The notes under the pieces: generated by a model
Database searches by the model: none
What the model was told of the DNA's origin: nothing
The model's input: only the letters and a program-made list of their open reading frames with translations
NCBI GenBank assembly: GCA_043821285.1
Contig: JBDRCZ010000029.1
Span: 14,959-78,958 of the forward strand
Source of the DNA: Candidatus Omnitrophota bacterium
GTDB taxonomy: Bacteria > Omnitrophota > Gorgyraeia > B26-G9 > JBDRCZ01
DNA length: 64,000 nucleotides
Direction of reading: 5' to 3'
Program-made: the position numbers and the translations under genes
Shown: piece after piece, positions 1-64,000 of the stretch
How the letters are laid out: every line of letters begins with the position of its first letter
Numbering within the stretch: position 1 is the stretch's first letter

Positions 1-3000
1 AGAGCTGCCTGATCACTCTTTCTTGCCTTGCGGCTATTTTCTCCGCTCAATGTTACCGTACGTAGGGCTTTTAATATTTCTCCTTTTAATTGTCCTTTAA
101 GACCATCAGATAACATGCTAAAATGTTGCTTGATTAAGCCCTCAACTAAGTTAGTAATTTCATTTTTAAACGCAGTTGCCTCCTCCCGTGCCTGGTTAAA
201 ACTCTGGTCAAGTATTGGCTGTTCAACACCAATCTCCTGTAATCGTTCTCTGCCTGCTTGGTAAAATTCTTGCTCTGCCTCGACCCAATCCCTCCCCTGC
301 ACGGTTAAATCAGAATCAGACAAGGTCTGGGCTAATCCTTCAATCCGCCAGTTGAGCCATGCTTCTAAGTCCTTAAATACCCTTTCTTTCTTACTCCTAA
401 CAACTCTCCCATTCCTAATTGTCATCACAATTATTTCACGCTCAGGGTCTTGTTCTAAATCCCTCCTTAATTCATCTACAGTTAAACTGGCATATCCGGT
501 TAAGGTATTTAAACGCACCTGATAAGGATTTTCCTGTTTTTGGTCATTTTCATCAAAAGCATTATTAGCAAAATGCGCTAAAGTTGAGTTACGCATTGCC
601 CGGGCATATTTTTTAATATAGGGATCTCGCAAACCACTGTTTAAAATTTTCTCAAGCTGCTGGTCAGCCTTTTGCATGGCCTCTTTTAAATCAGCGATTA
701 AAACCCGCAGCACGCGTTTGTCAAAATTAATACCCTGCGGCCTAAGTCCTAATTCTACTAACAGATTAAGCATTTGCTCTGCTTCTGCGTCATCAGCATT
801 GGCTATTTTTTCTAAATAAGCTGCTGGGTCTGGTTGCTGGCTAAGTTCTATTAATAGATTATGCACCTTTTTGTATTCTGGTTTTATCGCTAAATTTTTC
901 TGATCAGGATTGTTTATAAATGCATTCTTTTCCTGTTCAGTGATCATTTGATTATTCACTAAGGCAGTTAATAAATCTCCTAATAGTTCTTGCCTTTGTT
1001 GAGGTGAATCGTTATGCTCTTGAACATCTTTCTTATACTGCTTTATTCTTCCTTTTGCATCAGCAACCACCTGATCTAAACTATCCAAGGCTGCCTGGTG
1101 GGTATATTGGTTTAATTCATTAATCAGATTTTCAAATTGATGCTCTGATATTAGTAAATTGGGTAATTGCCTGGCTTCGGTAATTCTATTTTTAAGCTGT
1201 TCCTTAAGCGAGTCTTTTCCTGTACCCGACACCTGATCTAAATTAGACTGCTCAATAAAATCAGCAAAACCAGCCAACTGTTCATCGCGTACTTTTAGTC
1301 TCTCAATCGAAGGACTTGCCGGGTTAATCAGTCTGGCAATTGTCTGAGCTATCTGGTCATTACCTAAGTCTGCTAAAGTGAGTGGTTCATTCTCTGTTTC
1401 TCCGTCATTATCTTCTGGCCCGGCCTTAGATTCAGCCGCGGCATTTTGCTTGGTAATCAGGGCTTCAATTCTGGAAGCATATTCTTCCGGTAAATTTAGT
1501 TCATTTAATACCGGTAAAACGCCTAAATTTTTACTGGTTTGATTTAAAAGGGTATCAACGCTAATTGCTGCTTCGCCTTGGACATAGTATTTGTACATCT
1601 TTTTAGCCTGCCAGCCAAAAGAGAGTGGAGTAGATAATAAAGAAAGGGCCAGCATTGGGAAAGGCAAAGAAGAACCAGCACTAAATATTGAACTGATTAT
1701 TGGGATACTAATTGGCATGCTAACAAGACCAAGGATTATGGCTAAGCTTCCCAAAGGCAGTGCCAGTGAAAGTATATCTGTTCCAAGTTTCCTCACGAAT
1801 GATCCTTTTATTTTGTCCCACACTTCGTCTAACCATGATTTTTCGCCTTTGTTTCTAATCTGTTGAGAAAGCATTATTGCTCTTTGAAAATCACCGCTCT
1901 TCCATGCACTCGCAATCTCTGCATTCAGTTCCGCACGTTTTGCATTCAGTTTCGCGCGTTCATTTTGTTTGTCTGCTGCAAATAATCTATGTCCTCTTAA
2001 ATTATCTTCCATACCTAATACTGCCACCTGTGCTGACTGGGTGCGAGCAGTTTTAAATCCCGCCCAGGATAAACCCGCGCCTTCCTGCTGCCTTCCTGCT
2101 GCTTCCAGTTTTAATAAGGTATATGCTAATGCCTCAACATTTGCTGAAGTAGCTATCGCGGGATTTTGCTGCGTAAGTAGTGCCTCTGCCCGGGCTTCAA
2201 ACTCAACAAAACTCATCCTCTGCCCAGACTGTTCTACTGCTTTCTTAGAAAGGCCAAGGGTATTTGTAAAAGCAAACTGCTGGACACGGCTTAACGCAAA
2301 CCCGTCCTTTTTCACTTGCCGTCTTTTCTGCCAGCTTTCTATCGGCGCCTTATATACCTTGGGTTTGAGCATGGCTGCGGCAATCTCTTCTGGCTGGCTT
2401 AAAAATGTCTGGCTAAGCAGAGAACTTTCCTCAACCTCTTGTTTTGCCTCGTCAGTTAAGAAATTATACACTGTGGCCGCAATAATAAGATTATCATAAC
2501 TTACCTCAGGATTAAGCATGCCCAAGACAAAATCTATTACCTCTTCTTTATCTTGTGTATCATAATCCGCAAACGCGGAAGAATTAATAATATTTTCTGA
2601 TATAAAATCTAATATAGTTTGTGCCTGTTGGGGAGTATTTAGGGAAACGCCTTGCAAGGCTAAATCTTCTAACACCTGAGTAACGGGCGAGTCATTTGGC
2701 AGGAACACAGCTACGCGGGATAAAAGCTCAGGTGACCCACGGGTGCCATTTGAAAGAACGATCCGGTCAAAGTTTTTAAAAAGCTTGGCCTTTTCTGCTA
2801 AAGTAAGCCTGGCCTCCCCGCCTTTTCTGCGGGCTTGGTCAATCTGCTGGATAACATGAACCACGGTCCTATTCTGGCTGACATCATTGGCATGACTAAT
2901 TTCCTCGGATAAAATCCGGTCTAAGAACCGCCGGTGTTTGGCAACCGCAGTAATTTCTCGGATATTTACTGCCTCTCTAAAAGAGATATCTCTTCTCGCT

Positions 3001-6000
3001 TGTATTTTTTGATATCCTTCTGAGGTAAGGATACTCTCAGCAATATCCCTTAAAAGCGCGGCCCGGCTCTTTACCGCCTTGCCATAGTCACCTTTAGCAA
3101 TAAGGTCAAACAATTCCCGGGAAGAAGAAGCCACTCCCCGGATTGTCTGCTCAATAATCTCTTCCGCATTACGCGCATGATGACTTAATCTGAGATTAAC
3201 CTCAGCAGTATCTTTTTTATCTAAAATTGCTCTTAATTCTGCTTCTAAACTATCACGCTTTTGTTCTGAGGTTGCCAAACGCATCATGTGCTTTACTGGC
3301 TCAATCACCCCGCGGGAATAAGCGGCCTCGCGGATATGATGTACTAAGGCTGCAGAAAGCTCTTCACTTTGCATAAGTTCGGCATTGCGGATAAGTTCTT
3401 TTGCTTGGTCTTTTACTTCCCGGCCATAAGTTACTTGCATGCGTTTTAGTTCTTGCAGTCTTACCCCACTGGCGGTTTTTTCTCTTAAGGCACCTTTCAG
3501 ATAAAATACCCTTCTTAGACCTTCTGCTACATTTCTCCTGTTTCTGCCAATACCCTGATAAAGTTCTGATCTGGTCCAATTATGTCCATCCGCAATAACT
3601 AAATCAACAACGCCTATATAATCTATACCTGTTGCCCCTTTAACATTAGAAAGAATTATTCGATTTTGAGCATCATTAGCAAGGTCGCCGACTTTTTTCT
3701 CAGAGGCTGAAGTATTAATAAGCTCTATTGTTTCACCCAGATTATCATTCAAAAATTTTCTTACCAACTCATACATTACCGGATCTTTGACTAAGATTAA
3801 TACCCCCCGGCCATTTCTCCGGCTACTTACTATCTCACGGATAATATTTCGTATGATTGCTGGTTCTGATGCAAATCCACGCGTAACTACATCTTTATAT
3901 GTTGACGGGGTTATCTTAGCAACCCCTTTACCTAAGTGCAGCATATGCATAAGCTCAACTGTTTCTAAAGTACCAGATGCACCTAAAACCGAGGCCTGGC
4001 GGCCAAACATGCCTAATACCTCAGCAACGGTTGATTGGGAAGATGACTTACTATAAAATAATTTGTTCCGATCAACAATATCCGGACCATTTGCAGACTC
4101 TTTAGCATATAAAGCCGCAATAAAATACCGGTCACTAAACACCCGGTCCTCAGCAATATTTCCATTCTCAACCGGTTTAATCTCTTTGTCTTTTACATCA
4201 TATGTCTCTTGTTTCTCGGCAAACCTGGCATCAAAATATGCCTTAGCTGTTCTTTCCTTAATATTATGGGAGTTGATTATTTCCAGTGCCTTGCCATTTA
4301 AGCAATACTCCCCCCGATCCCGATAAACATAAGCATGTTCTTCTTTACGTGCCTCCGCAATATCCTGCGCTCTACCAATTTTTCCTTTTTCCGGCACACC
4401 TATTTCTTTTTGAAATATCGTATCTAATGCTTTTTTTGCATGAAATGCCGCCTCAATAAATTCTTTTTCTAACAGCAGCGATGTTTCAGAAGTAATATAA
4501 GTTACTTTACTGGAAAAAGGAATATGAAACTCATCAAATCTAACTACATCCTGCATGGCTAAGGCATCGCACAGCCGCTGATTTTTGCTTAAGCTTAAAA
4601 ACCCTAATCTGGTCTGGTCAACAACCACAATTTTATCCGGTGATAATAAAACATCAACCAGACCCTGTTCATTTCTCTCCGTATAATATTTATTGCCATC
4701 TTTTAATTCATAACCAAAAATGTCAACTAACTCCTGTAATTTAATTGATCCTTTTCCTCCATGCGCTTTATCACCCGCAAGCACGGTCTGTTCTGCTTCT
4801 CCGGTTTTTACAACCAGCAGTTGATTTAAACTCTTGCCCAGTGCCTTGGCTATCTCCCCTCTGACCAACATCTCCATAATAAAGCCTAAGGTCTTACCAC
4901 CACCAACTGCCTGATAAACACTATTTTCTTTTAACAGTTCTACAACCATCTTAATCTGGGCTGTAGATCTTTCTACATCCAGCAGGCCGGTTAACTCCTC
5001 CTTTGTTACATCCCGCCCCTGTTTCTTAAGCTCTAATTTTTTCGCTTCAATCAAATCCGCATGCGCCTTTTCAAAAACTATTCTTAATACTAAGCCGGTT
5101 AATCCTTCGACCATTTTTTCCCCACGGCCCGTAATTTCTCGCACCCTTTCTTGAACCGCGTCTTTGCTAATTTTCCCTTCAACAAGGATATCACGGTTAA
5201 ACTCAGTAATAATCTCGCCTTCTGCGCCTTGTAATTGTACCTTACCAGTCTCTTTATCAACAAAAACCTCAATCTCGCCAGATTCTAATCCCTGCACCAC
5301 TGCCTCAATCTCTTTACCCATCTTTCGCATGCCGCTGACAATCTCTAATTCTGGATAGAGCTTTATGAGCATTTCCACACCCATGTTCATTCTGGCAGAG
5401 CCAGCGATTAATTGAATTTCTTGTTTACCTAATATTCCTTCAACCCTGCGGTCAATTTGCTTATTTAATTCATTTATCCCCTGATTTAGCCGCTCAATTT
5501 GTTTATCAATCAGACGAACACTATTATCAAACGCTTCAATTCCCGTCCCGTTTTCTAAGCTATCTCTTCTTTCTGCTAACTGTCTACGTTTATCTCTTAG
5601 ATTATCAATTTTATTTAACAATTCATTTTTTTCCCGAATAAGCGGACTATGCTCTAATTCCTGTCTTGCGGTTTTTACTCTATCAATCAAATTACTAATC
5701 TCCGCATCAGCTACCCGGTCTAATTGTCTGATATAGGCATCTATAATATAGGTGCTTATATTTCGCGTGCTTAATTTCTCAGAAGTTAGCCCTTGCTTTA
5801 TGTTGCGCTCTAAGAGTGCTTGACCGCCAATGATTGTGGCCTCAGAAAAACCCTGGGGATTTTCACCAATTAATGCGTTTATATCCTTTAATATTTCTAA
5901 GTTGACCCGGTCCAGGGACTGGCTGATACTTTGCTGGCGTAAGGCAAGCTGCTGCTGGGTCTCACCCTTTAAATATGCCTGCTGATACTCTTGTTGTTTT

Positions 6001-9000
6001 TGATAATAATCGCGCTGTGTCTGGGTAAGTGTCTCAGCACCTTCTGCACTTAATCTTTTTTCAAGCCCTCGGGCATTGTAACGGTGTTCTTGCACATAGT
6101 CTACCAAGTGTCTTACATATTTTGTATCCTTAGGATTAATCCGATATACCTCCATTAACCCTTCAGTTATATTGCCCTCCAATCTATACGGCTCAAAGAC
6201 CTGCATAGATGCCTGCATCCTTAATGCCTCAGTAAGCTCTACTCTTAAAGGCGCCCGTTCACCAGAAGGCAGTTTTACCTCAACCAATACCTGATCCCCG
6301 ATCTGAACATCTTTATCTAACAGGCGCCGGGCATCCTGATCACCGACTAATTGTACCTCTTTACCTAATTTTTCTCGCAGAGTATCGCTTAAAGGTTTAA
6401 TTTCATTGTGGGCTCTAATCAAATTTCCTAACTCTGACAAGTTTAAAGAATTAACTCCCTTTATAAGTTCTGCACCAAAAGAATTTTCCACGCCTAATGA
6501 CTCTCTTCTTAGAGAATTTCTAAAAATAATTTCGGCATTAGAAGAATCTCCTGCTAATGCCTTACCGGCTAATTCCCAGTGAATATCGCTTCTGCCTTCA
6601 GGTTTGCCTTCTGCCAGCCATATACTATGAGCAAGAAATTTTTGTAAGTTATCTTTTTTGCCATCAGCCGCATATTCGCTTAAGTATTCTAACCCTAAAC
6701 GGATATCCCTGCCCACGGTAGCAAGATTGCCTCGGCTAAAATGCTGGGTAATCATATCTGTTTGCTGCTCCACAAAACCCTGTTCTCTTAAATAGTCTGC
6801 CACTACAGGCACTAATTCGCCCACCCTTTCTAAAACCTGCATTTCTAAATCTGCACCCTGACGTAATGCCTCTCTTAAACTCCCGTATTTCCTTACCGTG
6901 GCAAAATTCTTCACAGTTTTCTCGGAATTTATCTTGCCATCAGCTTCTCTTACGGTAAGCAACTCAGCGTTTAGCCGGTTTAGGTTTGGCTTCATAAATA
7001 GTAATGCCCAACCTAAAGCAAAACGTTCTCCTTCAGAAAATGCCATACCACTATATCTGGCTAATGCCTGCTCAAACCCACCCGCGGCCTGAATATCAGC
7101 CGCAGTCAATGCTCCACTTACAACATCTGCATACGCACCAGCTCTGCGCACACTCTGCAAACCCCGTTCAATACCGGTAACAAAACCCGAAACAAAGGTC
7201 AAAGATTTTGCCTCAAGCACTAAACCAGAGGCAATACTTAGGAAAGAATTATTTGCGGCCATGCCTCGGGCAAGCGAGCCTTCGATACGTGCCATTGGCC
7301 GGCCAATAAATGCGCGCGCTTTATTATATGCGCCTTCTCCAGCCTTAGCACGGGTGAGTGCTTGGGGAGATTTGCTAAGTATTTCATCAGAATGGCGCAT
7401 CATCACCTTAATCATCGGCCCCATAAATTTCCCTTCTTTTGCTGCAGCAAACCAGCTTATTGCCCGGTTAGCAGTAAAAAAGCTTCCCCAATCCAAAGGT
7501 AAATACCCCTGTTCCTCAGTCCCTTCTCTAAACCATGTATATTCATCTCCAATCTTAAACTGCCAAGAGGAGTTGATTAATTCTTGATTTCCCGTAAAAC
7601 GTCCAACTATTCTATCCGCTCCCGTTTCTAACACATGTATCCCCGTATCCCAGACAGGGCTTGCCATATTCATAACCATAGAAACAAACGGCCATTTTAT
7701 TGCCCCTTCTAACGCATCCAGGGCTAATTGGTTTATGCCATCACCTGTAAACGGGGTCTTGCTTCTCCTTAATAAACCAGTTTGTAATTCCGCAGTCTCT
7801 ACCCTGCTATAATCTCGCACGTGACCACCAATACCTTTCACAAACTCCATACCCTGCGGTGAAATTGCCCATTTAAATAGTATTCCAAGAAACGCACCTT
7901 TTGCAAATGCTGCGACAAATTCACCGGGAGTTGAACTGGCATTTAACCCGCCAGTAAGATAACTCCAAGCAATATTTCCAAATCCTCCAAGCGAAGCGAC
8001 GGTAAGACCTCCAATCACACGAGAGTTAAGTGTACCACTATAAATACCCTTATACGCACTTTCTCCAAGCCTATAAACTCTCGATAGACGAGTGCTATTA
8101 GAAATCCCCTGGTACGCTGTTGTCCCAAGATGATAGACTCTGGCCAGACGAACTTGACTTACCGCAGGATTAGCTGCACTCATCGCAGCAGTTGCTGCTT
8201 GAGATACATTTGCCACGCCGCCAAAAACACCCAATAATCCGCCAAGAATAAATCCGCCGATGAACCCTTTGGTATAAGTGTGTACATTTAACGGGTCAAA
8301 ATGAAATCCGGCATCTTTATTAATCCGGCCTTGATCATCAGTCTCATAATCCCAGCCAAAATAGCTCTTGGCACTAAGTTCTAAAGCCCCTAAAAATCCT
8401 TTATCTTCTCCCTGGCTAAACATCTGCTGGGCTAAGACATTATTCACCAACATATCAACATTACCAAAAACCGTACCCAAGTTAAGCCCTGCTCTTAAGC
8501 TGTGCAAGCCTATGCCCTTAAGTCCCTGGCTAGCCGTCTGGGTAAGCAAAACATTTGCCCCAGATAAGCCAAGCACACTCAGCGTAGTTGTGGCAAATAT
8601 TGCAATATTTTGTTCAAAGCTTAAAAATTGGCGATTATTAACCACAAAAGACGCAGCATTTGCGGCTGCAACTGCCGTAACTCCCATACTTGAAGCTGCA
8701 CCTACTCTGCTTGCAACAGGGGCTATTTTTGTTGCTATTGGCTCAAGTTTTTCCGCGAATCTGGCTGCTAAGGAAAATTTACCAGTAAGCTTCGTACCAC
8801 CCTTAGCAAGTAAAGTGCCGCCTTTAGCAAGCAAAGTACCGCCTTTTAATAACCCCCCACCAACAAACAGCAGTGGTACAGTAGTCGTCAAATCAACCCA
8901 ATCAAGAACACTGTATCCTCTAAAATCCAAAACATCCCCTTTATTCGGCAAAACTAAAGGAATAACAAAACTCATCGGGTTATGGGTCAATTGCATCCGG

Positions 9001-12000
9001 GTCATGGCAAAATCCATTCTTGCTTTAGCAAGAACAATATTTTGGTCTAATGTTTGTATCCTCTGTGCATATCCATTACTATTAATAATCATTGCCGCAG
9101 TATTACGTGCATCAGGGTCCTTAATCTTCTCTAATATTGCTGCTGGGGATATATCTCTAACCCTATCTACATGAGCTGGAGTTACCTCCCCGGGACTGCT
9201 GATGTAAGCCACAGGATTATCTCCATCACTATTTATTCTGGGGTCAATATAAACGTCACTCTCATTCATACCTACGAATTTATCGATATCAATCCCTTGC
9301 TTTGCTAATTGTTGTAATAATTCCACATAAACTCTGTCTTTTTGCTGATTTAAACTTGCCTTTTCACCAACCCCGCCAAAATAATCTCCAGTATCATTAG
9401 TCCCTACCGCAGATTCCCGGATACGTTTTTCAATCCCTGCCTGCAGTATTGCGCCAATATCCGCAAGAAGCTGTATATCTTGAATAAAATTATACAGGGT
9501 TGGATTGTTCGTGTAAAGCTCCTGCATTTTATTAGAATATGCATCCCGGGCACTTTTATAGTCTATGACAACTTGAGAACGTGCTTGAAGCTGCTCCGGC
9601 GTAAACCTCACAAGTTCCTCCGAAGAAAGGTCAAAGCCTGGGTTATCTATATATAAATTAAGCCGCACATCATACATGGTTCTGGCATGCTGCAGGTCTT
9701 GCCATACTGCATATGTATTTCCATAATTAGTCTTTAGCTCGTTTACTTTGTCATTATACTGTTTAGATTTATTCATATAATTATCTACCGCCGCATTATT
9801 ATATTTATTCTCATCACTATTCCAATACGTGGCAATCGCATCCTGCACTTGTCCATTTATTTTACGCACATCAAATAAGGCCTCGTAAGTTTCCAAAGAC
9901 GCCTTTGCTAAATTAACATCTGCAAAATGTGCGTCGTCTTGCTCCTGAATAAGTGCCCGAACTGTAGGATCATCCTTATATTGCGCTAATACATCTGCAT
10001 AATTCTGCTCCTGTTTCATCAGCTCCTCTATGGACTGATAAGTTTTCGGCATATTTTCCTTAATCATCTTTCTTGTCTGGCACTCCTCACGTAACACCTC
10101 AATTGCCGGCCTTGCCGCGTCCAGTAACTCCGCAAGCCTGCCGCGAGAAAAAATTTCCGGAGTAGTTTCGTCTAATAAACCCATGTATGATAACGCAGAA
10201 TTGGCATTGAATTTTATCTTCTGCACATCATAAGAAATAAGTGGGCTCTCAATATCTATATGCATTACCCAAAAGCTACCTGGCTGGGCTGGAGCATCGC
10301 CGCATTCTGCCTTTTTAAGTACAATTATTCCCTGGGTTGGGTCTAAGGTGTCTAATTCGTCTAACGCCTTTTTATAAGTAGTACTATTACGCGTATCACC
10401 ATTAGCTATTGCGGCCTTATATCTTTCTTCAACTTCCCCCCTTAATTCAATATTGATAAGCAAAAAAGTATCAGGGCTTGTAAGGTCATCCAGTTCTGGA
10501 GCATAAGCGCCTGCTTTTTCTCCTTGCGTTATATAACGACCTGTGTTTTCATCAATTGTACCTGCTACAACAGGTATCTTCTCTCTTGCATCCTTCCATA
10601 ATTCTGCTATATCCCTTCCGCCTTCCTCTTCTGCAAAACCCCAAACTTTATCCCATGCATCGGTTATTGCCGCACTTGCTCCTTCAAGTACCTTTTGAGC
10701 TGATTCTGTTAAGTTATACCATGCCTGTGCAATCCCCTGTGGTTTTTCATAAGCTTCTCTCGCTAAGTCCTCAGTTCCCGATCCAATTGCTAATTTCCAC
10801 AAATTATCCGTTGCCTCATTAGCTAGTTCCATTAAATCTTTTACTGGTTTTGGCAAAGCTAACCCTAAGTTGTGTAATGCCTCACCAATTGGTCCAAGCC
10901 CACATACTAATTCTAATGCTCCCGGTCCATCCTCTGCTGCAGTTGGATATAACTTTGTTTGCAAGTCAGAAATTCTATTCTGTTCTTGCTGTAATAAAGG
11001 AAAGTTGGTAAAAAGATTACTTGTTAGCGGTTCTAACTTTTGCCTTAGACCATATAATATATTCACAAGCGGATCATTTGTATCAAGACCCTTAATCTCG
11101 ACTCTTCCATCTTCCGTTTGTATTATGTCATATCTATTAGTTATCTCTTCTTTTTTTTGATTAAAGAAATTCATTAAGTTATTTAACCCTGGAATAGTTA
11201 ACTCGGGCAGGTTTGGTGGTTTTGTCTGCTGTAAATAGGCGTTTTGCACTGCTGGCATACCAGTATTAGGATCAATAGGAGCGGCTGTCTGTGGATTTGT
11301 TGGACCAAATATTTGAGGTAATTGTGCCATAATGCCACCAACAACACCAGTTACACCATTTAACGTATGTATAAAGCTAACCTGCTCATCTAGAGATAAT
11401 TTTGATTGATTAGCCGGCGCTTCACTTGATTTACCAGCCGTAAAATAGCTATTATTTAAAGTTTCATCATCCAATAGTGGGATGTATCCCATATTGTCTA
11501 ACTCATAGGTCAAAGAACTTGGCCCCATAAATAAATTTTTCAACCCCTCCCACCCCGGGATATCTACTTGTGCTGCGGACATTGTTACGGGTATGTATCC
11601 TATGGAATCATCTTCTGATATGTATCCTAAATCCCAGGTATCTGTATCTATCGTCGTTTCAGTTAGCGGTGCAAAAAGCATTGCTCCTATGTCTAAAAAT
11701 GACGGCTCTTCCGGGCTCCAGGCTAATGTGTCCTCAGAAGCAACTGGAACATTGAATAAATCTACAAAATTTCTTGCCCCATCCAAAAGGGGATCTAAGG
11801 TAACTTGAGTTAAATCTATATTTGGCAGAGCTAAAGGTGATTGCGCCTCCTTATTAAGGTTATCCCAGACAAAGATATTTTCTTGAGGAGAAGGTGGCTG
11901 CTGGGGGTTATTGAATAAATTTAAAAAATTATTTGCAGCACTGGCCGCACCATTTAAAAAATTATCCCACCATGAAGTTTGCGGCGCTGTATTTGCATCC

Positions 12001-15000
12001 GTTGTGCCGGTGTCAGATGCATTATCTGTTGCCCCGGGTAAACTTGGATCATCAATCCCTGTTCCCCATGTAGTATCTCCTGTTGTTTGTCCGCTATGCT
12101 CTGCCATTGCCGCCGCCCATTTTGCTTTATTTTTAGCTACCTGTTCCGGGTCTACTTCATTTCCTGTCGTGTCCCCGCCAATCATCTTACCTTTCGTATC
12201 AAAATAAACTGTAACTCCGTTTAACACCTGCCGGCCGGAACCGTCTTTATTAAAATATATGTCCGCACCGCTCTTATGGTCTTTGGCATAAAAGGCCATG
12301 CCGTCTTCCGGGTCCAAATGGTAAGTCATCCATTTTGCCCCGGTAACATTCATTACAATAAATTCCGGATTACTATAGTCAAACGTGGATATCGTGCCTT
12401 GTTCATGGTCAATTAATTTTAGTCTCCGGTTAATATCATTCGCATCTCTTACATCTACGATAATACATCTACCTGTAACTTCATCCCCGCGGAAAACATT
12501 TATTGCCACGACCCCTTCTTGGCTCCAATCAAACACTGAGGTTGTGCCTTTTTCATGGTCAACCCGCTTAATCGTGCGCTCGGTCTGTGCGTCTTGATAC
12601 TCGGTCATACTAATCGGCAGGGTATTGCTGTCTCCATAGTAAACATCTATTTTAATTACCGCAGGATCACTGTGGTCGTAAATCCAGGTTTGGGTCGGGG
12701 TGATCATCTTTTCCCATTGGTTGGTTGCTCTATTTCTGTAAACCGTAGCAGTTATTTGGCCGGATGGGTTAATAATTGTTGATTGAAGGAGATTGGGATT
12801 AGTGTTGTTGTTATTAACATGAAACATAACATTGCCGTTTTGCTGTATAGTAAGCGGGGCATTACGGAAATCCGTTTGCAGGTTAACTGGCAGGGATAAG
12901 ATTATATTGTTTACTAAGTTAATATTGGAAATTAATGTATTCCTGTAAGTTGTATCATTCAAATTTTGCTGCACCGTAGCAATAGCCCGTTGCAGGTTTT
13001 GTCCCTGGTTTACATTAGTGTTAATCTGTGCGGCTACTACGGCTCTCACTGTCTCCCTGGGCACAAAACTGCCACTAGCAATTGCCGCAAGCTGTGCTGT
13101 GTCATTTACTGCATCATAAGGAGATATATATGCCCCGTTTTGTGCCGCGTTCATAAAAGCACCTTTGGCTGCGGCCCGGGCAATGTCTTGTGCCTGCTGG
13201 CTGTTCGGGTCCATGCCCTGGTTAATCAACTGCCGCATGGTTGCGTCCCAGGCCTGGTCACCAGCATAACCCGCAGTATCTGCTACTGGGATAGTTGCGC
13301 TACCACCACCATTATCATTACTGTCATCATCATCGTATAGATGACCACCGCCTCTTTCAATCTCATCTAATGCTGCTGCTCTCGCTACATAACCCGCTTC
13401 CTCATCTGATAACCCCTGTTGCTTAGCATAGTCCCATGCATCCTCTCCAGCATTTGCCCCTGCTGTTATCTGCATCTCTTGCTGAGTAAGTTTCCGGGAA
13501 TTGCCCTTGGCCTGGTCACTTAATACCTTGCCATCCCATAACCGGTTAAACTCCTTAGTGGTGAGTATCTTTTTCTCGCCATTATCAATAATCGTAACAT
13601 TATTGGAATCTATCCGGATTAATGTTACCCAGTGGCCTTCAAAGTGGATAATCACCGGCCGGTTAGTTTTAATTAAACTCTCCAGGTCCATTTCATAGCC
13701 GTCTAAATTAACCTGATATTTTGTCGCAATCATCTTTAAGGCATACATCGAGGTAAATACGTCTTGTCCGCGGATTACAACTTCTCCTTCCGCTAAAATA
13801 TCCTGCAGGATTAGTTCGTAAGCTAATCTTTGCTTATCCGTATCCTTCCCCTGTATATTAAGGAGAGCAGCTAAGGCATTGACCGCACAGTTAATAATAT
13901 TTATCACCGCATCCTTGGCCCAGTTAACCGCCTTGGAAATAAAGCTCGATACAATCTCACTTGCCGAGTATTTTGCACTAATCATGGCCTGGGCAATTGT
14001 TACCATTGACCGGTCAAGTTGAGTGGCAATCTTTAAGACATCTTCGGCGCTTACCATAAGCGATTTAAGTGCCAGAATAATCTCTTGGTCAGAATAATCT
14101 GCGTTTAACAGGGTGCGGTATATCTGATAATTACTAAAGGGAAGTTTTGCCTCTTTTATTGCGGCAATAATATCTGTGGCTGAGCGGTTGGCAGATTTAA
14201 GCAAGGCCGCTATTTCCACTAAGCCCTTACCCATCTGGGCAAAGCTGGTAATAATCTCGCTGTCCGTATATCCCTGCTGGAACATTTTTAAAACTAAGGC
14301 TTCCTGCCGGTAGTCTAATTTTATTAATGCGTGCATCATTACAAATGCTTCCTGCTGTTTTTGTTCTTCAATATTTTGCTCAGGTTTTACCCCTACCTTT
14401 CCAATTTCTGGCAGTACTTTATCCCGGTGCTGTTCGATTATTTCGCGTTTTGCCGCCTCTTCCTGCAAAAGCGATAATTTCTCCCGGTCTTCTCTTGTCT
14501 GTTCTCTGACTGGTCTTGAGATTAAACTCTCGGCCTCGTGTTCTGAATACCCGGCAGAAACCAATGCCTCATAAATCTCATCGGCAAAATACCCTTGTTT
14601 TAGCGCGGTTATTGCCACATCCCGGGCAGAATTACCGGATTTTTTAAGCAGGGTAATCATTGTGGTGAGGTCATAACCCGCAGCTCCCATACCTTTGATT
14701 GATTCTTTAATAAAACTAAGATTCGAACCAATACCGGCGGCATAATCCCGGGCAATTTTACTTTCGCTGCCCGCTTGCGGAAGAGAGAGTGTGTTTAGGG
14801 GGGAATAAGCGGTTTGGGTTATATCAATTTGTTCGGTTTTTACCCGCGGGGTGTTTTTGGTGAGTTCATCAAGAAGGTCTCTCTGTCCCTGTAGATAGCG
14901 AAAATCCGCAGCCAGGGAAAAATTGCTGTTGGTAAACAAAAATGCCTGAATTAATAATACGGTGATGAATTTAAACCATAATTTCTTTGTTATTATATTC

Positions 15001-15002
15001 AT
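1..15002 (-). CDS. giant multidomain secreted protein, 5' complete, 3' end beyond window (at least 5,000 aa). Order from N-terminus: signal peptide; ~33-aa helical repeats; C39-like peptidase domain (Ser at the Cys position); beta-rich repeats; Gly-rich hydrophobic/tandem-repeat region; SF2 DExH helicase core
   Basis: GGAGG then a 7-nt spacer then ATG at 15000-15002 on the minus strand. N-terminus MNIITKKLWFKFITVLLIQAFLFTNSNFSLAADF is signal-peptide-like. Manual translation of the reverse complement from 15002 down to base 1 met no stop, and the reading frame at base 3 matches the frame set at the ATG. Plus-strand ORFs across this span are all 268 aa or shorter and lie antisense. The minus-strand ORF is absent from the track, as expected if the track lists only frames closed by a stop inside the window. 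Internal motifs: GHWVTLIRIDSNNVTIIDNGEKK (C39 His region, about 13600-13700), VGGGKT (4888-4915), DEFH (4524-4535), QGIGRNRR (3536-3560). Confidence 0.8.
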   Translation of the reverse strand, partial: MNIITKKLWFKFITVLLIQAFLFTNSNFSLAADFRYLQGQRDLLDELTKNTPRVKTEQIDITQTAYSPLNTLSLPQAGSESKIARDYAAGIGSNLSFIKESIKGMGAAGYDLTTMITLLKKSGNSARDVAITALKQGYFADEIYEALVSAGYSEHEAESLISRPVREQTREDREKLSLLQEEAAKREIIEQHRDKVLPEIGKVGVKPEQNIEEQKQQEAFVMMHALIKLDYRQEALVLKMFQQGYTDSEIITSFAQMGKGLVEIAALLKSANRSATDIIAAIKEAKLPFSNYQIYRTLLNADYSDQEIILALKSLMVSAEDVLKIATQLDRSMVTIAQAMISAKYSASEIVSSFISKAVNWAKDAVINIINCAVNALAALLNIQGKDTDKQRLAYELILQDILAEGEVVIRGQDVFTSMYALKMIATKYQVNLDGYEMDLESLIKTNRPVIIHFEGHWVTLIRIDSNNVTIIDNGEKKILTTKEFNRLWDGKVLSDQAKGNSRKLTQQEMQITAGANAGEDAWDYAKQQGLSDEEAGYVARAAALDEIERGGGHLYDDDDSNDNGGGSATIPVADTAGYAGDQAWDATMRQLINQGMDPNSQQAQDIARAAAKGAFMNAAQNGAYISPYDAVNDTAQLAAIASGSFVPRETVRAVVAAQINTNVNQGQNLQRAIATVQQNLNDTTYRNTLISNINLVNNIILSLPVNLQTDFRNAPLTIQQNGNVMFHVNNNNTNPNLLQSTIINPSGQITATVYRNRATNQWEKMITPTQTWIYDHSDPAVIKIDVYYGDSNTLPISMTEYQDAQTERTIKRVDHEKGTTSVFDWSQEGVVAINVFRGDEVTGRCIIVDVRDANDINRRLKLIDHEQGTISTFDYSNPEFIVMNVTGAKWMTYHLDPEDGMAFYAKDHKSGADIYFNKDGSGRQVLNGVTVYFDTKGKMIGGDTTGNEVDPEQVAKNKAKWAAAMAEHSGQTTGDTTWGTGIDDPSLPGATDNASDTGTTDANTAPQTSWWDNFLNGAASAANNFLNLFNNPQQPPSPQENIFVWDNLNKEAQSPLALPNIDLTQVTLDPLLDGARNFVDLFNVPVASEDTLAWSPEEPSFLDIGAMLFAPLTETTIDTDTWDLGYISEDDSIGYIPVTMSAAQVDIPGWEGLKNLFMGPSSLTYELDNMGYIPLLDDETLNNSYFTAGKSSEAPANQSKLSLDEQVSFIHTLNGVTGVVGGIMAQLPQIFGPTNPQTAAPIDPNTGMPAVQNAYLQQTKPPNLPELTIPGLNNLMNFFNQKKEEITNRYDIIQTEDGRVEIKGLDTNDPLVNILYGLRQKLEPLTSNLFTNFPLLQQEQNRISDLQTKLYPTAAEDGPGALELVCGLGPIGEALHNLGLALPKPVKDLMELANEATDNLWKLAIGSGTEDLAREAYEKPQGIAQAWYNLTESAQKVLEGASAAITDAWDKVWGFAEEEGGRDIAELWKDAREKIPVVAGTIDENTGRYITQGEKAGAYAPELDDLTSPDTFLLINIELRGEVEERYKAAIANGDTRNSTTYKKALDELDTLDPTQGIIVLKKAECGDAPAQPGSFWVMHIDIESPLISYDVQKIKFNANSALSYMGLLDETTPEIFSRGRLAELLDAARPAIEVLREECQTRKMIKENMPKTYQSIEELMKQEQNYADVLAQYKDDPTVRALIQEQDDAHFADVNLAKASLETYEALFDVRKINGQVQDAIATYWNSDENKYNNAAVDNYMNKSKQYNDKVNELKTNYGNTYAVWQDLQHARTMYDVRLNLYIDNPGFDLSSEELVRFTPEQLQARSQVVIDYKSARDAYSNKMQELYTNNPTLYNFIQDIQLLADIGAILQAGIEKRIRESAVGTNDTGDYFGGVGEKASLNQQKDRVYVELLQQLAKQGIDIDKFVGMNESDVYIDPRINSDGDNPVAYISSPGEVTPAHVDRVRDISPAAILEKIKDPDARNTAAMIINSNGYAQRIQTLDQNIVLAKARMDFAMTRMQLTHNPMSFVIPLVLPNKGDVLDFRGYSVLDWVDLTTTVPLLFVGGGLLKGGTLLAKGGTLLAKGGTKLTGKFSLAARFAEKLEPIATKIAPVASRVGAASSMGVTAVAAANAASFVVNNRQFLSFEQNIAIFATTTLSVLGLSGANVLLTQTASQGLKGIGLHSLRAGLNLGTVFGNVDMLVNNVLAQQMFSQGEDKGFLGALELSAKSYFGWDYETDDQGRINKDAGFHFDPLNVHTYTKGFIGGFILGGLLGVFGGVANVSQAATAAMSAANPAVSQVRLARVYHLGTTAYQGISNSTRLSRVYRLGESAYKGIYSGTLNSRVIGGLTVASLGGFGNIAWSYLTGGLNASSTPGEFVAAFAKGAFLGILFKWAISPQGMEFVKGIGGHVRDYSRVETAELQTGLLRRSKTPFTGDGINQLALDALEGAIKWPFVSMVMNMASPVWDTGIHVLETGADRIVGRFTGNQELINSSWQFKIGDEYTWFREGTEEQGYLPLDWGSFFTANRAISWFAAAKEGKFMGPMIKVMMRHSDEILSKSPQALTRAKAGEGAYNKARAFIGRPMARIEGSLARGMAANNSFLSIASGLVLEAKSLTFVSGFVTGIERGLQSVRRAGAYADVVSGALTAADIQAAGGFEQALARYSGMAFSEGERFALGWALLFMKPNLNRLNAELLTVREADGKINSEKTVKNFATVRKYGSLREALRQGADLEMQVLERVGELVPVVADYLREQGFVEQQTDMITQHFSRGNLATVGRDIRLGLEYLSEYAADGKKDNLQKFLAHSIWLAEGKPEGRSDIHWELAGKALAGDSSNAEIIFRNSLRRESLGVENSFGAELIKGVNSLNLSELGNLIRAHNEIKPLSDTLREKLGKEVQLVGDQDARRLLDKDVQIGDQVLVEVKLPSGERAPLRVELTEALRMQASMQVFEPYRLEGNITEGLMEVYRINPKDTKYVRHLVDYVQEHRYNARGLEKRLSAEGAETLTQTQRDYYQKQQEYQQAYLKGETQQQLALRQQSISQSLDRVNLEILKDINALIGENPQGFSEATIIGGQALLERNIKQGLTSEKLSTRNISTYIIDAYIRQLDRVADAEISNLIDRVKTARQELEHSPLIREKNELLNKIDNLRDKRRQLAERRDSLENGTGIEAFDNSVRLIDKQIERLNQGINELNKQIDRRVEGILGKQEIQLIAGSARMNMGVEMLIKLYPELEIVSGMRKMGKEIEAVVQGLESGEIEVFVDKETGKVQLQGAEGEIITEFNRDILVEGKISKDAVQERVREITGRGEKMVEGLTGLVLRIVFEKAHADLIEAKKLELKKQGRDVTKEELTGLLDVERSTAQIKMVVELLKENSVYQAVGGGKTLGFIMEMLVRGEIAKALGKSLNQLLVVKTGEAEQTVLAGDKAHGGKGSIKLQELVDIFGYELKDGNKYYTERNEQGLVDVLLSPDKIVVVDQTRLGFLSLSKNQRLCDALAMQDVVRFDEFHIPFSSKVTYITSETSLLLEKEFIEAAFHAKKALDTIFQKEIGVPEKGKIGRAQDIAEARKEEHAYVYRDRGEYCLNGKALEIINSHNIKERTAKAYFDARFAEKQETYDVKDKEIKPVENGNIAEDRVFSDRYFIAALYAKESANGPDIVDRNKLFYSKSSSQSTVAEVLGMFGRQASVLGASGTLETVELMHMLHLGKGVAKITPSTYKDVVTRGFASEPAIIRNIIREIVSSRRNGRGVLILVKDPVMYELVRKFLNDNLGETIELINTSASEKKVGDLANDAQNRIILSNVKGATGIDYIGVVDLVIADGHNWTRSELYQGIGRNRRNVAEGLRRVFYLKGALREKTASGVRLQELKRMQVTYGREVKDQAKELIRNAELMQSEELSAALVHHIREAAYSRGVIEPVKHMMRLATSEQKRDSLEAELRAILDKKDTAEVNLRLSHHARNAEEIIEQTIRGVASSSRELFDLIAKGDYGKAVKSRAALLRDIAESILTSEGYQKIQARRDISFREAVNIREITAVAKHRRFLDRILSEEISHANDVSQNRTVVHVIQQIDQARRKGGEARLTLAEKAKLFKNFDRIVLSNGTRGSPELLSRVAVFLPNDSPVTQVLEDLALQGVSLNTPQQAQTILDFISENIINSSAFADYDTQDKEEVIDFVLGMLNPEVSYDNLIIAATVYNFLTDEAKQEVEESSLLSQTFLSQPEEIAAAMLKPKVYKAPIESWQKRRQVKKDGFALSRVQQFAFTNTLGLSKKAVEQSGQRMSFVEFEARAEALLTQQNPAIATSANVEALAYTLLKLEAAGRQQEGAGLSWAGFKTARTQSAQVAVLGMEDNLRGHRLFAADKQNERAKLNAKRAELNAEIASAWKSGDFQRAIMLSQQIRNKGEKSWLDEVWDKIKGSFVRKLGTDILSLALPLGSLAIILGLVSMPISIPIISSIFSAGSSLPFPMLALSLLSTPLSFGWQAKKMYKYYVQGEAAISVDTLLNQTSKNLGVLPVLNELNLPEEYASRIEALITKQNAAAESKAGPEDNDGETENEPLTLADLGNDQIAQTIARLINPASPSIERLKVRDEQLAGFADFIEQSNLDQVSGTGKDSLKEQLKNRITEARQLPNLLISEHQFENLINELNQYTHQAALDSLDQVVADAKGRIKQYKKDVQEHNDSPQQRQELLGDLLTALVNNQMITEQEKNAFINNPDQKNLAIKPEYKKVHNLLIELSQQPDPAAYLEKIANADDAEAEQMLNLLVELGLRPQGINFDKRVLRVLIADLKEAMQKADQQLEKILNSGLRDPYIKKYARAMRNSTLAHFANNAFDENDQKQENPYQVRLNTLTGYASLTVDELRRDLEQDPEREIIVMTIRNGRVVRSKKERVFKDLEAWLNWRIEGLAQTLSDSDLTVQGRDWVEAEQEFYQAGRERLQEIGVEQPILDQSFNQAREEATAFKNEITNLVEGLIKQHFSMLSDGLKGQLKGEILKALRTVTLSGENSRKARKSDQAA
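8796..8860 (-). repeat. in-frame 21-nt tandem repeat (about 2.5 units) encoding (LLAKGGT)n within the giant gene
   Basis: accacccttagcaagtaaagt / gccgcctttagcaagcaaagt / accgcctttt... on the plus strand. Confidence 0.7.
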
Positions 15003-15022
15003 AATATAGCCTCCAAAAAAAC

Positions 15023-15045
15023 GGTTTTGTAAAATACTTAACCAC
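15023..15045 (-). promoter_or_regulatory. conserved leader motif GTGGTTAAGTATTTTACAAAACC (minus-strand sense), 21 nt upstream of the giant-gene ATG
   Basis: Near-identical motif found at 41624-41646 (upstream of clpC) and 42947-42969 (upstream of mcsB). Each copy sits 21-26 nt 5' of the start codon. Confidence 0.45.
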
Positions 15046-15087
15046 AAAAGTCACAGAGTTACATAAGAATAGAATAGTTATAGAATG

Positions 15088-15116
15088 ATCTTATCCATGC
15101 GCTTCTGTGTTCTCAA
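15088..15116 (-). promoter_or_regulatory. candidate sigma70 promoter for the giant gene (-35 TTGAGA, 17-nt spacer, -10 TAAGAT)
   Basis: Read on the minus strand: TTGAGA corresponds to plus 15111-15116 and TAAGAT to plus 15088-15093. Confidence 0.25.
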
Positions 15117-15684
15117 TTCATTATTTTCATGTTTTTCATATTCTGTCTGACACTACCATATAAAAAAACGGGCTGCCGTTTTAGATGTTAGAAATCTAAT
15201 TCTTCGGCAGCCCGGTAGTCTAGCGCTAAATTTTCGTTTTCGGTACGCCCGGCAATCTTAGCTAATAACGCTTTAGACCCGCAGCTTTGCCCTGGCTAAA
15301 TTTTAATTGACCAGGTCCGGCATAGCTAAAATAAATTATATTTCAGCAATGACGAAGCCCCCGTTTTTCAACGGGTTAGCCCTTTCGGATTTAGATTTAT
15401 AATTTAATACTTTTAAAAAGTACTTGTTAATTTTCAATATATTATTATTAATAGTGTAAACGCCTAATTGTGTAGGGATAATAATATAGGCATAATAATG
15501 TATTGCGCAATTTATTTATAATTATTTATAAATTCTTATATAAATATAGCATAAAAAAGCAGTTAAGTCAACTAAAACACGCAAAGTTTTGTTTGTCATA
15601 ACAAAAGAAAAATCAGCATGATTTTTCTTTTGGCAGAAAAAAGTAATAATTCAGAGTTAAACCTGAATTATTACTTTTTTTTAT

Positions 15685-15942
15685 TTACTTCGCGCCCTCT
15701 GTGGTTAATTTTTTTGTGTATTTAGTGTTTTCCTTAATATCCAGTAAGAGCAGTAACATCTTATTTATCGCAAATAAAACAATAAAATTAAATATTCCGA
15801 GAAATAACGTAACAAAACCCATAAACCGCGGGGCATCCGGCCCGCCGCCGCCAAAGAAAATAATCAACGTTAGCACCAGAAAAAACACGCCAATTATCCA
15901 GGCGGTAATCAAAGCAACCCGGGACACAATATTTATCATCAT
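15685..15942 (-). CDS. small hydrophobic membrane protein, hypothetical
   Basis: 85-aa ORF with two hydrophobic stretches flanking a GGGGPDAPRF segment. Confidence 0.35.
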   Translation of the reverse strand: MMINIVSRVALITAWIIGVFFLVLTLIIFFGGGGPDAPRFMGFVTLFLGIFNFIVLFAINKMLLLLLDIKENTKYTKKLTTEGAK

Positions 15943-15947
15943 AAAAA

Positions 15948-16061
15948 ATTTCCTTTAGCTTGACTATCATTGTCTCAAGACTACAGGTCATTATGCCAAG
16001 CTGATAAGCCTTTGCAGCACCGGAAATTTTTTATCCGTTTGAAAACCGTAGGTTTTCAAAC
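15948..16061 (+). repeat. interspersed repeat family D copy 1 (about 90 bp) followed by a 10-bp-stem hairpin GTTTGAAAAC-cgtagg-TTTTCAAAC
   Basis: About 75% identical to 16961-17049. The hairpin module recurs at 44990-45015. Confidence 0.5.
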
Positions 16062-16307
16062 TTTCCATCCCAAACGCCACCCTGCGACAAGACCGCAGCG
16101 AATAGGCAATTTACTAGTTTCCGGTGCTTCGCACCATCGCTAATTCATCCCTATGCCATGAGTACAGATAATTCTTAGCGTTTTTTTAACGTTCAATAAA
16201 AAATAGATAGGCTAAAACAGATTACATCCGCAACACCATGACACAGAGCGGATATAAATAAATATTGTCTCTTTGCTATCTTTATAGTCAAAGGAAATAA
16301 TAAATCT

Positions 16308-16350
16308 TGTTAATCAGGTAAATCCTGTCAGGATTTATCTATATTTTTTT
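16308..16350 (+). repeat. partial copy of repeat family F (ttaatcaggtaaatcctgtcaggattt palindrome)
   Basis: Shares the taaatcctgtca core with 19229-19318 and 27641-27735. Confidence 0.35.
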
Positions 16351-16416
16351 CATCGGTGTTCTTTTTAATCTGCGATCATCATGCATCTTCTCATCTGTGA
16401 TCATCCCTGCCTGCCG

Positions 16417-16731
16417 TTAGGTAGGTGTGTTCCGGTACTTTCTCATATAAGCACGCATGTATTCCCGGTGTTGTTTTTTTCGTTTGATGCGGTAGGCCTT
16501 TATCTTTTCCGGATGCTTCTTACGCCATTTTCTTAATTGCTCACGGCGCATATTCTGCCAGTGGGGATCACTGCTTTGGCTATATTTAAAATAATCGGGA
16601 TTTTTCATGCGCCAGTTTGCTAAATTAAGCAGGTGCCGTTCATGCTGGCATTTTTTTCTGGTACAGACTTTTTGATGGCGTGGATGATACTGGCTTGGTT
16701 TAAACCTCTTCCCGCATATTCGGCAAATCAT
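16417..16731 (-). CDS. basic CxxC zinc-ribbon protein, hypothetical
   Basis: 104-aa ORF starting MICRICGKRF with a later Cys cluster, then a highly Lys/Arg-rich tail. Confidence 0.4.
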   Translation of the reverse strand: MICRICGKRFKPSQYHPRHQKVCTRKKCQHERHLLNLANWRMKNPDYFKYSQSSDPHWQNMRREQLRKWRKKHPEKIKAYRIKRKKQHREYMRAYMRKYRNTPT

Positions 16732-16737
16732 AACATG

Positions 16738-16788
16738 AAATTCTAAATGTCCCGCCTAGCAAACTGGCGGACAGGCAAATTTCAAATG
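16738..16788 (+). repeat. partial MITE-like family C element (cccgcctagcaaactggcggacaggcaaat module)
   Basis: Matches the internal inverted-repeat module of the 48666-48870 element. Confidence 0.4.
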
Positions 16789-16810
16789 AAAAACTAAACA
16801 AAATAATACA

Positions 16811-16836
16811 ATAAAAAAAATTCCTTCGGAATCTTT
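16811..16836 (-). terminator. hairpin plus U-tract (AAAGAUUCCGAAGGAAUUUUUUUUAU on the minus-strand transcript) at the distal end of the family A repeat
   Basis: Short GC-poor stem (attcc/ggaat, extendable with one G-U pair) followed by 7-8 U. The same structure is present in every family A copy. Sits downstream of the ROK regulator gene. Confidence 0.35.
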
Positions 16837-16958
16837 TTATCCATTTAAAAACCTCTCGTGTTCAAACCTTCCCTTAACAATGAATTAAATATGCCAATCT
16901 ACACCCCAAATCCCAAGTTATCCACAGATTGAAAATCTTATTGTTTCCTATACGTTAA
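16811..16958 (+). repeat. interspersed repeat family A copy (about 150 bp)
   Basis: ataaaaaaaattccttcggaatcttttt ... ttatccacagattgaaaatcttattgtttcctatacgttaaaa. Four further near-identical copies in the window. Confidence 0.8.
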
Positions 16959-16960
16959 AA

Positions 16961-17049
16961 AATTTCCTCAAGCCTAACTATCATTATCTCAAGATTACCG
17001 GGTATTATGTCAAGCTAATCAGACTATGCAATACCGGAAATTTTTTATG
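16961..17049 (+). repeat. repeat family D copy 2, overlapping the 3' end of the ROK gene
   Basis: aatttcctcaagcctaactatcattatctcaagattaccgggtattatgtcaagc... aligns to 15948-16036. Confidence 0.5.
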
Positions 17050-18298
17050 CGTTGATAAATATTTCTCTGATGACTAAACTTGCTGCCCCCAAGGCCACGG
17101 CATTTTCACCAAGACGCGAAGGAACAATTTTAACCATGCTCGCCGGTTCTTCAAATGCCATCCTTCTTACCATCCGTCTAATCGGCTCAAGTAAGAGATC
17201 CCCGGCCTGCTCCATCCCCCCGCCAATAACAACTATTTCCGGATTAAATAAGTTGATGAGATACGCCGTCCTGATCCCTAAGTTAAGTCCGGCTTCATCA
17301 ATAATCTCACTGGCGAGTTTATCGCCCTGACGCGCGGCTTCAATAACAACACTACCGTTAATTTTATCTAAGTTATTGCCAACAAGTTCACGGATTTTTG
17401 ACTCCTGATCGCCTTTAGAAAGCCTCTTGCGTGCTTCATCACTAATCCCTAAATCCACCCCCCAAGGTTTAAATAACCCCTCCAGACCTTTGGACCAGGC
17501 TGCATCCTTATTCGTATCTCCGGTAGAATTTAGCTGCAGTTCCCCGGCACTTCCGCCCGCACCGCAATAAATCTCTCCTTTAATAATAATCCCGCAGCCA
17601 ACATCTGAATACATATAAAGTATGTTTTCGATTTCTGCATCTAAGCCGATACGTTTCTCGCCAAACGCCGCCACCGTGGCATCATTGCCAATAAATGTCG
17701 GTATACCAAATTCTCTCTCAATCAATGCCTTAATCGAGGCATAACTTGCTGCGGTTTTTCCGCGTTTGGAATCAGTATCCCGGACCGTACCGGCCTTAGC
17801 ATCAATAACTCCGCACAGGCCAATACCCAGCCCTTTTATCTTCTTTGCCTCAACCTGAAATTTTTCCATGACCTCATAGACAAGTTCTATTGCCTTTGTT
17901 ACTACCTCCTCCATTGAGTCCTTTGGACGCGGCTTTTTAATCTTAATTATCATGTTTAAGGACAAATCCGTAAGTACCGCAATAAGATGCTGCGGGCCAA
18001 TATCAATGCCAATAACAAAACAGTTCTTTGAGTTTAGCTCGACTAAGGTCGGTTTACGTCCACCACTGGACACATCCAGCCCTTTTTCAATAATTAAGTC
18101 TTTTTTAATAAAATTATTCGCATAATTGGAAACCGTAACAATATTATACTTGGTAATGCGTGAAATTTCGGTCCGGGTAACCGGGCCATAACGTCTAATC
18201 ACCTCTAAAATATCTAAATTCTTCCTCTCCCGGTCCGACAATACCTGATCCTTGAATAACGCCTGCCGCATATTTCCCCTCCTCAATGAGCCCGCCAA
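17045..18298 (-). CDS. ROK family transcriptional regulator (NagC/Mlc/XylR-like)
   Basis: N-terminal wHTH (LEVIRRYGPVTRTEISRITKYNIVTVSNYANNFI) followed by a ROK sugar-kinase-like domain with Gly-rich segments (GIDIGPQH, GCGIIIKGEIYCGAGGSAGE). Confidence 0.85.
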   Translation of the reverse strand: MAGSLRRGNMRQALFKDQVLSDRERKNLDILEVIRRYGPVTRTEISRITKYNIVTVSNYANNFIKKDLIIEKGLDVSSGGRKPTLVELNSKNCFVIGIDIGPQHLIAVLTDLSLNMIIKIKKPRPKDSMEEVVTKAIELVYEVMEKFQVEAKKIKGLGIGLCGVIDAKAGTVRDTDSKRGKTAASYASIKALIEREFGIPTFIGNDATVAAFGEKRIGLDAEIENILYMYSDVGCGIIIKGEIYCGAGGSAGELQLNSTGDTNKDAAWSKGLEGLFKPWGVDLGISDEARKRLSKGDQESKIRELVGNNLDKINGSVVIEAARQGDKLASEIIDEAGLNLGIRTAYLINLFNPEIVVIGGGMEQAGDLLLEPIRRMVRRMAFEEPASMVKIVPSRLGENAVALGAASLVIREIFINA

Positions 18299-18642
18299 AA
18301 AACATGGCGGGCGAATTGATCCCGCAGCTTAAGGAGAAATTGTCGAAGAGAATTTCCCCTTGTCTAAGCAAGGGATCTTATTAAGATTATTCCTTAAATG
18401 AGCAGACAATTTACGGAGTGTCAGCTCCGTAAATTGCAGGACTACGTCCGTCTGCAAATTTAATTCCTGCCCGCCAATCCTTGTGGCGGGCGCCAATTCC
18501 ACCACAAAGCGCTGACGGATCTTCATCTTTGTGGCGGATAAGCTTATTTTTGCGCAGCAAAAATAAAAATTAATTCTTTTTAAAAGATACTTTTTAAATT
18601 TTTTTAACTTGTGTAATTATGATAACACAATTATAAATTAGT

Positions 18643-18672
18643 TGTCAAGCGTTATCCGTACAAAATATAATA
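18643..18672 (+). promoter_or_regulatory. near-consensus sigma70 promoter (TTGTCA, 18 nt, TATAAT) pointing into a family A repeat with no plus-strand CDS for about 680 bp
   Basis: ttgtcaagcgttatccgtacaaaatataat read directly. The next plus-strand CDS starts at 19355. Confidence 0.4.
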
Positions 18673-18693
18673 GTTGTACTTCTTTCACTCGCA

Positions 18694-18840
18694 ATAAAAA
18701 AATTCCTTCGGAATCTTTTTATCCATTTAAAAACCTTTCGTGTTAAAACCTTCCCTTAACAATGAATTAAATATACCAATCTATACCCCAATTCCCTTGT
18801 TATCCACAGATTGAAAATTTTATTGTTTCCTATACGTAAA
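18694..18840 (+). repeat. interspersed repeat family A copy
   Basis: About 90% identical to 16811-16958, including ttatccacagattgaaaat. Confidence 0.8.
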
Positions 18841-18942
18841 TAAAAATAGATGTCCGCCTTCTCTAATAAACCTGCATCCATGAGAACTGATATATCTAAG
18901 CAATTCTTTCCTTTTCATATACTTATTTGCTCTTCTTGAAAA

Positions 18943-18991
18943 TTAGCCCCGGGAGAAAATATCAACAGGCTCTGTTAAAAAACAATGTACC
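18943..18991 (+). repeat. short repeat family E copy 1
   Basis: ttagccccgggagaaaatatcaacaggctctgttaaaaaacaatgtacc, compared with 21932-21985 ggattaaccccgaaagaaaatatcaaccggttttgttacaaaaaaaatgtgcac. Confidence 0.45.
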
Positions 18992-19228
18992 AACTTAAAT
19001 TAGTATAAAACATATTTACTGCAATATTGTTTAATTGATATTCTGACGGAGCAAACAGGATAAAAAAAGACCGCGAGCAGAAAAAAATGACGAATGAAGA
19101 ACGCCAAAAGTAAAAACGCAAAAGAATAAAATTATCACACAAATCACACGAATTACACGAATAAATTAGTAATGAGTATTACGCATAAAAAATAAATAAA
19201 AAATTTTACCACAGAAAAAATACAAAAC

Positions 19229-19318
19229 CAGGCAGGATTAACGGGATAACCCTGATAAAAGGTAATCAGGATAATCATGTAAATCCTGTCAAAAAAATAT
19301 TTATTTGAATTTATTTGT
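19229..19318 (+). repeat. repeat family F copy 1 (caggatt...aatcctg inverted repeat, then ttaatcatgtaaatcctgtcaaaaaaatatttatttgaatt)
   Basis: Aligns to 27641-27735. Lies immediately upstream of the plus-strand ATPase gene. Confidence 0.5.
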
Positions 19319-19354
19319 ACTTTTTGCATTTTCGCTTGCATTTAGCAGCACTAT

Positions 19355-20521
19355 ATGGTATCCTCGAGATGTATGGTAAATAGAACCTTTTGGCAAAAGC
19401 AGATTGAAGCATTATGGAAAGAAAAATCTATCATCTGGCTCTCCGGCATCCGTAGAGCAGGAAAGACCTTTCTTTCTAAAAGTCTTCCGAATATCGAATA
19501 TTTTGACTGCGAATTACCCCGAACTCGCAGAATGTTAGAAGACCCTGAAGGATTTTTGGAAACGTTTAAAGAGAAACGCATTATTCTTGATGAAATTCAT
19601 CGTCTTAAGAATCCTTCAGAACTTCTAAAAATTGCTGCTGACTATTATCCTTCTATACAAGTACTGGCAACCGGCTCCTCTACTTTAGGGGCATCAAGAA
19701 AATTTAAGGACACCCTTACCGGCAGAAAACGCTCCCTTTGGCTAACACCAATGAATCTCAACGACCTCGCTGATTTTAATAATATAAATTTATCTCACCG
19801 CTTTTTACACGGAGGGCTCCCCCCGTTTTTTATGGCGCAAAAATTGCCGGAAAAAGATTTCCAAGAATGGATTGACGCTTACTGGGCAAAAGACATCCAA
19901 GAATTATTTCGCTTGGAACGCCGTTATTCCTTCCAAAGATTTTTTGAACTGCTTATGGCTCAAAGCGGCGGCATTTTTGAGGCTACAAGATTTGCAAAAT
20001 TGTGTGAAGTAAGCCGTACAACAATAACTAATTACCTTAAAGTACTCGAAGCAACCTTTGTTGCTCATGTGATCCGCCCATTCAGTTCCCACCGTCCAAC
20101 AGAAATTGTTTTAGCACCGAAGATCTACGGTTTTGATACTGGGTTCGTCTGTTACCACCGTGGTATAACCACATTGCGTTCTGAAGACATGGGACTCCTC
20201 TGGGAACATATTGTATTAAATGAACTTCAGGCAGAATTACAAACACGCAATATTTACTATTGGCGTGATAAACGCGGTCACGAGCTTGATTTTATTCTTA
20301 TACAAAAAAATAAAATTCCCCTGGCGATTGAATGTAAAAGCACATTAGCAGAAAACAGTATTCGAACACGAAACATCCAAGCCTTCTTAACCCAATACCC
20401 ACAAGCAAAAATATTTTATGTCTGTCCTGACGTCAAACGAGTCTATCAGATAAAACTAAAAACCACAAAAATCACAGTAACCAATCTTCCAACACTGCTC
20501 AAAGCACTAAACAACGCATAA
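19355..20521 (+). CDS. AAA+ ATPase of the COG1373 type (AAA_14 N-domain with DUF4143 C-domain)
   Basis: Walker A GIRRAGKTFL and Walker B ILDEIH. Length of about 390 aa and C-terminal region are typical of this family. Only sizeable plus-strand gene in the window. True start may be the Met at 19373. Confidence 0.75.
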   Translation: MVSSRCMVNRTFWQKQIEALWKEKSIIWLSGIRRAGKTFLSKSLPNIEYFDCELPRTRRMLEDPEGFLETFKEKRIILDEIHRLKNPSELLKIAADYYPSIQVLATGSSTLGASRKFKDTLTGRKRSLWLTPMNLNDLADFNNINLSHRFLHGGLPPFFMAQKLPEKDFQEWIDAYWAKDIQELFRLERRYSFQRFFELLMAQSGGIFEATRFAKLCEVSRTTITNYLKVLEATFVAHVIRPFSSHRPTEIVLAPKIYGFDTGFVCYHRGITTLRSEDMGLLWEHIVLNELQAELQTRNIYYWRDKRGHELDFILIQKNKIPLAIECKSTLAENSIRTRNIQAFLTQYPQAKIFYVCPDVKRVYQIKLKTTKITVTNLPTLLKALNNA

Positions 20522-20524
20522 TAA

Positions 20525-20692
20525 GTTTTATTTATAGAAAAATCAATTAAATTAGATAATTACTACATACCAACAAGACATCCTGATGCCTTACCGGGCA
20601 TATTACCAGAAGGGCTGCCCGGCAAAGATGATGCCGAGGAGGCAATATCGATTTTAGAAGAAGTAAAAGTTTTTGTGAGCAAAATTCGTTAG
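20525..20692 (+). pseudogene. C-terminal remnant (about 55 codons, no start) of a HEPN-domain gene
   Basis: In-frame translation gives VLFIEKSIKLDNYYIPTRHPDALPGILPEGLPGKDDAEEAISILEEVKVFVSKIR. This resembles the C-terminal consensus of HEPN (PF05168-like: Y-IP-RYPDA-P...EEA...A). It begins right after a stop codon abutting the ATPase gene. Confidence 0.45.
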
Positions 20693-20709
20693 TCAATTAT
20701 TCATGTAAA

Positions 20710-21804
20710 TTATCGATTCTTTAATATCCATTTTTTCCAAAATGGATCCTCGAGTTCAATCTTCCCGCCATTTATTTTTATTAACGTCCCTAAGGCAATT
20801 AATTTACTTACCACGCTGCCCGCGGTACTCGCTGACTTGATCCCATATTTTCTTATAAATTCCTGTGCCGTAGGATGAGAATTACCTGAAACAATCCCAA
20901 TAATAACCTTTCGTTCAGTATTAGTCAAACTGTTCCACCATCTCGAATAATCTGCATGATGTTCTGTTATAATTTGGTCAATAGCCTTATTTATTACCCC
21001 CTTTGTTAAAATCATTTTTTCACTTAGTATGTAGATCTCATGGCACAATTGCTGAGTATAATAAGGGTGGCAATTAGTAAAGCTTAGAATATCGTTTACA
21101 ATTTCACGAGCATCTATTTTTTGCGAAGAAAATCTTTTTATGACAAACTCTAAAAATTCCGCCTTAGGAATTTTATCCAAGTTAATATGACGGCCAAATT
21201 TATAGAAAGGGTTCTTTTTGTTTTGAAATATTTCCCGAATCATGCTCTCTTGACTTCCGATGAAAATATATGTTATGTTTTGATGATATTGAAATACCCC
21301 GCGCATCTTTCGCTCAAGCATCGGAGAAATCCGGCGTATTTCCTGAAATTCATCAAAAACAATTACAATCTGTTTTTTTATGTTTCTGGCAATCGTTTCC
21401 GGAAGTTGAAGGCTATCTGAGAGAAGAGCAGCAATGTTTCTTTTCTCTGTACTGAAGGACACGGAGATTTCATTCGTTTTTGGCTGAATCTGAATATAGG
21501 GCTGTATCTTTAGGCTGGTTAGGTAATGTTTTATCTTTTCAAACTTACTTAATGATAAGGCATTTCGAACATAATAATTAGCCAAGTCTACCTCATCGGC
21601 AATCAACTCCATATTAATCCTGAACCATTTCATCCCGCTGGCTTTCATTGCTTCATTTATAAGACTGCTTTTACCATAGCGGCGTGGGCTCATAAGCACA
21701 ATATGCTGGCCCGCCTTTAGCTCCGCAGCTATTTCTTTTATTTCTTTATCACGATTGGTGAAGTATGCCCCTGTTACGACATTACCAAATCTAAAGGGAT
21801 TCAT
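20710..21804 (-). CDS. AAA+ ATPase of the archaeal ATPase / DUF234 type (COG1672-like)
   Basis: Walker A SPRRYGKSSL and Walker B VIVFDEFQ. About 360 aa with a DUF234-like C-terminus. Confidence 0.7.
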   Translation of the reverse strand: MNPFRFGNVVTGAYFTNRDKEIKEIAAELKAGQHIVLMSPRRYGKSSLINEAMKASGMKWFRINMELIADEVDLANYYVRNALSLSKFEKIKHYLTSLKIQPYIQIQPKTNEISVSFSTEKRNIAALLSDSLQLPETIARNIKKQIVIVFDEFQEIRRISPMLERKMRGVFQYHQNITYIFIGSQESMIREIFQNKKNPFYKFGRHINLDKIPKAEFLEFVIKRFSSQKIDAREIVNDILSFTNCHPYYTQQLCHEIYILSEKMILTKGVINKAIDQIITEHHADYSRWWNSLTNTERKVIIGIVSGNSHPTAQEFIRKYGIKSASTAGSVVSKLIALGTLIKINGGKIELEDPFWKKWILKNR

Positions 21805-21839
21805 TTTAAGCCTCCTGTTTTATCATTACGTTAAATCTC

Positions 21840-21859
21840 GTTACGAAAAATATCGTAAC
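21840..21859. promoter_or_regulatory. perfect 7-bp inverted repeat GTTACGA-aaaata-TCGTAAC about 35-55 nt upstream of the DUF234 ATPase start; candidate operator
   Basis: Read directly. The half-site motif ttacg also occurs just upstream (cattacgttaaatctcgttacg). Confidence 0.35.
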
Positions 21860-21931
21860 ACACATCTCTCAATTTGTCAACGCAATAATATATTCGCGTA
21901 AGTGTTTAAGTTTCACATGAGTAATCAAACA

Positions 21932-21985
21932 GGATTAACCCCGAAAGAAAATATCAACCGGTTTTGTTACAAAAAAAATGTGCAC
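21932..21985 (+). repeat. short repeat family E copy 2
   Basis: See 18943-18991. Confidence 0.45.
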
Positions 21986-21999
21986 TTATTGCTGTCTCT

Positions 22000-22212
22000 T
22001 CATGCATTCAAGGCAAGTTTATGTGCCTTTTGTTCAACTGTGTAAATTAAATCTTGAATGGTATCTACTTCTTGCTCTTCAAAATATGCTTCCCCACACT
22101 GTTCACATATCCAAGCAGGAACACTATCGAAGGTTACGTGACAGCCATTTTTATCAATATGAAGCGGCGTAATTCCTTGTTTCATGATACCATGGCAATG
22201 AATACATTTCAT
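22000..22212 (-). CDS. YgiT-type zinc-finger protein (MqsA N-terminal-like)
   Basis: MKCIHCHGIMKQGITPLHIDKNGCHVTFDSVPAWICEQCGEAYF matches the YgiT pattern of two Cys pairs with NG..V and VPA..C..CGE. Confidence 0.6.
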   Translation of the reverse strand: MKCIHCHGIMKQGITPLHIDKNGCHVTFDSVPAWICEQCGEAYFEEQEVDTIQDLIYTVEQKAHKLALNA

Positions 22213-22646
22213 TTTTTTATCCTCACTTTATAGTCCTCAGACCATTCCTTAGGGTCTGAGATATACGCTGTAATTATAGCAAATTTTGGCACTGCATATC
22301 AAGTTCTTATTGCTTAAACTCTTTTAAAAACGTTGTCTTATAAACTTGCCTTGCTACAAAAATAATATCTATTTCTGGTTGGCTAATTTCTTCTTGTACT
22401 TTTTTAGAATAAGGCGGTTAATTATCATGTTGACCAACATTACCTATTCGGTAAAAAAAGTTAATATTTATTTTTCCAATCTGCTTACTTTTAGAGATTT
22501 TGGGAATGTTAGAATCGGGAATTTTGAATTTGCAATTTAAATCAGAAATTGTTAAACCCGAATATTTGCCGATAATCTTTGCTTCTGGCTGGGCTGGGTT
22601 GGGTTTTAGGGGTGAGAGTACGTGTAAAAAATATAGCGTTTGTACT

Positions 22647-25600
22647 TTATATTGCTTGGTCTATTGCGAGTACGCGTTGTCTTTGTTCGACAGTTAACAC
22701 ATGGGAAGAAGATATAATTTTGACTGGTAGTGTCCATCGCCTGATTATTACTTCTCCTTCTAAAGGCTCTTGTTCATCGCCTGCAGCCAGATCTTTTTCC
22801 CGCGAATATCCCGAATATCTATCTTCCATTGCCTCAAGAAGAGCCTCAAAATCTCTCTCACGTTCTGTTCTATTTTGTAAATACGTTAAGCTAAATACAA
22901 GCATCTCCCTAAAAGCAGGAATCTGCTCTCCTCGATCCTGTATCGCCATGTTATCAAAAAATCTGTGGATATTTTCTATGGCTGCTCTTGCCGCTTCATG
23001 TCGTCCTCGTCTACTTTTCCCCTTTTCTGCTTCATCATCTTCAAAAACTGCGTTATAATGATGCACAAATTTACGTCGCCACTTTTGTTTTTCTTCTTCC
23101 CTCCCTATTGTTGCAAAGAAAACATATGTGCTTAAATCTGCGATAAATTCTGCAATTTCCAACGCTTGCTCAAAGGAAAAAGTATCACAAAACAAATCTT
23201 CAATATTATGGCCTAATTCATGGGCAAAAACACCAAATAAGTCCCCACCCCAGCTATACTCGCGAATAATATCCCGGCGGCCTATATCAAAATCAGCGTT
23301 CGCAGTACCCCCAAAAAAACTAAATAAAACATCAAGTAAAGCAGTTTTATTCATAATTTTATTTACTATATCATGCATCTGCTCTCTACTTATCTCAATT
23401 TCCAGCTCTAAGCCCTTAAAAATAATAATCCAAGTTGCTATATAATATGCCTTTACTGTCTCATTGAGCCAAATATTATCATCTGGTAATAAATCGCTTG
23501 CCTGCATAGTACGTTTGGCATTTAATAAATTGATAGCTAAATCTAAAACTCTATCTTCCATATCCTCATCAGGTAATAAACCATATACATAAATTCTAAG
23601 TTCACCAGGAAGATCTTCATTGTCAAATATCGTCCTTACCACTTGTTCATATGAATCTCCCTCTATGATATTTTTGTCAATTTGTAAATACTTTGCGAAT
23701 CTCTCTAATACAAACCCCAGTAATTCTTTAGATTTTAATTCTCTACAAATCTCTACAAGTCTATTTAGGACAAGTATGTTACCTCTTTTAGATAAATTTT
23801 GATTGTCAATTATTTTCTTTAATAGAGTAATTGCCTCGGACTCTTCTCTTCTGGCTAACCTTACAACAATATCTATAGCTCCTTCATCGTCCCTATGATC
23901 TAAAAACCATGCTTCTAAGCCCGCAGGCATAAGCTCTCTTAACAAGCTACGGCAAAAAACTTTTGTTTCTTCAGAAGATCCAGAACTCTCTGATATGTCC
24001 ATCAAAAGCTCAACAGCACCATATTTCCCTGAAGACCTGCCCTCTGCAATTTCTTTTAAAAGATTAAGCGCTGGTTCATTTCCTTTTTCTGCCAGTTTTC
24101 TAATTTCCTGATATGCTTCACGCTTATCATTTTCAAGAGCAGGTTTTAATATATTTAGAACAAAGGGTAATAATAAAGATATCTTATCTTTTATATACGA
24201 GTTATCAGAAACAAACCCATCTTCTATAAGTTTTCTAACTACATTATATATTGCTGTATTATGTTTACTAACCGCATCATCTATTCTTACATTATCTCCT
24301 TCTCTAACTATCTCATTCATATTTAGTTCTAATACCGAGATAACAGAAGGTAAAGTTGCAACTGCTAAATCCTTAGCTTGAGCTGTGACCCGGGGGAAAT
24401 CACCTCTAACATAAGGGGCATCTCCTTGTTCTTCAAAGATAACATCTGGACTAACCGCAATATCAACAATAGTATTAATTGCCGTATGTTTTTCCCTTGA
24501 ATCTCCTAACGCTATTTCTTGCAAAATATCCAATCCTTCTTTAATGCCTCGTCTCGCTAATTGTCTTACTACGTTGCCTCCTTCATAAACACCATCTTCA
24601 AAATCAGATTTTAATGATTCTAATATTACAGGTGTCCAAGGCGCTGTAATTTCCAAATCCTCGATTAATATCGCTCTTGCCATACCATATAACATTGTTT
24701 CGATATGACTATCATCTATTGAGGATACTAATTGATAAAATCGTTCTGTTGTTTCTGTTGGGGCAGGGCTATCTTCAAGAGAAATAAAAATACTCACTAC
24801 AACCCACTGAGGTAATCTTAACTCTGCTAATCTAGACTTAAGTCTAGTAAACCATGCTGGAAAATCAGTACTACTATCTCCATTATTCGTCAGTGGAGTT
24901 AAGTTAAACAAAGGAGCAATGATGCCGTTGTACAAAGCATGCAATCCTCCACCCCAGATGAAGATTGATATTTCCGGAAAACGATGTGCGGATGCAAATA
25001 CTAAACCTGTGATAAGTGCAGCGGCAACAGATCGGTGTAGGAATTGTCTCCATGTCTGCTCGTACCATGTTAAATCTGTTTCTGTTGGTATCCCATGAGT
25101 TAAAGTTACTAACAATGCACTTATACCCACAATTATCGGTATGACAGGAATAAAACTACTAAGCCCCATAGCAATACCCGGCAGGAAAATAAGTTCAAGC
25201 CAAGGCGCAATAAAAGTTGAAAATTCCCGAGTATCTGTCCCTTGCCTGGCTCGGTCAAAAGCCACTTTCCAAGGCATCCTTAGAATTTGCGCGGGTTGTT
25301 GGATGTATGAAATATAATGATGTGCCGCAAGACTAGATGTTGCTACTAAAACAGCAGGCTTGTAAGGTAATAAAACCTTTAATATTTCACAAATAAAAGA
25401 ACCAAGCCAAATACCCCCCGCAAAAACATAAGTCCACAAGGGAAGTGTAAGATTAGCCTTTTGCCCCTTATGCCCAGTAGCAGAATTCTGATCGATAATT
25501 TCTTCTTCACTAAAATATTCCCTAAGTTCTTCTAAAGAAAGCAGATCCCCTATATCATTTATTCTTCCCAACACCCAACAATCCTCAAAATATTCCCTGT

Positions 25601-26525
25601 GTTTTTTTGAAGAAAGTACCTCTTCATTATCTTTTCCTTCAATCAGCCAATAAAACTCATTTAGTATTTCACACAGTTTTTCTTGAGCATCAGCAAGCCC
25701 CCTTATCCCCTCTGCACCAATATCTACAAAGTACACATGCGGTTTGCCATTTTTAAATCTTACCCTAAAATTCCATGCAGGAATATCCCAAAAATAAATA
25801 CCTTCTCCACTATCATCCGGCTTTGCAAGTTCATCCATTATTTTCAGAATTTGTCTCCCAACTTCTTTGTAAACTTCTTCACTCGTTACCTTGTACATGG
25901 CAGAATCCAATTCTTCTTCTCCTACAGGGGATGCACAAACGTAATATCTACCGCTGAATTCGTCTTTATCTATAAATAATTCAGGAACATGTTCCTTAAG
26001 AATTTCTGAGTGTTTTTGTCTTTCTGCAATACGTTGGGCTAAATTATAATTCTCGTTGCCTAAACGTAAGCAGTATTCTTTATGGTCTTCATCTTCGACT
26101 CTGTAAACATGTTGAAATTTATCATGATAAATAATTCTAAATATTTCACCATTTATAAAAAATACTCTATTAATTACAAATTGATTATTCTTATAATAAA
26201 CATGAAAATCAGGTAATTCTTTATTAACCCTGTATTCCTTCCTCGCAAGCCCAATTGCTTCTTCCGCTTCAACCCCTATTACAACTCCTTTATCTGTTTT
26301 ATGGCATCTTACAATCTTCGGATTTATATATTGCTGTAATATTACAGGCATTGCCTCAATAACAAGAGCAACATCCTGTCCATCAAGTGCTAACGGAGGG
26401 GCAAGGTGGGTATGCAAGCCTTTTAGGTTACCTCCAGCGGCCAAGGAGATGTCCATGCATAAAAAGGCATTCACCAATATTATCGCGATTAGTTTAAACC
26501 AAATTGTACGTGTCAAATTATTCAT
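22647..26525 (-). CDS. large (1,292 aa) signal-peptide protein with a polytopic TM block carrying CPBP/Abi-like FxxxH and HxxxN motifs, HEAT-like repeats and a C-terminal HExxH (AHELGHN) zincin-like motif
   Basis: N-terminal hydrophobic signal (IWFKLIAIILVNAFLCMDISLAAGG). TM-rich residues about 370-560 contain FASAH and GGGLHALYN. HEAT-like helical repeats span about residues 650-1000. HELGH falls at plus 23222-23236. Confidence 0.75.
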   Translation of the reverse strand: MNNLTRTIWFKLIAIILVNAFLCMDISLAAGGNLKGLHTHLAPPLALDGQDVALVIEAMPVILQQYINPKIVRCHKTDKGVVIGVEAEEAIGLARKEYRVNKELPDFHVYYKNNQFVINRVFFINGEIFRIIYHDKFQHVYRVEDEDHKEYCLRLGNENYNLAQRIAERQKHSEILKEHVPELFIDKDEFSGRYYVCASPVGEEELDSAMYKVTSEEVYKEVGRQILKIMDELAKPDDSGEGIYFWDIPAWNFRVRFKNGKPHVYFVDIGAEGIRGLADAQEKLCEILNEFYWLIEGKDNEEVLSSKKHREYFEDCWVLGRINDIGDLLSLEELREYFSEEEIIDQNSATGHKGQKANLTLPLWTYVFAGGIWLGSFICEILKVLLPYKPAVLVATSSLAAHHYISYIQQPAQILRMPWKVAFDRARQGTDTREFSTFIAPWLELIFLPGIAMGLSSFIPVIPIIVGISALLVTLTHGIPTETDLTWYEQTWRQFLHRSVAAALITGLVFASAHRFPEISIFIWGGGLHALYNGIIAPLFNLTPLTNNGDSSTDFPAWFTRLKSRLAELRLPQWVVVSIFISLEDSPAPTETTERFYQLVSSIDDSHIETMLYGMARAILIEDLEITAPWTPVILESLKSDFEDGVYEGGNVVRQLARRGIKEGLDILQEIALGDSREKHTAINTIVDIAVSPDVIFEEQGDAPYVRGDFPRVTAQAKDLAVATLPSVISVLELNMNEIVREGDNVRIDDAVSKHNTAIYNVVRKLIEDGFVSDNSYIKDKISLLLPFVLNILKPALENDKREAYQEIRKLAEKGNEPALNLLKEIAEGRSSGKYGAVELLMDISESSGSSEETKVFCRSLLRELMPAGLEAWFLDHRDDEGAIDIVVRLARREESEAITLLKKIIDNQNLSKRGNILVLNRLVEICRELKSKELLGFVLERFAKYLQIDKNIIEGDSYEQVVRTIFDNEDLPGELRIYVYGLLPDEDMEDRVLDLAINLLNAKRTMQASDLLPDDNIWLNETVKAYYIATWIIIFKGLELEIEISREQMHDIVNKIMNKTALLDVLFSFFGGTANADFDIGRRDIIREYSWGGDLFGVFAHELGHNIEDLFCDTFSFEQALEIAEFIADLSTYVFFATIGREEEKQKWRRKFVHHYNAVFEDDEAEKGKSRRGRHEAARAAIENIHRFFDNMAIQDRGEQIPAFREMLVFSLTYLQNRTERERDFEALLEAMEDRYSGYSREKDLAAGDEQEPLEGEVIIRRWTLPVKIISSSHVLTVEQRQRVLAIDQAI

Positions 26526-26540
26526 ATGTTATGTACTATT

Positions 26541-26665
26541 AGTTAATTCCAAATGACAAATTTCAAAATCCAAATTAATCTTCAAATAACTCAATCCCAA
26601 AAATCCATGCCCGAGGCGGGTGGAGGAAAAATCAAACATCAAAATGACAATGTAAAATTCAAATA
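26541..26665 (+). repeat. MITE-like family C element (partial/variant) just upstream of the 1,292-aa gene
   Basis: aattccaaatgacaaatttcaaaatccaaat ... cccgaggcgggtggagg ... aaatgacaatgtaaaattcaaat. Confidence 0.45.
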
Positions 26666-26773
26666 TTTTTTCTTTGATTTCTTTCAGTTTTTCTTCGCGA
26701 TCTTCGTGGGCTTCGTGGTTAAAACATCACATTTTTTAAGCTTGAACTATTATGACATAGCTTTGAAGTTTTT

Positions 26774-27043
26774 TTAAATACTGCGATAGGCGGATGGCCG
26801 GAGGGTGATTAAAAGGACCCCAATGCGCTTATCTCTCTTATCTATTTCATAAATTATACGATAATCACCTGCACGGTAACGATATAAAATCTTTTTTACT
26901 TTTAATCGCTTAATGTTTTGTCCCTGAAAAGGATTATTTTCTAAATCTTCAAAACATCTGTTTAGGCGATTGGCTAATTTAGACGAGCAATTTTGATAAA
27001 ATTTCAATGCCTGCGGCAGCAAAATTACCTTAAATTTATCCAC
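26774..27043 (-). CDS. type II toxin of the RelE/ParE family
   Basis: 89 aa, ending RYRAGDYRIIYEIDKRDKRIGVLLITLRP, a typical RelE/ParE C-terminus. Overlaps the upstream antitoxin gene by 8 nt. Confidence 0.75.
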   Translation of the reverse strand: MDKFKVILLPQALKFYQNCSSKLANRLNRCFEDLENNPFQGQNIKRLKVKKILYRYRAGDYRIIYEIDKRDKRIGVLLITLRPSAYRSI

Positions 27044-27269
27044 GCTTTACTTTTCTCCAGTTAGCACCCTTGCCCTTATAAAAAAGTTTGCTCTCCTTCT
27101 CAATGTGAGCTATTTCTTCGCTGGTAAGCGTCTCATCAACTTTTTCTAAAAGCAACTCGCGCACTAAAGCAGAAATAGATTTGTATTCCCTATCGCATAG
27201 ACATTTTATCTTCTCATATAATGAAGCCGGTAACCTTATCAATAACTCTTTATTCATAGTTATAGCCAT
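27036..27269 (-). CDS. antitoxin, likely ribbon-helix-helix/CopG-like
   Basis: 77 aa, LIRLPASLYEKIKCLCDREYKSISALVRELL. Gene order antitoxin then toxin. Confidence 0.6.
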   Translation of the reverse strand: MAITMNKELLIRLPASLYEKIKCLCDREYKSISALVRELLLEKVDETLTSEEIAHIEKESKLFYKGKGANWRKVKRG

Positions 27270-27313
27270 TTTTGTCTCCTTATAAATTTCATTACAATTT
27301 ATCTTCCACTATA

Positions 27314-27342
27314 AGTATATCATAATGATATATAATTGTCAA
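27314..27342 (-). promoter_or_regulatory. TA operon promoter (-35 TTGACA, 17 nt, -10 TATACT) with an operator-like palindrome ATATCATTATGATAT in the spacer
   Basis: Minus-strand read: ttgacaattatatatcattatgatatacttatagtgg, about 45 nt upstream of the antitoxin ATG. Confidence 0.5.
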
Positions 27343-27640
27343 GTTTAGATTTCAATACCAGTTGTCATACAGGACGTTCAGACGTCTGTATAAAAATACA
27401 ATTTTGAAATGTTAAAAATTAAAACAATAGTTCATCCTTTTAAAACATATAATCCTTAAACCACAAAGCACCAAGCGCACAAAGTTTTTGTATTCATTCT
27501 TCGTGCCCTTTGTGTCCTTCGTGGTAAATAATTTTCTATTTTTTCTTTTGTCTGAACTGGTACTTCTTTGCGTATCGGATTAATTTATTTTTATTATTTT
27601 CGTCAGATAACGTAAAGCTCGCAGAGAAAATATAAAATTA

Positions 27641-27735
27641 GACAGGATTGACAAGATAAAAAAGGATAAAACTAATCGTGTTAATCATGTAAATCCTGTC
27701 AAAGAAAAAATATTTGAATTTTACATTGTCATTTT
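27641..27735 (+). repeat. repeat family F copy 2
   Basis: gacaggattgacaagataaaaaaggataaaactaatcgtgttaatcatgtaaatcctgtcaaagaaaaaatatttgaatt. Confidence 0.5.
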
Positions 27736-27780
27736 CTTGCCTACCGGCAGGCAGGGATTTTTGATGTTTTCCACCAGAGG

Positions 27781-27838
27781 CGGACCCGCCTCCGGCGGGA
27801 ATTTTGGGATTAAGTTATTAAATGATTCATTTGGATTT
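27781..27838 (+). repeat. MITE-like family C arm downstream of cysS
   Basis: aaatgattcatttggattttgtcatttgacatttgag. Confidence 0.45.
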
Positions 27839-27869
27839 TGTCATTTGACATTTGAGATTAAATAAAGCC

Positions 27870-29312
27870 TTACTGTTTCTTTCTCCGCCAAATTGTGCCC
27901 TGTTTTGTGTCTTCTAAAATTACGCCTAATTCCTCTAACTCGTCTCTTATTTTGTCCGATGTTTTAAAATCTTTATTCTTGCGTGCCGCATCCCTTTGGG
28001 AAATTAAAACTTTTATCTTATATTTAATCTCATCCGGTAATATCTCTTCCTTTATATCACTAAGAAAAAGCCCCAGTACATTACCTAAGCTGATAATTGT
28101 TTCTTTGGCTGATTTTATAAATGCTTTTAAATCTTCCGGGGGGTCAACCGCGGCATCGATCTTTTTGTTTATTAATGTAACCATGTCAAATAATACAGAT
28201 AATGCTTCTGCAGCGTTAAAATCATCATCCATTACTTGTTCAAATCGCTGCGTTAACTCAGCTAACTCCTTAAATTCTTTTTTCCGGTGCTCAAGGTTAC
28301 CGGCAATACGCTCAACCCGTTGAAATAATATATAAAACCTTTCTCTGGCCCGTTCAGCCTCAATAAGTTTTTCCTCTGTATAATTCAGGGGACTCGCATA
28401 ATGTGTGCCTAAAAACATGATTTTTAATGCTTCGGGATTATGTCTTTTAATAATTTTGCCAAGGGTTATAAAATTTCCTAATGATTTTGACATCTTTTCT
28501 CCGTTTACGGAAAGTAATCCATTATGTATCCAAAAGCCGGCAAATTTTTTTCCAGTAAATGCCTCGCTCTGGGCAATTTCATTTTCATGATGCGGAAAGA
28601 TTAAATCAAGACCCCCGCCATGAATGTCAAAACTCTCACCCAAATATTTTGTGCTCATTACCGAACACTCAATGTGCCAGCCGGGCCGGCCCCGTCCCCA
28701 TGGACTGTTCCATGAAGGTTCATTTGGCCTTGTCTTTTTCCAAAGGGCAAAATCTAATGGATCGTTTTTCTTTTCACCGGGATGTACCCTTGCCCCGCTG
28801 TGCAGTTCGTCAATGCTCTGGTGCGAGAGTTTGCCATATTGCTTGAACTTTTTTACCTCAAAGTAAACATCGCCTTCCACGGCATATGCATACCCTTTAT
28901 CAATTAGTCCAGAAATCATTTCAATCATATCTTTAATATGTGCGGTAGCCTTTGGCTCAACATCCGGCGGCATAATCTGCATCATGGTCATATCATGATA
29001 ATAAGCGTTAAGATAAAAATCCGCTACGGCCTGACAGGCCTGATTTAAATCCACCACTCCCCCGGCTTGATCCTGTGCTTTAGTTATAATTTTATCATCA
29101 ACATCCGTAATATTACGCACAAATTTTACCTGGTACTTCCTATACAATAAATAACGCCGGATAATATCAAAGGTAAATGCCGCGCGCAGATGCCCAAGAT
29201 GCGCCTCGTCATATACCGTAGGCCCGCAGACATATATCCCAACCTCCTCCATGGTAAGCGGCTGGAATTCTTCTTTTTTTCTGGTTAAGGTGTTGTAGAT
29301 ATGTAGCGCCAT
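27870..29312 (-). CDS. cysS: cysteine--tRNA ligase
   Basis: HIGH-type motif (AHLGHL region), KMSKS, zinc-binding Cys residues; 480 aa. Confidence 0.93.
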   Translation of the reverse strand: MALHIYNTLTRKKEEFQPLTMEEVGIYVCGPTVYDEAHLGHLRAAFTFDIIRRYLLYRKYQVKFVRNITDVDDKIITKAQDQAGGVVDLNQACQAVADFYLNAYYHDMTMMQIMPPDVEPKATAHIKDMIEMISGLIDKGYAYAVEGDVYFEVKKFKQYGKLSHQSIDELHSGARVHPGEKKNDPLDFALWKKTRPNEPSWNSPWGRGRPGWHIECSVMSTKYLGESFDIHGGGLDLIFPHHENEIAQSEAFTGKKFAGFWIHNGLLSVNGEKMSKSLGNFITLGKIIKRHNPEALKIMFLGTHYASPLNYTEEKLIEAERARERFYILFQRVERIAGNLEHRKKEFKELAELTQRFEQVMDDDFNAAEALSVLFDMVTLINKKIDAAVDPPEDLKAFIKSAKETIISLGNVLGLFLSDIKEEILPDEIKYKIKVLISQRDAARKNKDFKTSDKIRDELEELGVILEDTKQGTIWRRKKQ

Positions 29313-29320
29313 AACTTACT

Positions 29321-29458
29321 AATTCCAAAATCCAAATGAATCTTTAAATATCTGAATCTCAAAAAAAACAATTATAAAATCTTTTTCTATTTGTCTGCCC
29401 GCCGTGATTTTGACAGGTTATTTTTTTGTTGAATGATTAATTTGTCATTTGTCATTTC
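29321..29458 (+). repeat. MITE-like family C element between cysS and gltX
   Basis: aattccaaaatccaaatgaatctttaaatatctgaatctcaaaaaaaacaatt ... gattaatttgtcatttgtcatttc. The internal part matches the 48666-48870 element. Confidence 0.6.
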
Positions 29459-30936
29459 TTAAGCGCTTCCCCCATCCTCTTAAGGCAAACCTCTTTACCC
29501 AAGAGCGGCAGGACAAAAGTAAGCTCCGGGCCTTGCATATCGCCGGTTAAGGCTACGCGTACCGGCAGGTATAAATTCTTTCCTTTTATCCCGGTTGCAG
29601 TTTGCACCTCTTTCATCAGCGCTTTAAAACTTACTACCGTAATCTCTTCCGCACTTTTGCTTAAACCTGATACCAGAGACGTCAATATTGCTTTTGCTTC
29701 TTCATTTTTCAATATATCCTGTGCTTCGTTGTTATAAGTTAGTATTTCCCGAAAAAATATATCTGCGTAAAGCAGGATATCTTTTATTTTTTTTAAACGC
29801 TCCTTGACCGTTAAAACTACTTGTTTAACCCGGTCAAATTTTTCCGCAGCGGTTTTTTCATCCAAAAAACCTGCCGCCACCAAATAAGGAATGCACATCC
29901 GGGTTAACTGTTCAATCTCTAAGCTGCGGATGTAATGTCCGGAAATCCAGTCAAGCTTCGCCGGGTCAAATAAAGCCTGCGACTTATTAAGATCTTCGAC
30001 TGCAAAATCAGAAATTATCTCCGGTTTTGATAAAATTTCCTTTTCTCCTTTTGGCGCCCAGCCGAGAAGCACCAGGTAATTAAACAGCGCCTCTGGTAAA
30101 TATCCCCGTGCACGATAACTATCAATTGAAACCGACTCTACCCGTTTACTAAGTTTTTCTCCGCCTTCGCCCATGGTCATTGACATGTGGGCAAATTGCG
30201 GAATGTGCGCCCCGAGACTTTCAAATATTAAAATATGACGCGGGGTATTCGAGAGGTGGTCTTCGCCTCTTAAAATATGGGTGATCTGCATTAAATAATC
30301 ATCTACACATACGGCAAAATTAAACATCGGATAGCCATCAGATTTCTGCACGACAAAATCTCCAATCACGGATGTATTAAACTGCACTCTCCCCCGTATT
30401 AAATCGTCAATTATAATCTCTCTGTTATCCGGTACCTTGAATCGCAACACCGGTATTCTATTTTCACTGCGGTATTTTTGTTTCTCTTCTTCGGTAAGAT
30501 TACGGCAGCGGTTGTCATAACGTGAAGTCTTACCCTGTTGAAGCAGTTTCTCCCTTCTTTCCTCCAGTTCTTCTGCGCGGCAGTAACACTCATATAATCT
30601 GCCGCGGTGCTTTAATTTATCCAGGTATTGCTTGTAAATATCAATCCGCTGTGACTGGACATAAGGGGCAAATTCTCCACCAATGTCCGGACCTTCATCC
30701 CAATCAATGCCCAGCCACTTCAAATCCGCGAAAATCTCCTGCACAAAATTTTTCTGTGAACGTTCTATATCAGTATCTTCAATTCTCAATATAAAACGCC
30801 CCTGCGCTTTGCGGGCAAATATCCAGTTAAACAGCGCTGTCCTGGCATTACCAATATGTAATCTGCCCGTGGGACTGGGGGCAAAACGTACTCGAACCAC
30901 GCTACCTCCGGTAGAATGACAAATGTCAAATTCCAA
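29452..30936 (-). CDS. gltX: glutamate--tRNA ligase. The tracked start is a TTG lying inside a repeat arm; the true start is probably near 30898 (GTG, VVRVRFAPSPTGRLHIG).
   Basis: HIGNARTALFNW and KLSKR motifs; 494 aa. Confidence 0.9.
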   Translation of the reverse strand: MEFDICHSTGGSVVRVRFAPSPTGRLHIGNARTALFNWIFARKAQGRFILRIEDTDIERSQKNFVQEIFADLKWLGIDWDEGPDIGGEFAPYVQSQRIDIYKQYLDKLKHRGRLYECYCRAEELEERREKLLQQGKTSRYDNRCRNLTEEEKQKYRSENRIPVLRFKVPDNREIIIDDLIRGRVQFNTSVIGDFVVQKSDGYPMFNFAVCVDDYLMQITHILRGEDHLSNTPRHILIFESLGAHIPQFAHMSMTMGEGGEKLSKRVESVSIDSYRARGYLPEALFNYLVLLGWAPKGEKEILSKPEIISDFAVEDLNKSQALFDPAKLDWISGHYIRSLEIEQLTRMCIPYLVAAGFLDEKTAAEKFDRVKQVVLTVKERLKKIKDILLYADIFFREILTYNNEAQDILKNEEAKAILTSLVSGLSKSAEEITVVSFKALMKEVQTATGIKGKNLYLPVRVALTGDMQGPELTFVLPLLGKEVCLKRMGEALKK

Positions 30937-31183
30937 ATAAGAAAACCGTCAAGCGGTTACGGTTACGTAAGTTTTTGTATTGTGTATTGAGTCGTGCGTA
31001 TTGCGGTTTTTATGGTATAGGAAAGTATACTCTTATACCCTTACGGGCACAAGTAAAACACTTTCCTAACCACTGAAAATCGCAGATTGTCGTCTTTTTA
31101 TTTTTTATGCTCAATACTCGATGCTCAATACGAGTATTATTACCTTAACCGTTACCGAATAAGCAGTGCGTAATACGCAATAC

Positions 31184-31675
31184 TTATTTAAGTTCAAGCA
31201 ATACTACTGCATACGCGGCAATGGCTTCTTTCTTGCCAATAACCCCGGTGCCTTCTGTTGTTGTTGCCTTTATGTTTACCGCTTGTTTGTCTATCCCCAG
31301 CACCCGGCTGATCTTTTGTTTCATCTCTTCCTTATAGGGACTAATCTTTGGCTGTTCTGCTAATACTACCACATCAATGTTTACTACGGAAAAATTTTTC
31401 TGAAAAATCAAATCCGCACTATTTTTAAGCAGCAAGAGACTGGAAATATTTTTGTAGGTTAAATTACCCGGGGGAAAATGTTCCCCAATATCACCCAAAC
31501 CCGCTGCCCCGAGCAAGGCATCGCATATTGCATGTAAAACTACATCCGCATCAGAATGCCCCTTTAGTCCCCTGGAATAAGGAACCTCCACCCCGCCCAA
31601 AAATAACTTACGCCCGGGCTCAAGGCAATGCAGGTCATATCCCAGTCCCGTGCGCCAGTTTAATGCTGTTTTCAC
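31184..31675 (-). CDS. ispF: 2-C-methyl-D-erythritol 2,4-cyclodiphosphate synthase
   Basis: GLGYDLHCL...GHSDADVVLHAICDALLGA. The N-terminal 14 codons overlap ispD and are probably not translated. Confidence 0.85.
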   Translation of the reverse strand: MKTALNWRTGLGYDLHCLEPGRKLFLGGVEVPYSRGLKGHSDADVVLHAICDALLGAAGLGDIGEHFPPGNLTYKNISSLLLLKNSADLIFQKNFSVVNIDVVVLAEQPKISPYKEEMKQKISRVLGIDKQAVNIKATTTEGTGVIGKKEAIAAYAVVLLELK

Positions 31676-32345
31676 TTTTTATTAATTCCTCCGCAATACG
31701 CAAATCAATCTGAGTGGTAATTTTGATATTCGAATACCGGCCTTTTACTATCTTTACTTTTTCCCCAATGCGTTCAACAAGCATTGCATCATCGGTTACA
31801 TTTTTTTTCTCGGCGCATTCGTAAGCACGAAGCAAAAGCTTTCGGCAAAACACCTGCGGGGTCTGGATATCCCAGAGCGCCTGCCGCGGGAGGGTCCGGG
31901 TAACAAAACGCCGGTTATCTGCCTGTTTTATCGTCGAAATAACCGGTACCGCAATCGCCGCCGCGCCATAGCGTTTTGCCTGTGCTATTGCCTGTTCGAC
32001 AATCTTTTTATCAATTAGCGGCCGGGCCGCATCATGCACCAAAATCAAATCTGCTTCTTCTGATACAGATTTTAACCCTCGATAAACCGAGAGATGACGC
32101 TGACTGCCGCCAAAAACAATCCTCACCGGCTTAGAAACCCGATACTCTGCAAGCAGCTTCTTTGCCCTTCGATAATCATCTTTGTTAATTACAAAAATGA
32201 TTTCACTAACACTCTTAAGTTCTGCTATTACCTTAAGAGAAAAAGCCGCGATTGGTTTATTCTGTAAGCAAACAAATGCCTTGTTTATTCTGCTCTTAAA
32301 CCTCTTTCCGCATCCCGCAGAAGCAACAATTGCCGATACCTTCAC
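31635..32345 (-). CDS. ispD: 2-C-methyl-D-erythritol 4-phosphate cytidylyltransferase
   Basis: [13 protein letters not shown]-terminal motif; 236 aa. Confidence 0.85.
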
Positions 32346-33343
32346 TTCGCTGACTCCGCTTTCGCAAAAATCATCCGTCCAGCAGCAGTTTGCAGTACAC
32401 TGGTTACAATCACCCTAGTGGTATATCCGATAAACCTGCGTCCCTCTTCCACCACGATCATTGTCCCGTCATCAAGATAGGCTACGCCTTGGTCATATTC
32501 TTTGCCTTCGCGCACGATTTTAGCAATCATAACCTCTCCTGGCAAAACTACCGGCTTTAAGGCATTGGCTAATTCATTAATATTTAATACACTAATGCCC
32601 TGTAGTTCGGCTACTTTGTTTAAGTTAAAGTCATTGGTGAAAATTTTTGCCGTAAGCATTTTGGCCAACTTGATTAGTTTTGCATCGACCTCATGTATTT
32701 CCGGGAAGTCTTCGTCATGAATTTTAACGTCAATCTTTTTATTTTTCTGAATCTTATTCAAAACATCCAGTCCGCGGCGGCCGCGGTTGCGTTTTAACGC
32801 ATCAGAAGAATCGGCAATCTGCTGCAATTCTCTGAGGACAAAGCGCGGGATTATAAACTTACCCTCAATAAAACGCGTCTGGCTGAGATCTAAGATTCTC
32901 CCATCAATAATCACACTGGTGTCTAAGATTATAAACTCTTCCTTTTGGTCCTGCCGGGTGAATTTTACATAAGGAATAATCAAGTTAAACTCATCGCGCC
33001 CGCGGATAGCCACAACCATCCCCAGGTAACATAGCACCATCGTGATAATAACCCGCAATGTATTCGTCACTGCTTCATCTAATCCTAAAAGGACAAAAGA
33101 ATCAGTAAAAATTTTTGCTGCGAGTAATCCAAAAATTAATCCAAATACCGCACTGGATAACCCGCGCACAGATACCTTCCTTGAGCATAAATCAAGCAGC
33201 ACAATGCCCATACTGCCGAAAAAACCAAATACCGGACCTAACCATATCGCTTTTTCTTGATCAATCCCCAAAAGAGAAGCAATTTGATACCCTAGGGCGG
33301 TACCGATAAGCACAAAAATAATCCGCACAAACAGTATCGTCAT
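32342..33343 (-). CDS. yacL: PIN and TRAM domain membrane protein (YacL-like)
   Basis: N-terminal TM helices, a PIN domain ([12 protein letters not shown]) and a C-terminal TRAM-like segment. Sits in the conserved position between radA and ispD. Confidence 0.7.
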
Positions 33344-33384
33344 CCTTTCTCACCTCCTTCCAAATTACCCGCCATGACGGGTAA

Positions 33385-33490
33385 TTTAATTTCACATGTC
33401 AAATCTCAAATGAATTACTAAATAAAACAATCAAAAAATTAAAAGATTTGAAGATTAGAAGATTCATTTGGATTTTGGATTTTGTCATTA
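33385..33490 (+). repeat. MITE-like family C element between yacL and radA; its right arm supplies the last ~17 codons of the radA ORF
   Basis: atttcacatgtcaaatctcaaatgaatt ... gattcatttggattttggattttgtcatt. The radA C-terminal tail NDKIQNPNESSNLQIF is encoded by the arm. Confidence 0.55.
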
Positions 33491-34863
33491 TTGCTGCTGC
33501 TTGGCAGCAGCAATGCCACGGCCTCTTTTATCGTACTCACCCCAATACGCTCAATGCCCGTGGTATTTAACTTCGCCTTTAGGTTTGCCTTTGGCAATAT
33601 ACACCTTTTAAATCCGAGTTTCTCTGCCTCGCTTATCCGAACTTCCATACCATTTACCGCTCTGATCTCTCCCCCCAGTCCAATCTCGCCAAAGATAATA
33701 TCACCTTTTTTTGCCGGTATATCTTTACGGCTTGAAGCAATTGCCGCGGCAATCGCTAAATCTGCTGAGGGCTCAACAATCTTTATCCCGCCGGTAACAT
33801 TTATAAACACATCATAATTTGCCAGCGTAATTCCCGCTCTTCTTTCCAATACCGCAACCAGTAAAATTATCCGGTTAATATCCACTCCCGTACTGCGGCG
33901 GCGGGGCAGACCAAAATTGGTCGCGGCAACCAACGATTGTATCTCGACCACCAACGGCCGTGAACCTTCAATCGTCGGGGTAACAACCGCACCGGAAATT
34001 TCCAGCGTCCGATCTGATAAAAATAATTCTGACGGATTTTTAACCTCCGCTAACCCCTTGCCGGTCATTTCAAATATACCAATCTCATTTGTTGAACCAA
34101 AACGGTTTTTTACCGCACGTAAAATCCGGTACGATGCATGCCGGTCGCCTTCAAAATAAAGCACGGTGTCGACGATATGTTCCAAAACCCGCGGGCCGGC
34201 AAGCGCTCCCTCTTTGGTAACATGGCCAACAATAAACACCGAACAGCCTGTTGTCTTGGCCATACTGGTTAAAAGCGCCGCACACTCTCTTACCTGAGAA
34301 ACACTGCCGGCGCTGGAGGTTAGATCTTCCCGGTAGACCACCTGTATTGAGTCCAAAACCAAAATCTTAGGTTGTAATCTTTTTACATATTCAAGGATCA
34401 GTCCAAGATTTGTCTCCGAGACAATATATAAATTTTCCGAAGCTGTGCCCAAGCGGTTCGCACGCAGTTTTGTCTGTTTTACGGATTCCTCCCCACTGAC
34501 GTAGAGAATTTTTTCACCATTTGTACTAATATTATCAGAAATCTGAAGTAGTATCGTTGATTTGCCAATGCCCGGGTCACCACCGATTAAAACTACTGAC
34601 CCGGCAACCACTCCCCCGCCAAGCACACGATCAAGTTCCCGGATACCGGTTCTAATCCGGTCTTTTTCCTCTGTTTGAACGCAGTGGAGAAGTTCCGGTC
34701 CGAGGGAGGCATTAATATCCCAACTCCGCTGTTTGCCCTTTTGTTTTTCTACCTGAGACTCTTCGACCAGAGAATTCCAGCTGCTACAATCCGGACAGCG
34801 GCCAAGCCATTTGGCAGAGGTATACCCGCATTCCTGACAACAAAAAACAGTTTTCACTTTCAT
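33439..34863 (-). CDS. radA: DNA repair protein RadA/Sms
   Basis: N-terminal C4 zinc finger, Walker A GGDPGIGKST, KNRFG motif, Lon-like C-terminus. Confidence 0.92.
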   Translation of the reverse strand: MKVKTVFCCQECGYTSAKWLGRCPDCSSWNSLVEESQVEKQKGKQRSWDINASLGPELLHCVQTEEKDRIRTGIRELDRVLGGGVVAGSVVLIGGDPGIGKSTILLQISDNISTNGEKILYVSGEESVKQTKLRANRLGTASENLYIVSETNLGLILEYVKRLQPKILVLDSIQVVYREDLTSSAGSVSQVRECAALLTSMAKTTGCSVFIVGHVTKEGALAGPRVLEHIVDTVLYFEGDRHASYRILRAVKNRFGSTNEIGIFEMTGKGLAEVKNPSELFLSDRTLEISGAVVTPTIEGSRPLVVEIQSLVAATNFGLPRRRSTGVDINRIILLVAVLERRAGITLANYDVFINVTGGIKIVEPSADLAIAAAIASSRKDIPAKKGDIIFGEIGLGGEIRAVNGMEVRISEAEKLGFKRCILPKANLKAKLNTTGIERIGVSTIKEAVALLLPSSSNNDKIQNPNESSNLQIF

Positions 34864-34942
34864 AAGAAAATCGCCTTCTGCAATAACCTTCCCGTGACTT
34901 TCCGTATCAAGATATACCCCGGACGGGTCTTTGAAATATCAA

Positions 34943-35653
34943 TTATTTTTTAAGGTTCTTTTTTTTCTCTTTTTGTTTAAAGAATAATTTCCAGGGATGG
35001 CGCCTTACATCATCGATTAAATATTCCAAGTCATTATACATTTTATCCGAGGTGAGTAATTTACCAACCGTCCCCTGACCGCCTTCCAGATTTTTTGCAA
35101 TCGAGTTTATGGTAATACTGGTATCTTTGAAATTCTCACTGGCCTGGTTAAGATTAAGGATTGTTTCCCGCAGACTATTCGTCATTGTTTTATCCCCAAC
35201 AACGTCCATCAGCACCTCGGTTAACCGCTCAATACTTATTGGGTCCTTTCCCCGTAACACATCCCCGGCCTTAAGCAGTCCGCTGGCTTTGGATCCCGGA
35301 ACAAGTTCTACATATTTTTCCCCCATAATTCCCAATGTATTAATATAGGTTTGAGAATTCCGCGGGATGCGAATATTCGGACGAATATTTAAGGTTAACT
35401 CTACCTCAACCTTATTTTTCTCTTCATTATAAAATATTCTAATATCACTTACCTCACCCACACTTACTCCCGCCAGTCTTACCGGCGCCGTAGGTTCAAT
35501 CCCGCTGGCAAAACCAAAAATTGCCTTAATCGTATACCCCTGTTTACTCAGGATCGAACTGCCGCTAATCTGAAATAAGATAAAAGCCAGCACCACTCCT
35601 GAAAGCAGGATAAAAAATCCTACCTTAATCTGGATAACCGTCCTTTTTTCCAT
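34943..35653 (-). CDS. mlaD: MCE-domain protein MlaD
   Basis: N-terminal TM followed by an MCE domain; operon with mlaE and mlaF. Confidence 0.75.
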   Translation of the reverse strand: MEKRTVIQIKVGFFILLSGVVLAFILFQISGSSILSKQGYTIKAIFGFASGIEPTAPVRLAGVSVGEVSDIRIFYNEEKNKVEVELTLNIRPNIRIPRNSQTYINTLGIMGEKYVELVPGSKASGLLKAGDVLRGKDPISIERLTEVLMDVVGDKTMTNSLRETILNLNQASENFKDTSITINSIAKNLEGGQGTVGKLLTSDKMYNDLEYLIDDVRRHPWKLFFKQKEKKKNLKK

Positions 35654-35779
35654 AAATAAGCTCCTTTAAATTATTGCGGTTCTGTCAAAAGTTTTACTAT
35701 TGTATTATGCAAATATTCTTATCCCGTAAGAGTTTTTATTGAAATTAACTGCCCCTTAAAAATATAAACAAATAAAATA

Positions 35780-35822
35780 TTTACCACAGATTAAAAATCT
35801 TATTGTTTTCTATACGTGAACA
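35780..35822 (+). repeat. partial family A repeat (3' portion: tttaccacagattaaaaatcttattgttttctatacgtgaa)
   Basis: Aligns to the last ~40 bp of the full copies. Confidence 0.5.
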
Positions 35823-35835
35823 AAAATCAATTTTT

Positions 35836-36582
35836 TCATCGATTAGTTATCGGGCCTTCCGCTGCACCGGTTATAAACTGACGCACTACCGGATTGGTTG
35901 TCTGTTTAATCTTCGCCGGGGCATCAACCTCAATAATCCCCCCCTGATAAAGCATGGCAATCTTATCCGCCACTTTATAGGCAGAAGTCATGTCATGGGT
36001 TACGACAACGGATGTGATCGATAGCGTGTGATGCAGTTCAATTATTAAATCATTTATGGCATCTGCGCCGATGGGATCAACTCCGGTCGTTGGCTCATCA
36101 TAAAGGATAATTCTCGGGTCTATGCAAATTGCCCTGGCCAGTCCCACTCTTTTTTTCATGCCACCGCTGAGCTCTGAGGGATAAAAACCTTCCACTCCTT
36201 TAAGTCCCACCGCGGCCAAAGATGCGCTTACCTTTGCATCAATTTCCCGGTGCGGGGTATTGGTATGCTCGAACAAAGCAAATCCTACATTCTCGCGCAC
36301 GGTTAAAGAATCAAATAATGCTGCTCCTTGAAAAAGCATGCCGAAATTCAGACGGAATTTTTCAATCTTTTTGCCTCTTAATTTATTGATATCCTGTCCA
36401 TCAATAATAATTCTACCCATATCCGGGGACATCAGTCCAATAATGTGTTTTAACAATACACTCTTTCCACAGCCGCTTCTGCCAATTATGACCATGGTCT
36501 CACCGGTATTTATTTTTAAGCTCAAGTTATTTAGCACCGGATGATTGCCAAACGATTTAGTTATATTTGCGATCTCAATCAT
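35836..36582 (-). CDS. mlaF: ABC transporter ATP-binding protein MlaF
   Basis: Walker A GRSGCGKS, signature LSGGMKKRVGLARA. Confidence 0.85.
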   Translation of the reverse strand: MIEIANITKSFGNHPVLNNLSLKINTGETMVIIGRSGCGKSVLLKHIIGLMSPDMGRIIIDGQDINKLRGKKIEKFRLNFGMLFQGAALFDSLTVRENVGFALFEHTNTPHREIDAKVSASLAAVGLKGVEGFYPSELSGGMKKRVGLARAICIDPRIILYDEPTTGVDPIGADAINDLIIELHHTLSITSVVVTHDMTSAYKVADKIAMLYQGGIIEVDAPAKIKQTTNPVVRQFITGAAEGPITNR

Positions 36583-36583
36583 A

Positions 36584-37402
36584 TTAAATGATAAAATAAA
36601 ATATCGTCGTAAAGAAACAATCCGCCGCGAGGATTAAAATACAGGAGATCACTACTGCCTGGGTCGTGGCTATCCCGACCCCCTCGGCCCCGCCACGTGT
36701 ATTCATCCCTTCAAAACAACTTATAATTGAAATAATAACTGCAAATACTGCTGACTTTATCAGTCCCGTCCAGATATCCTTATACATTAAAGCATCAAAT
36801 GACTTTTTAAGATACAATCCTGAAGGTATATATAATTTATTAACCGCGACGATAAATCCTCCGCTAATCCCGATAAAGTCCGCATAAATCGTAAGAATTG
36901 GCAGCATTATTAAAAGCGACAAAAACCGCGGCACGACAAGATAACGCACCGGATTTGTCGCCAGGGTCTGTAAGGCATCTATTTGTTCTGTTACCTTCAT
37001 TGTCCCGAGTTCTGCGGCGATTGATGCCCCGACCCGTGCGGCAACAACCAGTGCGGTTAAAACCGGGCCAAGTTCCCGGCACATCGAAAGGCTGACCAGT
37101 CCGGCAATATAAAGCTGTGCCGACATCTTTTTCATTGTATAAGCAGTTTGGAAAGCAAGCACCATACCGGTAAACAAAGCGGTTAAAAATACAATCATAA
37201 AGCTGTTAATCCCGATATGCTCCATTTGCTCAATGAATTTCTTATCTATCCCGAACCTGAATTTATTAAGACGCTGCAGCGGCGGATGAGTTATTGTCCA
37301 AAATAGTGTTTCGAAAAATAAAAATGCTATCCCGCCAACATAGCTGAAGATATTATTAAAAATTTCCTTTAAATCCCTCATCACGCAGATTAGGGCTTTC
37401 AT
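36584..37402 (-). CDS. mlaE: ABC transporter permease MlaE
   Basis: Polytopic permease, 272 aa, 1-nt gap to mlaF. Confidence 0.8.
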   Translation of the reverse strand: MKALICVMRDLKEIFNNIFSYVGGIAFLFFETLFWTITHPPLQRLNKFRFGIDKKFIEQMEHIGINSFMIVFLTALFTGMVLAFQTAYTMKKMSAQLYIAGLVSLSMCRELGPVLTALVVAARVGASIAAELGTMKVTEQIDALQTLATNPVRYLVVPRFLSLLIMLPILTIYADFIGISGGFIVAVNKLYIPSGLYLKKSFDALMYKDIWTGLIKSAVFAVIISIISCFEGMNTRGGAEGVGIATTQAVVISCILILAADCFFTTIFYFII

Positions 37403-38943
37403 TGATCAAACACCGTCATTTTTTCACCCGGGGTGATTTTGATATCTTTAAGCATCGTATCCTGGCCAATCCTTCTAAAATCAAATTCTCCCTTTATCTC
37501 CAGATAACTATCACGTTGATATGCCCGGGAATTAACCACTTTTAAAATCGGGTAATAACCCATAACATTTAAATTTGTCCGGGAATACTTCATCGTACCA
37601 ATTATGCCGTCTTTTCCTTCAAAATGCCCGCGGCTTTTGAGCCGGTTGGCGTTTCCTTTAAATTCCATCCACCCATCCATTATACCACTGACCAGCGGAG
37701 TAGTAGAATCCGTTTTACCTAAGATTAAAAGATCAGATACATCGGCATTAACGATATTAAGCTGCAAATTCAATTCGTAAGGCTCAATCAGTCCGGCTCT
37801 GCCGTTTAAAATATAATCCCGGCCGATGGTTAGCTTTTTTATTTCCAGATAATTTTTGTATAAAATAAACTCACCATTTACTTCTTTAAACGGTTTACGA
37901 TTTATTTCCGTATTCGTGGTAGAAAGTTTTCCTTGCACCTGCGCATCTGTCCGGTCACCGCGTAAAACAATGCTTAAAAATTCAAGGTCGGTTGATAGCT
38001 GGTAAGAATTAAAATGCAGATCTTTTATTTTTGCCTTGGCCCGGGTAAAATCGCTGTTTGAAAAATCGATATTTAATTCGATATCCCCGCCTAAAACAAG
38101 GGCATTAAGCATTATTTTCTGTTCCCTAAAATCAACCCTCCCCGACATTTTAACCTGCTTACCAAAATCAATATTCTTGATCATCAGCCTTTTTCCGTTC
38201 AACGCGGCTTCGCCAAGCAGGTGGATCTTACTGCGGTTTAATAAATCGGCAATTCCCCAGATAATAAAATTATCCACCCGGCCATTGATATTAAAAAAGG
38301 TATCCAGCATTCGTGAGTCCACCTGGATATCAAATTTTGGACCACGGTCAAAACTAAAAACTCTTCCCTTGATAAAAATCGGCACGCCGCCGGCCGTGCA
38401 ATCCATGTTGTCAAAAATAATTTCATCACGGCTAATATTTACGCAGCCATTTAATTTCTCAATAACCGTCGTATTGCCATCAAATAAGATACTCCCCTGA
38501 ACAATTTTTAACCGCATATCTTTGGGTAAACAATAATTGCTAACGGTCCCGTTTTTTGTCTGATTGTTAACGTTACTAAAATTACTCAAATGGATGCGCG
38601 GTGATATTAAAATAATTTTACTGGGAAATCCGCTCTTTCTAAAAAAATTCCAAATGCGGTAATCAACATACGCCCGTTCAACACTAAATAATTTTGCGTT
38701 TTTACCATTATTTTTTTTTGCCAGCACAAAGTCTTTTAAAACAAATTTTCTGATAATCCCGCCTTCGATACTATCAATGCTCACATCCTGCCCAAACTCC
38801 TCTCCCAGATGTTTAACCAGATAGGCCTTTGCCCCGCGGATTAAAAATGTGGGGTAGGTCTCGGCAAAAAATAATATTACCGTAAGCAGCGCAAGAATCA
38901 AAAGAAGGATTGTTCTTTTTTTTGAAATAGCCTTTAAACGCAT
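37399..38943 (-). CDS. membrane-anchored hypothetical protein co-operonic with mlaEFD (possibly AsmA-like)
   Basis: N-terminal TM (ILLLILALLTVILFF); ATGA start/stop overlap with mlaE. Family assignment is inference only. Confidence 0.6.
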   Translation of the reverse strand: MRLKAISKKRTILLLILALLTVILFFAETYPTFLIRGAKAYLVKHLGEEFGQDVSIDSIEGGIIRKFVLKDFVLAKKNNGKNAKLFSVERAYVDYRIWNFFRKSGFPSKIILISPRIHLSNFSNVNNQTKNGTVSNYCLPKDMRLKIVQGSILFDGNTTVIEKLNGCVNISRDEIIFDNMDCTAGGVPIFIKGRVFSFDRGPKFDIQVDSRMLDTFFNINGRVDNFIIWGIADLLNRSKIHLLGEAALNGKRLMIKNIDFGKQVKMSGRVDFREQKIMLNALVLGGDIELNIDFSNSDFTRAKAKIKDLHFNSYQLSTDLEFLSIVLRGDRTDAQVQGKLSTTNTEINRKPFKEVNGEFILYKNYLEIKKLTIGRDYILNGRAGLIEPYELNLQLNIVNADVSDLLILGKTDSTTPLVSGIMDGWMEFKGNANRLKSRGHFEGKDGIIGTMKYSRTNLNVMGYYPILKVVNSRAYQRDSYLEIKGEFDFRRIGQDTMLKDIKITPGEKMTVFDQ

Positions 38944-39165
38944 AAATTTTAAATTATTGCCTTCGGCACTAATTTATCCACTGCCTTTTCTTTAAAAAAG
39001 AAAAGGCAGCCCAAAAGAAAAAATTTCTATGTTCTTTTAATAAATCCCTTCTACCGTTTTGTCCACCGTATCCACTACTAATACCTTGGCGGATTTTCGA
39101 TGTGTTGGAAAATGCAAGGCATTTTCCAAGTATGAATCTCCCCCGTCTCTTGCTGCGGGGCATAT

Positions 39166-41598
39166 TCATTGCGCGGTAAAAATAAGTGATTTATCATTTG
39201 CCGATATTTTTAACGGCTTAGTTTTATCAATTTTTCCTAAAAGCATTTCTTCTGCCAGGGGGTCTTCGATATAACGTTGAATCGTACGTTTCAGCGGCCG
39301 CGCGCCAAATATTTGGTCAAAACCCTTTGCCACTAAAAAATCCTTGGCTTTCTGATCTAATTCAATTTTTATCTTTTGTTCTTCAAGACGCAGGATCACC
39401 TCTTTCATCTCGATTTCAATGATGTCATAAAGGTTTTCTTTGGTCAACGGCCTAAATACAATAGTGTCATCGACCCGGTTTAAAAACTCCGGTTTAAATG
39501 TTTTCTTTACTTCATCAAGCAGCCGATCTTTCATTGACTGGTAAGTAATCTCATCCTTTTGCGGGGTAAACCCAATCGCCCCCTGTTTTTTCAGCGTTTC
39601 CGCTCCAATATTAGAGGTCATGATTAGCACGGTATTACGAAAATCTACGCGCCGTCCGAAACTATCCGTCAAACGCCCCTCTTCAAGCATTTGTAATAAA
39701 ATATTGAATACATCCGGATGCGCCTTTTCAATCTCATCAAGCAACACTACGGCATAAGGCCTTCTTCTGATCTTCTCTGTCAACTGCCCGCCCTCTTCAT
39801 ATCCCACATATCCCGGGGGAGCTCCCACCAAACGGGAAACATTAAATTTTTCCATGTATTCGGACATGTCAATCTGTATAATCGCATCAGCATCACCAAA
39901 TAGAAATTCTGCCAACGCCTTTCCAAGAAGAGTTTTTCCTACTCCGGTCGGGCCTAAAAAGATAAACGAGCCAATTGGCCGCTTAGGATCTTTAAGTCCG
40001 GTACGGGAACGCCGTATGGCACTGGCAACAGCCTTAATCGCTTCATCCTGTCCGACTAAGCGTTTATGCAAATCTTCTTCAATCCGCAGCAATTTTTCTG
40101 TCTCTTTTTCTTCAAGCCTGGCAATCGGAATACCGGTCCATTTCGAGACAATTTCGGCAATGTCTTCGGCAGTAACCTCTACGCGCTTCTCCAGCCGGCT
40201 TTCTTTCCAGTCACGGCGTATTTTTTCAAGCTGTGTCCGTGATTCGCGTTCCTGATCTCTGAACTTTGCCGCCTTTTCAAAATCCTGAGCCTTAACCGCA
40301 GCCTCTTTTTCTTTGCGCAACTGTTCAATCTTTACCTCCATGTCTTTTAAATCCGGCGGAGCCGTCATTGTCATCAACCTGGCACGTGAACCGGCCTCAT
40401 CAATAATATCCACGGCTTTATCCGGAAGGAACCTGCCGGTAATATAACGGTCGGAAAGTTTCGCCGCGGCTTCAAGTGCCGTATCCGCGTATTTTACCCG
40501 ATGATGCGCTTCATATTTGTCTCTAAGTCCCCGTAAGATTTCTATTGTTTCTTTAATTGTTGGCGGTTCGACAATAATTGTCTGAAAGCGCCGTTCAAGC
40601 GCCGCATCTTTTTCGATATACTTTCTGTATTCATCCATGGTCGTCGCCCCAATACACTGGATTTCCCCACGGGCGAGTGCCGGTTTTAGAATATTAGAAG
40701 CATCAATCGCTCCCTCCGCACCACCGGCTCCGACTAAAGTATGCAGCTCATCGATAAATATTATAATATCTTCTGAACGTTTAATCTCATCCATAACTGC
40801 CTTTATTCTTTCTTCAAACTGGCCGCGATATTTTGTTCCGGCAACCATAAGCGCAAGATCAAGGATTACTACCCGCCGGTTACGCAATACCTCCGGCATA
40901 TCGCCGGCAATTATTTTTTGTGCCAGTCCTTCGACAATCGCCGTTTTACCTACCCCCGCTTCACCTAACAAAACCGGATTATTCTTTGTCCGGCGGGCAA
41001 GTATCTGGATTACCCGTTCAATTTCATTTTTTCTGCCGATAACCGGATCGAGTTTATTATCTTTAGCTAACTTTGTTAAATCACGGCCAAAGGCATCAAT
41101 TGCCGGAGTTTTTCGTTTTTCCGCGCCTGTGCCTGTAGACATACTATTGTAAGTCGGCATTGCCGTTCCTAAGAGTTCCATAATTTCTCCTCTTACCTTA
41201 TTAAGATCAAGACCGAGATTAAGCAACACCTGTGAGGCAACACCTTCGGTTTCACGAATCAGGCCTAACAGCAAATGTTCTGTACCAATATAATTATGCC
41301 CCAGTGCCCTGGCCTCACTCATCGCCAGTTCAATTGCTTTTTTCGCCTTAGGGGTAAACGGAATATCACCTGAGGTAACCGTACTCGGGCCAGCCTGAAC
41401 AAGTTTTTCTACCTCTAATCTAATAATATCCAGACTAAGGTTTAAATTCTGCAAAACCGCCGCCGCCACCCCCTCTCCTTCCTTAATCAATCCTAGCAGG
41501 ATATGTTCTGTGCCAATGTAGTCATGATTAAATCGTTTAGCTTCTTCTTTTGCTAATAAAATCACCTTTCGTGCACGTTCCGTATATCGGTCAAACAT
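39166..41598 (-). CDS. clpC: ATP-dependent Clp protease ATP-binding subunit ClpC
   Basis: Two Clp_N repeats, two AAA+ modules ([16 protein letters not shown]), UVR-like middle domain; 810 aa. Confidence 0.93.
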
Positions 41599-41623
41599 CT
41601 TGCTCCTCCTTTAATATTAGTAG

Positions 41624-41646
41624 GGTTCTGTCAGATACTTAACCAC
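41624..41646 (-). promoter_or_regulatory. conserved leader motif copy (GTGGTTAAGTATCTGACAGAACC) 26 nt upstream of the clpC ATG
   Basis: See 15023-15045. Confidence 0.45.
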
Positions 41647-41870
41647 TTACTTTATAATCTTACCCATCCCCCTCTGTGTTCTCTTACAGTATTAATCTTT
41701 CTATCCCTTCTTTTAGCCTCAACATATTGAATGAACTTCAATAGCAAATGCGATTATCTTCTCGGTTATCTCCTTCATCGTGAATTCTTTTCGAGAGCTC
41801 TGACCTGCCGGCAGGCAGGGCATTGTCTTTCTCTCTGCGTCCTCAGTGGTTCCTTTCATTTTCTTTCATT

Positions 41871-42923
41871 TTATTTTCCGGTTAACTTCTCGCGGATCAA
41901 ACGCGCGCGGGTCACATCACGCTCCTGTTGAGTTAATATCTTGCCTTCAAGTTTCTGCAGGTGTGCCGGCTGGGTAAGGATAAACAGTTGATTAACCGTT
42001 TGCCGGTCAATCTCCTTAATTATTTCCAAATCTACCCCTAAACGAACAATCGATAAAAGCTCTATCGTTTCTTTAGAAGATATAATATGGGCACTTTTAA
42101 GGATGCCAAATCCGCGCCAGATCTGGTCTTCAATCCCGGCACGGTTTTGTTTCAGTAGTGCCGCTCTGGCGTTCTGCTCATAATCAATTATTTGACGAAT
42201 GATCCGTTCAATACTATCTAAGATACTTTCTTCACTACGTCCCATAGTAACACTGTTTGAAATCTGAAAAAAATTCCCGCTGGCCTCTGTCCCCTCGCCA
42301 AACAACCCTCGAGCGGTAAGTCCTAATTTAGCGATTGCCTGAAGCACGCGGTTTATCTGCTTTGTCATTACCAGAGACGGCAAATGCAACATTACCGAGG
42401 CGCGCATACCGGTGCCGGTATTTGTCGGACAGGCAGTTAAATATCCCCAGTCAACGGAAAAGGCAAAATTCAGCCGACGTTCCATTTCTTTATCTAAATT
42501 ATTAATCACATCCCAAGCTGAACGTAAATTAAAACCCGATTGAATTACCTGTGAACGCATGTGGTCTTCTTCATTAACCATTACCGAAATAATTTCATTT
42601 TTATCAATACATACTGCCTTAACATCAGTCTGCACAATATGCTCGCGGCTGACTAAATGTCTTTCCAGCAAAAACTGGCGGTCAATGCTGTTTAATTTAT
42701 TCATCAGTAAATATATCCCGTCCTTAAAATAATTAAGCGACAACATAACCGGTTCTATTAATTTCAGGGTATCTTCCTGCTGTTTTTTCGCTGCCCAGTG
42801 GGAAAAAGGCAGTTTGTTTAAATTTCTCGCCAGGCGCACGCGGCTGCTAATAATAATATTTGAATTCGGACCGGTCCCTCTTAACCATTCACTGGTCTGA
42901 TGCAACAATTCATCAAGCTTCAT
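41871..42923 (-). CDS. mcsB: protein arginine kinase McsB
   Basis: ATP:guanido phosphotransferase domain (CPTNTGTGMRAS); 350 aa. Confidence 0.88.
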   Translation of the reverse strand: MKLDELLHQTSEWLRGTGPNSNIIISSRVRLARNLNKLPFSHWAAKKQQEDTLKLIEPVMLSLNYFKDGIYLLMNKLNSIDRQFLLERHLVSREHIVQTDVKAVCIDKNEIISVMVNEEDHMRSQVIQSGFNLRSAWDVINNLDKEMERRLNFAFSVDWGYLTACPTNTGTGMRASVMLHLPSLVMTKQINRVLQAIAKLGLTARGLFGEGTEASGNFFQISNSVTMGRSEESILDSIERIIRQIIDYEQNARAALLKQNRAGIEDQIWRGFGILKSAHIISSKETIELLSIVRLGVDLEIIKEIDRQTVNQLFILTQPAHLQKLEGKILTQQERDVTRARLIREKLTGK

Positions 42924-42946
42924 ATAAAACCCCTTTTTTATTCTCT

Positions 42947-42969
42947 GGTTCTGTAAAATACTTAACCAC
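42947..42969 (-). promoter_or_regulatory. conserved leader motif copy (GTGGTTAAGTATTTTACAGAACC) 24 nt upstream of the mcsB ATG
   Basis: See 15023-15045. Confidence 0.45.
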
Positions 42970-43310
42970 GGAGGTTCTAGTGCTCACTTTTAAGGTGTAC
43001 GACAACCTTTGGCCGTTCATTACCATAAATACTTATTTCCCCGCCAAGATTCATTGACTACAGATTGTAAAACAACGTTTAAACATTTTTTAGCCACGGA
43101 TTTACACGGATACTACACGAATTTTAATATTCAAACCTTTCAACTCTTTTTTAAATTTTTCTAGTCACGCCTTTTTTATCCGTGGCTAATCCGTGAAAAT
43201 CTGTGGCTCTATTTTATTTTTTCGCCATGAATTAACACAGATGTAACAACGGGGCATCGTGATTATTTTCCTGTGATTCCTTTCATTTTATTGTCACTTT
43301 ATTTTTGACA

Positions 43311-43850
43311 CTACTTATTTTCTTTCTTTTCCATCTCTTTTATTTTATCGCGTATTTTTGCCGCCTCCTCAAATGCCTCGGTCTGAATTGCCTTCTGTAG
43401 TCTAATTTGCATATCCTGAAGCTCTTTTCTAACCTTAAACTCAGGCCCGCTTTTTGTTGGAGATTTTCCGGCATGCTGACTTGCGCCGTGTATCCTTTTA
43501 AATAACGGTTCCAGACTCTGCTTAAACGTTGTATAACACTCACTGCAGCCAAAACGGCCAATCCGCTTAAAGTCCTCGTAGGTAAGTTTACAATTTGGGC
43601 ATTTAATTACCTGTTTTCTTCCTGGTTTTCCTGCTGGTACGGCTAAATCAACCAGTCCGGATAAAAGATCCTGCAAAGCAAACGGCTGTCCTAACCCGGC
43701 GACGCCTTTTTCCCGTGCGCATTCTTCGCAAAGATGCAATTCAGTCATCTGATCATTGATTATTTCCGTAAGATGCACGGAAGCCTGTTTCTTCCCGCAA
43801 ATATCACAGACCATATTTAACCTCCGGTTAACTAAAATTCCAAAATTCAA
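43311..43850 (-). CDS. mcsA: McsA (zinc-finger and UVR-motif activator of McsB)
   Basis: CDICGKK...CEEC and CPNC...CSEC zinc fingers plus a UvrB/C motif (LQKAIQTEAFEEAAKIRDKIKEME). True start is likely the later Met (MVCDICG). Confidence 0.8.
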   Translation of the reverse strand: MNFGILVNRRLNMVCDICGKKQASVHLTEIINDQMTELHLCEECAREKGVAGLGQPFALQDLLSGLVDLAVPAGKPGRKQVIKCPNCKLTYEDFKRIGRFGCSECYTTFKQSLEPLFKRIHGASQHAGKSPTKSGPEFKVRKELQDMQIRLQKAIQTEAFEEAAKIRDKIKEMEKKENK

Positions 43851-43953
43851 ATGTCAAAATCTAAATGAATCTTCTAATCTTCAAATCCTTTAATTTTTTT
43901 ATTGTTTTATTTAGTAATTCATTTGAAATTTGGATTTTGACATTTGTCATTCT
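43834..43953 (+). repeat. MITE-like family C element between mcsA and the aminotransferase gene
   Basis: aaaattccaaaattcaaatgtcaaaatctaaatgaatcttc ... catttgaaatttggattttgacatttgtcattc. Confidence 0.6.
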
Positions 43954-43957
43954 GTTT

Positions 43958-44857
43958 TTAAAGTTTGTATCGCGTCCCCTTTATCTTGGTAACCTTTTGA
44001 AATTCTTTCATGATTAACTTTGTCGTCTTTCCCGGCAAACCATCACCAATTTTGCGGCCGTCAATTTGAACCACGGGAATAACCTCGGCCGCGGTACCGG
44101 TTAAAAAACACTCATCCGCGTTATAGAGGTCGTGGCGGGTTAAAAAATCTTCCGTAAAACCGGCAATGTGTTTTTTTCTGACAATATCAATAACTTCCCC
44201 TCTGGTTATCCCGTTCAATACGCCCAGATTAACGATTGGTGTTTTTAATTCACCATTTTTTATAATAAAAATATTATCCCCGGTACATTCCGCAACATAC
44301 CCCTGGGAATTAAGCATTATTGCCTCTTCAACGCCGGCATTTATTGCCTCGATTTTTGCCAGAATGTTATTTAAATAATTAAGTGATTTTATCTGCGGAT
44401 TAACTGCCTCGGAAAGATTACGCATTGTCGGTACCGTGACGATCACCAGTCCCTGTTCGTAAAATTTCTGCGGATAAATGGCAATTTTATCGGTAATAAT
44501 GATAATCACCGGACGGCGGCATTTTCTCGGGTCAAGTCCCAAATCACCAATACCTCTGGTTACCACCAATCTTATATAGGCATTTTTCAATTTATTCAAT
44601 TTTAAGGTATCAATTACGGCTTTAATCATTTCTTTTTTGGCCATGGGAAGCATCAGCATTATCGTGTGTGCCGATTCATACAAGCGGTCAATATGTTCTT
44701 CCAGCTTAAACACCAACCCATTATAAGACCGGATTCCTTCAAACACGCCGTCGCCATAAAGCAGTCCATGGTCAAAAACAGAAACCCTTGCCTGATCCTG
44801 TTCATAGTATTTTCCATCAACATAAACCTTCAATCCCATGATCACCTCCCGGTACAA
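43958..44857 (-). CDS. ilvE: class IV aminotransferase, branched-chain amino acid aminotransferase-like
   Basis: LYGDGVFEGIRSY and other class IV fold motifs; 299 aa. D-amino-acid aminotransferase cannot be excluded. Confidence 0.7.
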   Translation of the reverse strand: MYREVIMGLKVYVDGKYYEQDQARVSVFDHGLLYGDGVFEGIRSYNGLVFKLEEHIDRLYESAHTIMLMLPMAKKEMIKAVIDTLKLNKLKNAYIRLVVTRGIGDLGLDPRKCRRPVIIIITDKIAIYPQKFYEQGLVIVTVPTMRNLSEAVNPQIKSLNYLNNILAKIEAINAGVEEAIMLNSQGYVAECTGDNIFIIKNGELKTPIVNLGVLNGITRGEVIDIVRKKHIAGFTEDFLTRHDLYNADECFLTGTAAEVIPVVQIDGRKIGDGLPGKTTKLIMKEFQKVTKIKGTRYKL

Positions 44858-44865
44858 TTACAAAT

Positions 44866-45104
44866 TCCAAATGTCAAATTCCAAATAAATAACTTAACAA
44901 AAAAATGACAAATAAAAGAAACATTATACAACAAAATGTTTTTCTCTGTGTAATTAAATAAAAAAATTCCTTCGGAATCTTTTTATCCATTTGAAAACCG
45001 TAGGTTTTCAAACTTTCCCTCCAAAAGATCACCCTCTATCAAGCTATAGGGAATAATCAAGTTTAATGATTCATTTAGATTTTGGCATTTGTAATTTGTC
45101 ATTT
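44866..45104 (+). repeat. composite element: family C inverted-repeat arms (44866-44900 and 45060-45104) enclosing a partial family A module (44958-45024)
   Basis: attacaaattccaaatgtcaaattccaaat ... ataaaaaaattccttcggaatctttttatccatttgaaaaccgtaggttttcaaactttccctcc ... gattcatttagattttggcatttgtaatttgtcatttttt. Confidence 0.5.
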
Positions 45105-45105
45105 T

Positions 45106-45774
45106 TTACACGATCTTCCCGTCTCTGATATGTACCACCTGCCCGGCAAATTCGGTTATCGTCTTTTCATGCGTAACAATAATTAACGTTTTTTTCTCTT
45201 CCTTATTTAACCTTGAGAGTATTTCTATTATCTTTCTGCCGGTTTCTGAATCAAGATTACCGGTTGGTTCATCACAGAGTACCAGTTCCGGTTCATTGAT
45301 CAATGCCCGGGCAATCGCCGTGCGCTGCTGCTCTCCCCCGGAAAGCTCAAATGGCCGGTGGGTTATTCTTTCCTGCAGTCCCATCTGTTCGAGCAAAGCC
45401 GCGGCCTTTTTTTTAAGCATAGTTAAATCTCCCCGGGCAATCCTTCCCGGAAGCATTACATTCTCAATAACCGAAAGCTCCGGTAAAAGATGATAAAACT
45501 GAAATACAAAACCAATTCTCTGGTTCCGAATAGCCGCCAGGTCATTTTGAGACAGCGCATATAAATTTATATTGTCAAAAAAAACTTCTCCCTTACTTGG
45601 ATAATCAAGTCCGCCGAGTAAGTGCAGCAGCGTACTTTTACCCGCACCCGAAGGGCCGATAATACAGGTAAACGAGCCGTCTTTTATCTCTAAATTTATC
45701 CCTTTTAGAACCTCAAGCCTTTTTCGCCCCTCATGATAGACTTTGCCCAGATTAATAACTTTAAGCTTATTCAT
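45106..45774 (-). CDS. lolD: lipoprotein-releasing ABC transporter ATP-binding protein LolD
   Basis: Walker [25 protein letters not shown]; 222 aa. Overlaps lolE by 8 nt. Confidence 0.85.
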
Positions 45775-46948
45775 ATCTTAAGGCTTCAACCGGTTTAAGC
45801 TGCGCAGCCTGATGTGCGGGATAGAGCGTTGCCATGAGACTAATCGCCAGGGCGGCAATAATTATCAAAGATATGTCGAACGTTTCAATTTTTATCGGCA
45901 GTTTATCGATATAGTATATATCCTGCGGCAATTTTATAAGATCATAGTTTTTCAATATATAGGAGAGCAAAAATCCACAAACCCCGCCGAAAAATGTCCC
46001 GAGCGTGCCAATCATCAGACCGTCGAGAATAAATATCTTCCGGATGCTGTTATTAGTTGCCCCGACAGATTTCAGAATACCAATATCCTTTGTCTTTTCC
46101 ATTACCGTCATCATCAAAGTACTTACGATATTTAAGGCAGCAACAACCACAATCAATGCTAAAATTATAAACATCGCCGTCTTTTCAAGCCTCAAGGCAT
46201 TAAACAGGTTTCGGTTAATATCCATCCAGCTCCTTACCCAGTAAGGGTAGGTTAATATCTTTTTAAGTTCATCTTTTACCTTATCGGCCTTGTAAACATC
46301 GTCTATCTTTATCCCAATCCCACTGACGACATCTTCCTGCATTGTGATTTTTTTTGCCTGGTCAATCGAGGTAAACACCAATGCTGAGTCAAAATCATAC
46401 ATCCCAGAATCAAAAATCCCGGTAATGTTATAGGCGGTTATCTCGGCATTAATCGGCGAAAGCACTTCTATCCTGCCGCCAATCCTTTTTCCCAGACGCG
46501 CGGCAAGCTGCTTACCAATAATTATACCCTTATCTTGCAGGTTAAACACGCCATATTTAAGATATTCTTTAATATTTGTTACCGCGGGTTCTGTTTCCGG
46601 ATTAATTCCTCTTAATACAACATTCGCAAGATAATCCTTACTGCGGATCATCACCTGCGCGCTGACAAACTCAGAGACCGCAAGTACATGCGGATTTTTT
46701 AATGCAATATTGTTTACTTCCTGATAATTATCTATGCCGTTTTCCTTCTCAATAATCAGATGCGAATTTGTCCCGATAATCTTATCACGCAACTGGGCAT
46801 CAAACCCGCTCATCACCCCAATTACAACAATTAAAGTCATCACGCCCACGGCAATCCCGATAATCGAAATCAAACTAATAATCGAGATAAACTTTTCTTT
46901 ACGTTTTGTTTTTAAATAGGTTAGACTTATAAAAAACTCATATTTCAT
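45767..46948 (-). CDS. lolE: lipoprotein-releasing system permease (LolC/E, FtsX-like)
   Basis: MacB-like periplasmic domain with FtsX TM helices; 393 aa. Confidence 0.8.
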   Translation of the reverse strand: MKYEFFISLTYLKTKRKEKFISIISLISIIGIAVGVMTLIVVIGVMSGFDAQLRDKIIGTNSHLIIEKENGIDNYQEVNNIALKNPHVLAVSEFVSAQVMIRSKDYLANVVLRGINPETEPAVTNIKEYLKYGVFNLQDKGIIIGKQLAARLGKRIGGRIEVLSPINAEITAYNITGIFDSGMYDFDSALVFTSIDQAKKITMQEDVVSGIGIKIDDVYKADKVKDELKKILTYPYWVRSWMDINRNLFNALRLEKTAMFIILALIVVVAALNIVSTLMMTVMEKTKDIGILKSVGATNNSIRKIFILDGLMIGTLGTFFGGVCGFLLSYILKNYDLIKLPQDIYYIDKLPIKIETFDISLIIIAALAISLMATLYPAHQAAQLKPVEALRYE

Positions 46949-47295
46949 TACTTTATTCTTCTTTTGGTTTCAACTGCGGGAACAAAATCACATCCCGGAT
47001 TGACGGCTGGTTACAAAAAATCATCATCTGGCCAATCCCTATCCCCAAAATGATTAACTTCTTTATTTACAAGCTGTTGCAGCTTTTATTCAGCTATTCC
47101 CTCGCTCACAGCTTATCCTCGCTATATAACTTACATTAGTGTTTTATTATATAACAGAAAACACTCCACTGTCAAGCAAGTTACCGCTGCAAAGAATCGC
47201 CTCTAAGGTAACGTACATGCTCATTCAAGAGGGTTATTCTTTTTGCTAACAATATCTATTGAACTAAGATAAAAACCCCGTGTGGCGGTTAATTG

Positions 47296-48636
47296 TCACC
47301 CGCATAATTTTTGCACTGTCTTAAAACTACGCATTAATATTAAATCAATCTCATTTTTTTTCACACATAACGGTAAATAAAAATATATAATCGAACCCAG
47401 CGGCCGAAGAATAAGCTGCTGCTTAAGCCCGTACTTATAAACTTGCAGACCAATTCTCTCCTTAAGGCCAAATGCCTGTTTTGTCTTTTTATTCTTTACC
47501 AATTCCATCGCCCCAATCATCCCCAGATAGCGTACATCGCCAACTAAAGGAAGTGCTCTGAATTTTTCAAGTCCCCGGTGAAATACCGGAATTAGCTGCT
47601 TCATCCTGTTTAGAGTGTCTTCCTTCTTGAAAATTTTCAGACCCGCCACTGCTGCGGCACAGGCAAGAGGATTGGCGGTATAAGTATGTCCGTGATAAAA
47701 GGTCTTTTTCTGTTCATAATCTGCCAAGAATGCCTGATAAACCTCATCGGTCGTTAAAGTAACACCTAACGCCAGGCACCCTGAGGTTATGCCTTTGGAA
47801 AGACAGATAAAATCAGGAAAAATATTTGCCAGTTCACAAGCAAACATTTTTCCCGTCCGGCCAAAACCTGTCGCAATCTCATCAACAATCAAATGCACTT
47901 TAAACTCGCGCGCAAGTTTAGCCGCTTTGATCAAATAATCTGGCGGATAAACAATCATCCCGCCCGCAGCCATAACCAAAGGTTCTAAAATTACTGCGGC
48001 AATCTCTTTATTTTTTTCGGCAAGTATTTTTTCAAGTGGCGTGATACATTCGATCGCACATCTTTCTCTTTGTTTTCCCACCGGACAACGATAGCAATAA
48101 GGCGAGGGAATTTTATAAGACGCAAAAAATAATGGTTTAAATACTCCATTAAACAAATCAACTCCACTCACACTCATTGCCCCAATCGTATCCCCATGAT
48201 AAGCATAATCTAACGCGACAAATTTTGTCTTTTTCTTCTTCCCAATATTCTGCCAATACTGATACGACATCTTTAGCGCCACCTCGACCGCGGTGGAACC
48301 ATTATCGGAAAAAAATACTTTTGTTAGACCTTTCGGGGTAATTGCCACAAGTCTTTCGGCCAGCACTATTGCCGGCTTATGCGTAAAACCGGCAAATAAT
48401 ACCTGGTCCAAGGCATTTATTTGTTCTTTAATTGCCTGCTTTATTTGCGGGTGATTATGACCGTGCACATTACACCACCAGCTTGATATCGTATCATAAT
48501 AAAAATTACCTGCTGGATCATATAATTTTATTCCCTTTGCCCGGTCTATTAATATTGGCGGCAATTGCCGGCAATCCTTCATTTGGGTATAAGGGTGCCA
48601 GATGTATCGTAAATCTTTTTCTATCCAGGTATACAT
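47296..48636 (-). CDS. bioA: adenosylmethionine-8-amino-7-oxononanoate aminotransferase
   Basis: Class III PLP aminotransferase motifs (DEIATGFGRTGKMFA); 446 aa; biotin operon context. Confidence 0.88.
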   Translation of the reverse strand: MYTWIEKDLRYIWHPYTQMKDCRQLPPILIDRAKGIKLYDPAGNFYYDTISSWWCNVHGHNHPQIKQAIKEQINALDQVLFAGFTHKPAIVLAERLVAITPKGLTKVFFSDNGSTAVEVALKMSYQYWQNIGKKKKTKFVALDYAYHGDTIGAMSVSGVDLFNGVFKPLFFASYKIPSPYCYRCPVGKQRERCAIECITPLEKILAEKNKEIAAVILEPLVMAAGGMIVYPPDYLIKAAKLAREFKVHLIVDEIATGFGRTGKMFACELANIFPDFICLSKGITSGCLALGVTLTTDEVYQAFLADYEQKKTFYHGHTYTANPLACAAAVAGLKIFKKEDTLNRMKQLIPVFHRGLEKFRALPLVGDVRYLGMIGAMELVKNKKTKQAFGLKERIGLQVYKYGLKQQLILRPLGSIIYFYLPLCVKKNEIDLILMRSFKTVQKLCG

Positions 48637-48665
48637 TACTATGCCTCAGTGTAAAGATTACTGTT

Positions 48666-48870
48666 AAAATTCCAAAATCCAAATGACAAAATCCCCGCCA
48701 CAAAGATTGGCGGACAGGCAAATAAATCTTTTAATATTTTAATCTCAAAAAAACAATTAAGCTGCAAAAACATTTTTTTATTTGTTATTTTTTTGTTAAG
48801 TAATTCATTTGCCTGTCCGCCGTCTTGTTGGGCGGGGCATTTGGATTTTGACATTTGGGATTTGAAAATG
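48666..48870 (+). mobile_element. MITE-like family C element between bioA and bioD. Outer terminal inverted repeats of about 28 bp, a nested second inverted repeat (ccccgcc..ggcggacaggcaaat / atttgcctgtccgcc..ggcgggg), and an AT-rich core.
   Basis: aaaattccaaaatccaaatgacaaaatc at 48666-48693 and ggattttgacatttgggatttgaaaatg at 48843-48870 are reverse complements. Nested inverted repeat read directly. Confidence 0.6.
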
Positions 48871-48885
48871 ATAAACTTCCGCATT

Positions 48886-49575
48886 CTACTTATTGCTTAT
48901 TATTTTCCGGCCTATTGGCTGAAATTTCTCATACTGCACTTCCTTATTTTTACTATACGGCAGTACCCCGAGTATTTCTATTTTGCTTATCTTTTTTATG
49001 ATTAGCGGGTTATCTCTTAAAATAAGCGGATTTTCTTTTTTAAAAAGATTATTAAAAATAACCCCAATTATTTTGATCCTTCTTTTTTTTAGTGCTTCGA
49101 TCGTCAGTAAAGTATGATTAATTGCCCCTAATTTATTCGCGGCAACAATAATTACCGGTAATTTAAATTCTTTGACCATATCAACTACCAGCCGCTTATT
49201 ATTAAACGGCACCAATACCCCGCCAATCCCTTCAACAATCACCAGATCAAAACACCTGCTCAGCACTTTTAAGCTCTTTTTTATTCTATCTTCCTTTATA
49301 TTTCTTTGTTCAAGCTGTGCGGCTAAATGCGGGGAGGCAGAAAATTTAAAACTGTACGGCAGCATATATGATAAATAATCACTAACCTCTTTTTTCCCCT
49401 GCTGCATCAGTTTTAACTGGCAAGCAATATCCGGAGAAAATCTTCTGCTGCCGCTCTGTATCCATTTCTGGGTAATAACCTGCACGCCGCGTTCTTTAAA
49501 AAAACGTCCGAGCAACCCACAAACAACCGTTTTCCCGACCCCGGTATCGGTACCGGCAACAAAAACCGCCTTCAT
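48886..49575 (-). CDS. bioD: dethiobiotin synthetase
   Basis: GTDTGVGKTVV P-loop; 229 aa. Confidence 0.88.
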   Translation of the reverse strand: MKAVFVAGTDTGVGKTVVCGLLGRFFKERGVQVITQKWIQSGSRRFSPDIACQLKLMQQGKKEVSDYLSYMLPYSFKFSASPHLAAQLEQRNIKEDRIKKSLKVLSRCFDLVIVEGIGGVLVPFNNKRLVVDMVKEFKLPVIIVAANKLGAINHTLLTIEALKKRRIKIIGVIFNNLFKKENPLILRDNPLIIKKISKIEILGVLPYSKNKEVQYEKFQPIGRKIISNK

Positions 49576-49576
49576 T

Positions 49577-50344
49577 TCATTTTACCCCTGCACAGAAAAA
49601 CACCTCAAAAGTTGCAATGATTTGCTTATATTTCTTAAGATACACCTGTTCAAGTTTTTTGATCATTGCCCCCGTCCAAAACTTTCGCGCATAGACACCA
49701 TTTCCTCTGGTGCCGGTATATTTTATTTTTTGTAACAGTTCCCATAACGTTTTATATCTCTCTTTATAGATCTTTCGCACAATCGTCGTCTTAAAAAAAA
49801 GACCGGTTAAAATCTCTTTTAATCCTGCTTGGGTAAAAAAATCTCCCGCCTCAACCCGGATATCTTTTGCAAACAGTTCTTTTAAGCAACTATCAAGTTC
49901 CCCATAGGTCTGGGGTCCAAAAATCGAAAATAAAAAAATACCGTTTTTTTTAAGGCTCGCTTTATATCTGGCCAAGGTTCTTTCGACATTCACAAACCAC
50001 TGCAGACTCGCGTTTGAGCAGATAAGATCAAAACCGCGTATAAAATCTTTTTGTTCGGCATCCGCAATGACAAATTTTACCTGATTATTACCAAACCTTC
50101 TTTTTGCTATTTCAACCATTTCCCTTGATATATCTACTGCGGTTATCCGTGCCTGAGGAAATTTGTTATACAAAAGCTTAGTAAAATTGCCCGTGCCGCA
50201 GCCAAGCTCTAATATTTGGCTTGTCTGATTGTCCTCGACTCTTGAGATTAACTCATCTGCACAAAGATTTTGCACGGTTGCATACTGATCATAAAATTTG
50301 GCAGATCTTGAAAAGTTATTTTTGATAACTCGTTTATCTTTCAT
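49577..50344 (-). CDS. bioC: malonyl-ACP O-methyltransferase
   Basis: SAM-MTase motif ILELGCGTGNFT; biotin operon context. Confidence 0.8.
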   Translation of the reverse strand: MKDKRVIKNNFSRSAKFYDQYATVQNLCADELISRVEDNQTSQILELGCGTGNFTKLLYNKFPQARITAVDISREMVEIAKRRFGNNQVKFVIADAEQKDFIRGFDLICSNASLQWFVNVERTLARYKASLKKNGIFLFSIFGPQTYGELDSCLKELFAKDIRVEAGDFFTQAGLKEILTGLFFKTTIVRKIYKERYKTLWELLQKIKYTGTRGNGVYARKFWTGAMIKKLEQVYLKKYKQIIATFEVFFCAGVK

Positions 50345-50352
50345 TTTAGCGA

Positions 50353-51048
50353 TTAATCTTCTTTGTTGCAGAAAATTTGGTTAAAATTCTTCTGCTGGAA
50401 GACAACGTGCCCGGCATTTTTCAAGCGGATAAATTCTGCCTGCGGCAAACTACTCTTAAGCTGCATCGCCGCCCAGACCGGAACAATTTCATCTTTTTCT
50501 CCGTGTAAAATTTTAAGCCTTTTTATCCGCCGCAGCCGCTCAACGTTTATCTCGCAGCCGGCCAAATAATCCAGGGTCTGCAGTAAATAATCCAGCACAA
50601 ATTTAGTTAAATATTCTTTCAGTAATTTATTTTTAAACCAGGCAAACTCTCTTTTTTCGGCAAAGCAGGAAGCATAAAACTTATATAAATATGCATCTTT
50701 ATTCTGAGTCAAATATGCTTTTATCTTTTCTATCTCCCGCGGGCTATATTTTTTTCTTATGCCAACCAGTATAAGTTCATGAGCAATATCCCCAAATTTC
50801 GCCGCAAAGTCAACGGCAACAAACCCGCCCATTGACCAACCCAGTAAAGATATTTTCTTAATATTTCTCTCTTCCATTGTTTGATGCAATCTCTCGGCAA
50901 AATCAAACGGTGAAAATTCCACCGGCAAAAGATAATTATATTTTAAATCCAATCCTTCAAATATTTTCCAGTCCGTAGCCCAGCCAGGAATCAGGACCAG
51001 GGTGTTTTCAAAACCTTTATCAATAAAATCAAATACCGTAGGCTTCAT
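50353..51048 (-). CDS. bioH: pimeloyl-ACP methyl ester esterase (alpha/beta hydrolase, BioH-like)
   Basis: GWSMGG nucleophile elbow; biotin operon context. Confidence 0.65.
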   Translation of the reverse strand: MKPTVFDFIDKGFENTLVLIPGWATDWKIFEGLDLKYNYLLPVEFSPFDFAERLHQTMEERNIKKISLLGWSMGGFVAVDFAAKFGDIAHELILVGIRKKYSPREIEKIKAYLTQNKDAYLYKFYASCFAEKREFAWFKNKLLKEYLTKFVLDYLLQTLDYLAGCEINVERLRRIKRLKILHGEKDEIVPVWAAMQLKSSLPQAEFIRLKNAGHVVFQQKNFNQIFCNKED

Positions 51049-51104
51049 AATTTACCCCTCTGTCATAATAATGTCCAACTTATCTTCACTCAACATGCAA
51101 CATA

Positions 51105-52241
51105 CTATATACAACATGCGACCTTTTCCAGCATCTCTTTCGTATGATTATAGGTTAGGGAAAATCTGATCCTTGCTGCTCCCTCGGGAACAGTTGGCGG
51201 CCTGATTGCCACCACCCAGTATCCGGCATCTTTAAGTTTTTTACTATATTCCATTGCCTTGATATTCTCGCGCAAAATTAGCGGAACAATCTGCGAACCG
51301 CCTGTTATACTAACCCCTTTATGCTGCAACATCGTCCGGAAAAAACCTGCATTTTTCAGAAGTATTTTTCTGCGCTGTGGTTCTTGTTTAATTAAATTTA
51401 TACTCTCGAGATTCGCAGAAATTACCGCTGGCGGCAAGGCGGTTGAATAGATAAAACTCCGGCAGGTATTTATCAGATATTTTTTTATTTTGTTTGATAC
51501 GGCAACATAAGCGCCAAAACTTCCCAATGCCTTGCTAAAAGTCCCCATGATTATATCAATGTCTCCGGTCATCCCTTCTTCTTCGACCACCCCGGCCCCA
51601 TTTTTGCCAAATATCCCGGTGGCATGCGCCTCATCCACAAAAATCTGGCAATGATATTTTTCTTTTAACCTAACTATGTCTGTCACCGGGGCACGATCCC
51701 CATCCATACTAAAAATTGTCTCGGTAATGATTAAGGCGTTTTTAAATTTGTTTCTCTCTTTTTTAAGCAGTGTTTTAAGATGCGTAATATCATTATGCAA
51801 AAAGCGGAAAAATCTCGCGCCGGATAAACCTATGCCATCGACGATACTCGCATGATTTAATTTATCGGAAAAAATGACATCACCCTTTTGATAAAGGGCG
51901 CTGATTACTCCGACATTTGCCTGATATCCCGAGTTAAAAATCAAGGCTGCTTCTTTGCCTTTAAAATCGGCTGTTTGTTCTTCCAGTTGATGATGGAGTT
52001 TTAGGTCTCCGCTTAAAAGACGCGATGCAGAAGATGAACCGCCAAACTTATCAACTGCTTTAAGCACGGCTTGTTTAATTTTAGGATGGTTGGATAATCC
52101 CAGGTAATCATTGGATGAAAAATCAATATATTCTTTGCCGTTAAAATAGATTTTACCATCGCCTCTTGCGTCCGCAGGACATAATCCTCTTAACAGCTGC
52201 CGCTGTTCTTGTTGCTGTAAAAATTTTTCTATTTGCTCCAT
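51105..52241 (-). CDS. bioF: 8-amino-7-oxononanoate synthase
   Basis: PLP class II aminotransferase (GTFSKALGSFGAYV); 378 aa. Confidence 0.88.
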   Translation of the reverse strand: MEQIEKFLQQQEQRQLLRGLCPADARGDGKIYFNGKEYIDFSSNDYLGLSNHPKIKQAVLKAVDKFGGSSSASRLLSGDLKLHHQLEEQTADFKGKEAALIFNSGYQANVGVISALYQKGDVIFSDKLNHASIVDGIGLSGARFFRFLHNDITHLKTLLKKERNKFKNALIITETIFSMDGDRAPVTDIVRLKEKYHCQIFVDEAHATGIFGKNGAGVVEEEGMTGDIDIIMGTFSKALGSFGAYVAVSNKIKKYLINTCRSFIYSTALPPAVISANLESINLIKQEPQRRKILLKNAGFFRTMLQHKGVSITGGSQIVPLILRENIKAMEYSKKLKDAGYWVVAIRPPTVPEGAARIRFSLTYNHTKEMLEKVACCI

Positions 52242-53170
52242 AGGTCTTTTATTTCTTCAACCAGTGCCTGATCCATTTCTATGCTTCTGCCTTTGATCGT
52301 TAAATATCCGCCAATAAGTATTCCATTTGCCCCGGCCATAAATCCCATCCCCTGAAAATCCCTTAGTACGGTTTCTCTGCCTGCGGCAATCTTTATAATT
52401 TTATCCGGTAAAATAATCCTAAATATTGCAATCGTTCTTATCGCATCATTTACCGAAAGTGATTTAATCTGCTCAAAAGGTGTGCCATTTACCGGGACAA
52501 GGATATTTATCGGAACCGCGTCAACCGCTAGTCTTTTCAAAACACATGCCATACTAATTCTATCTTCCCAATTCTCGCCCATACCAATAATCCCGCCACT
52601 GCAGACCTCCAGCCCCGTTTGTTTTGCAGCAGAAATCGTACTTATTCTTTGTTCAAAGGTATGAGTGGTAACAACATGCGGGTAGAATCGTGATGCGGTC
52701 TCAATGTTATGGTGGTAGCGGGTAAGACCGGCAGATTTGAGCATTTTCAACTGTGGTTTATCTAATGCCCCTAAAGAAGCGCAGACCACCATGCCTGTTT
52801 TTTCTTTTATCTCCGAAACTGCTTCGATAATCCGGTCTAATTCTTTCGCACTGATACGGTTACCGCTGGTCACAATCCCGAATTTATCTGCGCCAATCTT
52901 TTTGGCATTCTCTGCTGCGCTTATAATCTCTTTTTTCGATTTTAAGGTATAGCGATCAATATTAGCGCGATGCCGTGTTGACTGAGCACAAAACTTACAA
53001 TCTTCCCCACAGAGGCCGGATTTTGCATTTATAATACTGCAGAGTTCCAGTTTCTTTCCGTTAAAATCTCTTCTTACTTTATTTGCCTGTACTATCAGCT
53101 CTGCCAGCGGCAAATCCAGTAATTCCTTATAAATAGTAATCGCATCTATCATTGTTAACCATTTTAACAT
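52229..53170 (-). CDS. bioB: biotin synthase (radical SAM)
   Basis: CGEDCKFCAQS radical-SAM cluster motif; 313 aa. Confidence 0.9.
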   Translation of the reverse strand: MLKWLTMIDAITIYKELLDLPLAELIVQANKVRRDFNGKKLELCSIINAKSGLCGEDCKFCAQSTRHRANIDRYTLKSKKEIISAAENAKKIGADKFGIVTSGNRISAKELDRIIEAVSEIKEKTGMVVCASLGALDKPQLKMLKSAGLTRYHHNIETASRFYPHVVTTHTFEQRISTISAAKQTGLEVCSGGIIGMGENWEDRISMACVLKRLAVDAVPINILVPVNGTPFEQIKSLSVNDAIRTIAIFRIILPDKIIKIAAGRETVLRDFQGMGFMAGANGILIGGYLTIKGRSIEMDQALVEEIKDLWSK

Positions 53171-53253
53171 GTAAGGTTAACAATTGCCATAAAAATAAAT
53201 TACTACACGGATGGTAATTTAGCATTTACCTTTTCTTTTTCAAGAAAAGGTAA

Positions 53254-53400
53254 ATAAAAAAATTCCTTCGGAATCTTTTTATCCATTTAAAAACCTTTCG
53301 TGTTCAAACCTTCCCTTAACAATGAATTAAATATGCCAAACTATACCCCAATTCCCTTGTTATCCACAGATTGAAAATCTTATTGTTTCCTATACGTTAA
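53254..53400 (+). repeat. interspersed repeat family A copy between the flavin reductase-rubredoxin gene and bioB
   Basis: Near-identical to 18694-18840, including ttatccacagattgaaaatcttattgtttcctatacgttaa. Confidence 0.8.
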
Positions 53401-53409
53401 AGAAAATTG

Positions 53410-54135
53410 CTATATTTTTACAAATTTATCTTTTCCCGCTCCGCATATCGGACAACCCCAATCATCCGGTATTTGCTCAAACGCTGTTCCCGGGGTAATG
53501 CCTCCATCAGGGTCACCAAGCGCAGGGTTATAGATATAATTACAAACCGTACAGCGATATTTTCCCAGTTGCGAAGTTATTTCTTCCTTCTTTAAATCAT
53601 CTTTCTCCATAAAAGTAGGTGCGGTCCGCGGTGTCCGGCCATTTTTTACATTATGATAATAATCATAGGTCATTGGCCGTCCATCGGTTAAAAATTCTGC
53701 TCCGGTCATTTCTGCTAAAAAAACCGTATGCGTACCACAATCCACCTTATTTACCACCTTTACTTCCAAAAAACACAAAGCATAATCCAAAACCACCGGA
53801 CACCCTGAAGCAAGAAGCTTATATTTAACCTCACTAAATTTATTTTCCTGTCTTCCTGATTTAAAACCAAATTTACCAATAAAGCGCAGCGGGGCATTTT
53901 CTGAGAGTATTGAGATACTAAAACGCTGACTTTCCTCAATAAATTCATGGGTAAAATTCTCTTTAGCAATACTCACCGCCAGGATAACTGGTTTACTTGT
54001 TATCTGAACCACCGTATTTACAACTTGCGCATTCAAAGTGTCTTGCTTATTTACCGCAACAAGATAAATCCCGTAGGTTATCCAATACAACACATTACGT
54101 TCCATCCCCACCACCCCCTCCAACCAATGTTCCAC
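53410..54135 (-). CDS. flavin reductase-like domain fused to a C-terminal rubredoxin
   Basis: N-terminal flavin-reductase-like (FMN-binding split-barrel) region and a C-terminal rubredoxin segment CTVCNYIY...[13 protein letters not shown]. Confidence 0.7.
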
Positions 54136-54681
54136 CTACGAAGTGGAACATTGGTCGATTCTGACCCTTTTCAAAATTTCACGGCAAAATGCTGGTAAAT
54201 CGTACGGATTACGCGCGGTAATCAAATTTCCGTCTACCACAACTTCCCGGTCAAAAAATTCAGTACCGGCATTTACCATATCATCTTTTATTGCCGAAAA
54301 ACTCGTTGCCTTTCGGCCCTTTAATATGCCGGCGGAAATAAGTACCCAGCCGCCGTGGCAAATAGCTGCGACTATTTTACCTTTATTATGCATCTCCCGT
54401 ACAAATGAATTTACCTCCGGGTAGCGGCGTAAAAAATCAGGCGCCCAGCCGCCGGGGATAACTACCCCGGTAAAATCACTAACCTTTGCCTTATCAATCG
54501 AAAGCTCTTCGCCGGCCGGGTATCCTTCTTTACTATGGTACTCTTGCTTTCTCCCTGTTCCGACAAGCAGTGTATCTATGCCTTGCTCCCGCAAACGCAG
54601 ATACGGATACCATACTTCCAAAACCTGATAACCATCTTCAACCAGTACGGCTACTTTCATTTTTCCGCCTTTCCATATCAA
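54136..54681 (-). CDS. DJ-1/PfpI family protein
   Basis: AICHGG nucleophile motif. Likely start is MKVAVL at 54660. Abuts the downstream gene. Confidence 0.8.
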   Translation of the reverse strand: MIWKGGKMKVAVLVEDGYQVLEVWYPYLRLREQGIDTLLVGTGRKQEYHSKEGYPAGEELSIDKAKVSDFTGVVIPGGWAPDFLRRYPEVNSFVREMHNKGKIVAAICHGGWVLISAGILKGRKATSFSAIKDDMVNAGTEFFDREVVVDGNLITARNPYDLPAFCREILKRVRIDQCSTS

Positions 54682-54775
54682 AAATTATTGTCTAAGAGCG
54701 GTGATTTCAGCAGCTCGCTCTCCCCTATCTTTTAGACTCTTCCTGCAAAAAACACTTCTCTTTCATCTCACCTCC

Positions 54776-55300
54776 TCATTGTTTAAAAAACACCTGGGCG
54801 ATTATCCCGGCAAGTGGAGGAAACAGGCAGGTACTTACAATACGAACAAGCGTAAACCGCCACCCGAGTATACCTATTTCCATTGGCAACCTGCCAACAG
54901 CCCATAATGACCAGCCGGTAAGAAAGGCAACCATTGTGCCTATACTCGCACCCGAGCGCAGGAGTACCGCGGCAATCGGCAGACTAACATAAGGTCCTCC
55001 CGGCATAAGTCCGCCGGCGATTGCCCCAATAAATATACCGCGCATGCCCGAATTAGTGCCTACCCATTTTGCCAGAAGCTCATGCGGAATGAGCACCTGA
55101 ACCATGCCGGCAACAATAAAGGCACAAATAAGTAACGGCATAATTTGTACGGTCATCGTCAGCGCCGACTTCATTCCGCTGATATGCTGCCCGTCTCCTT
55201 TATGATAACCAATAAAAAGCAGCACCCCGGCTGATACTGCCATGATTATTGTTGGCACAAACATGTTTTTTCTCCCTGTTTTATTTTTTTCTTTCTGCAC
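54776..55300 (-). CDS. small polytopic membrane protein, putative permease (DUF318-like)
   Basis: 174 aa with 5-6 hydrophobic helices and a GGLMPGGPY segment. Confidence 0.5.
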   Translation of the reverse strand: MQKEKNKTGRKNMFVPTIIMAVSAGVLLFIGYHKGDGQHISGMKSALTMTVQIMPLLICAFIVAGMVQVLIPHELLAKWVGTNSGMRGIFIGAIAGGLMPGGPYVSLPIAAVLLRSGASIGTMVAFLTGWSLWAVGRLPMEIGILGWRFTLVRIVSTCLFPPLAGIIAQVFFKQ

Positions 55301-55487
55301 AATAACCGTATCCCTTTTTTTATTCCCCCTTTATTATACCACATTTTTATGTTATGCTATTATTGATATTTGAAAATCGTGATTATATTTTTATATTAAT
55401 GTCCCGCCGATGTGGTAAAATATTGGTGGTGTCAAAAATAAAATGAAAGAAACCACAGAACCAAAATATTAGTTATGAGAGGAAGAT

Positions 55488-55916
55488 ATGGGTTTTTCTC
55501 AATATGGGTTAAGTGCGCAAAAAGAAAAATCACTGTTTGATAAGATGGAAAACCTTGGCATAAAGGAAGCGGATATTATCGAGCGGTTTATTCGTTCAAG
55601 CGGTGCAGGCGGGCAAAAGGTGAACAAAACTTCAGCCTGCGTTTATTTAAAACATCTTCCCACCGGAATAGAAGTTAAATGCCAAAAAGAACGTTCGCAA
55701 ATCCTAAACCGATTTTTTGCCCGGCGTATTCTGACCAATAAAATAGAAAACATGCTGATTGGTAAAAAAAGTGAAGAACAGCAACGGCTGGCAAAAATCA
55801 GGCGGCAGAAACGTAAGCGGTCAAAACGGGCAAAAGAAAAAATCCTTCAAATAAAAAAACTCCACGCACAAAAAAAAGCGGCGCGACGGTATAAACCAAA
55901 TTTTGCGGAATACTAA
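55488..55916 (+). CDS. arfB: alternative ribosome-rescue factor ArfB (peptidyl-tRNA hydrolase, GGQ family)
   Basis: SSGAGGQKVNKTSACV GGQ motif plus a basic C-terminal tail; 142 aa. Confidence 0.88.
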   Translation: MGFSQYGLSAQKEKSLFDKMENLGIKEADIIERFIRSSGAGGQKVNKTSACVYLKHLPTGIEVKCQKERSQILNRFFARRILTNKIENMLIGKKSEEQQRLAKIRRQKRKRSKRAKEKILQIKKLHAQKKAARRYKPNFAEY

Positions 55917-56053
55917 AACCTCTTGACCGTTAAACGCTGCATTGCTCCAACATCAAAATTCCAGTACGCACAATAAAAGGCGCAATCTTTCCCCTCTACA
56001 TTCCCTTTTACGGGCTCGCATCCCAGAGTTTTCTATATGCCATTTGCCAATTC

Positions 56054-56144
56054 TGGCGGAGGAGGAAGGATTCGAACCCTCGACCCACTTAAGGCGGGTA
56101 CTGCTTTTCGAGAGCAGCGCCTTCGACCACTCGGCCACTCCTCC
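56054..56144 (-). tRNA. tRNA-Ser (anticodon CGA), type II with long variable arm, CCA encoded
   Basis: Minus-strand read: GGAGGAGTGGCCGAGTGGTCGAAGGCGCTGCTCTCGAAAAGCAGTACCCGCCTTAAGTGGGTCGAGGGTTCGAATCCTTCCTCCTCCGCCA. Cloverleaf with anticodon loop CUCGAAA and a T-arm GGTTCGAATCC. Confidence 0.9.
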
Positions 56145-56259
56145 ATTAAAATCCGTTATTCATATCTCGTTGTTAATATCTCGAATATAAACTAAGTTTC
56201 TTTGGCTTTAACAAGATACGAGATACAAGATACGAACGACAAGTCTGCTAAGACTTTTT

Positions 56260-56838
56260 TTACTGCTGCCGGCCTTCAATTGCCAAAAGCAATATTACTC
56301 CGGCAAATGCCAGCCGTTTATCTATAACCTCTTCTCTGTCCTGAGAAAAATCTACTTTAAACTTATGGATAAATGGATTAAAAAACTGATCAATCGTTAT
56401 TAGCTTTTGCGCGTTGCTCTCGATCACATAATTTTGGGGAATTATATTAATAAATCTGCGCAGCATGGCCATGGCGAGATTATCCTCTTTTAGGCTGGCA
56501 ATTAGTTTATCATCTTGATCCAAAATCTCCCACTGATCCCGTAAAATAGATTTCATTCCCTTACGCCGCAGGGTGCCAATCTTCTCATTGGTCTCTGAAA
56601 CATACACATCATAAGCCGCACTAAAATCTATAATCTGCCTTGCCCGAACACGCAAGGCCTCTTCTTTCATTTCCCGGTCACGATAAATACGAATATCTTC
56701 CCGCAATTTAAATGCCTTTTGTCTAGAGTAAAGCAGCAGCCGTCCGGATGCATCAAGTATCCGAAACCCCGCCCCTAAAAAAGTGAACACATCTTTTTTT
56801 ATAATAAAAACATTCTCCGCCATAACATACCCCCCCAT
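56260..56838 (-). CDS. hypothetical protein (possibly LOR/scramblase-fold, DUF567-like)
   Basis: 192-aa ORF; no diagnostic motif. Family guess is weak. Confidence 0.45.
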   Translation of the reverse strand: MGGYVMAENVFIIKKDVFTFLGAGFRILDASGRLLLYSRQKAFKLREDIRIYRDREMKEEALRVRARQIIDFSAAYDVYVSETNEKIGTLRRKGMKSILRDQWEILDQDDKLIASLKEDNLAMAMLRRFINIIPQNYVIESNAQKLITIDQFFNPFIHKFKVDFSQDREEVIDKRLAFAGVILLLAIEGRQQ

Positions 56839-56988
56839 GTTTTTAAATATCTAATTGACCTAATTTCTAACCCTATATATTCCAAATTCTCTGTCTGCTA
56901 ATATGCAAAATGCTTTGAATATTAGAATATTCGAATCTTTGAATTTTAGAATTTTGTCCTTTTTTTATGCTCAATACTCAATACGAAC

Positions 56989-57303
56989 CTATATCTGTCC
57001 TCTTCTTTTATTTATATGATTAGCAAATGCAATAACCGTGTCCTTCCCGGCCTCCTCCCTCAACATCATTTTATAAAAATCGCATTTTGTACATCGCTTC
57101 TCTCTGCCCTTCAGTGTTCCGCTAATTGCTTCCAAACAAAAAGTTCCGGTTATATACATACACGCCCGGCCGCCATTTTTCCCGCCACAAAATCCCTCAG
57201 CCAAAGCAAAAATTGCCGCCTGACACACCCCCAACTCTCTTGTTTTTACCCCGCCCGGCTCCCGGCCGCACTTCTTAAATTCCCAACAATTTTGTTTTTG
57301 CAT
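56989..57303 (-). CDS. small cysteine-rich protein (10 Cys in 104 aa), hypothetical
   Basis: MQKQNCWEFKKCGRE...GVCQA...FCGGKNGGRACMYITGTFC...RCTKCDFYKMM. Confidence 0.5.
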   Translation of the reverse strand: MQKQNCWEFKKCGREPGGVKTRELGVCQAAIFALAEGFCGGKNGGRACMYITGTFCLEAISGTLKGREKRCTKCDFYKMMLREEAGKDTVIAFANHINKRRGQI

Positions 57304-57329
57304 CCTTTTTCCTTCAAACTGAACGCGCC

Positions 57330-57478
57330 ATAAAAAAATTCCTTCGGAATCTTTTTATCCATTTAAAAACCTATGGTTTTCAAACCTTCCCTTAACAATG
57401 AATTAAATATACCAAACTATACCCCAATTCCCAAGTTAGCCAGAGATTGAAAATCTTATTGTTTCCTAATACGTGAAC
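57330..57478 (+). repeat. interspersed repeat family A copy (most divergent) downstream of macB
   Basis: ataaaaaaattccttcggaatctttttatccatttaaaaacctatggttttcaaacc...gttagccagagattgaaaatcttattgtttcctaatacgtgaac. Confidence 0.75.
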
Positions 57479-57517
57479 AAAAGACCATCCGGAATGTTCT
57501 GGCACGATTTTTTAAAT

Positions 57518-59482
57518 TTATTCAAATCTCAACGCTTCGATCGGATTAAGTTGCGCTGCCTTTTTCGCCGGCCATAAACCAAACCCAATGCCTACGGCAA
57601 TTGAAAACGTTGTTGATAAAACAATACTAAAAAGCGAAACCTTAGTCGCCCACCCAAAAACAGCCGCCATTATTAATGCTGCTCCTGCTCCAATCAAAAT
57701 TCCAATTATACCACCACTAAAAGTCATGACTACTGCTTCAATCAAAAATTGAGACATTATATCGCTGCGCCGGGCGCCGATCGCTTTGCGCAATCCTATT
57801 TCGCGCGTTCGTTCTGTCACAGATACTAACATGATATTCATAATGCCAATCCCTCCAACTAATAGCGATATTGCCGCGATACACCCTAAAAGCAGGCTCA
57901 TCGTTTGGGTAGTACTGCTTAACATTTCCTGAATTTCACTCATGTCGCGAATCTCAAATGAATCATCGTCGTTGTATAATTTGTGTCGCTTGTTAATAAC
58001 ATTTTTAATCTGCTCTTGCGCCTCTTCGATCAATTCTATATCTACGACTTCTGCATAAATCTGATCAAGATAATCTTTACCGAGAATCCGGTACATCGCT
58101 GTAGTCACCGGGGTATATACCACATCATCCTGATCATGCCAACCTCCTGAGCCTTTTTCCGGGGCAATCCCAATAACCTTAAAATTAATACGATTTATTT
58201 TTATTTCTTTGCCAATAGGATTTCGCTCCCTAAAGATTTTGTTTGCAACAGTAATTCCTAAAATAGCGATTTTATCCCGCCGGCTAATTTCTTCTTTTGT
58301 AAACCACCGGCCAATCTCCGGAATTGCCGCCCGCATTTCACCATAATCATAATCTACCCCTTCAATGCTCGTATTCCAGTTTTCATTCTCATAAACAATC
58401 TGAGCATTACCGCGGCAACTACCACTTGCTTTTTTAACATACCTCGATAGTCCTTTAATCGCATCAACGTCTTCAAAAGTAAACCTGGTAACTGTTCCGG
58501 CTCCGCTTGATGCACCGCGCACTCTGGAATGCCCCCCCCGGATAGAAAGTAGGTTTGACCCCAATGATTTAAGGCGCTGTTCCATAGATGATTTAGCACC
58601 TTCACCTAAAGCCATCATGGCAATCACCGCACCTACGCCAAAAAGGATCCCTAAAATCGAAAGAATTGAACGCACCTTATTAGAAAGAATGGCTTGAAAG
58701 GATTGATAGCAATGCTGCATAAACTCCATCCGGCCGAATGTAAAATGCTTTTGTGATACTATCTCCGTGATCGATAAATTATCATTCTTGACTGTGCCTT
58801 TTAAATTATTATAATCTTTATAAATATCCGTTTGAATTTTGCCGTCACGCATAGTGATAATTCTTCGCGCCTGCTCAGCTACTTCCTTCTCGTGTGTCAC
58901 CATAATAATCGTTTTTCCCTCGTCGTTAAGTTTCTTTAAAATGTTCATGATTTCTTCTTCGCTTTTTGTGTCTAGATTCCCAGTCGGTTCATCAGCAAAG
59001 ATGATCATCGGATCATTGACTAATGCCCTGGCGATCGCGACCCGTTGCTGTTCCCCACCGGAGAGCTCATTAGGTCTGTGCTTTTGACGTTCTGCCAATC
59101 CCACGGCTTTTAACTTTTCATATGCCTTTTGGCGAATGTCCTTCTTCCCCGCATAAATAAGCGGTAATTCCGTATTTTCTATCGCACTTACACGTCTTAA
59201 GAGATGAAACTGTTGAAAAATAAACCCTGCTAAAGTGTTTCTCAAGGCAGCAAGCTCAGCATCGGTTAAACCGGATACTTCCGTATCGAATATCTTGTAT
59301 GAACCGTTATCCGGCCGGTCAAGAAATCCAAGTATGTGTAAGAGCGTAGATTTACCAGAGCCCGATGGCCCCATAATCGCGGCAAATTCACCGGCTTTTA
59401 TGGAAAGACTGACGTCTTGAAGTGCATATACCGGCACTTTATCCGTATGATAGGTTTTGGAAATATTATTGATTTCTATCAT
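57518..59482 (-). CDS. macB: MacB-type ABC transporter (fused ATPase and FtsX permease)
   Basis: [26 protein letters not shown], a long periplasmic domain and four C-terminal TM helices. Confidence 0.88.
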   Translation of the reverse strand: MIEINNISKTYHTDKVPVYALQDVSLSIKAGEFAAIMGPSGSGKSTLLHILGFLDRPDNGSYKIFDTEVSGLTDAELAALRNTLAGFIFQQFHLLRRVSAIENTELPLIYAGKKDIRQKAYEKLKAVGLAERQKHRPNELSGGEQQRVAIARALVNDPMIIFADEPTGNLDTKSEEEIMNILKKLNDEGKTIIMVTHEKEVAEQARRIITMRDGKIQTDIYKDYNNLKGTVKNDNLSITEIVSQKHFTFGRMEFMQHCYQSFQAILSNKVRSILSILGILFGVGAVIAMMALGEGAKSSMEQRLKSLGSNLLSIRGGHSRVRGASSGAGTVTRFTFEDVDAIKGLSRYVKKASGSCRGNAQIVYENENWNTSIEGVDYDYGEMRAAIPEIGRWFTKEEISRRDKIAILGITVANKIFRERNPIGKEIKINRINFKVIGIAPEKGSGGWHDQDDVVYTPVTTAMYRILGKDYLDQIYAEVVDIELIEEAQEQIKNVINKRHKLYNDDDSFEIRDMSEIQEMLSSTTQTMSLLLGCIAAISLLVGGIGIMNIMLVSVTERTREIGLRKAIGARRSDIMSQFLIEAVVMTFSGGIIGILIGAGAALIMAAVFGWATKVSLFSIVLSTTFSIAVGIGFGLWPAKKAAQLNPIEALRFE

Positions 59483-60440
59483 TTCTTCTGCGCGATGGCA
59501 TAAAGGGATTTGTCCCTGTTTCCCGTTTTTTTATCGGAGAATATTTTTGATCTTTGACAATAACAATATCCGATATGCTTATCCCTGAAATGATCTCGGC
59601 GTTACTGGCATCTGTCAACCCAACTTCAATCTGACGTTTCTCAATACCGCTGCCTTGTTTTTTCTTGATCATCACGTATTTTTTACCTTCCTCATCCTCT
59701 ATTGCTCCAACGGGTATTAATAGTATTTCTTTTCGTGATTTCTCGATAACCTCAACATTTACACTCATGCCTGACCGAAAAAACTCCGGAACCTCTTGCG
59801 GCACAATATCAACATCATAAATCGTAACATTATTAACCAATTCCGATTCATAGGCAATATGATCCACCATTCCTTTAATCTTATTTTTTGGATACGCGTC
59901 TAGCGTTATAACGGCCTTTTGCCCAACCTGGACACGTCCTATATCCGTTTCATCAAACTGAGCGCTAATAATTAAGCGGTCAGATAATACCAATAAGGGT
60001 TCACTCGCCGTAATTGTCTGCCCTGGCTCAAAGGAGCGAACAATTACTTCCCCATCAATTGGGGAGATAATCGGTGTTCTTTTATAAACATCTTCCCAAT
60101 ATTGCCGCGCCTGATCTCCTTGTGAAGTTGCGGCATCTACCAGAGCCGCTCGTTCCGTCGAACTCATCCATGCCAAGATCTCCCCCTTCTTTACCATGGA
60201 TCCTTCTTTAACCAAAATTTCTTCAATTCGTCCAGCAATAGAAGGTTTTATTTCCAGACGGTTTTGCGGTTCAACAACACCGGTTGTTGTTACGGTAAGC
60301 CGGATATTTCCAATTTCAGGACTTATTTCTTGAGATATCGTATTCTTTTTTGTGGAGTATTGCGTTTTATAAAAATACCCGGCACCAATTAATACAACAA
60401 CCCCAACGGATATTATTAAAAGTGCTTTATTTTTTAACAT
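59466..60440 (-). CDS. macA: periplasmic adaptor subunit (HlyD/MacA family)
   Basis: N-terminal TM, lipoyl/beta-barrel adaptor architecture; overlaps macB. Confidence 0.8.
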   Translation of the reverse strand: MLKNKALLIISVGVVVLIGAGYFYKTQYSTKKNTISQEISPEIGNIRLTVTTTGVVEPQNRLEIKPSIAGRIEEILVKEGSMVKKGEILAWMSSTERAALVDAATSQGDQARQYWEDVYKRTPIISPIDGEVIVRSFEPGQTITASEPLLVLSDRLIISAQFDETDIGRVQVGQKAVITLDAYPKNKIKGMVDHIAYESELVNNVTIYDVDIVPQEVPEFFRSGMSVNVEVIEKSRKEILLIPVGAIEDEEGKKYVMIKKKQGSGIEKRQIEVGLTDASNAEIISGISISDIVIVKDQKYSPIKKRETGTNPFMPSRRRNDRNQ

Positions 60441-61704
60441 ACTCTAATATTCCCCCTTTGGCTTGAATCCAATAAGCTTCAGTGACTAATAAATTTGCTT
60501 GCGCGTCAAGATACGCTTTTTTGGTACTCACAAGATTATTCTCAATTATAATCCAGTCATCAAAAGTAGTAAGTCCCGATGAATATTGTGCGTTTGCAAT
60601 TTTTGCACGCTCTAGAGCTGCTTCAAAAAATTTCTTTTTTACCGAAACCATCTCGACCGCATCCTGAAAATCTTTCCAGGTCATTTCTAAGGTGTAAATA
60701 ACACTGTCTCGACCGCTACGTTCATCTGCCTGTGCTTGGATCATTTGCGATTCAGCTTTTTTAATTTGAGCAATCCTGCTGCCGCCTTCAAAAATAGGCA
60801 AGGAAACAGTTAGTCCTGCTGACCAAGCATCGTCTTTCGGCGGCCATTCTGAACGACTTCTGCCAAATGATCCACTTAAATAGACTTGCGGGAAAAATTC
60901 TGCTTTAGCGGAATTATAATTAAACCGCGCCGCTTCCTTTCTAGCGATTAATTCTTTAAGAAATGGAGCATTGTCCGCTAATAGTTCACACTCCGGTTTA
61001 ACATCATCAATCCCTTCGACATGAAAATCCCCGATAACTCGAACCGGGATTTTTTTGTCTCTACCTAATTCTTTAGTTAACTGTTGTTGGACTAATGAAA
61101 AATTTCTTTTCGCCTGTGCCACTTCAAATTCCGCCTGCGCCAAATCTGCTTTGGCTGTCAAGACCGCTCCCTTATGCTCTCTTCCGGCCTCATATCGCAG
61201 TTGGACTAATTCAAAATTTTCTTTTCGTCTTTTTGCAATTTCTTCAGTAAGAGATATCAGTTCTTGTGCTCTTAATAGCGCCGAAAACGCAGTTCTCAAA
61301 TTTAACCTGATGTTTGAAGATGTAATCATATAATTATATTCTTTAGCATCGAGTGACTTTGCCGCGGCATGTATATTCGAAGTCGTTTTAAACCCATCGA
61401 ACACCAATTGTTGTCCTGATAGACTATATGCATAAGTGTCTGTTTCACTGCTTGCGGCTGCTTTAGATTTTTTCCCGCTTAGTTGGCTTGATATTTGTGG
61501 TAAGCGGTTGCTGAGCACTGTATTCTTATCTGCTCGGGATTGAATGATTTCCTCTTTTGCCGCAAGTAAATCGGGATGATTTTTTAATGCCTCTTGAACA
61601 CAATTATCCCAGGTGAGAATTTCTTCGGCCATTACAAATACCGGTAAGGCTAAACACCAGGTGCATAAAATGAAAAGGGAAATTTTATAATTTAATTTAA
61701 ACAT
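60427..61704 (-). CDS. tolC: TolC-like outer membrane efflux protein
   Basis: Signal peptide and two-repeat OEP architecture; 425 aa. Confidence 0.8.
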   Translation of the reverse strand: MFKLNYKISLFILCTWCLALPVFVMAEEILTWDNCVQEALKNHPDLLAAKEEIIQSRADKNTVLSNRLPQISSQLSGKKSKAAASSETDTYAYSLSGQQLVFDGFKTTSNIHAAAKSLDAKEYNYMITSSNIRLNLRTAFSALLRAQELISLTEEIAKRRKENFELVQLRYEAGREHKGAVLTAKADLAQAEFEVAQAKRNFSLVQQQLTKELGRDKKIPVRVIGDFHVEGIDDVKPECELLADNAPFLKELIARKEAARFNYNSAKAEFFPQVYLSGSFGRSRSEWPPKDDAWSAGLTVSLPIFEGGSRIAQIKKAESQMIQAQADERSGRDSVIYTLEMTWKDFQDAVEMVSVKKKFFEAALERAKIANAQYSSGLTTFDDWIIIENNLVSTKKAYLDAQANLLVTEAYWIQAKGGILEYVKK

Positions 61705-61759
61705 TTGTGGTTTTAACTCTATATATTAGACACGGTAAAAATAAAAAAATTTTGTAAAT

Positions 61760-62008
61760 TTATTTCTTTACCTGTTTTGCCAGTTCTTTTTTCAAGGCCT
61801 TAATTCTCTGTTCAAAATGTTTCAAGAAGTCAGAAATACGTTCGACCGGAATAAAACTAATGATGTCTTTTTTTCCTGGCGGCCCTGACATTACGATTAG
61901 TTGATCTCCCTGTTTAATTTTAAGGGCATTCCTTGCCTTCATCGGAATAACGACTTGTCCTCTTTGTCCGATGGTCACTGTACCATATACCTCCGGAGAA
62001 CCTTTCAT
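61760..62008 (-). CDS. AbrB/MazE/SpoVT-family DNA-binding protein
   Basis: TVTIGQRGQVVIPMKARNALKIKQGDQLIV swapped-hairpin motif. Confidence 0.7.
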   Translation of the reverse strand: MKGSPEVYGTVTIGQRGQVVIPMKARNALKIKQGDQLIVMSGPPGKKDIISFIPVERISDFLKHFEQRIKALKKELAKQVKK

Positions 62009-62111
62009 TATTGCCTCCCCTTTTTTTCAATGGTATGAAAAGTATGAAATATCAGATAAATCATATATTTATCTTTTGTTTTTGTCAATAAAATAATGTA
62101 ATAATTATTTT

Positions 62112-63761
62112 TTATAACCTGCCTTTTTTTAATATCACATCTATCAATAAATACCCGGCACACCAATAGATAAACCAATCCCCAAATTCATTATAAATTG
62201 TTACCGGGTTTATTAATGCGATATTTATCTCCTCTGTTTTATCGCCTTCAATGAATGTATCTTGAGAATCTTTGGATACTTTATCCGTAATTCTTCCTTT
62301 GTTATCAATAAATGCCGATATCCCGGTATTGGCTGAGCGGATAACCGGCCGGCGGTTTTCTACCGCCCTAAATACCGAGGCCTGCAAGTGCTGGTAAGGC
62401 TGCCGGCTTTTTTTAAACCAGGCATCGTTGGTTATGTTCACTAAAAAATGCGTGCCTGGTCGGACAAATCTGCGCACAAGGTTAGGCAGCACATCTTCAA
62501 AACAGATTAACACGGCAAATTTTCTCCCCCCGAGATTAAAAATCGTAAATTCCTCCCCCGGAGAAAAATCACTAATATAAACAAATTTCCTGATAAACCC
62601 GAATAATTTCTCAAAGGGGATATATTCGCCAAACGGCACCAGATGCAGCTTATTATAATAATTAATCATCTTGGCATCACGACCGAGCAATATCGCACTG
62701 TTAAAATAACGCACCGCGCCATTTGCTGCCATAACCTGCGGGGTGCCAAAAAGAAGCGGGGTGCCGGTTATGCTAACTAAATCTTTCATGTATAAACTAA
62801 CGTCACTATCTGTTCCCCAGTAACCAGGTAAAGATGTCTCCGGCCAGATAATTAATTCCGGGGCATCACGTTTAGCATTAAGGGTCAGGTTTTTATAACG
62901 CTGCATAATCAATTCTTTAAAACGCTCATCCCATTTTTCTTCCTGGGGAATATTTCCCTGAATAACCGATACACGAAAAGGAAGATAATCTTTCTTTTCT
63001 TTTAAACGAAATATTCCGTAACCATAAACACTGATAAATATCAGGATAATAATTGTAAAACCAATAATTTCATTAAACGTATGTTTTATTTGCTGTTTAA
63101 AAAAAATAATAACCTTAAACAAGAACACATTTCCGAGCATGACTAAAAAAGAGACACCCCATACGCCAAAAGTATCCGCGCTTTGGATAAACGCCAAATT
63201 TTCATACTGCGAATAGCCTAAAAGCCCCCAGCCAAACCAATAAGATAATAAACTGCGCAAAAATTCTAATACAATCCATGCACAAGGCAGGAAGAAAAAA
63301 TTCTTTTTCTTATAAAAAGTCTGCGTCTCTTCGCGGCATCTTTTTTTAAAGGCAAAATTGGCATTACCAATTTTGCTTCTATGAGCCGCCGCGCTTTGGT
63401 GCCAAAAATATATAAACATGCCAAACAGGCCGAAGTAAAAAGCTAAATATAATACTAATATTATCACACCCGGTATGGTTACATGCCGCAGCCAGTAAAT
63501 AATTGTTGTGAAAAATATAATGCCGCTAAAATATGCCCAGCAAAATGACTGCTTTAACGTCATATTTTTTAAGCAGAAAAACAAAGGGACAAATCCTACC
63601 CAGGCAAGCATTGATAAATGAGGATAGTTTAAAGAAAGTCCTAAACTAAATCCGGAAACTATCGCTAACATAAATCTTGCCCATCTTAAAAGATGGGCAA
63701 GATTTATCACACATAAAAAAATTTCTGAAAGAAATTTTTTTATTTTTATTTCCCGCAGCAT
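62112..63761 (-). CDS. lnt: apolipoprotein N-acyltransferase
   Basis: Multi-TM N-terminus followed by a CN-hydrolase domain ([25 protein letters not shown]). Confidence 0.85.
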
Positions 63762-64000
63762 TTTTTAAATTTTTTCCCGCTGCCGCAGGGGCACGGTTCA
63801 TTGCGCCCTACTTTTGGCTGCTCATGGATATATGTCTGGTTATCTTGTTCCGGCGGCAGGTCAGCAATGTTAGTTTCCGGGGCAGGCGGTGTTTTTGTTT
63901 TAACCGGCTGTTTTTCAAACTGTCCAAGCTCCGCATGGATAAACTGCTGCGGTAAATTCCCAAATACACTAACTTTTTGTTCTTTCTCCACGGCATTTAC
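63746..64000 (-). CDS. secA: C-terminal tail of SecA (partial; N-terminus beyond the window)
   Basis: Frame open to the window edge; ends ...[22 protein letters not shown], the SecA C-terminal zinc-binding motif. Confidence 0.6.

Follow-up and report, generated by a model that had tools for sequence, protein, structure and literature searches.

The window analyzed here, a stretch of 64,000 nucleotides from a Candidatus Omnitrophota contig, holds the 5′ two-thirds of one genuine 23.4-kb gene that encodes a giant protein of 7,803 aa, a smaller member of the giant-gene class already described for Omnitrophota. Judged by a family profile and by predicted structures, the closest relatives of its very divergent ATPase are the SecA/SecA2 protein-translocation motors. 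The reading that we prefer, with a probability of roughly 70%, is a membrane-anchored giant of the kind described for the phylum, in which a C39 peptidase would lie on the outer side and a tethered SecA-like self-export motor on the inner side. Both the phenomenon and its main interpretation have already been published, and the finding opens no new category.

The gene is read on the minus strand from the ATG at 15000-15002 to base 3 as 5,000 codons, none of which is a stop, which agrees with the single frame of at least 15 kb that an earlier sequence-only reading of the same DNA had claimed. Over this span, the other two minus-strand frames contain 423 and 502 stops and the plus-strand frames 148, 283, and 322. 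When the DNA was shuffled 200 times, the longest run without a stop was 108 codons on average and 220 at most. The GC content at codon positions 1, 2, and 3 is approximately 0.53, 0.38, and 0.36, a coding-like pattern that is steady across 10 of 10 bins of 500 codons. Plus-strand ORFs within the span reach 268 aa and are antisense by-products, as had been assumed. The ribosome-binding site described ahead of the ATG is present, and an in-frame stop is located 17 codons upstream of the start. Residues 1-5000 of P0002, which is NCBI MFH1776504.1 (7,803 aa), are identical to the translation of the window; the giant protein is therefore already deposited in public databases, under the name "C39 domain-containing protein" and from a Candidatus Omnitrophota MAG. 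Given this length, the gene comprises 23,412 nt including the stop, and the stop lies approximately 8.4 kb past the left edge of the window. The 3′ part, correctly placed outside the window by the sequence-only reading, was thus recovered in the form of the deposited protein.

It is exceedingly improbable that the frame is an artifact, that is, a chimeric contig, one in which repeats have collapsed, or a non-coding run that is open by chance. The DNA does originate from a metagenome-assembled genome, and MFH1776504.1 comes from the same assembly and hence provides no independent confirmation. Against an artifact stand the contrast with the shuffled DNA, the uniform codon-position GC, the absence of Ns throughout the span, and the colinear relatives, which keep the domain order in no fewer than four independent MAGs and approximately 30 database clusters. 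Collapse of repeats, which had been raised as a concern, was ruled out because the only tandem repeats in the DNA of the span are two trivial 21-bp arrays. The features of the gene are collected in Table 1.

Table 1. Features of the giant gene and its product in the window (coordinates on the window; residues numbered from the ATG)
Feature	Residues (aa)	Position	Strand	Basis
Giant gene, first 5,000 of 7,803 codons (64%)	1-5000	3..15002	-	stop counts and identity to MFH1776504.1
Ribosome-binding site GGAGG		15010..15014	-	7-nt spacer to the ATG, read from sequence
Sec-type signal peptide, MNIITKKLWFKFITVLLIQAFLFTNSNFSLA/ADF	1-31	14910..15002	-	sequence inspection
Five helical repeats with GY[ST]xxEI core	~100-360	13923..14705	-	regex matches
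Peptidase C39 domain (Cys372, His457, Asp473)	~360-500	13503..13925	-	PF03412
Two beta-rich repeats of ~50-55 aa, VDHEKGTTSVFDWS / IDHEQGTISTFDYS		12213..12575	-	VDHEKGT / IDHEQGT at aa 814, 864
Gly/Ala-rich hydrophobic membrane block	~2040-2700	6903..8885	-	Kyte-Doolittle scan, composition
Charged helical / coiled-coil-like linker	2701-3339	4986..6902	-	composition
Divergent SecA-like DEAD motor	3340-3830	3513..4985	-	motifs, family profile, structure models
Alpha/beta insertion of ~170-180 aa between motifs II and III	~3500-3665	4008..4505	-	position of the SecA preprotein cross-linking domain
All-helical conserved extension	3831-4250	2253..3512	-	conserved in 13-24 relatives
Hydrophobic hairpin	4405-4470	1593..1790	-	Kyte-Doolittle maximum 2.27
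Start of the lineage-specific helical C-terminal region	4471-5000	3..1592	-	no Pfam/PDB match

The protein begins with the signal peptide that had been recognized by its SLAADF end. By inspection, it consists of a KK n-region, a hydrophobic core, and an S-L-A/A cleavage motif, and similar N-termini occur in the relatives P0013, P0012, and L003. The five helical repeats that follow (core matches at aa 137, 151, 244, 302, and 344) were described correctly, and they correspond to no Pfam family. The C39-like peptidase domain matches PF03412 at aa 417-495 (E=8e-11; 42.4 bits for the piece and 38.5 bits for the whole protein, cutoff 22), and Cys372 and His457 are invariant in four family members, namely the giant, L003, P0013, and P0012. 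A PDB sequence search with the C39 region alone returned only weak matches to papain-like toxin domains. The two beta-rich repeats are likewise where they had been seen; a sub-threshold match to Choline_bind_3 behind them (E=0.0085, 16.5 bits vs. a cutoff of 27) is only a hint of a possible cell-wall/choline-binding repeat. A PDB sequence search with aa 501-2000 gave no match, and the first ~2,000 aa are largely unannotatable. C39 is the one Pfam domain clearly above threshold in all 7,803 aa; Pfam found nothing significant in the 2,803 aa beyond the window, NCBIfam has no family for the protein, and neither library detected an adhesion or carbohydrate-active domain.

Composition and hydropathy place the Gly/Ala-rich hydrophobic region of the sequence-only reading at about aa 2001-2750. 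Its strongest hydrophobic segments are found at aa 2133-2153, 2246-2264, and 2362-2380. The block includes a GGTLLAK repeat in three copies, with a 21-bp tandem repeat in the DNA, and it is partly conserved in five relatives. The linker contains 34-40% charged residues plus Gln, and a DUF2934 motif at aa 2790-2815 only just exceeds its threshold (22.7 bits vs. a cutoff of 22). The hairpin beyond the motor is made up of two segments, aa 4410-4428 and 4448-4464, with Lys/Arg-rich flanks on both sides. PDB sequence searches of aa 2001-3300 and 3951-5000 yielded no match. Past the window, the helical C-terminal region extends to aa 7803, amounting to about 3,300 aa of helical repeats, and an HMM self-search of the deposited protein revealed three tandem repeats of ~240 aa at aa 5540-6257. 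Relatives of the window's C-terminal 600 aa were not found in genome and metagenome contigs.

Since the ATPase lies between hydrophobic blocks at aa ~2040-2400 and 4405-4470, the giant protein is most likely membrane-anchored, with its motor in the cytoplasm. This predicted topology derives from a hydropathy scan combined with the positive-inside rule, and the number of transmembrane passes that it gives for aa 2040-2700 is ambiguous. The description of the product as a secreted protein accordingly holds for the Sec-type N-terminal signal, whereas for the chain as a whole membrane anchoring would take the place of secretion. If the two passes in the hairpin are real, ~5,000 of the 7,803 residues would be cytoplasmic, which fits a purely "extracellular adhesin/degradative" role poorly.

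The motor consists of two RecA lobes and contains motifs I (GGGKT, 3367), II (FDEFH, 3489), III (GASGT, 3674), V (KGATGIDY, 3788), and VI (QGIGRNRR, 3816) in this order. The relatives show no variation in the Walker A Lys, the Walker B Asp-Glu, or the motif VI Gln/Arg, and because these catalytic residues are fixed, the ATPase is under selection. A search of the PDB with the single ATPase sequence returned nothing, and the link to SecA needed a family profile: with a profile of 13 relatives, only SecA matched significantly in the PDB sequences (E=6e-6), and no other family had an E-value below 0.075. The alignment between the profile and SecA is colinear through Walker A, the insertion, and motifs III-VI. 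The insertion has the size and position expected of the SecA preprotein cross-linking domain (PPXD), but in the profile alignment the PPXD block alone does not reach significance. Structure prediction points in the same direction. For an AF2 model of aa 3251-3950 (pLDDT 72.6), Foldseek ranks 1-29 were all SecA/SecA2, with E-values to 1e-16 and TM-scores up to 0.56 against SecY-bound SecA, and a second model covering aa 3330-4260 (pLDDT 75) left this ranking unchanged. With both models, the TM-scores of SecA were roughly twice those of helicases. The complete SF2 helicase core of the sequence-only reading was sound as to its motifs, and by profile and models its nearest kin are SecA/SecA2 instead of a generic helicase.

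The Pfam models SecA_DEAD and SecA_PP_bind did not match the window pieces of the giant (E up to 1) or the 12-13 relatives that were scanned (E up to 0.1), and when a profile was run against a word-indexed database to find bridging sequences that carry precomputed SecA Pfam domains, P0001 was the sole result. Two parts of SecA, the wing domain and the two-helix finger, are important for driving polypeptide into SecY. In both models, a 45-residue helix follows directly after NBD2 (H536-580 in the second model), at the position of the SecA scaffold helix. Inclusion of the ~400-aa helical extension in the model did not raise the TM-scores to full-length SecA, and for this reason a SecA-type wing and two-helix finger are not demonstrated.

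Relatives of the giant number approximately 30 among 1.84 billion representatives. All four of the genome loci at which relatives could be placed belong to Omnitrophota MAGs, and each bears a giant open frame that runs off the locus, with lengths from 3,594 to more than 7,259 codons; the NCBI names of P0002 and P0033 are also Omnitrophota. These results agree with the expectation of a lineage-specific giant gene. The layout of signal peptide (signal-anchor), C39, and SecA-like domain is found in three relatives, P0013 (7,074 aa), L003 (at least 6,691 aa), and P0012. What the relatives have in common is a core at aa ~3300-4250 plus part of 2300-2800; outside aa ~2300-4250, the N- and C-terminal thirds are lineage-specific.

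From this architecture we infer a self-export mechanism. The signal peptide would direct the first ~2,000 aa through the inner membrane and so expose the C39 peptidase on the outer face, where this domain could trim the giant itself or cleave other substrates. The hydrophobic block would then anchor the chain and return it to the cytoplasm, because the ATPase needs to be there. The tethered SecA-like motor would use the energy of ATP to drive polypeptide across the membrane, probably through SecYEG, and the polypeptide would most plausibly be the giant's own long extracytoplasmic segments, possibly also partner proteins. The biological role probably lies in cell-surface or host/prey interaction; this suggestion follows proposals in the literature for the giant proteins of the phylum and not the domains found here.

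An ordinary SF2 DNA/RNA helicase within a polyvalent protein, for example of a conjugative or defence element, is a highly improbable alternative. It could draw on a marginal Helicase_C match in the motor (E=0.007, 16.6-17 bits vs. a cutoff of 23.5), on Helicase_C matches in 5 of 13 relatives and DEAD/ResIII matches in two, and on a weak PADLOC match to HamA/DUF1837 in the helix after NBD2 (E=5e-4, 17.8 bits), which we treated as a chance match. The exclusive significance of SecA among PDB sequence families, the Foldseek rankings of both models, the SecA-specific position of the insertion, and the membrane segments on either side of the motor all argue against a helicase. Nucleic-acid-binding, nuclease, or relaxase domains were not found with Pfam and NCBIfam, and there were no PHROG matches. 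The neighborhood is housekeeping chromosome and not a mobile element, and this context ruled out a polyvalent protein of a mobile element; a defence helicase was also considered and rejected. A different question is whether the 7,803-aa product acts as one chain. As a polyprotein, it would be cut by C39 or other proteases into an ectodomain, a membrane-anchored SecA-like ATPase, and a helical-repeat protein, which would be compatible with the main explanation and would change the identity of the functional unit. This is somewhat unlikely. The C39 domain looks active, with its catalytic Cys and His conserved in relatives, the protein is modular in that only the core at aa ~2300-4250 is conserved, and a role of this kind for C39 and S8 domains has been proposed by West-Roberts et al. 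2023. On the other hand, no cleavage sites can be identified from the sequence, and a peptidase outside the membrane could not reach the cytoplasmic parts. Moreover, the classical targets of C39 enzymes are short double-glycine leaders at the N-terminus and not internal sites.

The motor might instead serve as an accessory-Sec-like exporter, in which a SecA2-like motor exports a few clients with a matching signal peptide and not (only) its own chain. A candidate client is encoded 7.6 kb upstream of the giant gene, at 22647..26525 on the minus strand, as a 1,292-aa HExxH protein. Its first 32 aa are 47% identical to the signal peptide of the giant (E=0.001), and a six-frame translation of the whole window contains the pattern W[FIL][KR].[IVL]...AF[LIV] nowhere except at these two N-termini. 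The structures that match the motor best include those of SecA2, and West-Roberts et al. 2023 also allow for export "of accessory proteins". The likeness nevertheless involves two sequences only and could reflect common ancestry or recombination of the 5′ ends, the HExxH neighbor is without detectable relatives, and accessory SecY2/Asp-type genes were not found within the window, so that we regard such an exporter as unlikely. The window contains the envelope genes Mla, Lnt, and OEP, a diderm context that fits the preferred reading; the lack of type II secretion genes in the window counts against that reading. A bolder proposal, which we consider doubtful to the same degree, is that the conserved ~2,000-aa core (Gly/Ala block, linker, motor, helical extension, and transmembrane hairpin) forms a membrane-tethered "auto-translocon", a SecA descendant anchored beside its own channel or SecYEG and working with a dedicated type of signal peptide. 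If true, it would recognize a signal-peptide type common to the giant and the HExxH neighbor, would make possible the export of chains of several thousand residues, and would be both a separate branch of the Sec machinery and the innovation that enabled Omnitrophota gigantism.

Omnitrophota are ultra-small and probably predatory or episymbiotic, and giant genes fill a striking share of their small genomes. The self-export reading bears on how cells make, insert, and use polypeptides of 10^4-10^5 residues. As the protein keeps the shared chassis without the enzyme cargo, it would be a far more tractable model of self-export than proteins of 40-150 kaa. It also shows that a "C39-only" entry in a catalogue can conceal a SecA-like motor missed by HMM libraries, and the motor may therefore be more universal among these giants than Pfam counts suggest.

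Comparison with known systems begins with the C39 domains of bacteriocin ABC exporters (PCATs, e.g., ComA). The giant has the same PF03412 fold and Cys-His(-Asp) catalytic residues and resembles the active PCAT domains, unlike the inactive, Cys-less C39-like domain of HlyB. The PCAT domain is cytoplasmic and fused to an ABC transporter, whereas that of the giant follows a signal peptide and is predicted to lie outside the cytoplasmic membrane; Pfam detected no ABC transporter domain in all 7,803 aa. With SecA/SecA2, the motor has in common motifs I, II, III, V, and VI, an insertion of like size at the PPXD position, and a long helix after NBD2. Identity is only 13-15%, however, and the motor stays below the Pfam SecA thresholds. 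SecA is a soluble protein of ~900 aa, while the motor of the giant lies within a membrane protein from residue ~3,340 on, is followed by ~400 aa of family-specific helices, and has no demonstrated equivalent of the C-terminal SecB/zinc-binding tail.

The nearest precedent for the whole protein is the Omnitrophota giant-protein "chassis" of West-Roberts et al. 2023 (bioRxiv 10.1101/2023.11.21.568195), which comprises a signal peptide, an N-terminal C39 (or S8) domain, transmembrane segments, and a divergent SecA-like domain. It occurs in an "Archaeovorin" and a "Dockerin-type" form, with a 39,678-aa protein of Velamenicoccus archaeovorus LiM as the type example. The combination of domains that the sequence-only reading could not assign to a known family matches this chassis in phylum, in the order of signal peptide and C39, in the long unannotatable stretches, and in the SecA-like ATPase beside transmembrane segments. 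The published giants exceed 30,000 aa, with genes above 90 kb, and the 7,803-aa protein (23.4 kb) is about 4-11 times smaller. It has none of the glycosyl-transferase/hydrolase, methyltransferase, and NUDIX domains of Archaeovorin (Pfam and NCBIfam, 7,803 aa) and none of the dockerin or TSP3 repeats of the Dockerin-type (Pfam). The SecA_DEAD and preprotein-binding domains of the published chassis are detectable by HMM, whereas the SecA-like domain described here is too divergent for the Pfam SecA_DEAD model. The scaffold/wing is reported as absent from the chassis, while our models show the 45-residue helix after NBD2. The self-export idea and this architecture also appear in Seymour et al. 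2023 (PMC10066038) and in Nielsen & Lui 2026 (bioRxiv 10.64898/2026.06.07.730766). At 23.4 kb and in an Omnitrophota genome, the gene exceeds the >20-kb ORF criterion of Seymour et al. 2023 and retains the traits of their giant ORFs, with several hydrophobic helices, few annotated domains, and poor conservation. In having C39 as its sole Pfam domain above threshold, it is like the "PF03412-only" proteins, the largest architecture cluster of long proteins in Nielsen & Lui 2026. These two surveys resolved no SecA-like module in C39-only proteins; in the giant described here, such a module was resolved by profile and structure.

The minus strand of the window carries a single uninterrupted reading frame, as the sequence-only reading had claimed. 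Translation of the reverse complement of 3..15002 yielded 5,000 residues and no stop, whereas the remaining five frames held 148-502 stops and the longest stop-free run in shuffled sequence (n=200) averaged 108 codons, with a maximum of 220. The proposed ATG and GGAGG are both present, and an in-frame stop lies 17 codons upstream of the ATG. Codon-position GC followed one coding-like pattern in all 10 bins of 500 codons. Repeat collapse, which had been named as a way for the frame to be false, is no concern because DNA repeats in the gene are limited to two trivial 21-bp arrays; the span contains no Ns. Plus-strand ORFs here reach at most 268 aa and are antisense by-products, in agreement with their earlier description as noise. 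The ORF of 268 aa (TTG start, 8368..9174, plus strand) runs opposite the Gly/Ala-rich stretch of the giant gene and is most likely no gene but a by-product of compositional bias on the other strand.

Features of the giant gene and its neighbourhood (nucleotide positions in the window; aa numbering of the full-length protein)
Feature	Position	Strand	Remarks
Start codon ATG	15000-15002	-	read from sequence
GGAGG	15010-15014	-	read from sequence, upstream of ATG
21-bp tandem repeat, 2.5 copies	8794..8846 (aa 2049-2070)		encodes GGTLLAK x3, start of Gly/Ala-rich membrane block; sole notable DNA repeat in gene
SF2 motifs of giant protein	aa GGGKT 3367; FDEFH 3489; GASGT 3674; KGATGIDY 3788; QGIGRNRR 3816		read from sequence
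Two divergently oriented ATPase genes	19355..21804		AAA_14/DUF4143 and ATPase_2/AAA_14; between giant gene and 1,292-aa gene
70-aa Cys-rich zinc-ribbon-like ORF	22000..22212	-	no Pfam match
1,292-aa ORF	22647..26525	-	first 32 aa 47% identical to giant's signal peptide (MNNLTRTIWFKLIAIILVNAFLCMDISLAA vs MNIITKKLWFKFITVLLIQAFLFTNSNFSLAA)
Overlapping toxin-antitoxin pair	26774..27269	-	ParE toxin 89 aa, PF05016 E=1.8e-9; ribbon-helix-helix antitoxin 77 aa, PF01402
ClpC-type double AAA+ chaperone, McsB-like ATP:guanido phosphotransferase, UVR-motif (McsA-like) protein	39166..43850	-	consecutive
Biotin synthesis cluster, apparently complete	47296..53170	-	BioA-like Aminotran_3, BioD-like AAA_26, BioC-like methyltransferase, BioH-like hydrolase, BioF-like Aminotran_1_2, BioB-like radical SAM/BATS
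RF-1-domain protein, 142 aa, ArfB/peptidyl-tRNA hydrolase-like	within 55488..56144		adjoins tRNA-Ser(CGA)
tRNA-Ser(CGA)	56054..56144	-	sole tRNA gene in window

An exhaustive HMMER search of 1.84 billion cluster representatives with the ATPase region retrieved a 7,803-aa protein (P0002; NCBI MFH1776504.1, encoded on a 123,203-bp contig) with 100% identity across the query at the same offset. Its aa 1-5000 exactly equal the window translation; this makes the gene 23,412 nt long and puts its stop ~8.4 kb past the left window edge, where its 3' end had been expected to lie. The giant gene is real and biologically striking. Its protein is already deposited, and it is a further member of a described class; we place the probability of this identity and class at about 0.9.

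A search for orthologs had been proposed; relatives were found, and they form a small family. Of the 1.84 billion representatives, the HMMER search gave 31 at E<=1e-3, nearly all of them multi-thousand-residue proteins or fragments thereof. A genome scan placed relatives at four loci. Each of these lies in a Candidatus Omnitrophota MAG, and its homologous frame is open over essentially the entire 17-22 kb retrieved (3,594 to >7,259 codons). BLAST mapping showed that aa ~3300-4250 is the only part common to almost all members, and that aa ~2300-2800 is common to a few; lineage-specific sequence makes up the N-terminal ~2,300 aa and all that follows ~5,300 aa. A signal-anchor, an N-terminal C39 domain and a SecA-like module also occur in this layout in the relatives P0013 (7,074 aa), P0012 and L003 (at least 6,691 aa). 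The architecture is therefore inherited and no accident of one assembly.

Each listed feature lies where the sequence-only reading had placed it: signal peptide, GY[ST]xxEI repeats (five), beta-rich repeats (two), C39 domain, Gly/Ala-rich hydrophobic region and SF2 motifs. Across all 7,803 aa, Pfam gave one domain above threshold, Peptidase_C39 (aa 417-495; 38.5-42.4 bits, cutoff 22), and searches of NCBIfam and PHROGs returned no family or match. The catalytic Cys372 and His457 are present, and neither varies among the corresponding domains of three relatives, so the domain looks, from its residues, like an active peptidase and not a degenerate C39-like one. Hydropathy revealed two hydrophobic blocks: the Gly/Ala-rich block at aa ~2040-2700 (strongest segments 2133-2153, 2246-2264 and 2362-2380) and a hairpin (4410-4428 / 4448-4464) bordered on either side by Lys/Arg-rich sequence. 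Pfam found no match in aa 5001-7803 (2,803 aa outside the window). This part carries three helical repeats of ~240 aa in tandem, well conserved (aa 5540-6257; 322-354 bits by HMM), and degenerate copies at aa 5424-5536, 6481-6637, 7266-7388 and 7510-7588. The giant protein yielded neither an adhesion domain nor a carbohydrate-active one.

For the ATPase, Pfam reported Helicase_C only, below threshold (E=0.007), the Pfam SecA models did not match the giant protein, and a single-sequence PDB search gave no matches. In an alignment of the module with 12 relatives, the invariant columns hold the Lys of Walker A, the Asp-Glu of Walker B, the glycines of motif III and the Gln/Arg of motif VI. As a profile against all PDB sequences, this alignment matched Thermotoga SecA at E=6e-6, followed by HsdR, XPD, UvrB and Mfd at E=0.075 or worse. 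The SecA match runs in colinear blocks through the Walker A region, then weakly through part of an insertion, then through motifs III-VI. Its N-terminal and C-terminal blocks differ in offset by only 17 residues, and the insertion, which separates motif II from motif III and is ~180 aa long, therefore matches the SecA preprotein cross-linking domain in size and position.

Structure models agree with the profile. For aa 3251-3950, an AlphaFold2 model (17-row alignment, mean pLDDT 72.6, pTM 0.69) gave SecA or SecA2 at ranks 1-29 in Foldseek against PDB, with E-values between 1e-16 and 7e-9 across ~700 aligned columns and top TM-scores of ~0.55 to SecY-engaged SecA (6itc, 5eul); generic helicases start at rank 30 with TM ~0.3. 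A second model of the entire conserved module (aa 3330-4260, pLDDT 75) likewise had SecA/SecA2 at ranks 1-29, and its ~400 further helical residues, where a SecA-type wing and two-helix finger might lie, did not raise the TM-scores to SecA. In both models, a ~45-residue helix directly follows the second RecA lobe (NBD2), at the position of the SecA scaffold helix. The helix after NBD2 (aa ~3878-3944, window ~3180..3380) weakly matches the HamA/DUF1837 profile of PADLOC towards the C-terminal end of that profile (E=5e-4, 17.8 bits), probably a chance resemblance between helices. All motifs of the "SF2 helicase core" named earlier are present, but the helicase label gives way to SecA, the best profile and structural match; judged by profile and predicted structure, this region is a SecA-like motor.

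Outside the giant gene, the window is ordinary chromosome (ROK, CysS, GltX, IspDF, RadA, Mla, ClpC/McsB, bio operon, MacB-HlyD-OEP, Lnt) free of mobile-element genes, and its envelope genes indicate a diderm cell. The stretch with two ATPase genes and the zinc-ribbon-like ORF looks like a small variable island amid housekeeping sequence, and the ClpC/McsB/McsA-like row like a protein-arginine-phosphorylation quality-control module. The toxin-antitoxin pair sits between the 1,292-aa gene and cysS. Notable biotin-biosynthesis deficits across Omnitrophota genomes have been described (bioRxiv 10.64898/2026.06.07.730766). The 1,292-aa ORF carries HExxH at aa 1102 and belongs to no Pfam family. Apart from its own NCBI entry (ABH952_03000, hypothetical protein), which is annotated 17 aa shorter and would lose the signal peptide, it has no relatives.

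The analysis shows in what order the domains stand, that both enzymes keep their catalytic residues, and that membrane segments lie on either side of the motor; the mechanism that follows is a proposal. The signal peptide would send the N-terminal ~2,000 aa through the inner membrane and expose the C39 peptidase on its outer face. The hydrophobic block would anchor the chain and bring it back to the cytoplasm, where the ATPase has to be. The hairpin (4405-4470) is positively charged on both flanks and hence probably leaves the C-terminal helical repeats cytoplasmic too. The tethered SecA-like motor may then power export of polypeptides, either its own segments or partner proteins, an idea of West-Roberts et al. 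(bioRxiv 10.1101/2023.11.21.568195). This topology is predicted from hydropathy. We give the translocation mechanism an even chance at best; the mismatch with the Pfam SecA models tells against it, and a SecA-type wing and two-helix finger are no more than possible. If the protein is mostly cytoplasmic, the purely extracellular adhesin or degradative role proposed for giants of the phylum fits less well.

A dedicated SecA2-like exporter of clients with a matching signal peptide is suggested by the N-terminal resemblance of the neighbouring 1,292-aa protein (47% over 32 aa) and by the motif W[FIL][KR].[IVL]...AF[LIV], which a six-frame translation of the window holds at these two N-termini only. 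Another rival is a polyprotein cut by its own C39 domain. A nucleic-acid helicase is disfavoured, since SecA leads the PDB profile search and both structure-model searches, membrane segments flank the motor and the surrounding genes are housekeeping ones. An assembly artefact is disfavoured by the shuffle and codon-position results, the lack of significant DNA repeats and the existence of independent relatives.

This analysis adds the true length of the gene, a profile- and model-based reassignment of the "helicase" to SecA-like motors, a conserved ~950-aa core, an architecture recurring in relatives, and a possible tie to a neighbouring gene via a common signal peptide. In most Omnitrophota classes, Seymour et al. 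2023 (PMC10066038) reported ORFs >20 kb that are rich in TM helices and poor in annotated domains, and the giant gene fits this description throughout. West-Roberts et al. 2023 described genes >90 kb whose products have signal peptides, an N-terminal C39 domain, numerous TM regions, and divergent SecA_DEAD and SecA preprotein-binding domains without scaffold/wing, and proposed self-export for them. The present protein has this chassis in common, but its gene is below that size. The defining enzyme domains of archaeovorins are all absent from it, as are the dockerin/TSP3 repeats of the dockerin type. When Nielsen & Lui 2026 (bioRxiv 10.64898/2026.06.07.730766) clustered 916 long Omnitrophota proteins by Pfam architecture, 'PF03412 only' and 'PF07517 (SecA_DEAD)' came out as the two largest groups; by Pfam the present protein belongs to 'PF03412 only', yet it also carries a predicted SecA-like motor that HMMs missed.

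Follow-up and report, generated by a model that had tools for sequence, protein, structure and literature searches.

The Omnitrophota have giant proteins in which divergent domains of the SecA DEAD and preprotein-binding types occur together with a signal peptide, a peptidase C39 domain and many transmembrane regions (West-Roberts et al. 2023, 10.1101/2023.11.21.568195; Nielsen and Lui 2026, 10.64898/2026.06.07.730766). The SecA-like domains of these proteins are without scaffold and wing, and the export of accessory proteins has been raised as a possibility (West-Roberts et al. 2023). PF07517 is listed in the Pfam-domain catalogue of long-protein architectures (Nielsen and Lui 2026). How such proteins cross the membrane is a question left by the published work.

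Here, we describe a protein of this kind (NCBI MFH1776504.1; 7,803 aa) from a Candidatus Omnitrophota metagenome-assembled genome, based on a 64,000-nucleotide stretch of contig JBDRCZ010000029.1 (hereafter ‘the window’). Its architecture is one already reported for Omnitrophota, to which the protein adds another member; the preliminary description of this DNA, made from the sequence alone, had called the combination of an ATPase with a secretion signal unexpected, a judgement overtaken by the published giant proteins of such layout (West-Roberts et al. 2023; Nielsen and Lui 2026). MFH1776504.1 shares with them the phylum, an N-terminal signal peptide, a nearby C39 domain, numerous transmembrane regions, SecA DEAD-like and preprotein-binding-like domains without scaffold and wing, and a very fast-evolving sequence. 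It differs in length (proteins of >30,000 aa are emphasised in the published work), in lacking the glycosyl-transferase, hydrolase, dockerin and kinase domains by which the two published categories are defined, and in a SecA-like module too divergent for Pfam PF07517. With its well-delimited module of ~900 aa (a motor plus a helical module), the 7.8-kaa protein lends itself better than the >30-kaa proteins to studies of membrane crossing.

The reading frame lies on the minus strand, is stop-free over positions 3..15050 and leaves the window at its start. It opens with an ATG at 15000–15002, 7 nt downstream of the ribosome-binding site GGAGG, and its first 5,000 codons equal an exact prefix of MFH1776504.1, in the public annotation of which the C39 peptidase alone is named. 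The main features of the part within the window are as follows (all on the minus strand).

3..15002, minus strand: giant gene, first 5,000 codons (stop-free frame, ATG and GGAGG).
14910..15002, minus strand: putative Sec signal peptide, aa 1–31 (read from the sequence).
13503..13940, minus strand: peptidase C39-like domain, aa 355–500 (Pfam PF03412, with Cys372 and His457 retained).
7863..8891, minus strand: ~4–7 hydrophobic, probably transmembrane segments, aa 2038–2380 (Kyte–Doolittle window-19 peaks of 1.2–1.9 and uncharged stretches).
3423..4985, minus strand: SecA-like motor, aa 3340–3860, in the order NBD1–PPXD–NBD1–NBD2 (AlphaFold, Foldseek, PDB profile search and hhalign).
2253..3428, minus strand: family-specific all-alpha module, aa 3859–4250 (conserved in 7–12 relatives; AlphaFold).
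1605..1775, minus strand: 57-residue charge-free stretch downstream of the motor, aa 4410–4466 (Kyte–Doolittle peak of 2.27).

The N-terminus (MNIITKKLWFKFITVLLIQAFLFTNSNFSLA, followed by ADF) is signal-peptide-like, with a Lys-rich n-region, a hydrophobic core of 12 aa and a cleavage-like site between SLA and A; two relatives, L001 and L004, have comparable N-termini, ending in AQA ahead of V. The Pfam PF03412 match covers aa 417–495 (E=1.2e-9; 38.5 bits against a cut-off of 22 bits). From these features we would divide the protein into a cleavable-looking signal peptide followed by ~2,000 aa, probably outside the cytoplasm, that include the C39 cysteine-peptidase domain; a transmembrane cluster followed by ~2,000 aa, probably cytoplasmic, with coiled coils, the SecA-like motor and the family-specific helical module; and a second membrane hairpin followed by ~3,300 aa of helical repeats. 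The charge-free stretch at aa 4410–4466 is probably a hairpin of two (possibly three) transmembrane helices, judging by its hydropathy.

In the preliminary description, the ATPase behind a secretion signal was taken to suggest either a processed fragment acting inside the cell or a nucleic-acid-handling role after delivery. Because the hydrophobic cluster at aa 2038–2380 separates the signal peptide and the secreted N-terminal part from the motor, a cytoplasmic ATPase is plausible, and neither processing nor delivery is needed. The topology comes from hydropathy only, which fixes neither the number nor the parity of the helices before the motor. The other part of that description is borne out: the region is a tandem RecA ATPase of SF2 type whose catalytic motifs are intact, and it lies inside a giant protein with a signal-peptide-like N-terminus. 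The elements of the motor are as follows.

4947..4967, minus strand: STAQIKM, Q-motif-equivalent position (Q20 conserved at 90% or more in family alignment A1).
4890..4910, minus strand: AVGGGKT, motif I/Walker A (Lys invariant in 16/16; aligns with SecA MRTGEGKT).
4524..4535, minus strand: DEFH, motif II/Walker B (Asp and Glu invariant; aligns with SecA DEVD).
3993..4514, minus strand: PPXD-like insertion between motifs II and III, aa 3497–3670 (hhalign and AlphaFold model).
4107–4217, minus strand: PPXD-like core, ETYDVKDKEIKPVENGNIAEDRVFSDRYFIAALY (hhalign).
3963..3983, minus strand: GASGTLE, motif III (Gly invariant; aligns with SecA GMTGTA).
3618..3641, minus strand: KGATGIDY, motif V (conserved family-wide; aligned with Thermotoga maritima SecA, AGRGTDI).
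3534..3557, minus strand: QGIGRNRR, motif VI (Q487 and R491 invariant; aligned with T. maritima SecA, QLRGRxGRQG).

The four motifs on which the helicase reading had been built are all present, with DEFH exactly where it had been placed, ATGIDY at 3618–3635, and small shifts for AVGGGKT (4890–4910 rather than 4888–4915) and QGIGRNRR (3534–3557 rather than 3536–3560). Their spacing agrees with the earlier account in part: Walker A and DEFH are 125 aa apart (~120 had been given), while DEFH and ATGIDY are separated by 300 aa instead of the ~250 claimed, and motif III (GASGT), absent from the earlier account, follows DEFH only after 184 aa. In ordinary SF2 helicases, the distance from motif II to motif III is roughly 30 aa. 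The ‘expected SF2 spacing’ therefore holds for SecA only.

An exhaustive HMMER search recovered 32 protein clusters, counting that of the query; the sequences are mostly either very long, with a maximum of 7,803 aa, or short and probably partial. Sixteen family members share 20–38% identity with the query, and the invariant columns of their alignment coincide with the catalytic residues (K41, D161, E162, G345, Q487 and R491); 13 members have DExH as motif II and the other 3 have DExD. Genomic relatives were sought with a 4-sequence alignment as the seed, the 16-sequence alignment being too divergent. Each of the seven relatives found in this way belongs to a long open reading frame, of between 2,528 and >7,200 codons in the stretches of DNA retrieved; five of the records are titled Omnitrophota or Omnitrophica, and two ‘uncultured Planctomycetales’. 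The public names of relatives include ‘predicted ester cyclase’ and ‘DUF2934 domain-containing protein’.

Since the catalytic residues are invariant across 16 members at such low identity, and the predicted fold is tandem RecA-like, the motif pattern is not a matter of chance; at the level of sequence, the conserved catalytic pattern points to selection on catalysis. An inactive relic devoid of ATPase function might be imagined from the very low similarity to curated families and from Pfam scores below cut-off, but such a reading is hardly credible when the Walker A Lys, the Walker B Asp–Glu, the Gly of motif III and the Gln and Arg of motif VI are all retained across the relatives without exception.

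We consider it probable that the region is a highly divergent SecA-type ATPase, composed of two RecA-like nucleotide-binding domains (NBD1 and NBD2) with a preprotein cross-linking domain (PPXD) within the first. SecA is the ATPase that drives preproteins through SecYEG. Single-sequence searches say little on this point. Against Pfam, the query alone gave the Helicase_C match that the earlier account had led one to look for, although at a sub-threshold score (E=0.0088; 16.7 bits against a cut-off of 23.5), and gave none for DEAD, ResIII, SNF2_N, HA2 or OB; SecA_DEAD (PF07517) and SecA_PP_bind (PF01043) were matched neither by the query (E<=10) nor by any of 16 relatives (E<=1), and phmmer with the query alone had no match in the PDB. 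When the family profile was run against 177,635 PDB sequences, by contrast, SecA was the sole significant match (3jux/4ys0, 5.5e-5), with SecA2 (4uaq) at 0.013 and Mfd, at 0.55, the sole helicase-related entry up to E=10.

The predicted fold agrees with the profile search. AlphaFold models the motor as a tandem RecA-like ATPase (pLDDT 75.7; pTM 0.69), and the first 28 Foldseek matches in the PDB are SecA or SecA2 without exception, headed by 6itc_A, from a substrate-engaged SecA–SecY complex (E=8.3e-17; TM 0.62), with SecA2 structures at 1.3e-15 (6sxh) and 1.2e-13 (4uaq). The nucleic-acid helicases DinG, RIG-I, Mss116 and UvrB follow at E of ~1e-9, with TM of 0.32–0.45. In a profile–profile alignment by hhalign, the family matches Escherichia coli SecA (a sequence verified as identical to PDB 2fsf) with 89% probability and E=2e-6, colinearly over SecA residues 101–471, from Walker A through the PPXD and into NBD2. 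Identity between the motor and SecA is 10–16%.

Between motifs II and III, the AlphaFold model places an alpha/beta insertion, and hhalign pairs this PPXD-like element colinearly with SecA residues 229–395, conserved PPXD core included; the 184-aa gap is thus accounted for by a PPXD inserted at this point. The likeness extends to the whole domain order (NBD1, PPXD, NBD1, NBD2), which is that of SecA and SecA2 (e.g. 6itc of Bacillus subtilis, 2fsf of E. coli and 6sxh of Clostridioides difficile), to a recognisable PPXD core sequence and perhaps to a long helix straight after NBD2. Distances match as well: in both the giant protein and E. coli SecA, the Gln (that of STAQIKM here) stands 21 residues ahead of the Walker A Lys and motifs II and III are 184 aa apart, while motifs III and V are separated by ~115 aa. 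Differences from SecA are a motif II of DExH type instead of DEVD; a wing domain, two-helix finger and C-terminal zinc-binding tail that went undetected; and the setting, SecA being a soluble protein of ~900 aa, whereas this motor is built into a membrane protein of 7,803 aa, with transmembrane segments of that protein on either side and the family-specific helical module behind it.

The same observations bear on the DExH nucleic-acid helicase identity originally assigned, in which a helicase or translocase would act on DNA or RNA after processing or after delivery into another cell. Its attractions are real: motif II does read DEFH, weak Pfam DEAD, ResIII or Helicase_C matches occur in part of the family (best 1e-4 to 3e-5), SF2 helicases are among the Foldseek matches, and RIG-I, Mss116, DinG and UvrB likewise have two RecA-like domains in tandem, motifs I, II, III, V and VI and a DExH string. 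SecA, however, has an E-value better by ~7 orders of magnitude than any helicase and a higher TM (0.62 versus <=0.45), significant PDB sequence matches are to SecA only, and the gap of 184 aa is filled by a domain of ~170 aa that aligns to the SecA PPXD and sets the motor apart from SF2 helicases. Neither Pfam nor NCBIfam revealed the adjoining nuclease or methylase regions envisaged in the preliminary description, nor were nucleic-acid-binding domains found, in the 5,000 aa encoded within the window; the accessory domains that occur in the helicase families named above were likewise not found. We regard a nucleic-acid-directed function as very improbable, and rejected the helicase as a candidate because of the fold ranking, the PDB profile matches and the PPXD alignment; family profile, profile–profile alignment and predicted fold all point to SecA instead. 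If the helicase-looking motifs are those of a protein-export motor, nothing here speaks for a nucleic-acid enzyme that is secreted.

Downstream of NBD2, the resemblance to SecA is less plain. In SecA, a long helix after NBD2 marks the helical scaffold domain; here, both models have a helix of 45–51 residues straight after NBD2, and the family-profile alignment to T. maritima SecA extends to residue 683. SecA uses its wing domain and two-helix finger (IRA1) for docking on SecY and engaging substrate; neither was detected downstream of NBD2 by modelling, Foldseek or hhalign. Their place is taken by the all-alpha module, which opens with a 51-residue helix, is helical throughout (pLDDT 71.6) and contains a loop conserved in the alignment of relatives.

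2727–2756, minus strand: LSNGTRGSPE, conserved loop within the all-alpha module.

Searched alone against the PDB with Foldseek, this module had no fold match (best E=0.36) and no SecA among its hits, and hhalign found no match to the C-terminal half of SecA.

Under our preferred reading, in which the region is a SecA-type export motor, the motor would be anchored on the cytoplasmic side by membrane segments of the same protein, in place of the SecA scaffold, wing and finger domains. ATP hydrolysis would then drive the gripping and pushing of polypeptide, not nucleic acid, across the membrane, and the substrate would likely be either the very long N-terminal part of the same protein or its partners.

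A different proposal is that a SecA-derived ATPase, by losing its SecY-docking elements, has taken on work other than export: it might unfold or remodel proteins in the cytoplasm, or supply the energy for conformational changes within the giant protein. The undetected wing and finger, and the conserved helical module of ~400 aa without PDB match that stands in their place, are in keeping with it. We nevertheless hold such a role to be quite improbable: the polypeptide clamp formed by the PPXD is kept, the closest structure is a substrate-engaged SecA–SecY state, and membrane segments lie on both sides of the module.

Export might also serve proteins other than the giant itself, the motor being a dedicated, membrane-anchored, SecA2-like accessory translocase that leaves its own polypeptide aside. 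SecA2 structures are among the top Foldseek matches, and a candidate cargo is encoded nearby: the N-terminal pattern W-F-K-x-I-x-x-x-L-x-x-A-F-L occurs in two open reading frames of the window only, those of the giant protein and of a neighbouring 1,292-aa protein (22647–26525) with nearly the same unusual signal peptide. Export of accessory proteins is a possibility also considered by West-Roberts et al. (2023). The shared motif, however, amounts to two proteins in a single window, and a motor that is made only once ~3,300 residues have been translated might just as well act on later parts of the same chain; we rate this alternative as possible but rather unlikely.

More speculatively, the motor, the flanking transmembrane segments and the 400-aa helical module might together form a self-contained, SecYEG-independent ‘autotranslocon’, in which a SecA-derived ATPase would be fused permanently to its own membrane conduit. 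The helical module, with its invariant-like SNGxRGxP loop, would replace the SecA wing and finger, and the cargo would be the protein's own N-terminal part of 2,000 aa or partners with a WFK-type signal peptide. We think this arrangement unlikely.

In large Omnitrophota proteins, some motors of the SecA-like kind have diverged beyond what Pfam can detect. Because the motor described here escapes Pfam and its relatives carry unrelated names, Pfam-based inventories may undercount this architecture.

Canonical secA, secY, secE, secG and other secretion genes are absent from the 64-kb window. The remainder of the window is of a housekeeping nature, with cysS, gltX, ispDF, radA-like, mla, clpC, mcsAB-like, lolCD-like and biotin genes. 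Rfam and tRNA scans of the window returned a single tRNA-Ser, located far from the giant gene.

The ATPase region is a SecA-type module, bearing a preprotein cross-linking domain (PPXD), in a membrane-anchored giant Omnitrophota protein; it is an unusually divergent example of a protein class that has already been described. The gene occupies a single stop-free frame of 5,016 codons (window 3-15050, minus strand), far longer than any other open frame of the window; its most plausible start is the ATG at 15000-15002, with GGAGG 7 nt upstream. The encoded N-terminus, MNIITKKLWFKFITVLLIQAFLFTNSNFSLA followed by ADF, combines Lys-rich, hydrophobic and small-x-small parts and, judged by sequence, has the layout of a Sec signal peptide. 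The gene extends past the window edge, the window coding for the first 5,000 aa; an exhaustive HMMER search matched it to an identical full-length protein (7,803 aa; NCBI MFH1776504.1, ‘MAG: cysteine peptidase family C39 domain-containing protein [Candidatus Omnitrophota ...]’, encoded on a contig of 123 kb), the public annotation of which leaves the SecA-like motor unmentioned. A Pfam Peptidase_C39 match (E=1.2e-9) lies close to the N-terminus:

13503-13940, minus strand: C39 peptidase-like domain retaining candidate catalytic Cys372 (NCAVNA) and His457 (GHWVTL)

Because both residues are kept, this domain may be an active protease, which could process the giant protein.

The preliminary description had assigned the region to the SF2 DExH helicases. 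Its four motifs were all found on the minus strand, within a few bases of the positions assigned to them and in one long frame with the signal-peptide-like N-terminus; motif III is additional:

4890-4910, minus strand: AVGGGKT, motif I (Walker A), read in the translated frame
4524-4535, minus strand: DEFH, motif II, read in the translated frame
3963-3983, minus strand: GASGT, motif III, 184 aa past DEFH
3618-3635, minus strand: ATGIDY, motif V, read in the translated frame
3534-3557, minus strand: QGIGRNRR, motif VI, read in the translated frame

Motif order is that of SF2 proteins, with motifs I and II 125 aa apart and motifs II and V 300 aa apart, but the spacing is not that of an ordinary helicase, in which motifs II and III lie ~30 aa apart. 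Here they are separated by 184 aa, exactly as in E. coli SecA (DEVD at 209, GMTGT at 393), and this stretch is taken up by a PPXD-like insertion. DEFH is thus no more than a local variant of the SecA DEVD; motif II is DExD in three family members.

Single-sequence searches recovered little. Among the Pfam helicase models, Helicase_C alone matched, below threshold (16.7 bits; cut-off 23.5), whereas DEAD, ResIII and SNF2_N gave nothing, and phmmer found no match to the ATPase region among all PDB sequences. A word-indexed protein search with a 651-aa query returned no relatives and missed even the 100%-identical database protein, which the exhaustive HMMER search did find; negatives from indexed searches are thus unreliable for such sequences. 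Exhaustive searching of 1.84 billion cluster representatives yielded 32 matching clusters, including the query’s own, the majority being either very long proteins (3,000-7,800 aa) or short sequences that are probably partial. Across 16 aligned full-length cores (20-38% identity to the query), the Walker A Lys, the Walker B Asp-Glu, the motif III Gly, G362, the motif VI Gln and Arg, and one downstream Lys are invariant, and a Gln 21 residues before the Walker A Lys is almost so. Since conservation centres on catalytic residues despite such divergence, this pattern argues for an active ATPase core and counters a chance pattern or a relic.

Three independent tests agree on SecA. When the family profile was compared with 177,635 distinct PDB sequences, only SecA was significant (Thermotoga maritima SecA, 5.5e-5; Mycobacterium tuberculosis SecA2, 0.013), followed by noise (E>=0.06); the sole helicase-related match up to E=10 was Mfd (0.55). 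The family alignment was used to model aa 3330-3934 with AlphaFold2; the model (pLDDT 75.7, pTM 0.69) has two RecA-like alpha/beta domains, bearing out the tandem fold expected by the preliminary description. In a Foldseek search of the PDB with this model, ranks 1-28 were SecA or SecA2 throughout, led by the substrate-engaged SecA-SecY complex 6itc_A (E=8.3e-17, query TM-score 0.62), with DinG, RIG-I/MDA5/DRH-1, Mss116, RapA and UvrB at lower ranks (E ~1e-9, TM 0.32-0.45). Finally, hhalign aligned the family with E. coli SecA (a sequence identical to PDB 2fsf) at 89% probability (E=2e-6), colinearly over SecA residues 101-471; this span includes the PPXD, to a 38-residue stretch of which the query ETYDVKDKEIKPVENGNIAEDRVFSDRYFIAALYAKE was aligned. 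SecA-only significant PDB matches, the Foldseek ranking and the PPXD alignment speak against a nucleic-acid DExH helicase, and we consider a SecA-type motor highly probable.

The motor nevertheless departs from SecA, being too divergent for Pfam SecA_DEAD and SecA_PP_bind, neither of which gave a hit for the query or any of the 16 relatives. Family conservation runs ~400 aa past the second nucleotide-binding domain (NBD2), to ~aa 4250. A model of aa 3856-4405 (pLDDT 71.6) is all helical and opens with a 51-residue helix where SecA has its scaffold helix. The fold of this helical module (2253-3428) matched nothing in the PDB (best E=0.36), and profile comparison with the C-terminal half of SecA gave no similarity; therefore, neither the wing domain nor the two-helix finger of SecA was found downstream of NBD2 by model, fold search or profile. 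The module’s best-conserved feature is a loop:

2727-2756, minus strand: LSNGTRGSPE (family pattern SNGxRGxP)

An ATPase behind a secretion signal had seemed paradoxical. Hydropathy indicates ~4-7 candidate transmembrane segments (aa 2038-2380) between the C39-bearing N-terminal 2,000 aa and the ATPase, which permit a cytoplasmic motor, and an uncharged 57-residue stretch (aa 4410-4466) downstream. On the simplest reading, the N-terminal part would be exported, the chain would then make an odd number of membrane crossings, and the block of ~aa 2400-4400 (coiled coils, SecA-like motor and helical module) would remain cytoplasmic, anchored by membrane segments of its own; the motor’s need for ATP supports this placement. 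The module most likely acts on polypeptide, and a motor both cytoplasmic and working on a polypeptide substrate is reasonably probable. The 2,803 C-terminal residues beyond the window (aa 5001-7803 of the database copy, P0001) look like Ala/Val/Ile/Glu-rich, probably helical repeats, with AENxxEALPxLRxxAxIELAKQ-type motifs recurring several times; the hydropathy peaks of this part probably mark amphipathic helices, not membrane segments.

Full-length giant Omnitrophota genes have been reported to encode many transmembrane regions, C39 peptidase domains close to N-terminal signal peptides, and SecA-like domains without scaffold and wing, with a proposed role in export of the giant protein or of accessory ones (West-Roberts et al. 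2023, bioRxiv 10.1101/2023.11.21.568195). The present protein is alike in every architectural respect tested, the seeming lack of scaffold and wing included, apart from size (7.8 kaa against >30 kaa); the carbohydrate, dockerin and kinase domains defining their sub-types are absent. ‘Peptidase C39’ and ‘SecA DEAD-like’ are, by size, the top two architecture clusters of long Omnitrophota proteins (Nielsen & Lui 2026, 10.64898/2026.06.07.730766). The seven relatives found in GTDB representative genomes each occupy a very long open frame (from 2,528 to >7,200 codons in the DNA examined), five with record titles of Omnitrophota/Omnitrophica and two of ‘uncultured Planctomycetales’. Public names of relatives (P0003, P0005; L001, L006) say little or mislead (‘predicted ester cyclase’, ‘DUF2934 domain-containing protein [Deltaproteobacteria bacterium]’, ‘uncultured Planctomycetales’ MAGs), which points to mis-binning or annotation transfer in this family.

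No canonical sec genes or secretion systems lie beside the giant gene in the 64-kb window. The remaining genes are chromosomal housekeeping genes, nearly all on its strand (a ROK regulator, cysS, gltX, ispF/ispD, radA-like, mlaDEF-like, clpC with mcsA/B-like, lolCD-like and biotin biosynthesis genes). Other features are:

15003-16416: ~1.4-kb gap upstream of the giant gene, with no convincing gene
15182-15165: terminator-like hairpin in this gap
15571-15543, giant gene’s strand: sigma-70-like site (10/12) with TG extension, in the gap
15635-15682: perfect 20-bp inverted repeat, then T-run, in the gap
16417-16731, minus strand: very basic, Cys/His-rich 104-aa ORF MICRICGKRFKPSQYHPRHQKVCTRKKCQHERH between the ROK regulator gene and the giant gene, which could encode a zinc-ribbon protein
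22647-26525, minus strand: 1,292-aa protein without Pfam or NCBIfam match

The N-terminus of the 1,292-aa protein, MNNLTRTIWFKLIAIILVNAFL, is nearly identical to the signal-peptide motif of the giant protein, MNIITKKLWFKFITVLLIQAFL, and these are the only two ORFs of the window with that motif. Its middle part is hydrophobic (by eye), and a zinc-protease-like HELGH motif lies at aa 1102. The protein may be a partner exported together with the giant protein. Strand bias over the 64 kb is strong: all credible genes of at least 150 aa but one (19355-20521) lie on the minus strand, and GC skew is below zero in all 2-kb bins (-0.05 to -0.30).

Follow-up and report, generated by a model that had tools for sequence, protein, structure and literature searches.

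The 64,000-nucleotide stretch of DNA analysed here (the window) encodes on its minus strand the beginning of a giant protein with a peptidase-like domain near its N-terminus, and raises the question of whether this domain retains a catalytic nucleophile and, if so, which bond it might cut. The giant ORF starts at an ATG at 15000-15002 and reaches the left end of the window without a stop codon, the window holding its first 5,000 codons (3..15002, minus strand). Their translation is identical to the first 5,000 residues of a 7,803-aa protein from a Candidatus Omnitrophota MAG (NCBI MFH1776504.1), already annotated in NCBI as "cysteine peptidase family C39 domain-containing protein" and recovered at 100% identity (P0001) in an exhaustive search of representative sequences. 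N-terminal C39 domains in the giant proteins of Omnitrophota ('Archaeovorins') have already been published (West-Roberts 2023, bioRxiv 10.1101/2023.11.21.568195), and an architecture cluster with PF03412 has been described among giant proteins (bioRxiv 10.64898/2026.06.07.730766). For the C39 domain, found close to a predicted signal peptide, a possible role in cleaving the giant protein was proposed, with multiple products suggested (West-Roberts 2023). Neither report names catalytic residues or a cleavage site, and neither uses the terms 'double-glycine', 'cleavage site' or 'leader'.

A C39 domain near the start of a giant protein

The window protein belongs to the type described by West-Roberts 2023, being an Omnitrophota protein of 7,803 residues with a C39 domain close to a signal-like N-terminus; the SecA/DEAD-like part of that description is matched only weakly. 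A region with 'GGGKT' and 'DEFH' is present and gives a weak Pfam match to Helicase_C at residues ~3720-3823, and its SecA-like identity found no confirmation in Pfam. Hydrophobic segments lie at residues ~2246-2381 and 4406-4443. Read from the sequence, residues 1-32 (14907..15002, minus strand) resemble a signal peptide, MNIITKKLWFKFITVLLIQAFLFTNSNFSLA with the putative cut before AD, and comprise a basic n-region, a hydrophobic h-region and an S-L-A c-region; a K-L-W-F-K...[SA]-W-A pattern is kept in orthologues. The earlier description of a giant protein with a signal-peptide-like start is supported, and the N-terminus is probably exported and its signal cleaved. A helical short-repeat region (residues ~100-346; 13965..14705, minus strand), likewise read from the sequence, leads into the peptidase. 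It is built of recurring [GA]-[YF]-[ST]-x-x-[ED]-[IV] units that are conserved in orthologues, and it has no match in Pfam.

Residues 347-497 (13512..13964, minus strand) form a C39-family, papain-fold peptidase domain. The first-pass annotation had recognized a C39 architecture here from a peptide that the minus strand does encode, in frame with the giant ORF (residues 412-494, of which GQDVFTSMYALK represents residues 412-423), and this call was borne out by profile, alignment and structural evidence. Pfam Peptidase_C39 (PF03412) matches significantly, at 44.9 bits (E=1.3e-11) against a curated gathering score of 22, and still scores 38.5 bits in a scan of the 5,000-aa translation; the match spans only positions 45-127 of the 133 in the profile and begins at T417. 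The domain contains HWVTLIRID and IIDNG motifs. A family profile built from 39 sequences found the C39 domain of PCAT1 in the PDB (E=1.8e-10), with single-sequence phmmer searches of the PDB giving marginal matches only, and hhalign against the verified N-terminus of CvaB returned a probability of 96.4%. An AF2 model of the domain, ending at residue 505, has a pLDDT of 94.2 and a pTM of 0.89 (a single-sequence model with a pLDDT of 43.8 was discarded). Solved C39 folds are matched by this model in Foldseek, with the double-glycine protease LahT150 (6mpz) ranking best (E 1.7e-6, TM 0.71-0.73), followed by the C39-like domain (CLD) of HlyB (3zua) and then ComA and PCAT1; the top matches 6mpz, 3zua, 5xe9, 3k8u and 4ry2 all have a probability of 1.00 and TM scores of 0.6-0.73.

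A word-index search with the 166-aa domain returned no homologues, and the set used for conservation came from the exhaustive search of representatives clustered at 50% identity. It comprises 131 domain copies related by descent, and the conservation and motif counts given below are not counts of independent events.

The predicted catalytic residues

The predicted nucleophile is Cys372 (TGT, 13887..13889, minus strand), within I-I-N-C-A-V-N-A-L. Its equivalence to the classical nucleophile rests on hhalign, which pairs it with Cys32 of CvaB, and on its place in the secondary structure, since in the AF2 model it opens helix α1 (helix 33-44 in model numbering). Cys occupies this column in 124 of the 131 copies; the remaining seven, all paralogous copies, carry Ser or Thr, and the window protein is not among them. 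The protein as a whole has 14 Cys in 7,803 residues, and Cys372 is the only one within residues 1-845. His457 (13632..13634, minus strand), in E-G-H-W-V-T-L, aligns with His99 of PCAT1 in the profile alignment and with His105 of CvaB by hhalign, and is His in 129/131 copies. Asp473 (13584..13586, minus strand), in T-I-I-D-N-G, aligns with PCAT1 Asp115 and CvaB Asp121, and the column is acidic in 121/131 copies (105 Asp, 16 Glu). By the alignments and the strand positions in the AF2 model, His457 and Asp473 sit on neighbouring β-strands. The oxyanion-hole Gln expected six residues before the Cys is absent, the position being V366 in an unconserved column with G, T or S elsewhere in the family. 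This is a weak criterion, because in the structure of LahT150 the Gln lies 4.3 Å from the oxyanion and its role has been questioned (PMC6363468). Cys372, His457 and Asp473 make up a complete conventional triad, and the domain is predicted to be catalytic.

A different nucleophile had been proposed at first. T-S-M was placed at the position of the catalytic Cys, with Ser418 (13749..13751, minus strand) replacing it, so that the domain would be a serine-type variant or else a module that only binds, as the C39-like domain of HlyB is. Non-catalytic domains of this kind do exist, that of HlyB (3zua) being among the Foldseek matches, Ser418 is strongly conserved (Ser in 123/131 copies, Thr in 8/131), and a few paralogous copies truly have Ser or Thr at the nucleophile position. 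The alignment itself was nevertheless wrong. T417-S418-M419 (codons 13746-13754) fall at about position 45 of the profile, whereas the nucleophile lies near the profile's N-terminus. T417-S418 pair with T56-N57 of PCAT1 in the profile alignment and S418 pairs with T65 of CvaB in hhalign, which places Ser418 some 33-36 residues past the nucleophile of both proteins. Ser418 corresponds to the 'T-x' in the GT(S/N) segment that classical C39 domains have, lies just ahead of a later helix (80-89 in AF2 model numbering), and is non-catalytic by alignment. The interval 13480-13900 first delimited does include the codon of Cys372, but the alignment on which the Ser reading was based began downstream of it. 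With Cys372 at the place of CvaB Cys32 at the N-terminus of helix α1, and with the Cys/His/Asp triad conserved, replacement of the catalytic Cys by Ser418 is extremely improbable. The question of whether orthologues conserve Ser or Cys at the nucleophile is likewise settled in favour of Cys.

A double-glycine-type motif behind the domain

A short distance past the domain lies a motif of the double-glycine leader type, L505-A516 (13455..13490, minus strand), with residues L505(-12), T, Q, Q, E509(-8), M510(-7), Q, I, T513(-4), A, G515(-2) and A516(-1). The scissile bond is predicted between A516 and N517. The motif is marked out by a family logo, by its spacing from the domain, by a PSSM and by the point at which homology ends. 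The family consensus, L(-12)-[ST]-D-x-[EQ]-[ML](-7)-x-x-[ILV](-4)-[RK]-G-[AGS], is located ~22 residues past the domain. In the logo (n=69), Leu occupies -12 in 42/69 sequences and a hydrophobic residue in 65/69, and Glu or Gln occupies -8 in 40/69; the remaining columns are S/T(-11), D(-10), M/L(-7), I/L/V(-4), G(-2) and A/S/G(-1). Positions -12, -11, -10 and -8 played no part in the selection of the sequences. Position -4 is Thr here and Ile, Leu or Val in most homologues, with Thr found also in P0019 and P0029. In the published consensus for ComA and LahT leaders, Leu(-12)-X3-Glu(-8)-Leu(-7)...Gly-Gly/Ala/Ser, the residues at -4, -7 and -12 sit in a hydrophobic groove of the peptidase (PMC6363468). 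The motif in the giant protein matches this consensus at the level of sequence.

The position of the motif is fixed relative to the domain. Counted from the domain's final conserved Leu, it peaks at +22/+23, in 55/121 copies against a background of 2.8%, and a four-position rule finds it in 75/121 copies against 6.1%. A PSSM trained without the window protein ranks the L505-A516 site first in the 7,803 residues, at 14.3 bits with the next site at 6.3, and first again when all six frames of the 64-kb window are translated, with a runner-up there of 9.8 bits that has no Gly. When 7,803-aa sequences are shuffled, the best score anywhere in them has its 95th percentile at 13.9 bits, barely below 14.3, and the motif owes its significance also to its occurrence at the expected position. 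The same scans revealed no further leader-like GG sites, of the kind that cleavage into several pieces or substrates cut in trans would involve, in the 7,803-aa protein or in the six frames of the window. The multiple products suggested by West-Roberts 2023 contrast with the one leader-like site that the PSSM scan finds in this protein.

Conservation between giant proteins stops at the same place. The window protein (P0001) and a second giant of 7,815 aa (P0007) can be aligned by BLAST only over residues 1-515 and 1-527, respectively, and among 598 HSPs that span the domain, the density of end points falls ~9-fold just past the motif site.

A binding role deserves consideration at this point. 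The domain might hold or chaperone a leader-like helix, or another nascent segment, during export, as has been proposed for the HlyB CLD, and its triad would then be vestigial. The HlyB CLD (3zua) is a close fold match, and the giant-protein domain lacks the classical oxyanion Gln at -6. The hallmark of a CLD, however, is loss of the catalytic Cys, while in this family the Cys is retained in nearly all copies, in Cys-poor proteins and together with the His and Asp. Conservation also extends to the small G-[AGS] residues at -2/-1, as a scissile site would predict, and the need for the oxyanion Gln has been doubted from work on LahT (PMC6363468). A purely binding function is accordingly judged unlikely, and cleavage is the favoured reading.

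Cleavage could also be directed mainly in trans, at other copies of the giant protein, at secreted proteins with GG motifs or at prey proteins, with the adjacent motif serving as a pseudo-substrate, an auto-inhibitory element or an intermolecular site. Classical C39 domains cut separate peptides (PMC6363468), the C39 domain StbD-CT cuts GyrB/ParE at GG in trans (bioRxiv 10.64898/2026.05.07.723447), and West-Roberts 2023 left cleavage of other substrates possible (bioRxiv 10.1101/2023.11.21.568195). Some copies of the domain also lack an adjacent motif: the second and third copies in multi-copy proteins, with tails of the type 'AERAPP...', keep the Cys and are without the motif, so the domain need not always cut an adjacent site. 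Against a mainly trans role stand the low scores of all other leader-like sites, both in the protein and in the six-frame window, and the combination of a fixed +22 spacing with homology that ends exactly at the motif, for which a cis site is the simplest explanation. Action mainly in trans is a real but clearly lesser possibility. Cis and trans activities are compatible with each other. Covariation of motif and nucleophile is uninformative here, because the motif persists in three of the four Ser-variant copies whose sequence extends far enough downstream.

A proposed self-processing cassette and its relatives

The computed domain identity and triad, the motif with its constant spacing and the stop of homology there argue for cis processing, in which residues 1-~516 would form a self-processing N-terminal cassette whose catalytically complete domain would cut the cassette off from the remainder. 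This reading, drawn from sequence features, is held to be rather likely. The cassette comprises, in order, the signal-like N-terminus, the helical repeats, the C39 domain, a linker of ~10 residues and the double-glycine element. In the proposed sequence of events, the N-terminus would be exported by Sec. Residues -12 to -4 may then fold as a short amphipathic helix and dock in the hydrophobic leader groove of the C39 domain, by analogy with the LahT150-leader complex, thereby delivering G515-A516 to the active site. Cys372 would cut after A516, most likely intramolecularly, and part the cassette from the variable remainder of ~7,290 residues. The polarity would be that of bacteriocin processing (leader - GG - cargo), but with the peptidase belonging to the 'leader'. 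A precedent for obligate cis auto-processing at a GG site by a C39 domain exists in StbD-CT (bioRxiv 10.64898/2026.05.07.723447). Export to an oxidising compartment, should it occur, may compromise the free catalytic thiol of the domain; auto-processing of StbD requires reducing conditions (bioRxiv 10.64898/2026.05.07.723447).

The peptidases of PCAT/AMS bacteriocin exporters (Pfam and MEROPS C39; LahT150 6mpz, ComA 3k8u, PCAT1 4ry2, CvaB) share the fold (Foldseek E ~1e-6 to 1e-4) and a Cys-His-Asp triad at equivalent positions. Their substrate logic is also alike, Leu(-12)-X3-Glu(-8)-Leu/Met(-7)...hydrophobic(-4)...Gly-Gly/Ala/Ser, and in both the recognition helix precedes the bond to be cut. 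Unlike these enzymes, the giant protein has no ABC transporter part; Pfam scans of residues 1-5000 and 5001-7803 gave no ABC_membrane or ABC_tran matches, and a PCAT-type fusion was rejected on this ground. The exporter peptidases are cytoplasmic, whereas the giant-protein domain is probably extracytoplasmic because it follows a Sec-type signal-like sequence, and its predicted site lies in its own polypeptide, 22 residues past the domain. In place of the 'D/E-C-G-x-A-C' of PCAT/AMS peptidases, the nucleophile motif reads 'N-C-A', with no second Cys and no Gln at -6, and an insertion of ~10 residues bears a conserved Asp401. The HlyB-type CLD (3zua) shares the fold as well but differs in the catalytic position, CLDs being without the Cys that is present here as Cys372.

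StbD-CT is likewise a C39 domain in a large secreted protein and auto-processes in cis after Gly-Gly in a flexible linker adjoining the domain (bioRxiv 10.64898/2026.05.07.723447); sequence similarity to it is weak but detectable in the His...W-x-G half. Its GG site precedes the catalytic Cys by ~25 residues, and cutting there frees the peptidase as toxic cargo, whereas the site predicted here follows the domain on its C-terminal side and would leave the peptidase attached to the conserved N-terminal cassette. As a polymorphic toxin, StbD is C-terminal, is paired with an immunity protein and has two Cys that form a redox-sensitive pair; in the giant protein the domain is N-terminal (347-497 of 7,803) and has a single Cys. 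The giant ORF is preceded by a 104-aa basic Cys-rich ORF and a gene for a ROK-family protein, and none of the upstream genes resembles an immunity partner. A Tox-PL-C39 polymorphic-toxin tip of the StbD-CT/Cpe1 type was rejected on account of the N-terminal position and the lack of an immunity-like upstream neighbour.

The window protein carries a conventional cysteine peptidase domain of the C39 family, already annotated and described as a recurrent N-terminal feature of Omnitrophota giant proteins. What is added here is a specific predicted site, at G515-A516 before N517, the presence in most homologues of G-[AGS] ~22 residues past the domain, and the coincidence of this predicted site with the end of conservation between giant proteins. 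A wider reading, on which opinion is evenly poised, takes the N-terminal ~516 residues, with a lineage-specific signal peptide, the helical repeats, the C39 peptidase and a double-glycine site in cis at the C-terminal end, as a portable cassette for export and processing that removes itself and is common to otherwise unrelated Omnitrophota giants; one cut after G-[AGS] would free an extracytoplasmic cargo of several thousand residues. If so, this would be C39 processing in cis at a C-terminal site, which is undescribed for PCATs or StbD-type toxins, and it would give a concrete answer to whether and where the giant proteins of Omnitrophota are cut. Published work on the giant genes leaves a single chain versus processing undecided (bioRxiv 10.1101/2023.11.21.568195; bioRxiv 10.64898/2026.06.07.730766), and a single predicted auto-processing site makes the choice testable by mutagenesis and by looking for the neo-N-terminus in existing proteomes.

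The C39 domain and its nucleophile

The minus-strand reading frame that begins with the ATG at 15000-15002 is stop-free to the left end of the window, and its translation equals residues 1-5,000 of P0001, a giant protein of 7,803 aa (NCBI record MFH1776504.1) recovered at 100% identity by exhaustive protein search. P0001 is extremely depleted in cysteine (14 per 7,803 residues), with Cys372 the sole cysteine among residues 1-845. The first-pass annotation placed a C39-like domain in this protein with Ser, within a T-S-M sequence, at the catalytic Cys position. The C39 domain is upheld and the Ser-for-Cys feature is attributable to misalignment. The quoted peptide (GQDVFTSMYALK...) is present at residues 412-494 on the minus strand, with T417-S418-M419 at 13746-13754. 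The excised region matches Pfam Peptidase_C39 at 44.9 bits (E 1.3e-11), and a scan of all 5,000 translated residues gives 38.5 bits (cut-off 22 bits). A1, a profile built from 39 homologous domains, matches the PCAT1 peptidase domain (E 1.8e-10) as well as LahT150 and ComA. An AF2 model built with the A1 alignment (pLDDT 94.2, pTM 0.89) has as its best Foldseek match in the PDB the double-glycine protease LahT150 (6mpz; E 1.7e-6, TM 0.71-0.73), followed by the HlyB C39-like domain, ComA and PCAT1.

The Pfam match starts at profile position 45 with T417, whereas the nucleophile lies near the profile start, and T-S-M therefore cannot be the nucleophile. Alignment of the A1 profile with PCAT1 pairs T417-S418 with T56-N57, H457 with His99, and D473 with Asp115. 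The N-terminal half was placed by profile-profile alignment of A1 with the N-terminus of CvaB (96.4% probability, E 1.4e-9), a sequence checked beforehand by its 100% identity on E. coli plasmids with a cvaB annotation. Here IINCAVNALAALL lies opposite CvaB TAECGLACLAMIC, thus equating Cys372 with CvaB Cys32; His457 pairs with His105, Asp473 with Asp121, and Ser418 with Thr65. The catalytic residues of CvaB are Cys32, His105, and Asp121. The Cys372 codon (TGT, 13887-13889, minus strand) falls within the interval originally annotated, the reading of which began downstream of it. In the model, helix α1 starts with Cys372, His457 is first in a β-strand, and Asp473 is last in the next, the papain/C39 arrangement reported for LahT (PMC6363468). 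The residue at -6 from Cys372 is V366, in a variable column, so that the classical Gln is missing; the LahT150 structure casts doubt on the need for this Gln (PMC6363468).

The exhaustive search returned 154 matches at E≤1e-3; among 10 whose records were consulted are several proteins from Omnitrophota MAGs, many of which are partial. The domain typically lies 150-650 residues from the N-terminus of these homologues. Across 131 aligned, mutually related domain copies the nucleophile column holds Cys in 124, Ser in six, and Thr in one. The His column is His in 129/131, the Asp column has 105 Asp and 16 Glu, and Asn371 and Asp401 are conserved in 123 and 126 copies, respectively. Ser418 is itself conserved in 123/131, with Thr in the other eight, marking it as a structural residue that the family conserves. 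The domain of P0001 is thus almost certainly a C39 domain with an intact triad, and its reading as a Ser variant has next to no chance of being correct. True Ser-variant C39-like domains of the kind sought are the seven paralogous Ser/Thr copies found in the homologues P0029 (copy 2, residues 1114-1292), P0056, P0102, P0108, P0124, P0138, and P0143. These mostly keep His and Asp, and three of the four with sufficient downstream sequence carry a G-[AGST] motif.

A double-glycine site at the end of a conserved N-terminal unit

Directly after the C39 domain, the N-terminal alignment of orthologues contains a conserved LLDLQMRQIRGG followed by RG. Measured from L494, the last conserved Leu of the domain, the pattern [LIVMF]xx[LIVMF]xG[GAS] ends 18-30 residues downstream in 55 of 121 usable copies (2.8% of random windows from the same proteins), with a sharp peak at +22/+23. 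A four-position rule is satisfied by 75/121 copies against a background of 6.1%, and many failing copies nearly match (e.g., AQAIRGA, ASKIFGS). The logo reads L(-12), S/T(-11), D(-10), E/Q(-8), M/L(-7), I/L/V(-4), R/K(-3), G(-2), A/S/G(-1), of which -12, -11, -10, and -8 lie outside the selection pattern. It matches the consensus published for ComA/LahT, Leu(-12)-X3-Glu(-8)-Leu(-7)...Gly-Gly/Ala/Ser, in which a two-turn helix sets -4, -7, and -12 in a hydrophobic groove ~20 Å off the active site (PMC6363468). The P0001 motif (13455-13490, minus strand) runs L505-T-Q-Q-E509-M510-Q-I-T513-A-G515-A516, then N517, with Thr (T513) at -4. A PSSM trained on other proteins, with P0001 left out, ranks L505-A516 top among all 7,803 residues (14.3 bits; runner-up 6.3; 95th percentile of shuffled maxima 13.9) and it also outscores every other site when the whole window is translated in six frames, indicating a single such site rather than many.

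Several homologues carry two or three C39 copies (P0010, P0022, P0026-P0031). A GG-type motif follows the first copy; later copies are without it, show tails that begin with 'AERAPP...' or 'S(N/R)(K/R)GPP...' (e.g., P0026 1522-1689), and form a distinct subtype. A separate subfamily (P0051, P0055, P0063-P0065, P0070, P0075, P0081, P0083, and others) has at ~+25 the variant '...(V/I)P(D/E)S(M/L)xAF(V/I)WG(S/N/D)(K/R)W', with Trp at -3, Gly at -2, and Ser/Asn/Asp at -1, which may reflect a changed cleavage specificity.

Homology also ends at this site. In BLASTP between P0001 and P0007, another giant protein (7,815 aa), only residues 1-515 and 1-527 align (36% identity), and nothing outside them passes E 1e-5. 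The homologues P0011 and P0019 give the same boundary plus one short match in the helicase region; outside the N-terminal cassette, BLAST detects similarity to other giant proteins nowhere else. Among 598 domain-spanning HSPs from 40 proteins, 136 end points lie within the six positions 0 to +5 of the site and 66 in the next 25, a ~9-fold fall. Together, alignment limits and HSP end points define a conserved unit of signal-like N-terminus, helical repeats, C39 domain, and GG-type site, which on sequence comparison is fused to variable cargo.

The short helical repeats (residues ~100-346; 13965-14705, minus strand) have the unit [GA]-[YF]-[ST]-x-x-[ED]-[IV]-[IVY]-x-[AS]-[LF], lack a Pfam match, and are kept in orthologues; the final unit is the first helix of the high-confidence C39 model. 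The signal-like N-terminus of the giant protein (14907-15002, minus strand) resembles that of the neighboring 1,292-aa ORF (22647-26525; N-terminus 26430-26525, minus strand) in which a Pfam scan found no match. Both share with homologues elsewhere the pattern (K/R)-x-W-[FIV]-K-x-I-A...F-L...[SA]-[WL]-A (e.g., MNIITKKLWFKFITVLLIQAFLFTNSNFSLA, MNNLTRTIWFKLIAIILVNAFLCMDISLAAG), which may be a lineage-specific export signal.

Remainder of the giant protein and its neighbors

Residues ~3350-3825 (~3530-4950, minus strand) contain a Walker-A-like 'AVGGGKTLG' and a 'DEFH' box, then a weak Helicase_C match (E 0.0078, under the Pfam cut-off). The region probably corresponds to the SecA/DEAD-like module known from Omnitrophota giant proteins, for which Pfam gave no confirmation. 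Past the window's left end, residues ~5480-7700 form long helical repeats (unit ~100-130 residues) with no match in a Pfam scan, and 'AENxxEALPxLRxxAxIELAKQxI' recurs in the C-terminal third. The upstream genes are ordinary chromosomal genes: Pfam identifies a ROK-family protein and AAA-type ATPases, and cysS, gltX, ispF, ispD, and radA, as assigned by reading translations, presumably come next. A strongly basic, Cys/His-rich 104-aa ORF (MICRICGKRFKPSQYHPRHQKVCTRKKCQHERH...; 16417-16731, minus strand), for which a Pfam scan gave no match, separates the giant gene from the ROK-family gene.

Proposed processing and known systems

The reading toward which we lean, with some reserve, is that the N-terminal cassette would be exported, the compartment being suggested by the signal-like sequence, that the C39 domain would accommodate the adjacent -12 to -4 helix in its own leader groove, and that Cys372 would cut after A516, parting the cassette from the ~7,290-residue remainder. 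That the C39 domain is a trans-acting protease, or the site a pseudo-substrate, is rather unlikely, though compatible with this in-cis reading. A role in binding only, like that of the C39-like domain (CLD), is quite improbable for a domain with Cys372, His457, and Asp473 in place. A C39 domain that obligatorily processes itself in cis at a GG motif is known from the CDI toxin StbD-CT (bioRxiv 10.64898/2026.05.07.723447), and StbD entries 8ssk and 8ssm are among the weak sequence matches. StbD requires reducing conditions for this step, although the P0001 domain has no counterpart to the second Cys found in classical C-G-x-A-C motifs. In StbD the GG site precedes the catalytic Cys by ~25 residues, and what is released as cargo is the peptidase; P0001, unlike StbD, has the polarity of bacteriocin processing.

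NCBI already names P0001 a "cysteine peptidase family C39 domain-containing protein" from Candidatus Omnitrophota, and such domains have been described before in proteins of this class, so that finding one here is ordinary. West-Roberts et al. reported a C39 domain close to a predicted signal peptide at the N-terminus of Omnitrophota giant proteins and proposed that it might cleave them. A 2026 preprint reports a PF03412 architecture cluster of 24 proteins (bioRxiv 10.64898/2026.06.07.730766); neither it nor West-Roberts et al. (bioRxiv 10.1101/2023.11.21.568195) mentions a double-glycine motif, leader, or cleavage site. The conserved in-cis double-glycine site, with the homology boundary located there, is a modest and testable addition.

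Follow-up and report, generated by a model that had tools for sequence, protein, structure and literature searches.

The DNA analysed here (the window, 64 kb in length) contains a sequence of about 150 nt that recurs between genes in one orientation, raising the question of whether its copies are the transcribed tails of the genes that precede them, each ending in a terminator, or simply the marks of a mobile repeat. An earlier note, made from the letters alone, had proposed a family of 3'-UTR-derived sRNAs or REP-like terminator cassettes. We could observe directly the repeat itself (family A), its anatomy, its placement relative to genes and promoters, its recent spread and its modular relatives.

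Our MAFFT alignment, repeat search and nhmmer profile bore out the presence of an interspersed repeat of about 150 bp in at least five copies and in a single orientation. Four full and three partial copies were found, whose hairpins (hp2 and T) and whose relative D6 are described below:

16811-16962, minus strand (the RNA sense), full copy 1 (MAFFT alignment, repeat search, nhmmer profile)
18688-18845, minus strand (the RNA sense), full copy 2 (MAFFT alignment, nhmmer profile)
53248-53405, minus strand (the RNA sense), full copy 3 (MAFFT alignment, nhmmer profile)
57324-57482, minus strand (the RNA sense), full copy 4 (MAFFT alignment, nhmmer profile)
44957-45022, minus sense, partial copy (E = 6e-15), the 3' module alone, with a perfect hp2, the T hairpin and the U-tract
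35783-35825, minus sense, partial copy (E = 3e-7), the 5' module alone, without a terminator
16021-16067, minus sense, partial copy (E = 1e-6), a perfect 11-bp hp2 fused to D6 where the T hairpin is expected

The nhmmer profile was built from the four full copies, which it recovered from the 64-kb window with E-values of about 1e-50 each, all as plus-strand matches; the three partial copies were oriented in the same way, a uniformity that rests on five to seven copies within one block of gene strand and GC skew. The repeat search grouped the same four full copies into one family (D1) and added the module-level families D2 and D3. The mean column identity of the four full copies with their flanks was 87% in the MAFFT alignment, and the 141-nt core was 93-97% identical between full copies; the value of more than 85% given earlier was correct but understated. 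The 21-nt hairpin/U-tract core AAAGATTCCGAAGGAATTTTT occurred exactly five times, on the minus strand every time, with approximately 0.02 occurrences expected by chance. The four full and two of the partial copies had been listed in the earlier note, which missed the partial copy at 16021-16067. A further piece that it assigned to the family, at 19203-19225, was unmatched by the profile and resembles only the copy-specific continuation of the 35783 partial copy (CTGTGGTAAA...TTTTATTT). The intergenic placement described there held for all copies except that at 18688-18845, which gives a truncated hicA-like ORF its last codons and stop.

Read as minus-sense RNA, the unit begins with a U-rich start (UUUUnUUn) and continues through a 5' module (ACGUAUAGGAAACAAUAAGAUUUUCAAUCUGUGG, a 5-bp hairpin of -1.2 kcal/mol) and a body of approximately 50 nt to hp2 and the T hairpin. 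The full copies end with hp2 followed by AAAAAGAUUCC-GAA-GGAAUUUUUUU; the T part can also be written UGGAUAAAAAGAUUCC-GAA-GGAAUUUUUUU(A), with an A-tract before the hairpin and 7-8 U after it. About 85 nt of the family A body lie outside the hairpin modules for which roles are proposed, and the body is as conserved as the hairpins. The hairpins were mapped as follows:

53258-53278, minus strand, T hairpin and U-tract, AAAGAUUCC-GAA-GGAAUUUUU
16816-16836, 18698-18718, 44962-44982 and 57334-57354, minus strand, identical T-hairpin 21-mers, each an exact match to 53258-53278
53283-53310, minus strand, hp2 hairpin, a "swapped module" of the earlier note
16841-16868, 18723-18750, 57359-57386, 44987-45014 and 16035-16062, minus strand, hp2 counterparts (gap-free alignment of the six versions)

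The hairpin and U-tract said to end the repeat on the minus strand are present as five identical 21-mers, but the stem is weak. The RNA of each occurrence reads GAUUCC-GAA-GGAAUU and continues with 5-6 further U, which gives 7-8 consecutive U. The stem contains two G-C pairs and its core has a free energy of -3.1 kcal/mol, reaching -7.3 kcal/mol only when the A and U tracts are paired as well. The T hairpin has the position of a canonical intrinsic terminator, namely a hairpin with a U-tract (7-9 nt) directly behind it, sense-oriented and at the 3' end of a transcription unit, but not its stable, G+C-rich stem, and a consensus terminator scan that required at least three G-C pairs did not list it. 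Efficient termination at T is not assured, given a core of -3.1 kcal/mol with two G-C pairs. The longest invariant run in family A (41 nt) covers the T-hairpin region; with P = 0.07 it was not significant, and we rejected an extra constraint on this region.

The internal modules that were thought to be swapped between copies aligned column by column without gaps and are variants of one hairpin, hp2. This hairpin is intact in the copies at 57330, 44957 and 16021, where all of its 11 pairs are standard, including two to three G-U wobbles in 57330 and 44957; in three of the four full copies it is degraded by two to three substitutions, with two broken pairs in 16811 and 53254 and three in 18694. 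No compensatory change in hp2 pairs was found among the six versions. Two of the pairs are G-C in some versions and G-U in others, a change that only the minus-sense RNA tolerates. All modules and variants of family A folded more stably in the minus sense than in the plus sense, because the changes are from G-C to G-U on the minus strand.

The 3' module with an intact hp2 was far more stable than shuffled sequences (z = -4.1 and -4.4, with z = -4.1 for the 44957 partial copy), and the whole element showed no extra folding stability over shuffled sequence (z = 0.02). Covariation, which the earlier note had named as a check for conserved RNA structure, was essentially absent: RNAalifold on the four copies gave one compensatory pair in 43 (G-C, A-U and A·C, in the body) and an unfavourable covariation term of +0.75, a test that is uninformative here because the copies are too similar (93-97%). 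An alternative pairing, of the 5' module with the left arm of hp2, is also present. At gathering thresholds, Rfam detected one tRNA in the window (56057-56144) and nothing at family A, and a search of 15800-19400 relaxed to E = 10 returned nothing that overlaps the copies there. Three further candidate functions were rejected. The open frames of the unit share no conserved start codon, and the changes between copies are mostly non-synonymous, contrary to a small ORF; matches to an internal sigma-70 promoter were weak (e.g., TTGAAC-N18-GATAAA, without the final T); and the excess of TGGATAA in the window, which might have indicated a CsrA-type GGA/UGGAUAA sponge, comes from the copies themselves.

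The T hairpin has a longer relative, D6, which occurs twice:

15942-16039, minus strand, D6 copy 1, after the hp2 at 16035-16062; its 3' arm AAAGGAAATTTTTT abuts the ATG of an 85-aa membrane ORF (15685-15942)
16956-17053, minus strand, D6 copy 2, overlapping the ROK stop codon and directly preceding family A copy 1
TGAGATAAT, minus strand, in the loop of D6 copy 2, with a candidate start region downstream at approximately 16975

The two D6 copies are 83% identical to each other. Both arms of D6 (GGATAAAAAATTTCCG ... AGGAAATTTTTTA) are homologous to the T hairpin, and a 65-nt insert stands in place of the loop base A of T. This insert carries the promoter-like sequence TTGACA/TTGGCA-N19-(TGA)GATAAT/GACAAT, directed in the same way as the genes. 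D6 may stop incoming transcripts and let loop-initiated ones through, since a transcript that starts within the loop has no 5' arm and could escape the hairpin. The 3' arm of D6 copy 1, AAAGGAAATTTTTT, looks like the ribosome-binding site for the 85-aa membrane ORF. In the partial copy at 16021-16067, D6 takes the place of T behind hp2. The intergenic regions share a common pool of modules, made up of the 5' module, the body, hp2 and T or D6, and they also hold, in varying combinations, two further kinds of repeat:

26551-26603, 27818-27859, 29313-29365, 33388-33484, 43848-43944, 44862-44914, 45062-45103 and 48828-48869, both orientations, family B palindromes
16738-16780, 48681-48723 and 48807-48849, both orientations, a GC-rich hairpin repeat (TGTCCGCC...GGCGGGACA) that adjoins family A or B

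Family B is A+T-rich and built on CAAATG/ATTTGGATTTTGACATTTG. Its copies lie immediately past stop codons and immediately ahead of start codons, and long inverted pairs often bracket intergenic regions, as do 33388-33484 and 43848-43944 (97 nt, 88% complementarity). Family B repeats in the same intergenic regions as family A occur in both orientations, which indicates that the single orientation is specific to family A and not a property of the whole window.

Of the 40 annotated features (39 genes and one tRNA), 38 lie on the minus strand, in agreement with what had been said of the neighbouring genes, and the GC skew is negative, with one sign, across the whole window. Because nearly all genes and the GC skew point one way, orientation relative to genes and orientation relative to replication are inseparable for family A. 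At the left end of the window, a stop-free frame of at least 5016 codons (3-15050, minus strand) runs off the end; it belongs to a giant gene of the kind reported from Omnitrophota. The features that bear on the placement of the copies are as follows:

18619-18648, minus strand, sigma-70-type promoter upstream of ROK, TTGACA-18-TATCAT with TG (11 of 12 matches)
53152-53183, minus strand, BirA-operator-like palindrome, TTGTTAACC-N14-GGTTAACAA, with TGTTAAAAT (extended -10) in the spacer, directly before bioB
18820-18918, minus strand, truncated hicA-like ORF of 32 aa, residues 4-26 of which align with positions 2-25 of the 58-position HicA_toxin model (E = 0.08, the best Pfam match)

The full copies begin 0-35 nt past whatever closes the preceding unit: a stop codon, the D6 copy behind ROK or the truncated hicA ORF. 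Each of the five T hairpins is located at the end of a transcription unit, on the sense strand (ROK, hicA', flavin-reductase/rubredoxin, macB and an ABC ATPase). Immediately ahead of copy 1 is the D6 copy that overlaps the ROK stop codon; from the end of the copy 1 U-tract to the start of a 104-aa ORF there are 80 nt. Copy 2 abuts the truncated hicA-like ORF, and the ROK promoter lies approximately 45 nt downstream. Copy 3 begins 4 nt past the flavin-reductase/rubredoxin stop codon and ends approximately 100 nt ahead of bioB and the bio operon. Copy 4 begins 35 nt past the stop codon of macB, at the end of the tolC-macA-macB unit, and its U-tract ends 27 nt ahead of a gene for a two-CW protein (a genuine gene, NCBIfam E = 2.8e-24). 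The 44957-45022 partial copy follows the ABC ATPase gene, enclosed by the two arms of a family B palindrome, and that at 35783-35825, between mlaF and mlaD, is the only intra-operon copy and lacks both hp2 and T. The downstream neighbours are unrelated to one another (the 104-aa Zn-ribbon-like ORF, ROK, bioB, the two-CW protein and a class IV aminotransferase), and the upstream stop codon is nearer than the downstream start in four of five copies.

At two copies, those ahead of ROK and bioB, the promoter of the next unit lies downstream of the U-tract. The palindrome before bioB, which together with its extended -10 was read directly from the sequence and resembles the BirA operator consensus, ends at the bioB start codon; from this position, the bioB mRNA would have little or no leader. 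Two relatives that lack family A (L002 and L005) share this operator layout. With regard to the hicA junction, we sought a 3' remnant of hicA beyond copy 2 and found it absent; a simple insertion was rejected, since the 3' half of the gene is not present downstream of the copy.

The truncated hicA is one of several toxin-antitoxin-type genes in long intergenic gaps of the window. An RHH antitoxin and a ParE toxin are encoded at 26774-27269 (minus strand; Pfam 6e-5 and 2e-9), a weak MqsA/YgiT-like zinc-ribbon ORF lies at about 22190-22400 (minus strand), and a MazE/AbrB-like ORF at 61760-62008 (minus strand) is located upstream of tolC. A 44-nt repeat at 18942-18985 and 21934-21977 (82% identical, AACAGAGCCTGTTGATATTTTCTCCCGGGGCTAAT in the minus sense) occurs once directly ahead of the hicA remnant and once directly behind the MqsA-like ORF, and may be a shared regulatory site of toxin-antitoxin-like cassettes.

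The transcription and termination of family A, as well as its mode of spread, we infer from these features of the DNA, and we lean, with modest confidence, towards an element that rides in 3' UTRs. Family A would be transcribed as the tail of whichever minus-strand gene stands upstream, and the hp2 and T modules would most likely end, or at least attenuate, transcription and provide the upstream mRNA with a structured 3' end. The upstream transcription unit would in this way be separated from the next one. Copies would be kept only where the terminator is harmless or useful, i.e., at unit ends and in the sense orientation, and within operons only terminator-less copies would survive. The placement at unit ends, the two downstream promoters and the terminator-less copy between mlaF and mlaD fit a 3'-UTR terminator cassette. 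The geometry described by the earlier note stands and the context supports its cassette reading, but its modules are not swapped, the stem is weak and the whole element folds like shuffled sequence (z = 0.02). At copy 4, the 27 nt before the two-CW gene leave no room for a promoter, and termination there would be incomplete, with expression of that gene by read-through.

That family A was amplified recently to its present multi-copy state is indicated by the identity of 93-97% between copies, by the hicA truncation at one junction and by a contig of the same organism with its break within the repeat. That contig, L001 (a Logan contig of 1293 bp, or 1.3 kb), comes from sample SRR2544004, a deep-subsurface (deep-groundwater) biofilm from Aspo (PMC5364579). 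It encodes an identical BioB, matches window positions 53080-53290 with 100% identity over 200 aligned bases, and ends inside family A, as would be expected if the repeat collapses short-read assembly graphs; it is the only public trace of the organism. In a homology search with BioB, the named best matches were Omnitrophota MAGs and the nearest non-self protein was 69% identical, which places the organism among the Omnitrophota. Two proteins of the window, looked up by exact sequence, had no recorded match. Exact-pattern scans with two family A cores (26 and 21 nt) returned nothing from 185,579 species-representative genomes or from JGI metagenomes, nor did one scan of IMG/VR or blastn of family A against phage and plasmid collections. 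Six bio-operon loci from relatives contained no copy, and the two longest stop-free translations of family A, used as protein queries to reveal spurious ORF calls on other contigs, gave no candidates.

Family A, a non-coding repeat of about 150 nt that is interspersed and lineage-specific, is not a classical cut-and-paste MITE. A search for terminal inverted repeats (TIRs; repeat search, two copies with their flanks) detected only the internal T and hp2 hairpins, and the flanks of five copies are T-rich at both ends without a consistent direct repeat that would mark a target-site duplication (TSD). None of the ORFs in the 64-kb window encodes a transposase, RAYT or TnpB. For comparison with IS200/IS605-type elements, which have subterminal hairpins at both ends, strand-specific insertion, a Y1 transposase in the genome and neither TIR nor TSD, we note for family A the absence of TIR and TSD, the single orientation, a 5' hairpin of only 5 bp and -1.2 kcal/mol, and no transposase encoded in the window. 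Insertion behind pre-existing terminators, in the manner of class C group II introns, was rejected since the upstream flanks fold like shuffles and copy 3 has no hairpin there.

The main rival to the terminator cassette is a strand-specific selfish element. On this account, which we consider unlikely, family A would be a purely selfish or decaying mobile repeat, its hairpins would be recognized by a transposase or nuclease whose gene lies elsewhere (for example, a REP/RAYT- or IS200/IS605-like single-strand system), and its orientation would reflect insertion relative to the replication fork. Consistent with this are the identity of 93-97%, which points to recent spread, the truncation of hicA at one junction, the presence of hairpins near both ends without TIR or TSD, as in single-strand transposition, and the one-sign GC skew, by which all copies lie on one replication strand. 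The T-hairpin region also contains the longest invariant run (41 nt), but at P = 0.07 this run is not significant; the 5' hairpin has merely 5 bp and -1.2 kcal/mol, and the 64 kb are without a transposase, RAYT or TnpB. Such an element would, moreover, leave unexplained the placement after stop codons and the terminator-less copy within an operon, and the changes in hp2 are tolerated as G-U solely in the transcribed sense. A more unusual view, for which we would allow very little probability, is that family A spreads via its own transcript, SINE-like, or that D6 is a promoter inside a terminator loop. An RNA ending at T would be reverse-transcribed and inserted at T-rich sites behind genes; this view rests on a unit that extends from a U-rich tract to its own terminator U-tract, is co-oriented with transcription, has no TIR or TSD, is 93-97% identical between copies and adjoins a truncated hicA. 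Class C group II introns and attC sites, too, sit after genes or terminators, and the copies of family A, which are locked in orientation, lack TIR and TSD and adjoin gene ends, could be solo ends or fragments of such a larger element (such as an IS200/IS605-TnpB right end together with its guide RNA scaffold, a group II intron or an integron attC). We hold this to be most improbable: Rfam gave no match to the intron, omega-RNA or HEARO models, the insertion points are not consistently preceded by a hairpin, RYYYAAC/GTTRRRY core sites are absent, as is an overall palindrome, and the genes between the copies are housekeeping operons rather than cassettes.

Two further explanations assign the function to the RNA itself. 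A family of trans-acting sRNAs, cut from 3' UTRs or transcribed from promoters of their own (for copy 1, possibly the promoter-like sequence within D6), could share a seed in the body and have common targets. The size of about 150 nt with a terminator-like 3' end, the conservation of the body, which equals that of the hairpins, the single possibly compensatory body pair (G-C, A-U, A·C) and the TTGACA-N19-(TGA)GATAAT of the D6 upstream of copy 1, directed into the element, would agree with such a family. Nevertheless, we consider it quite improbable: scanning and inspection revealed no conserved sigma-70-like promoter within or just upstream of the unit, the fold is about that of shuffled sequence, there is no Rfam match up to E = 10, the GGA and UGGAUAA motifs are unenriched beyond the copies themselves, the youth of the copies accounts for the conservation of the body, and dozens of near-identical sRNA genes would be unusual. 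A hairpin and U-tract upstream of a gene also have the shape of an attenuator, and family A could be a 5' leader acting on the downstream gene, as the 27 nt between the end of copy 4 and a start codon and the alternative pairing of the 5' module with the left arm of hp2 might suggest. This is scarcely probable, since the genes that follow the copies are unrelated, ROK and bioB have their promoters beyond the element, and four of five copies are nearer to the upstream stop than to the downstream start. The sRNA family, the attenuator and the fragment of a larger element are all less likely than the terminator cassette or the selfish element.

If family A does end transcripts, a single repeat, amplified recently, would define a sizeable share of the transcription unit boundaries in this Omnitrophota lineage (five T hairpins and two D6 variants in the 64-kb window) in place of individually evolved terminators. 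The repeat would then help to predict operons in a phylum that has hardly any genetics, and would exemplify mobile non-coding DNA that rewires 3' ends. Family A also breaks the short-read assemblies of its host and is a possible lineage marker in deep-groundwater metagenomes.

Among known repeats, REP/BIME sequences are abundant non-coding hairpin repeats in transcribed 3' intergenic regions, for which stabilization of mRNA 3' ends or termination has been proposed (PMC2817692, PMC3733652, PMC3993855). Those of Enterobacteria and Pseudomonas resemble family A in forming hairpins, in their 3' intergenic location and in their mosaics with other repeats. However, REPs are G+C-rich palindromes of 20-40 nt with a GTAG/CGTC head, alternating orientations and a link to RAYT, whereas family A is about 150 nt in length, A+T-rich and of a single orientation, with no GTAG/CGTC at the bases of its hairpins and no RAYT in the window. 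The bcr1-bcr18 repeats of the Bacillus cereus group (approximately 100-400 nt, in tens to hundreds of copies) are transcribed in UTRs or operon spacers in about half of the cases, and RNA-level roles have been proposed for some of them (PMC3446304). They are lineage-specific and intergenic, as is family A, but share no sequence similarity with it. Okstad et al. are said to have described bcr1-3 in 2004 as MITE-like, with inverted ends and a TTTAT target duplication, and family A has neither. Correia/NEMIS elements of Neisseria and ERIC elements of Enterobacteria are transcribed intergenic sequences of 100-160 nt that may carry terminators, promoters or processing sites and alter the expression of their neighbours (PMC3184786). 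They insert in either orientation and have long TIRs, and Correia elements produce a TA duplication; family A, in contrast, has no TIR and one orientation.

The BRE of Bordetella, a repeat of approximately 90 bp found through the sRNA bprJ, had gone undocumented and is lineage-specific and transcribed, with hints of mobility but no known mechanism (PMC3110155). It is shorter than family A, sometimes tandem and from another phylum, and the two share no sequence. In their build, the BOX elements of Streptococcus pneumoniae, in which boxA, boxB and boxC occur in varied combinations, resemble the 5' module, body, hp2 and T or D6 of family A, but they differ in sequence and host and their modules are tandemly repeated. 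The definition of BOX is not known to include a terminator with a U-tract. Family A thus differs from MITEs in TIR and TSD (as seen in Correia, RUP and bcr1), from REPs in size, composition, tag and orientation, and from integron attC sites in having neither core sites nor an overall palindrome and housekeeping operons as its neighbours. It is a new family, known so far from one Omnitrophota-like genome, and poses no challenge to current concepts; comparable repeat families occur in many bacteria, and the kind of repeat to which it belongs is already familiar among them.
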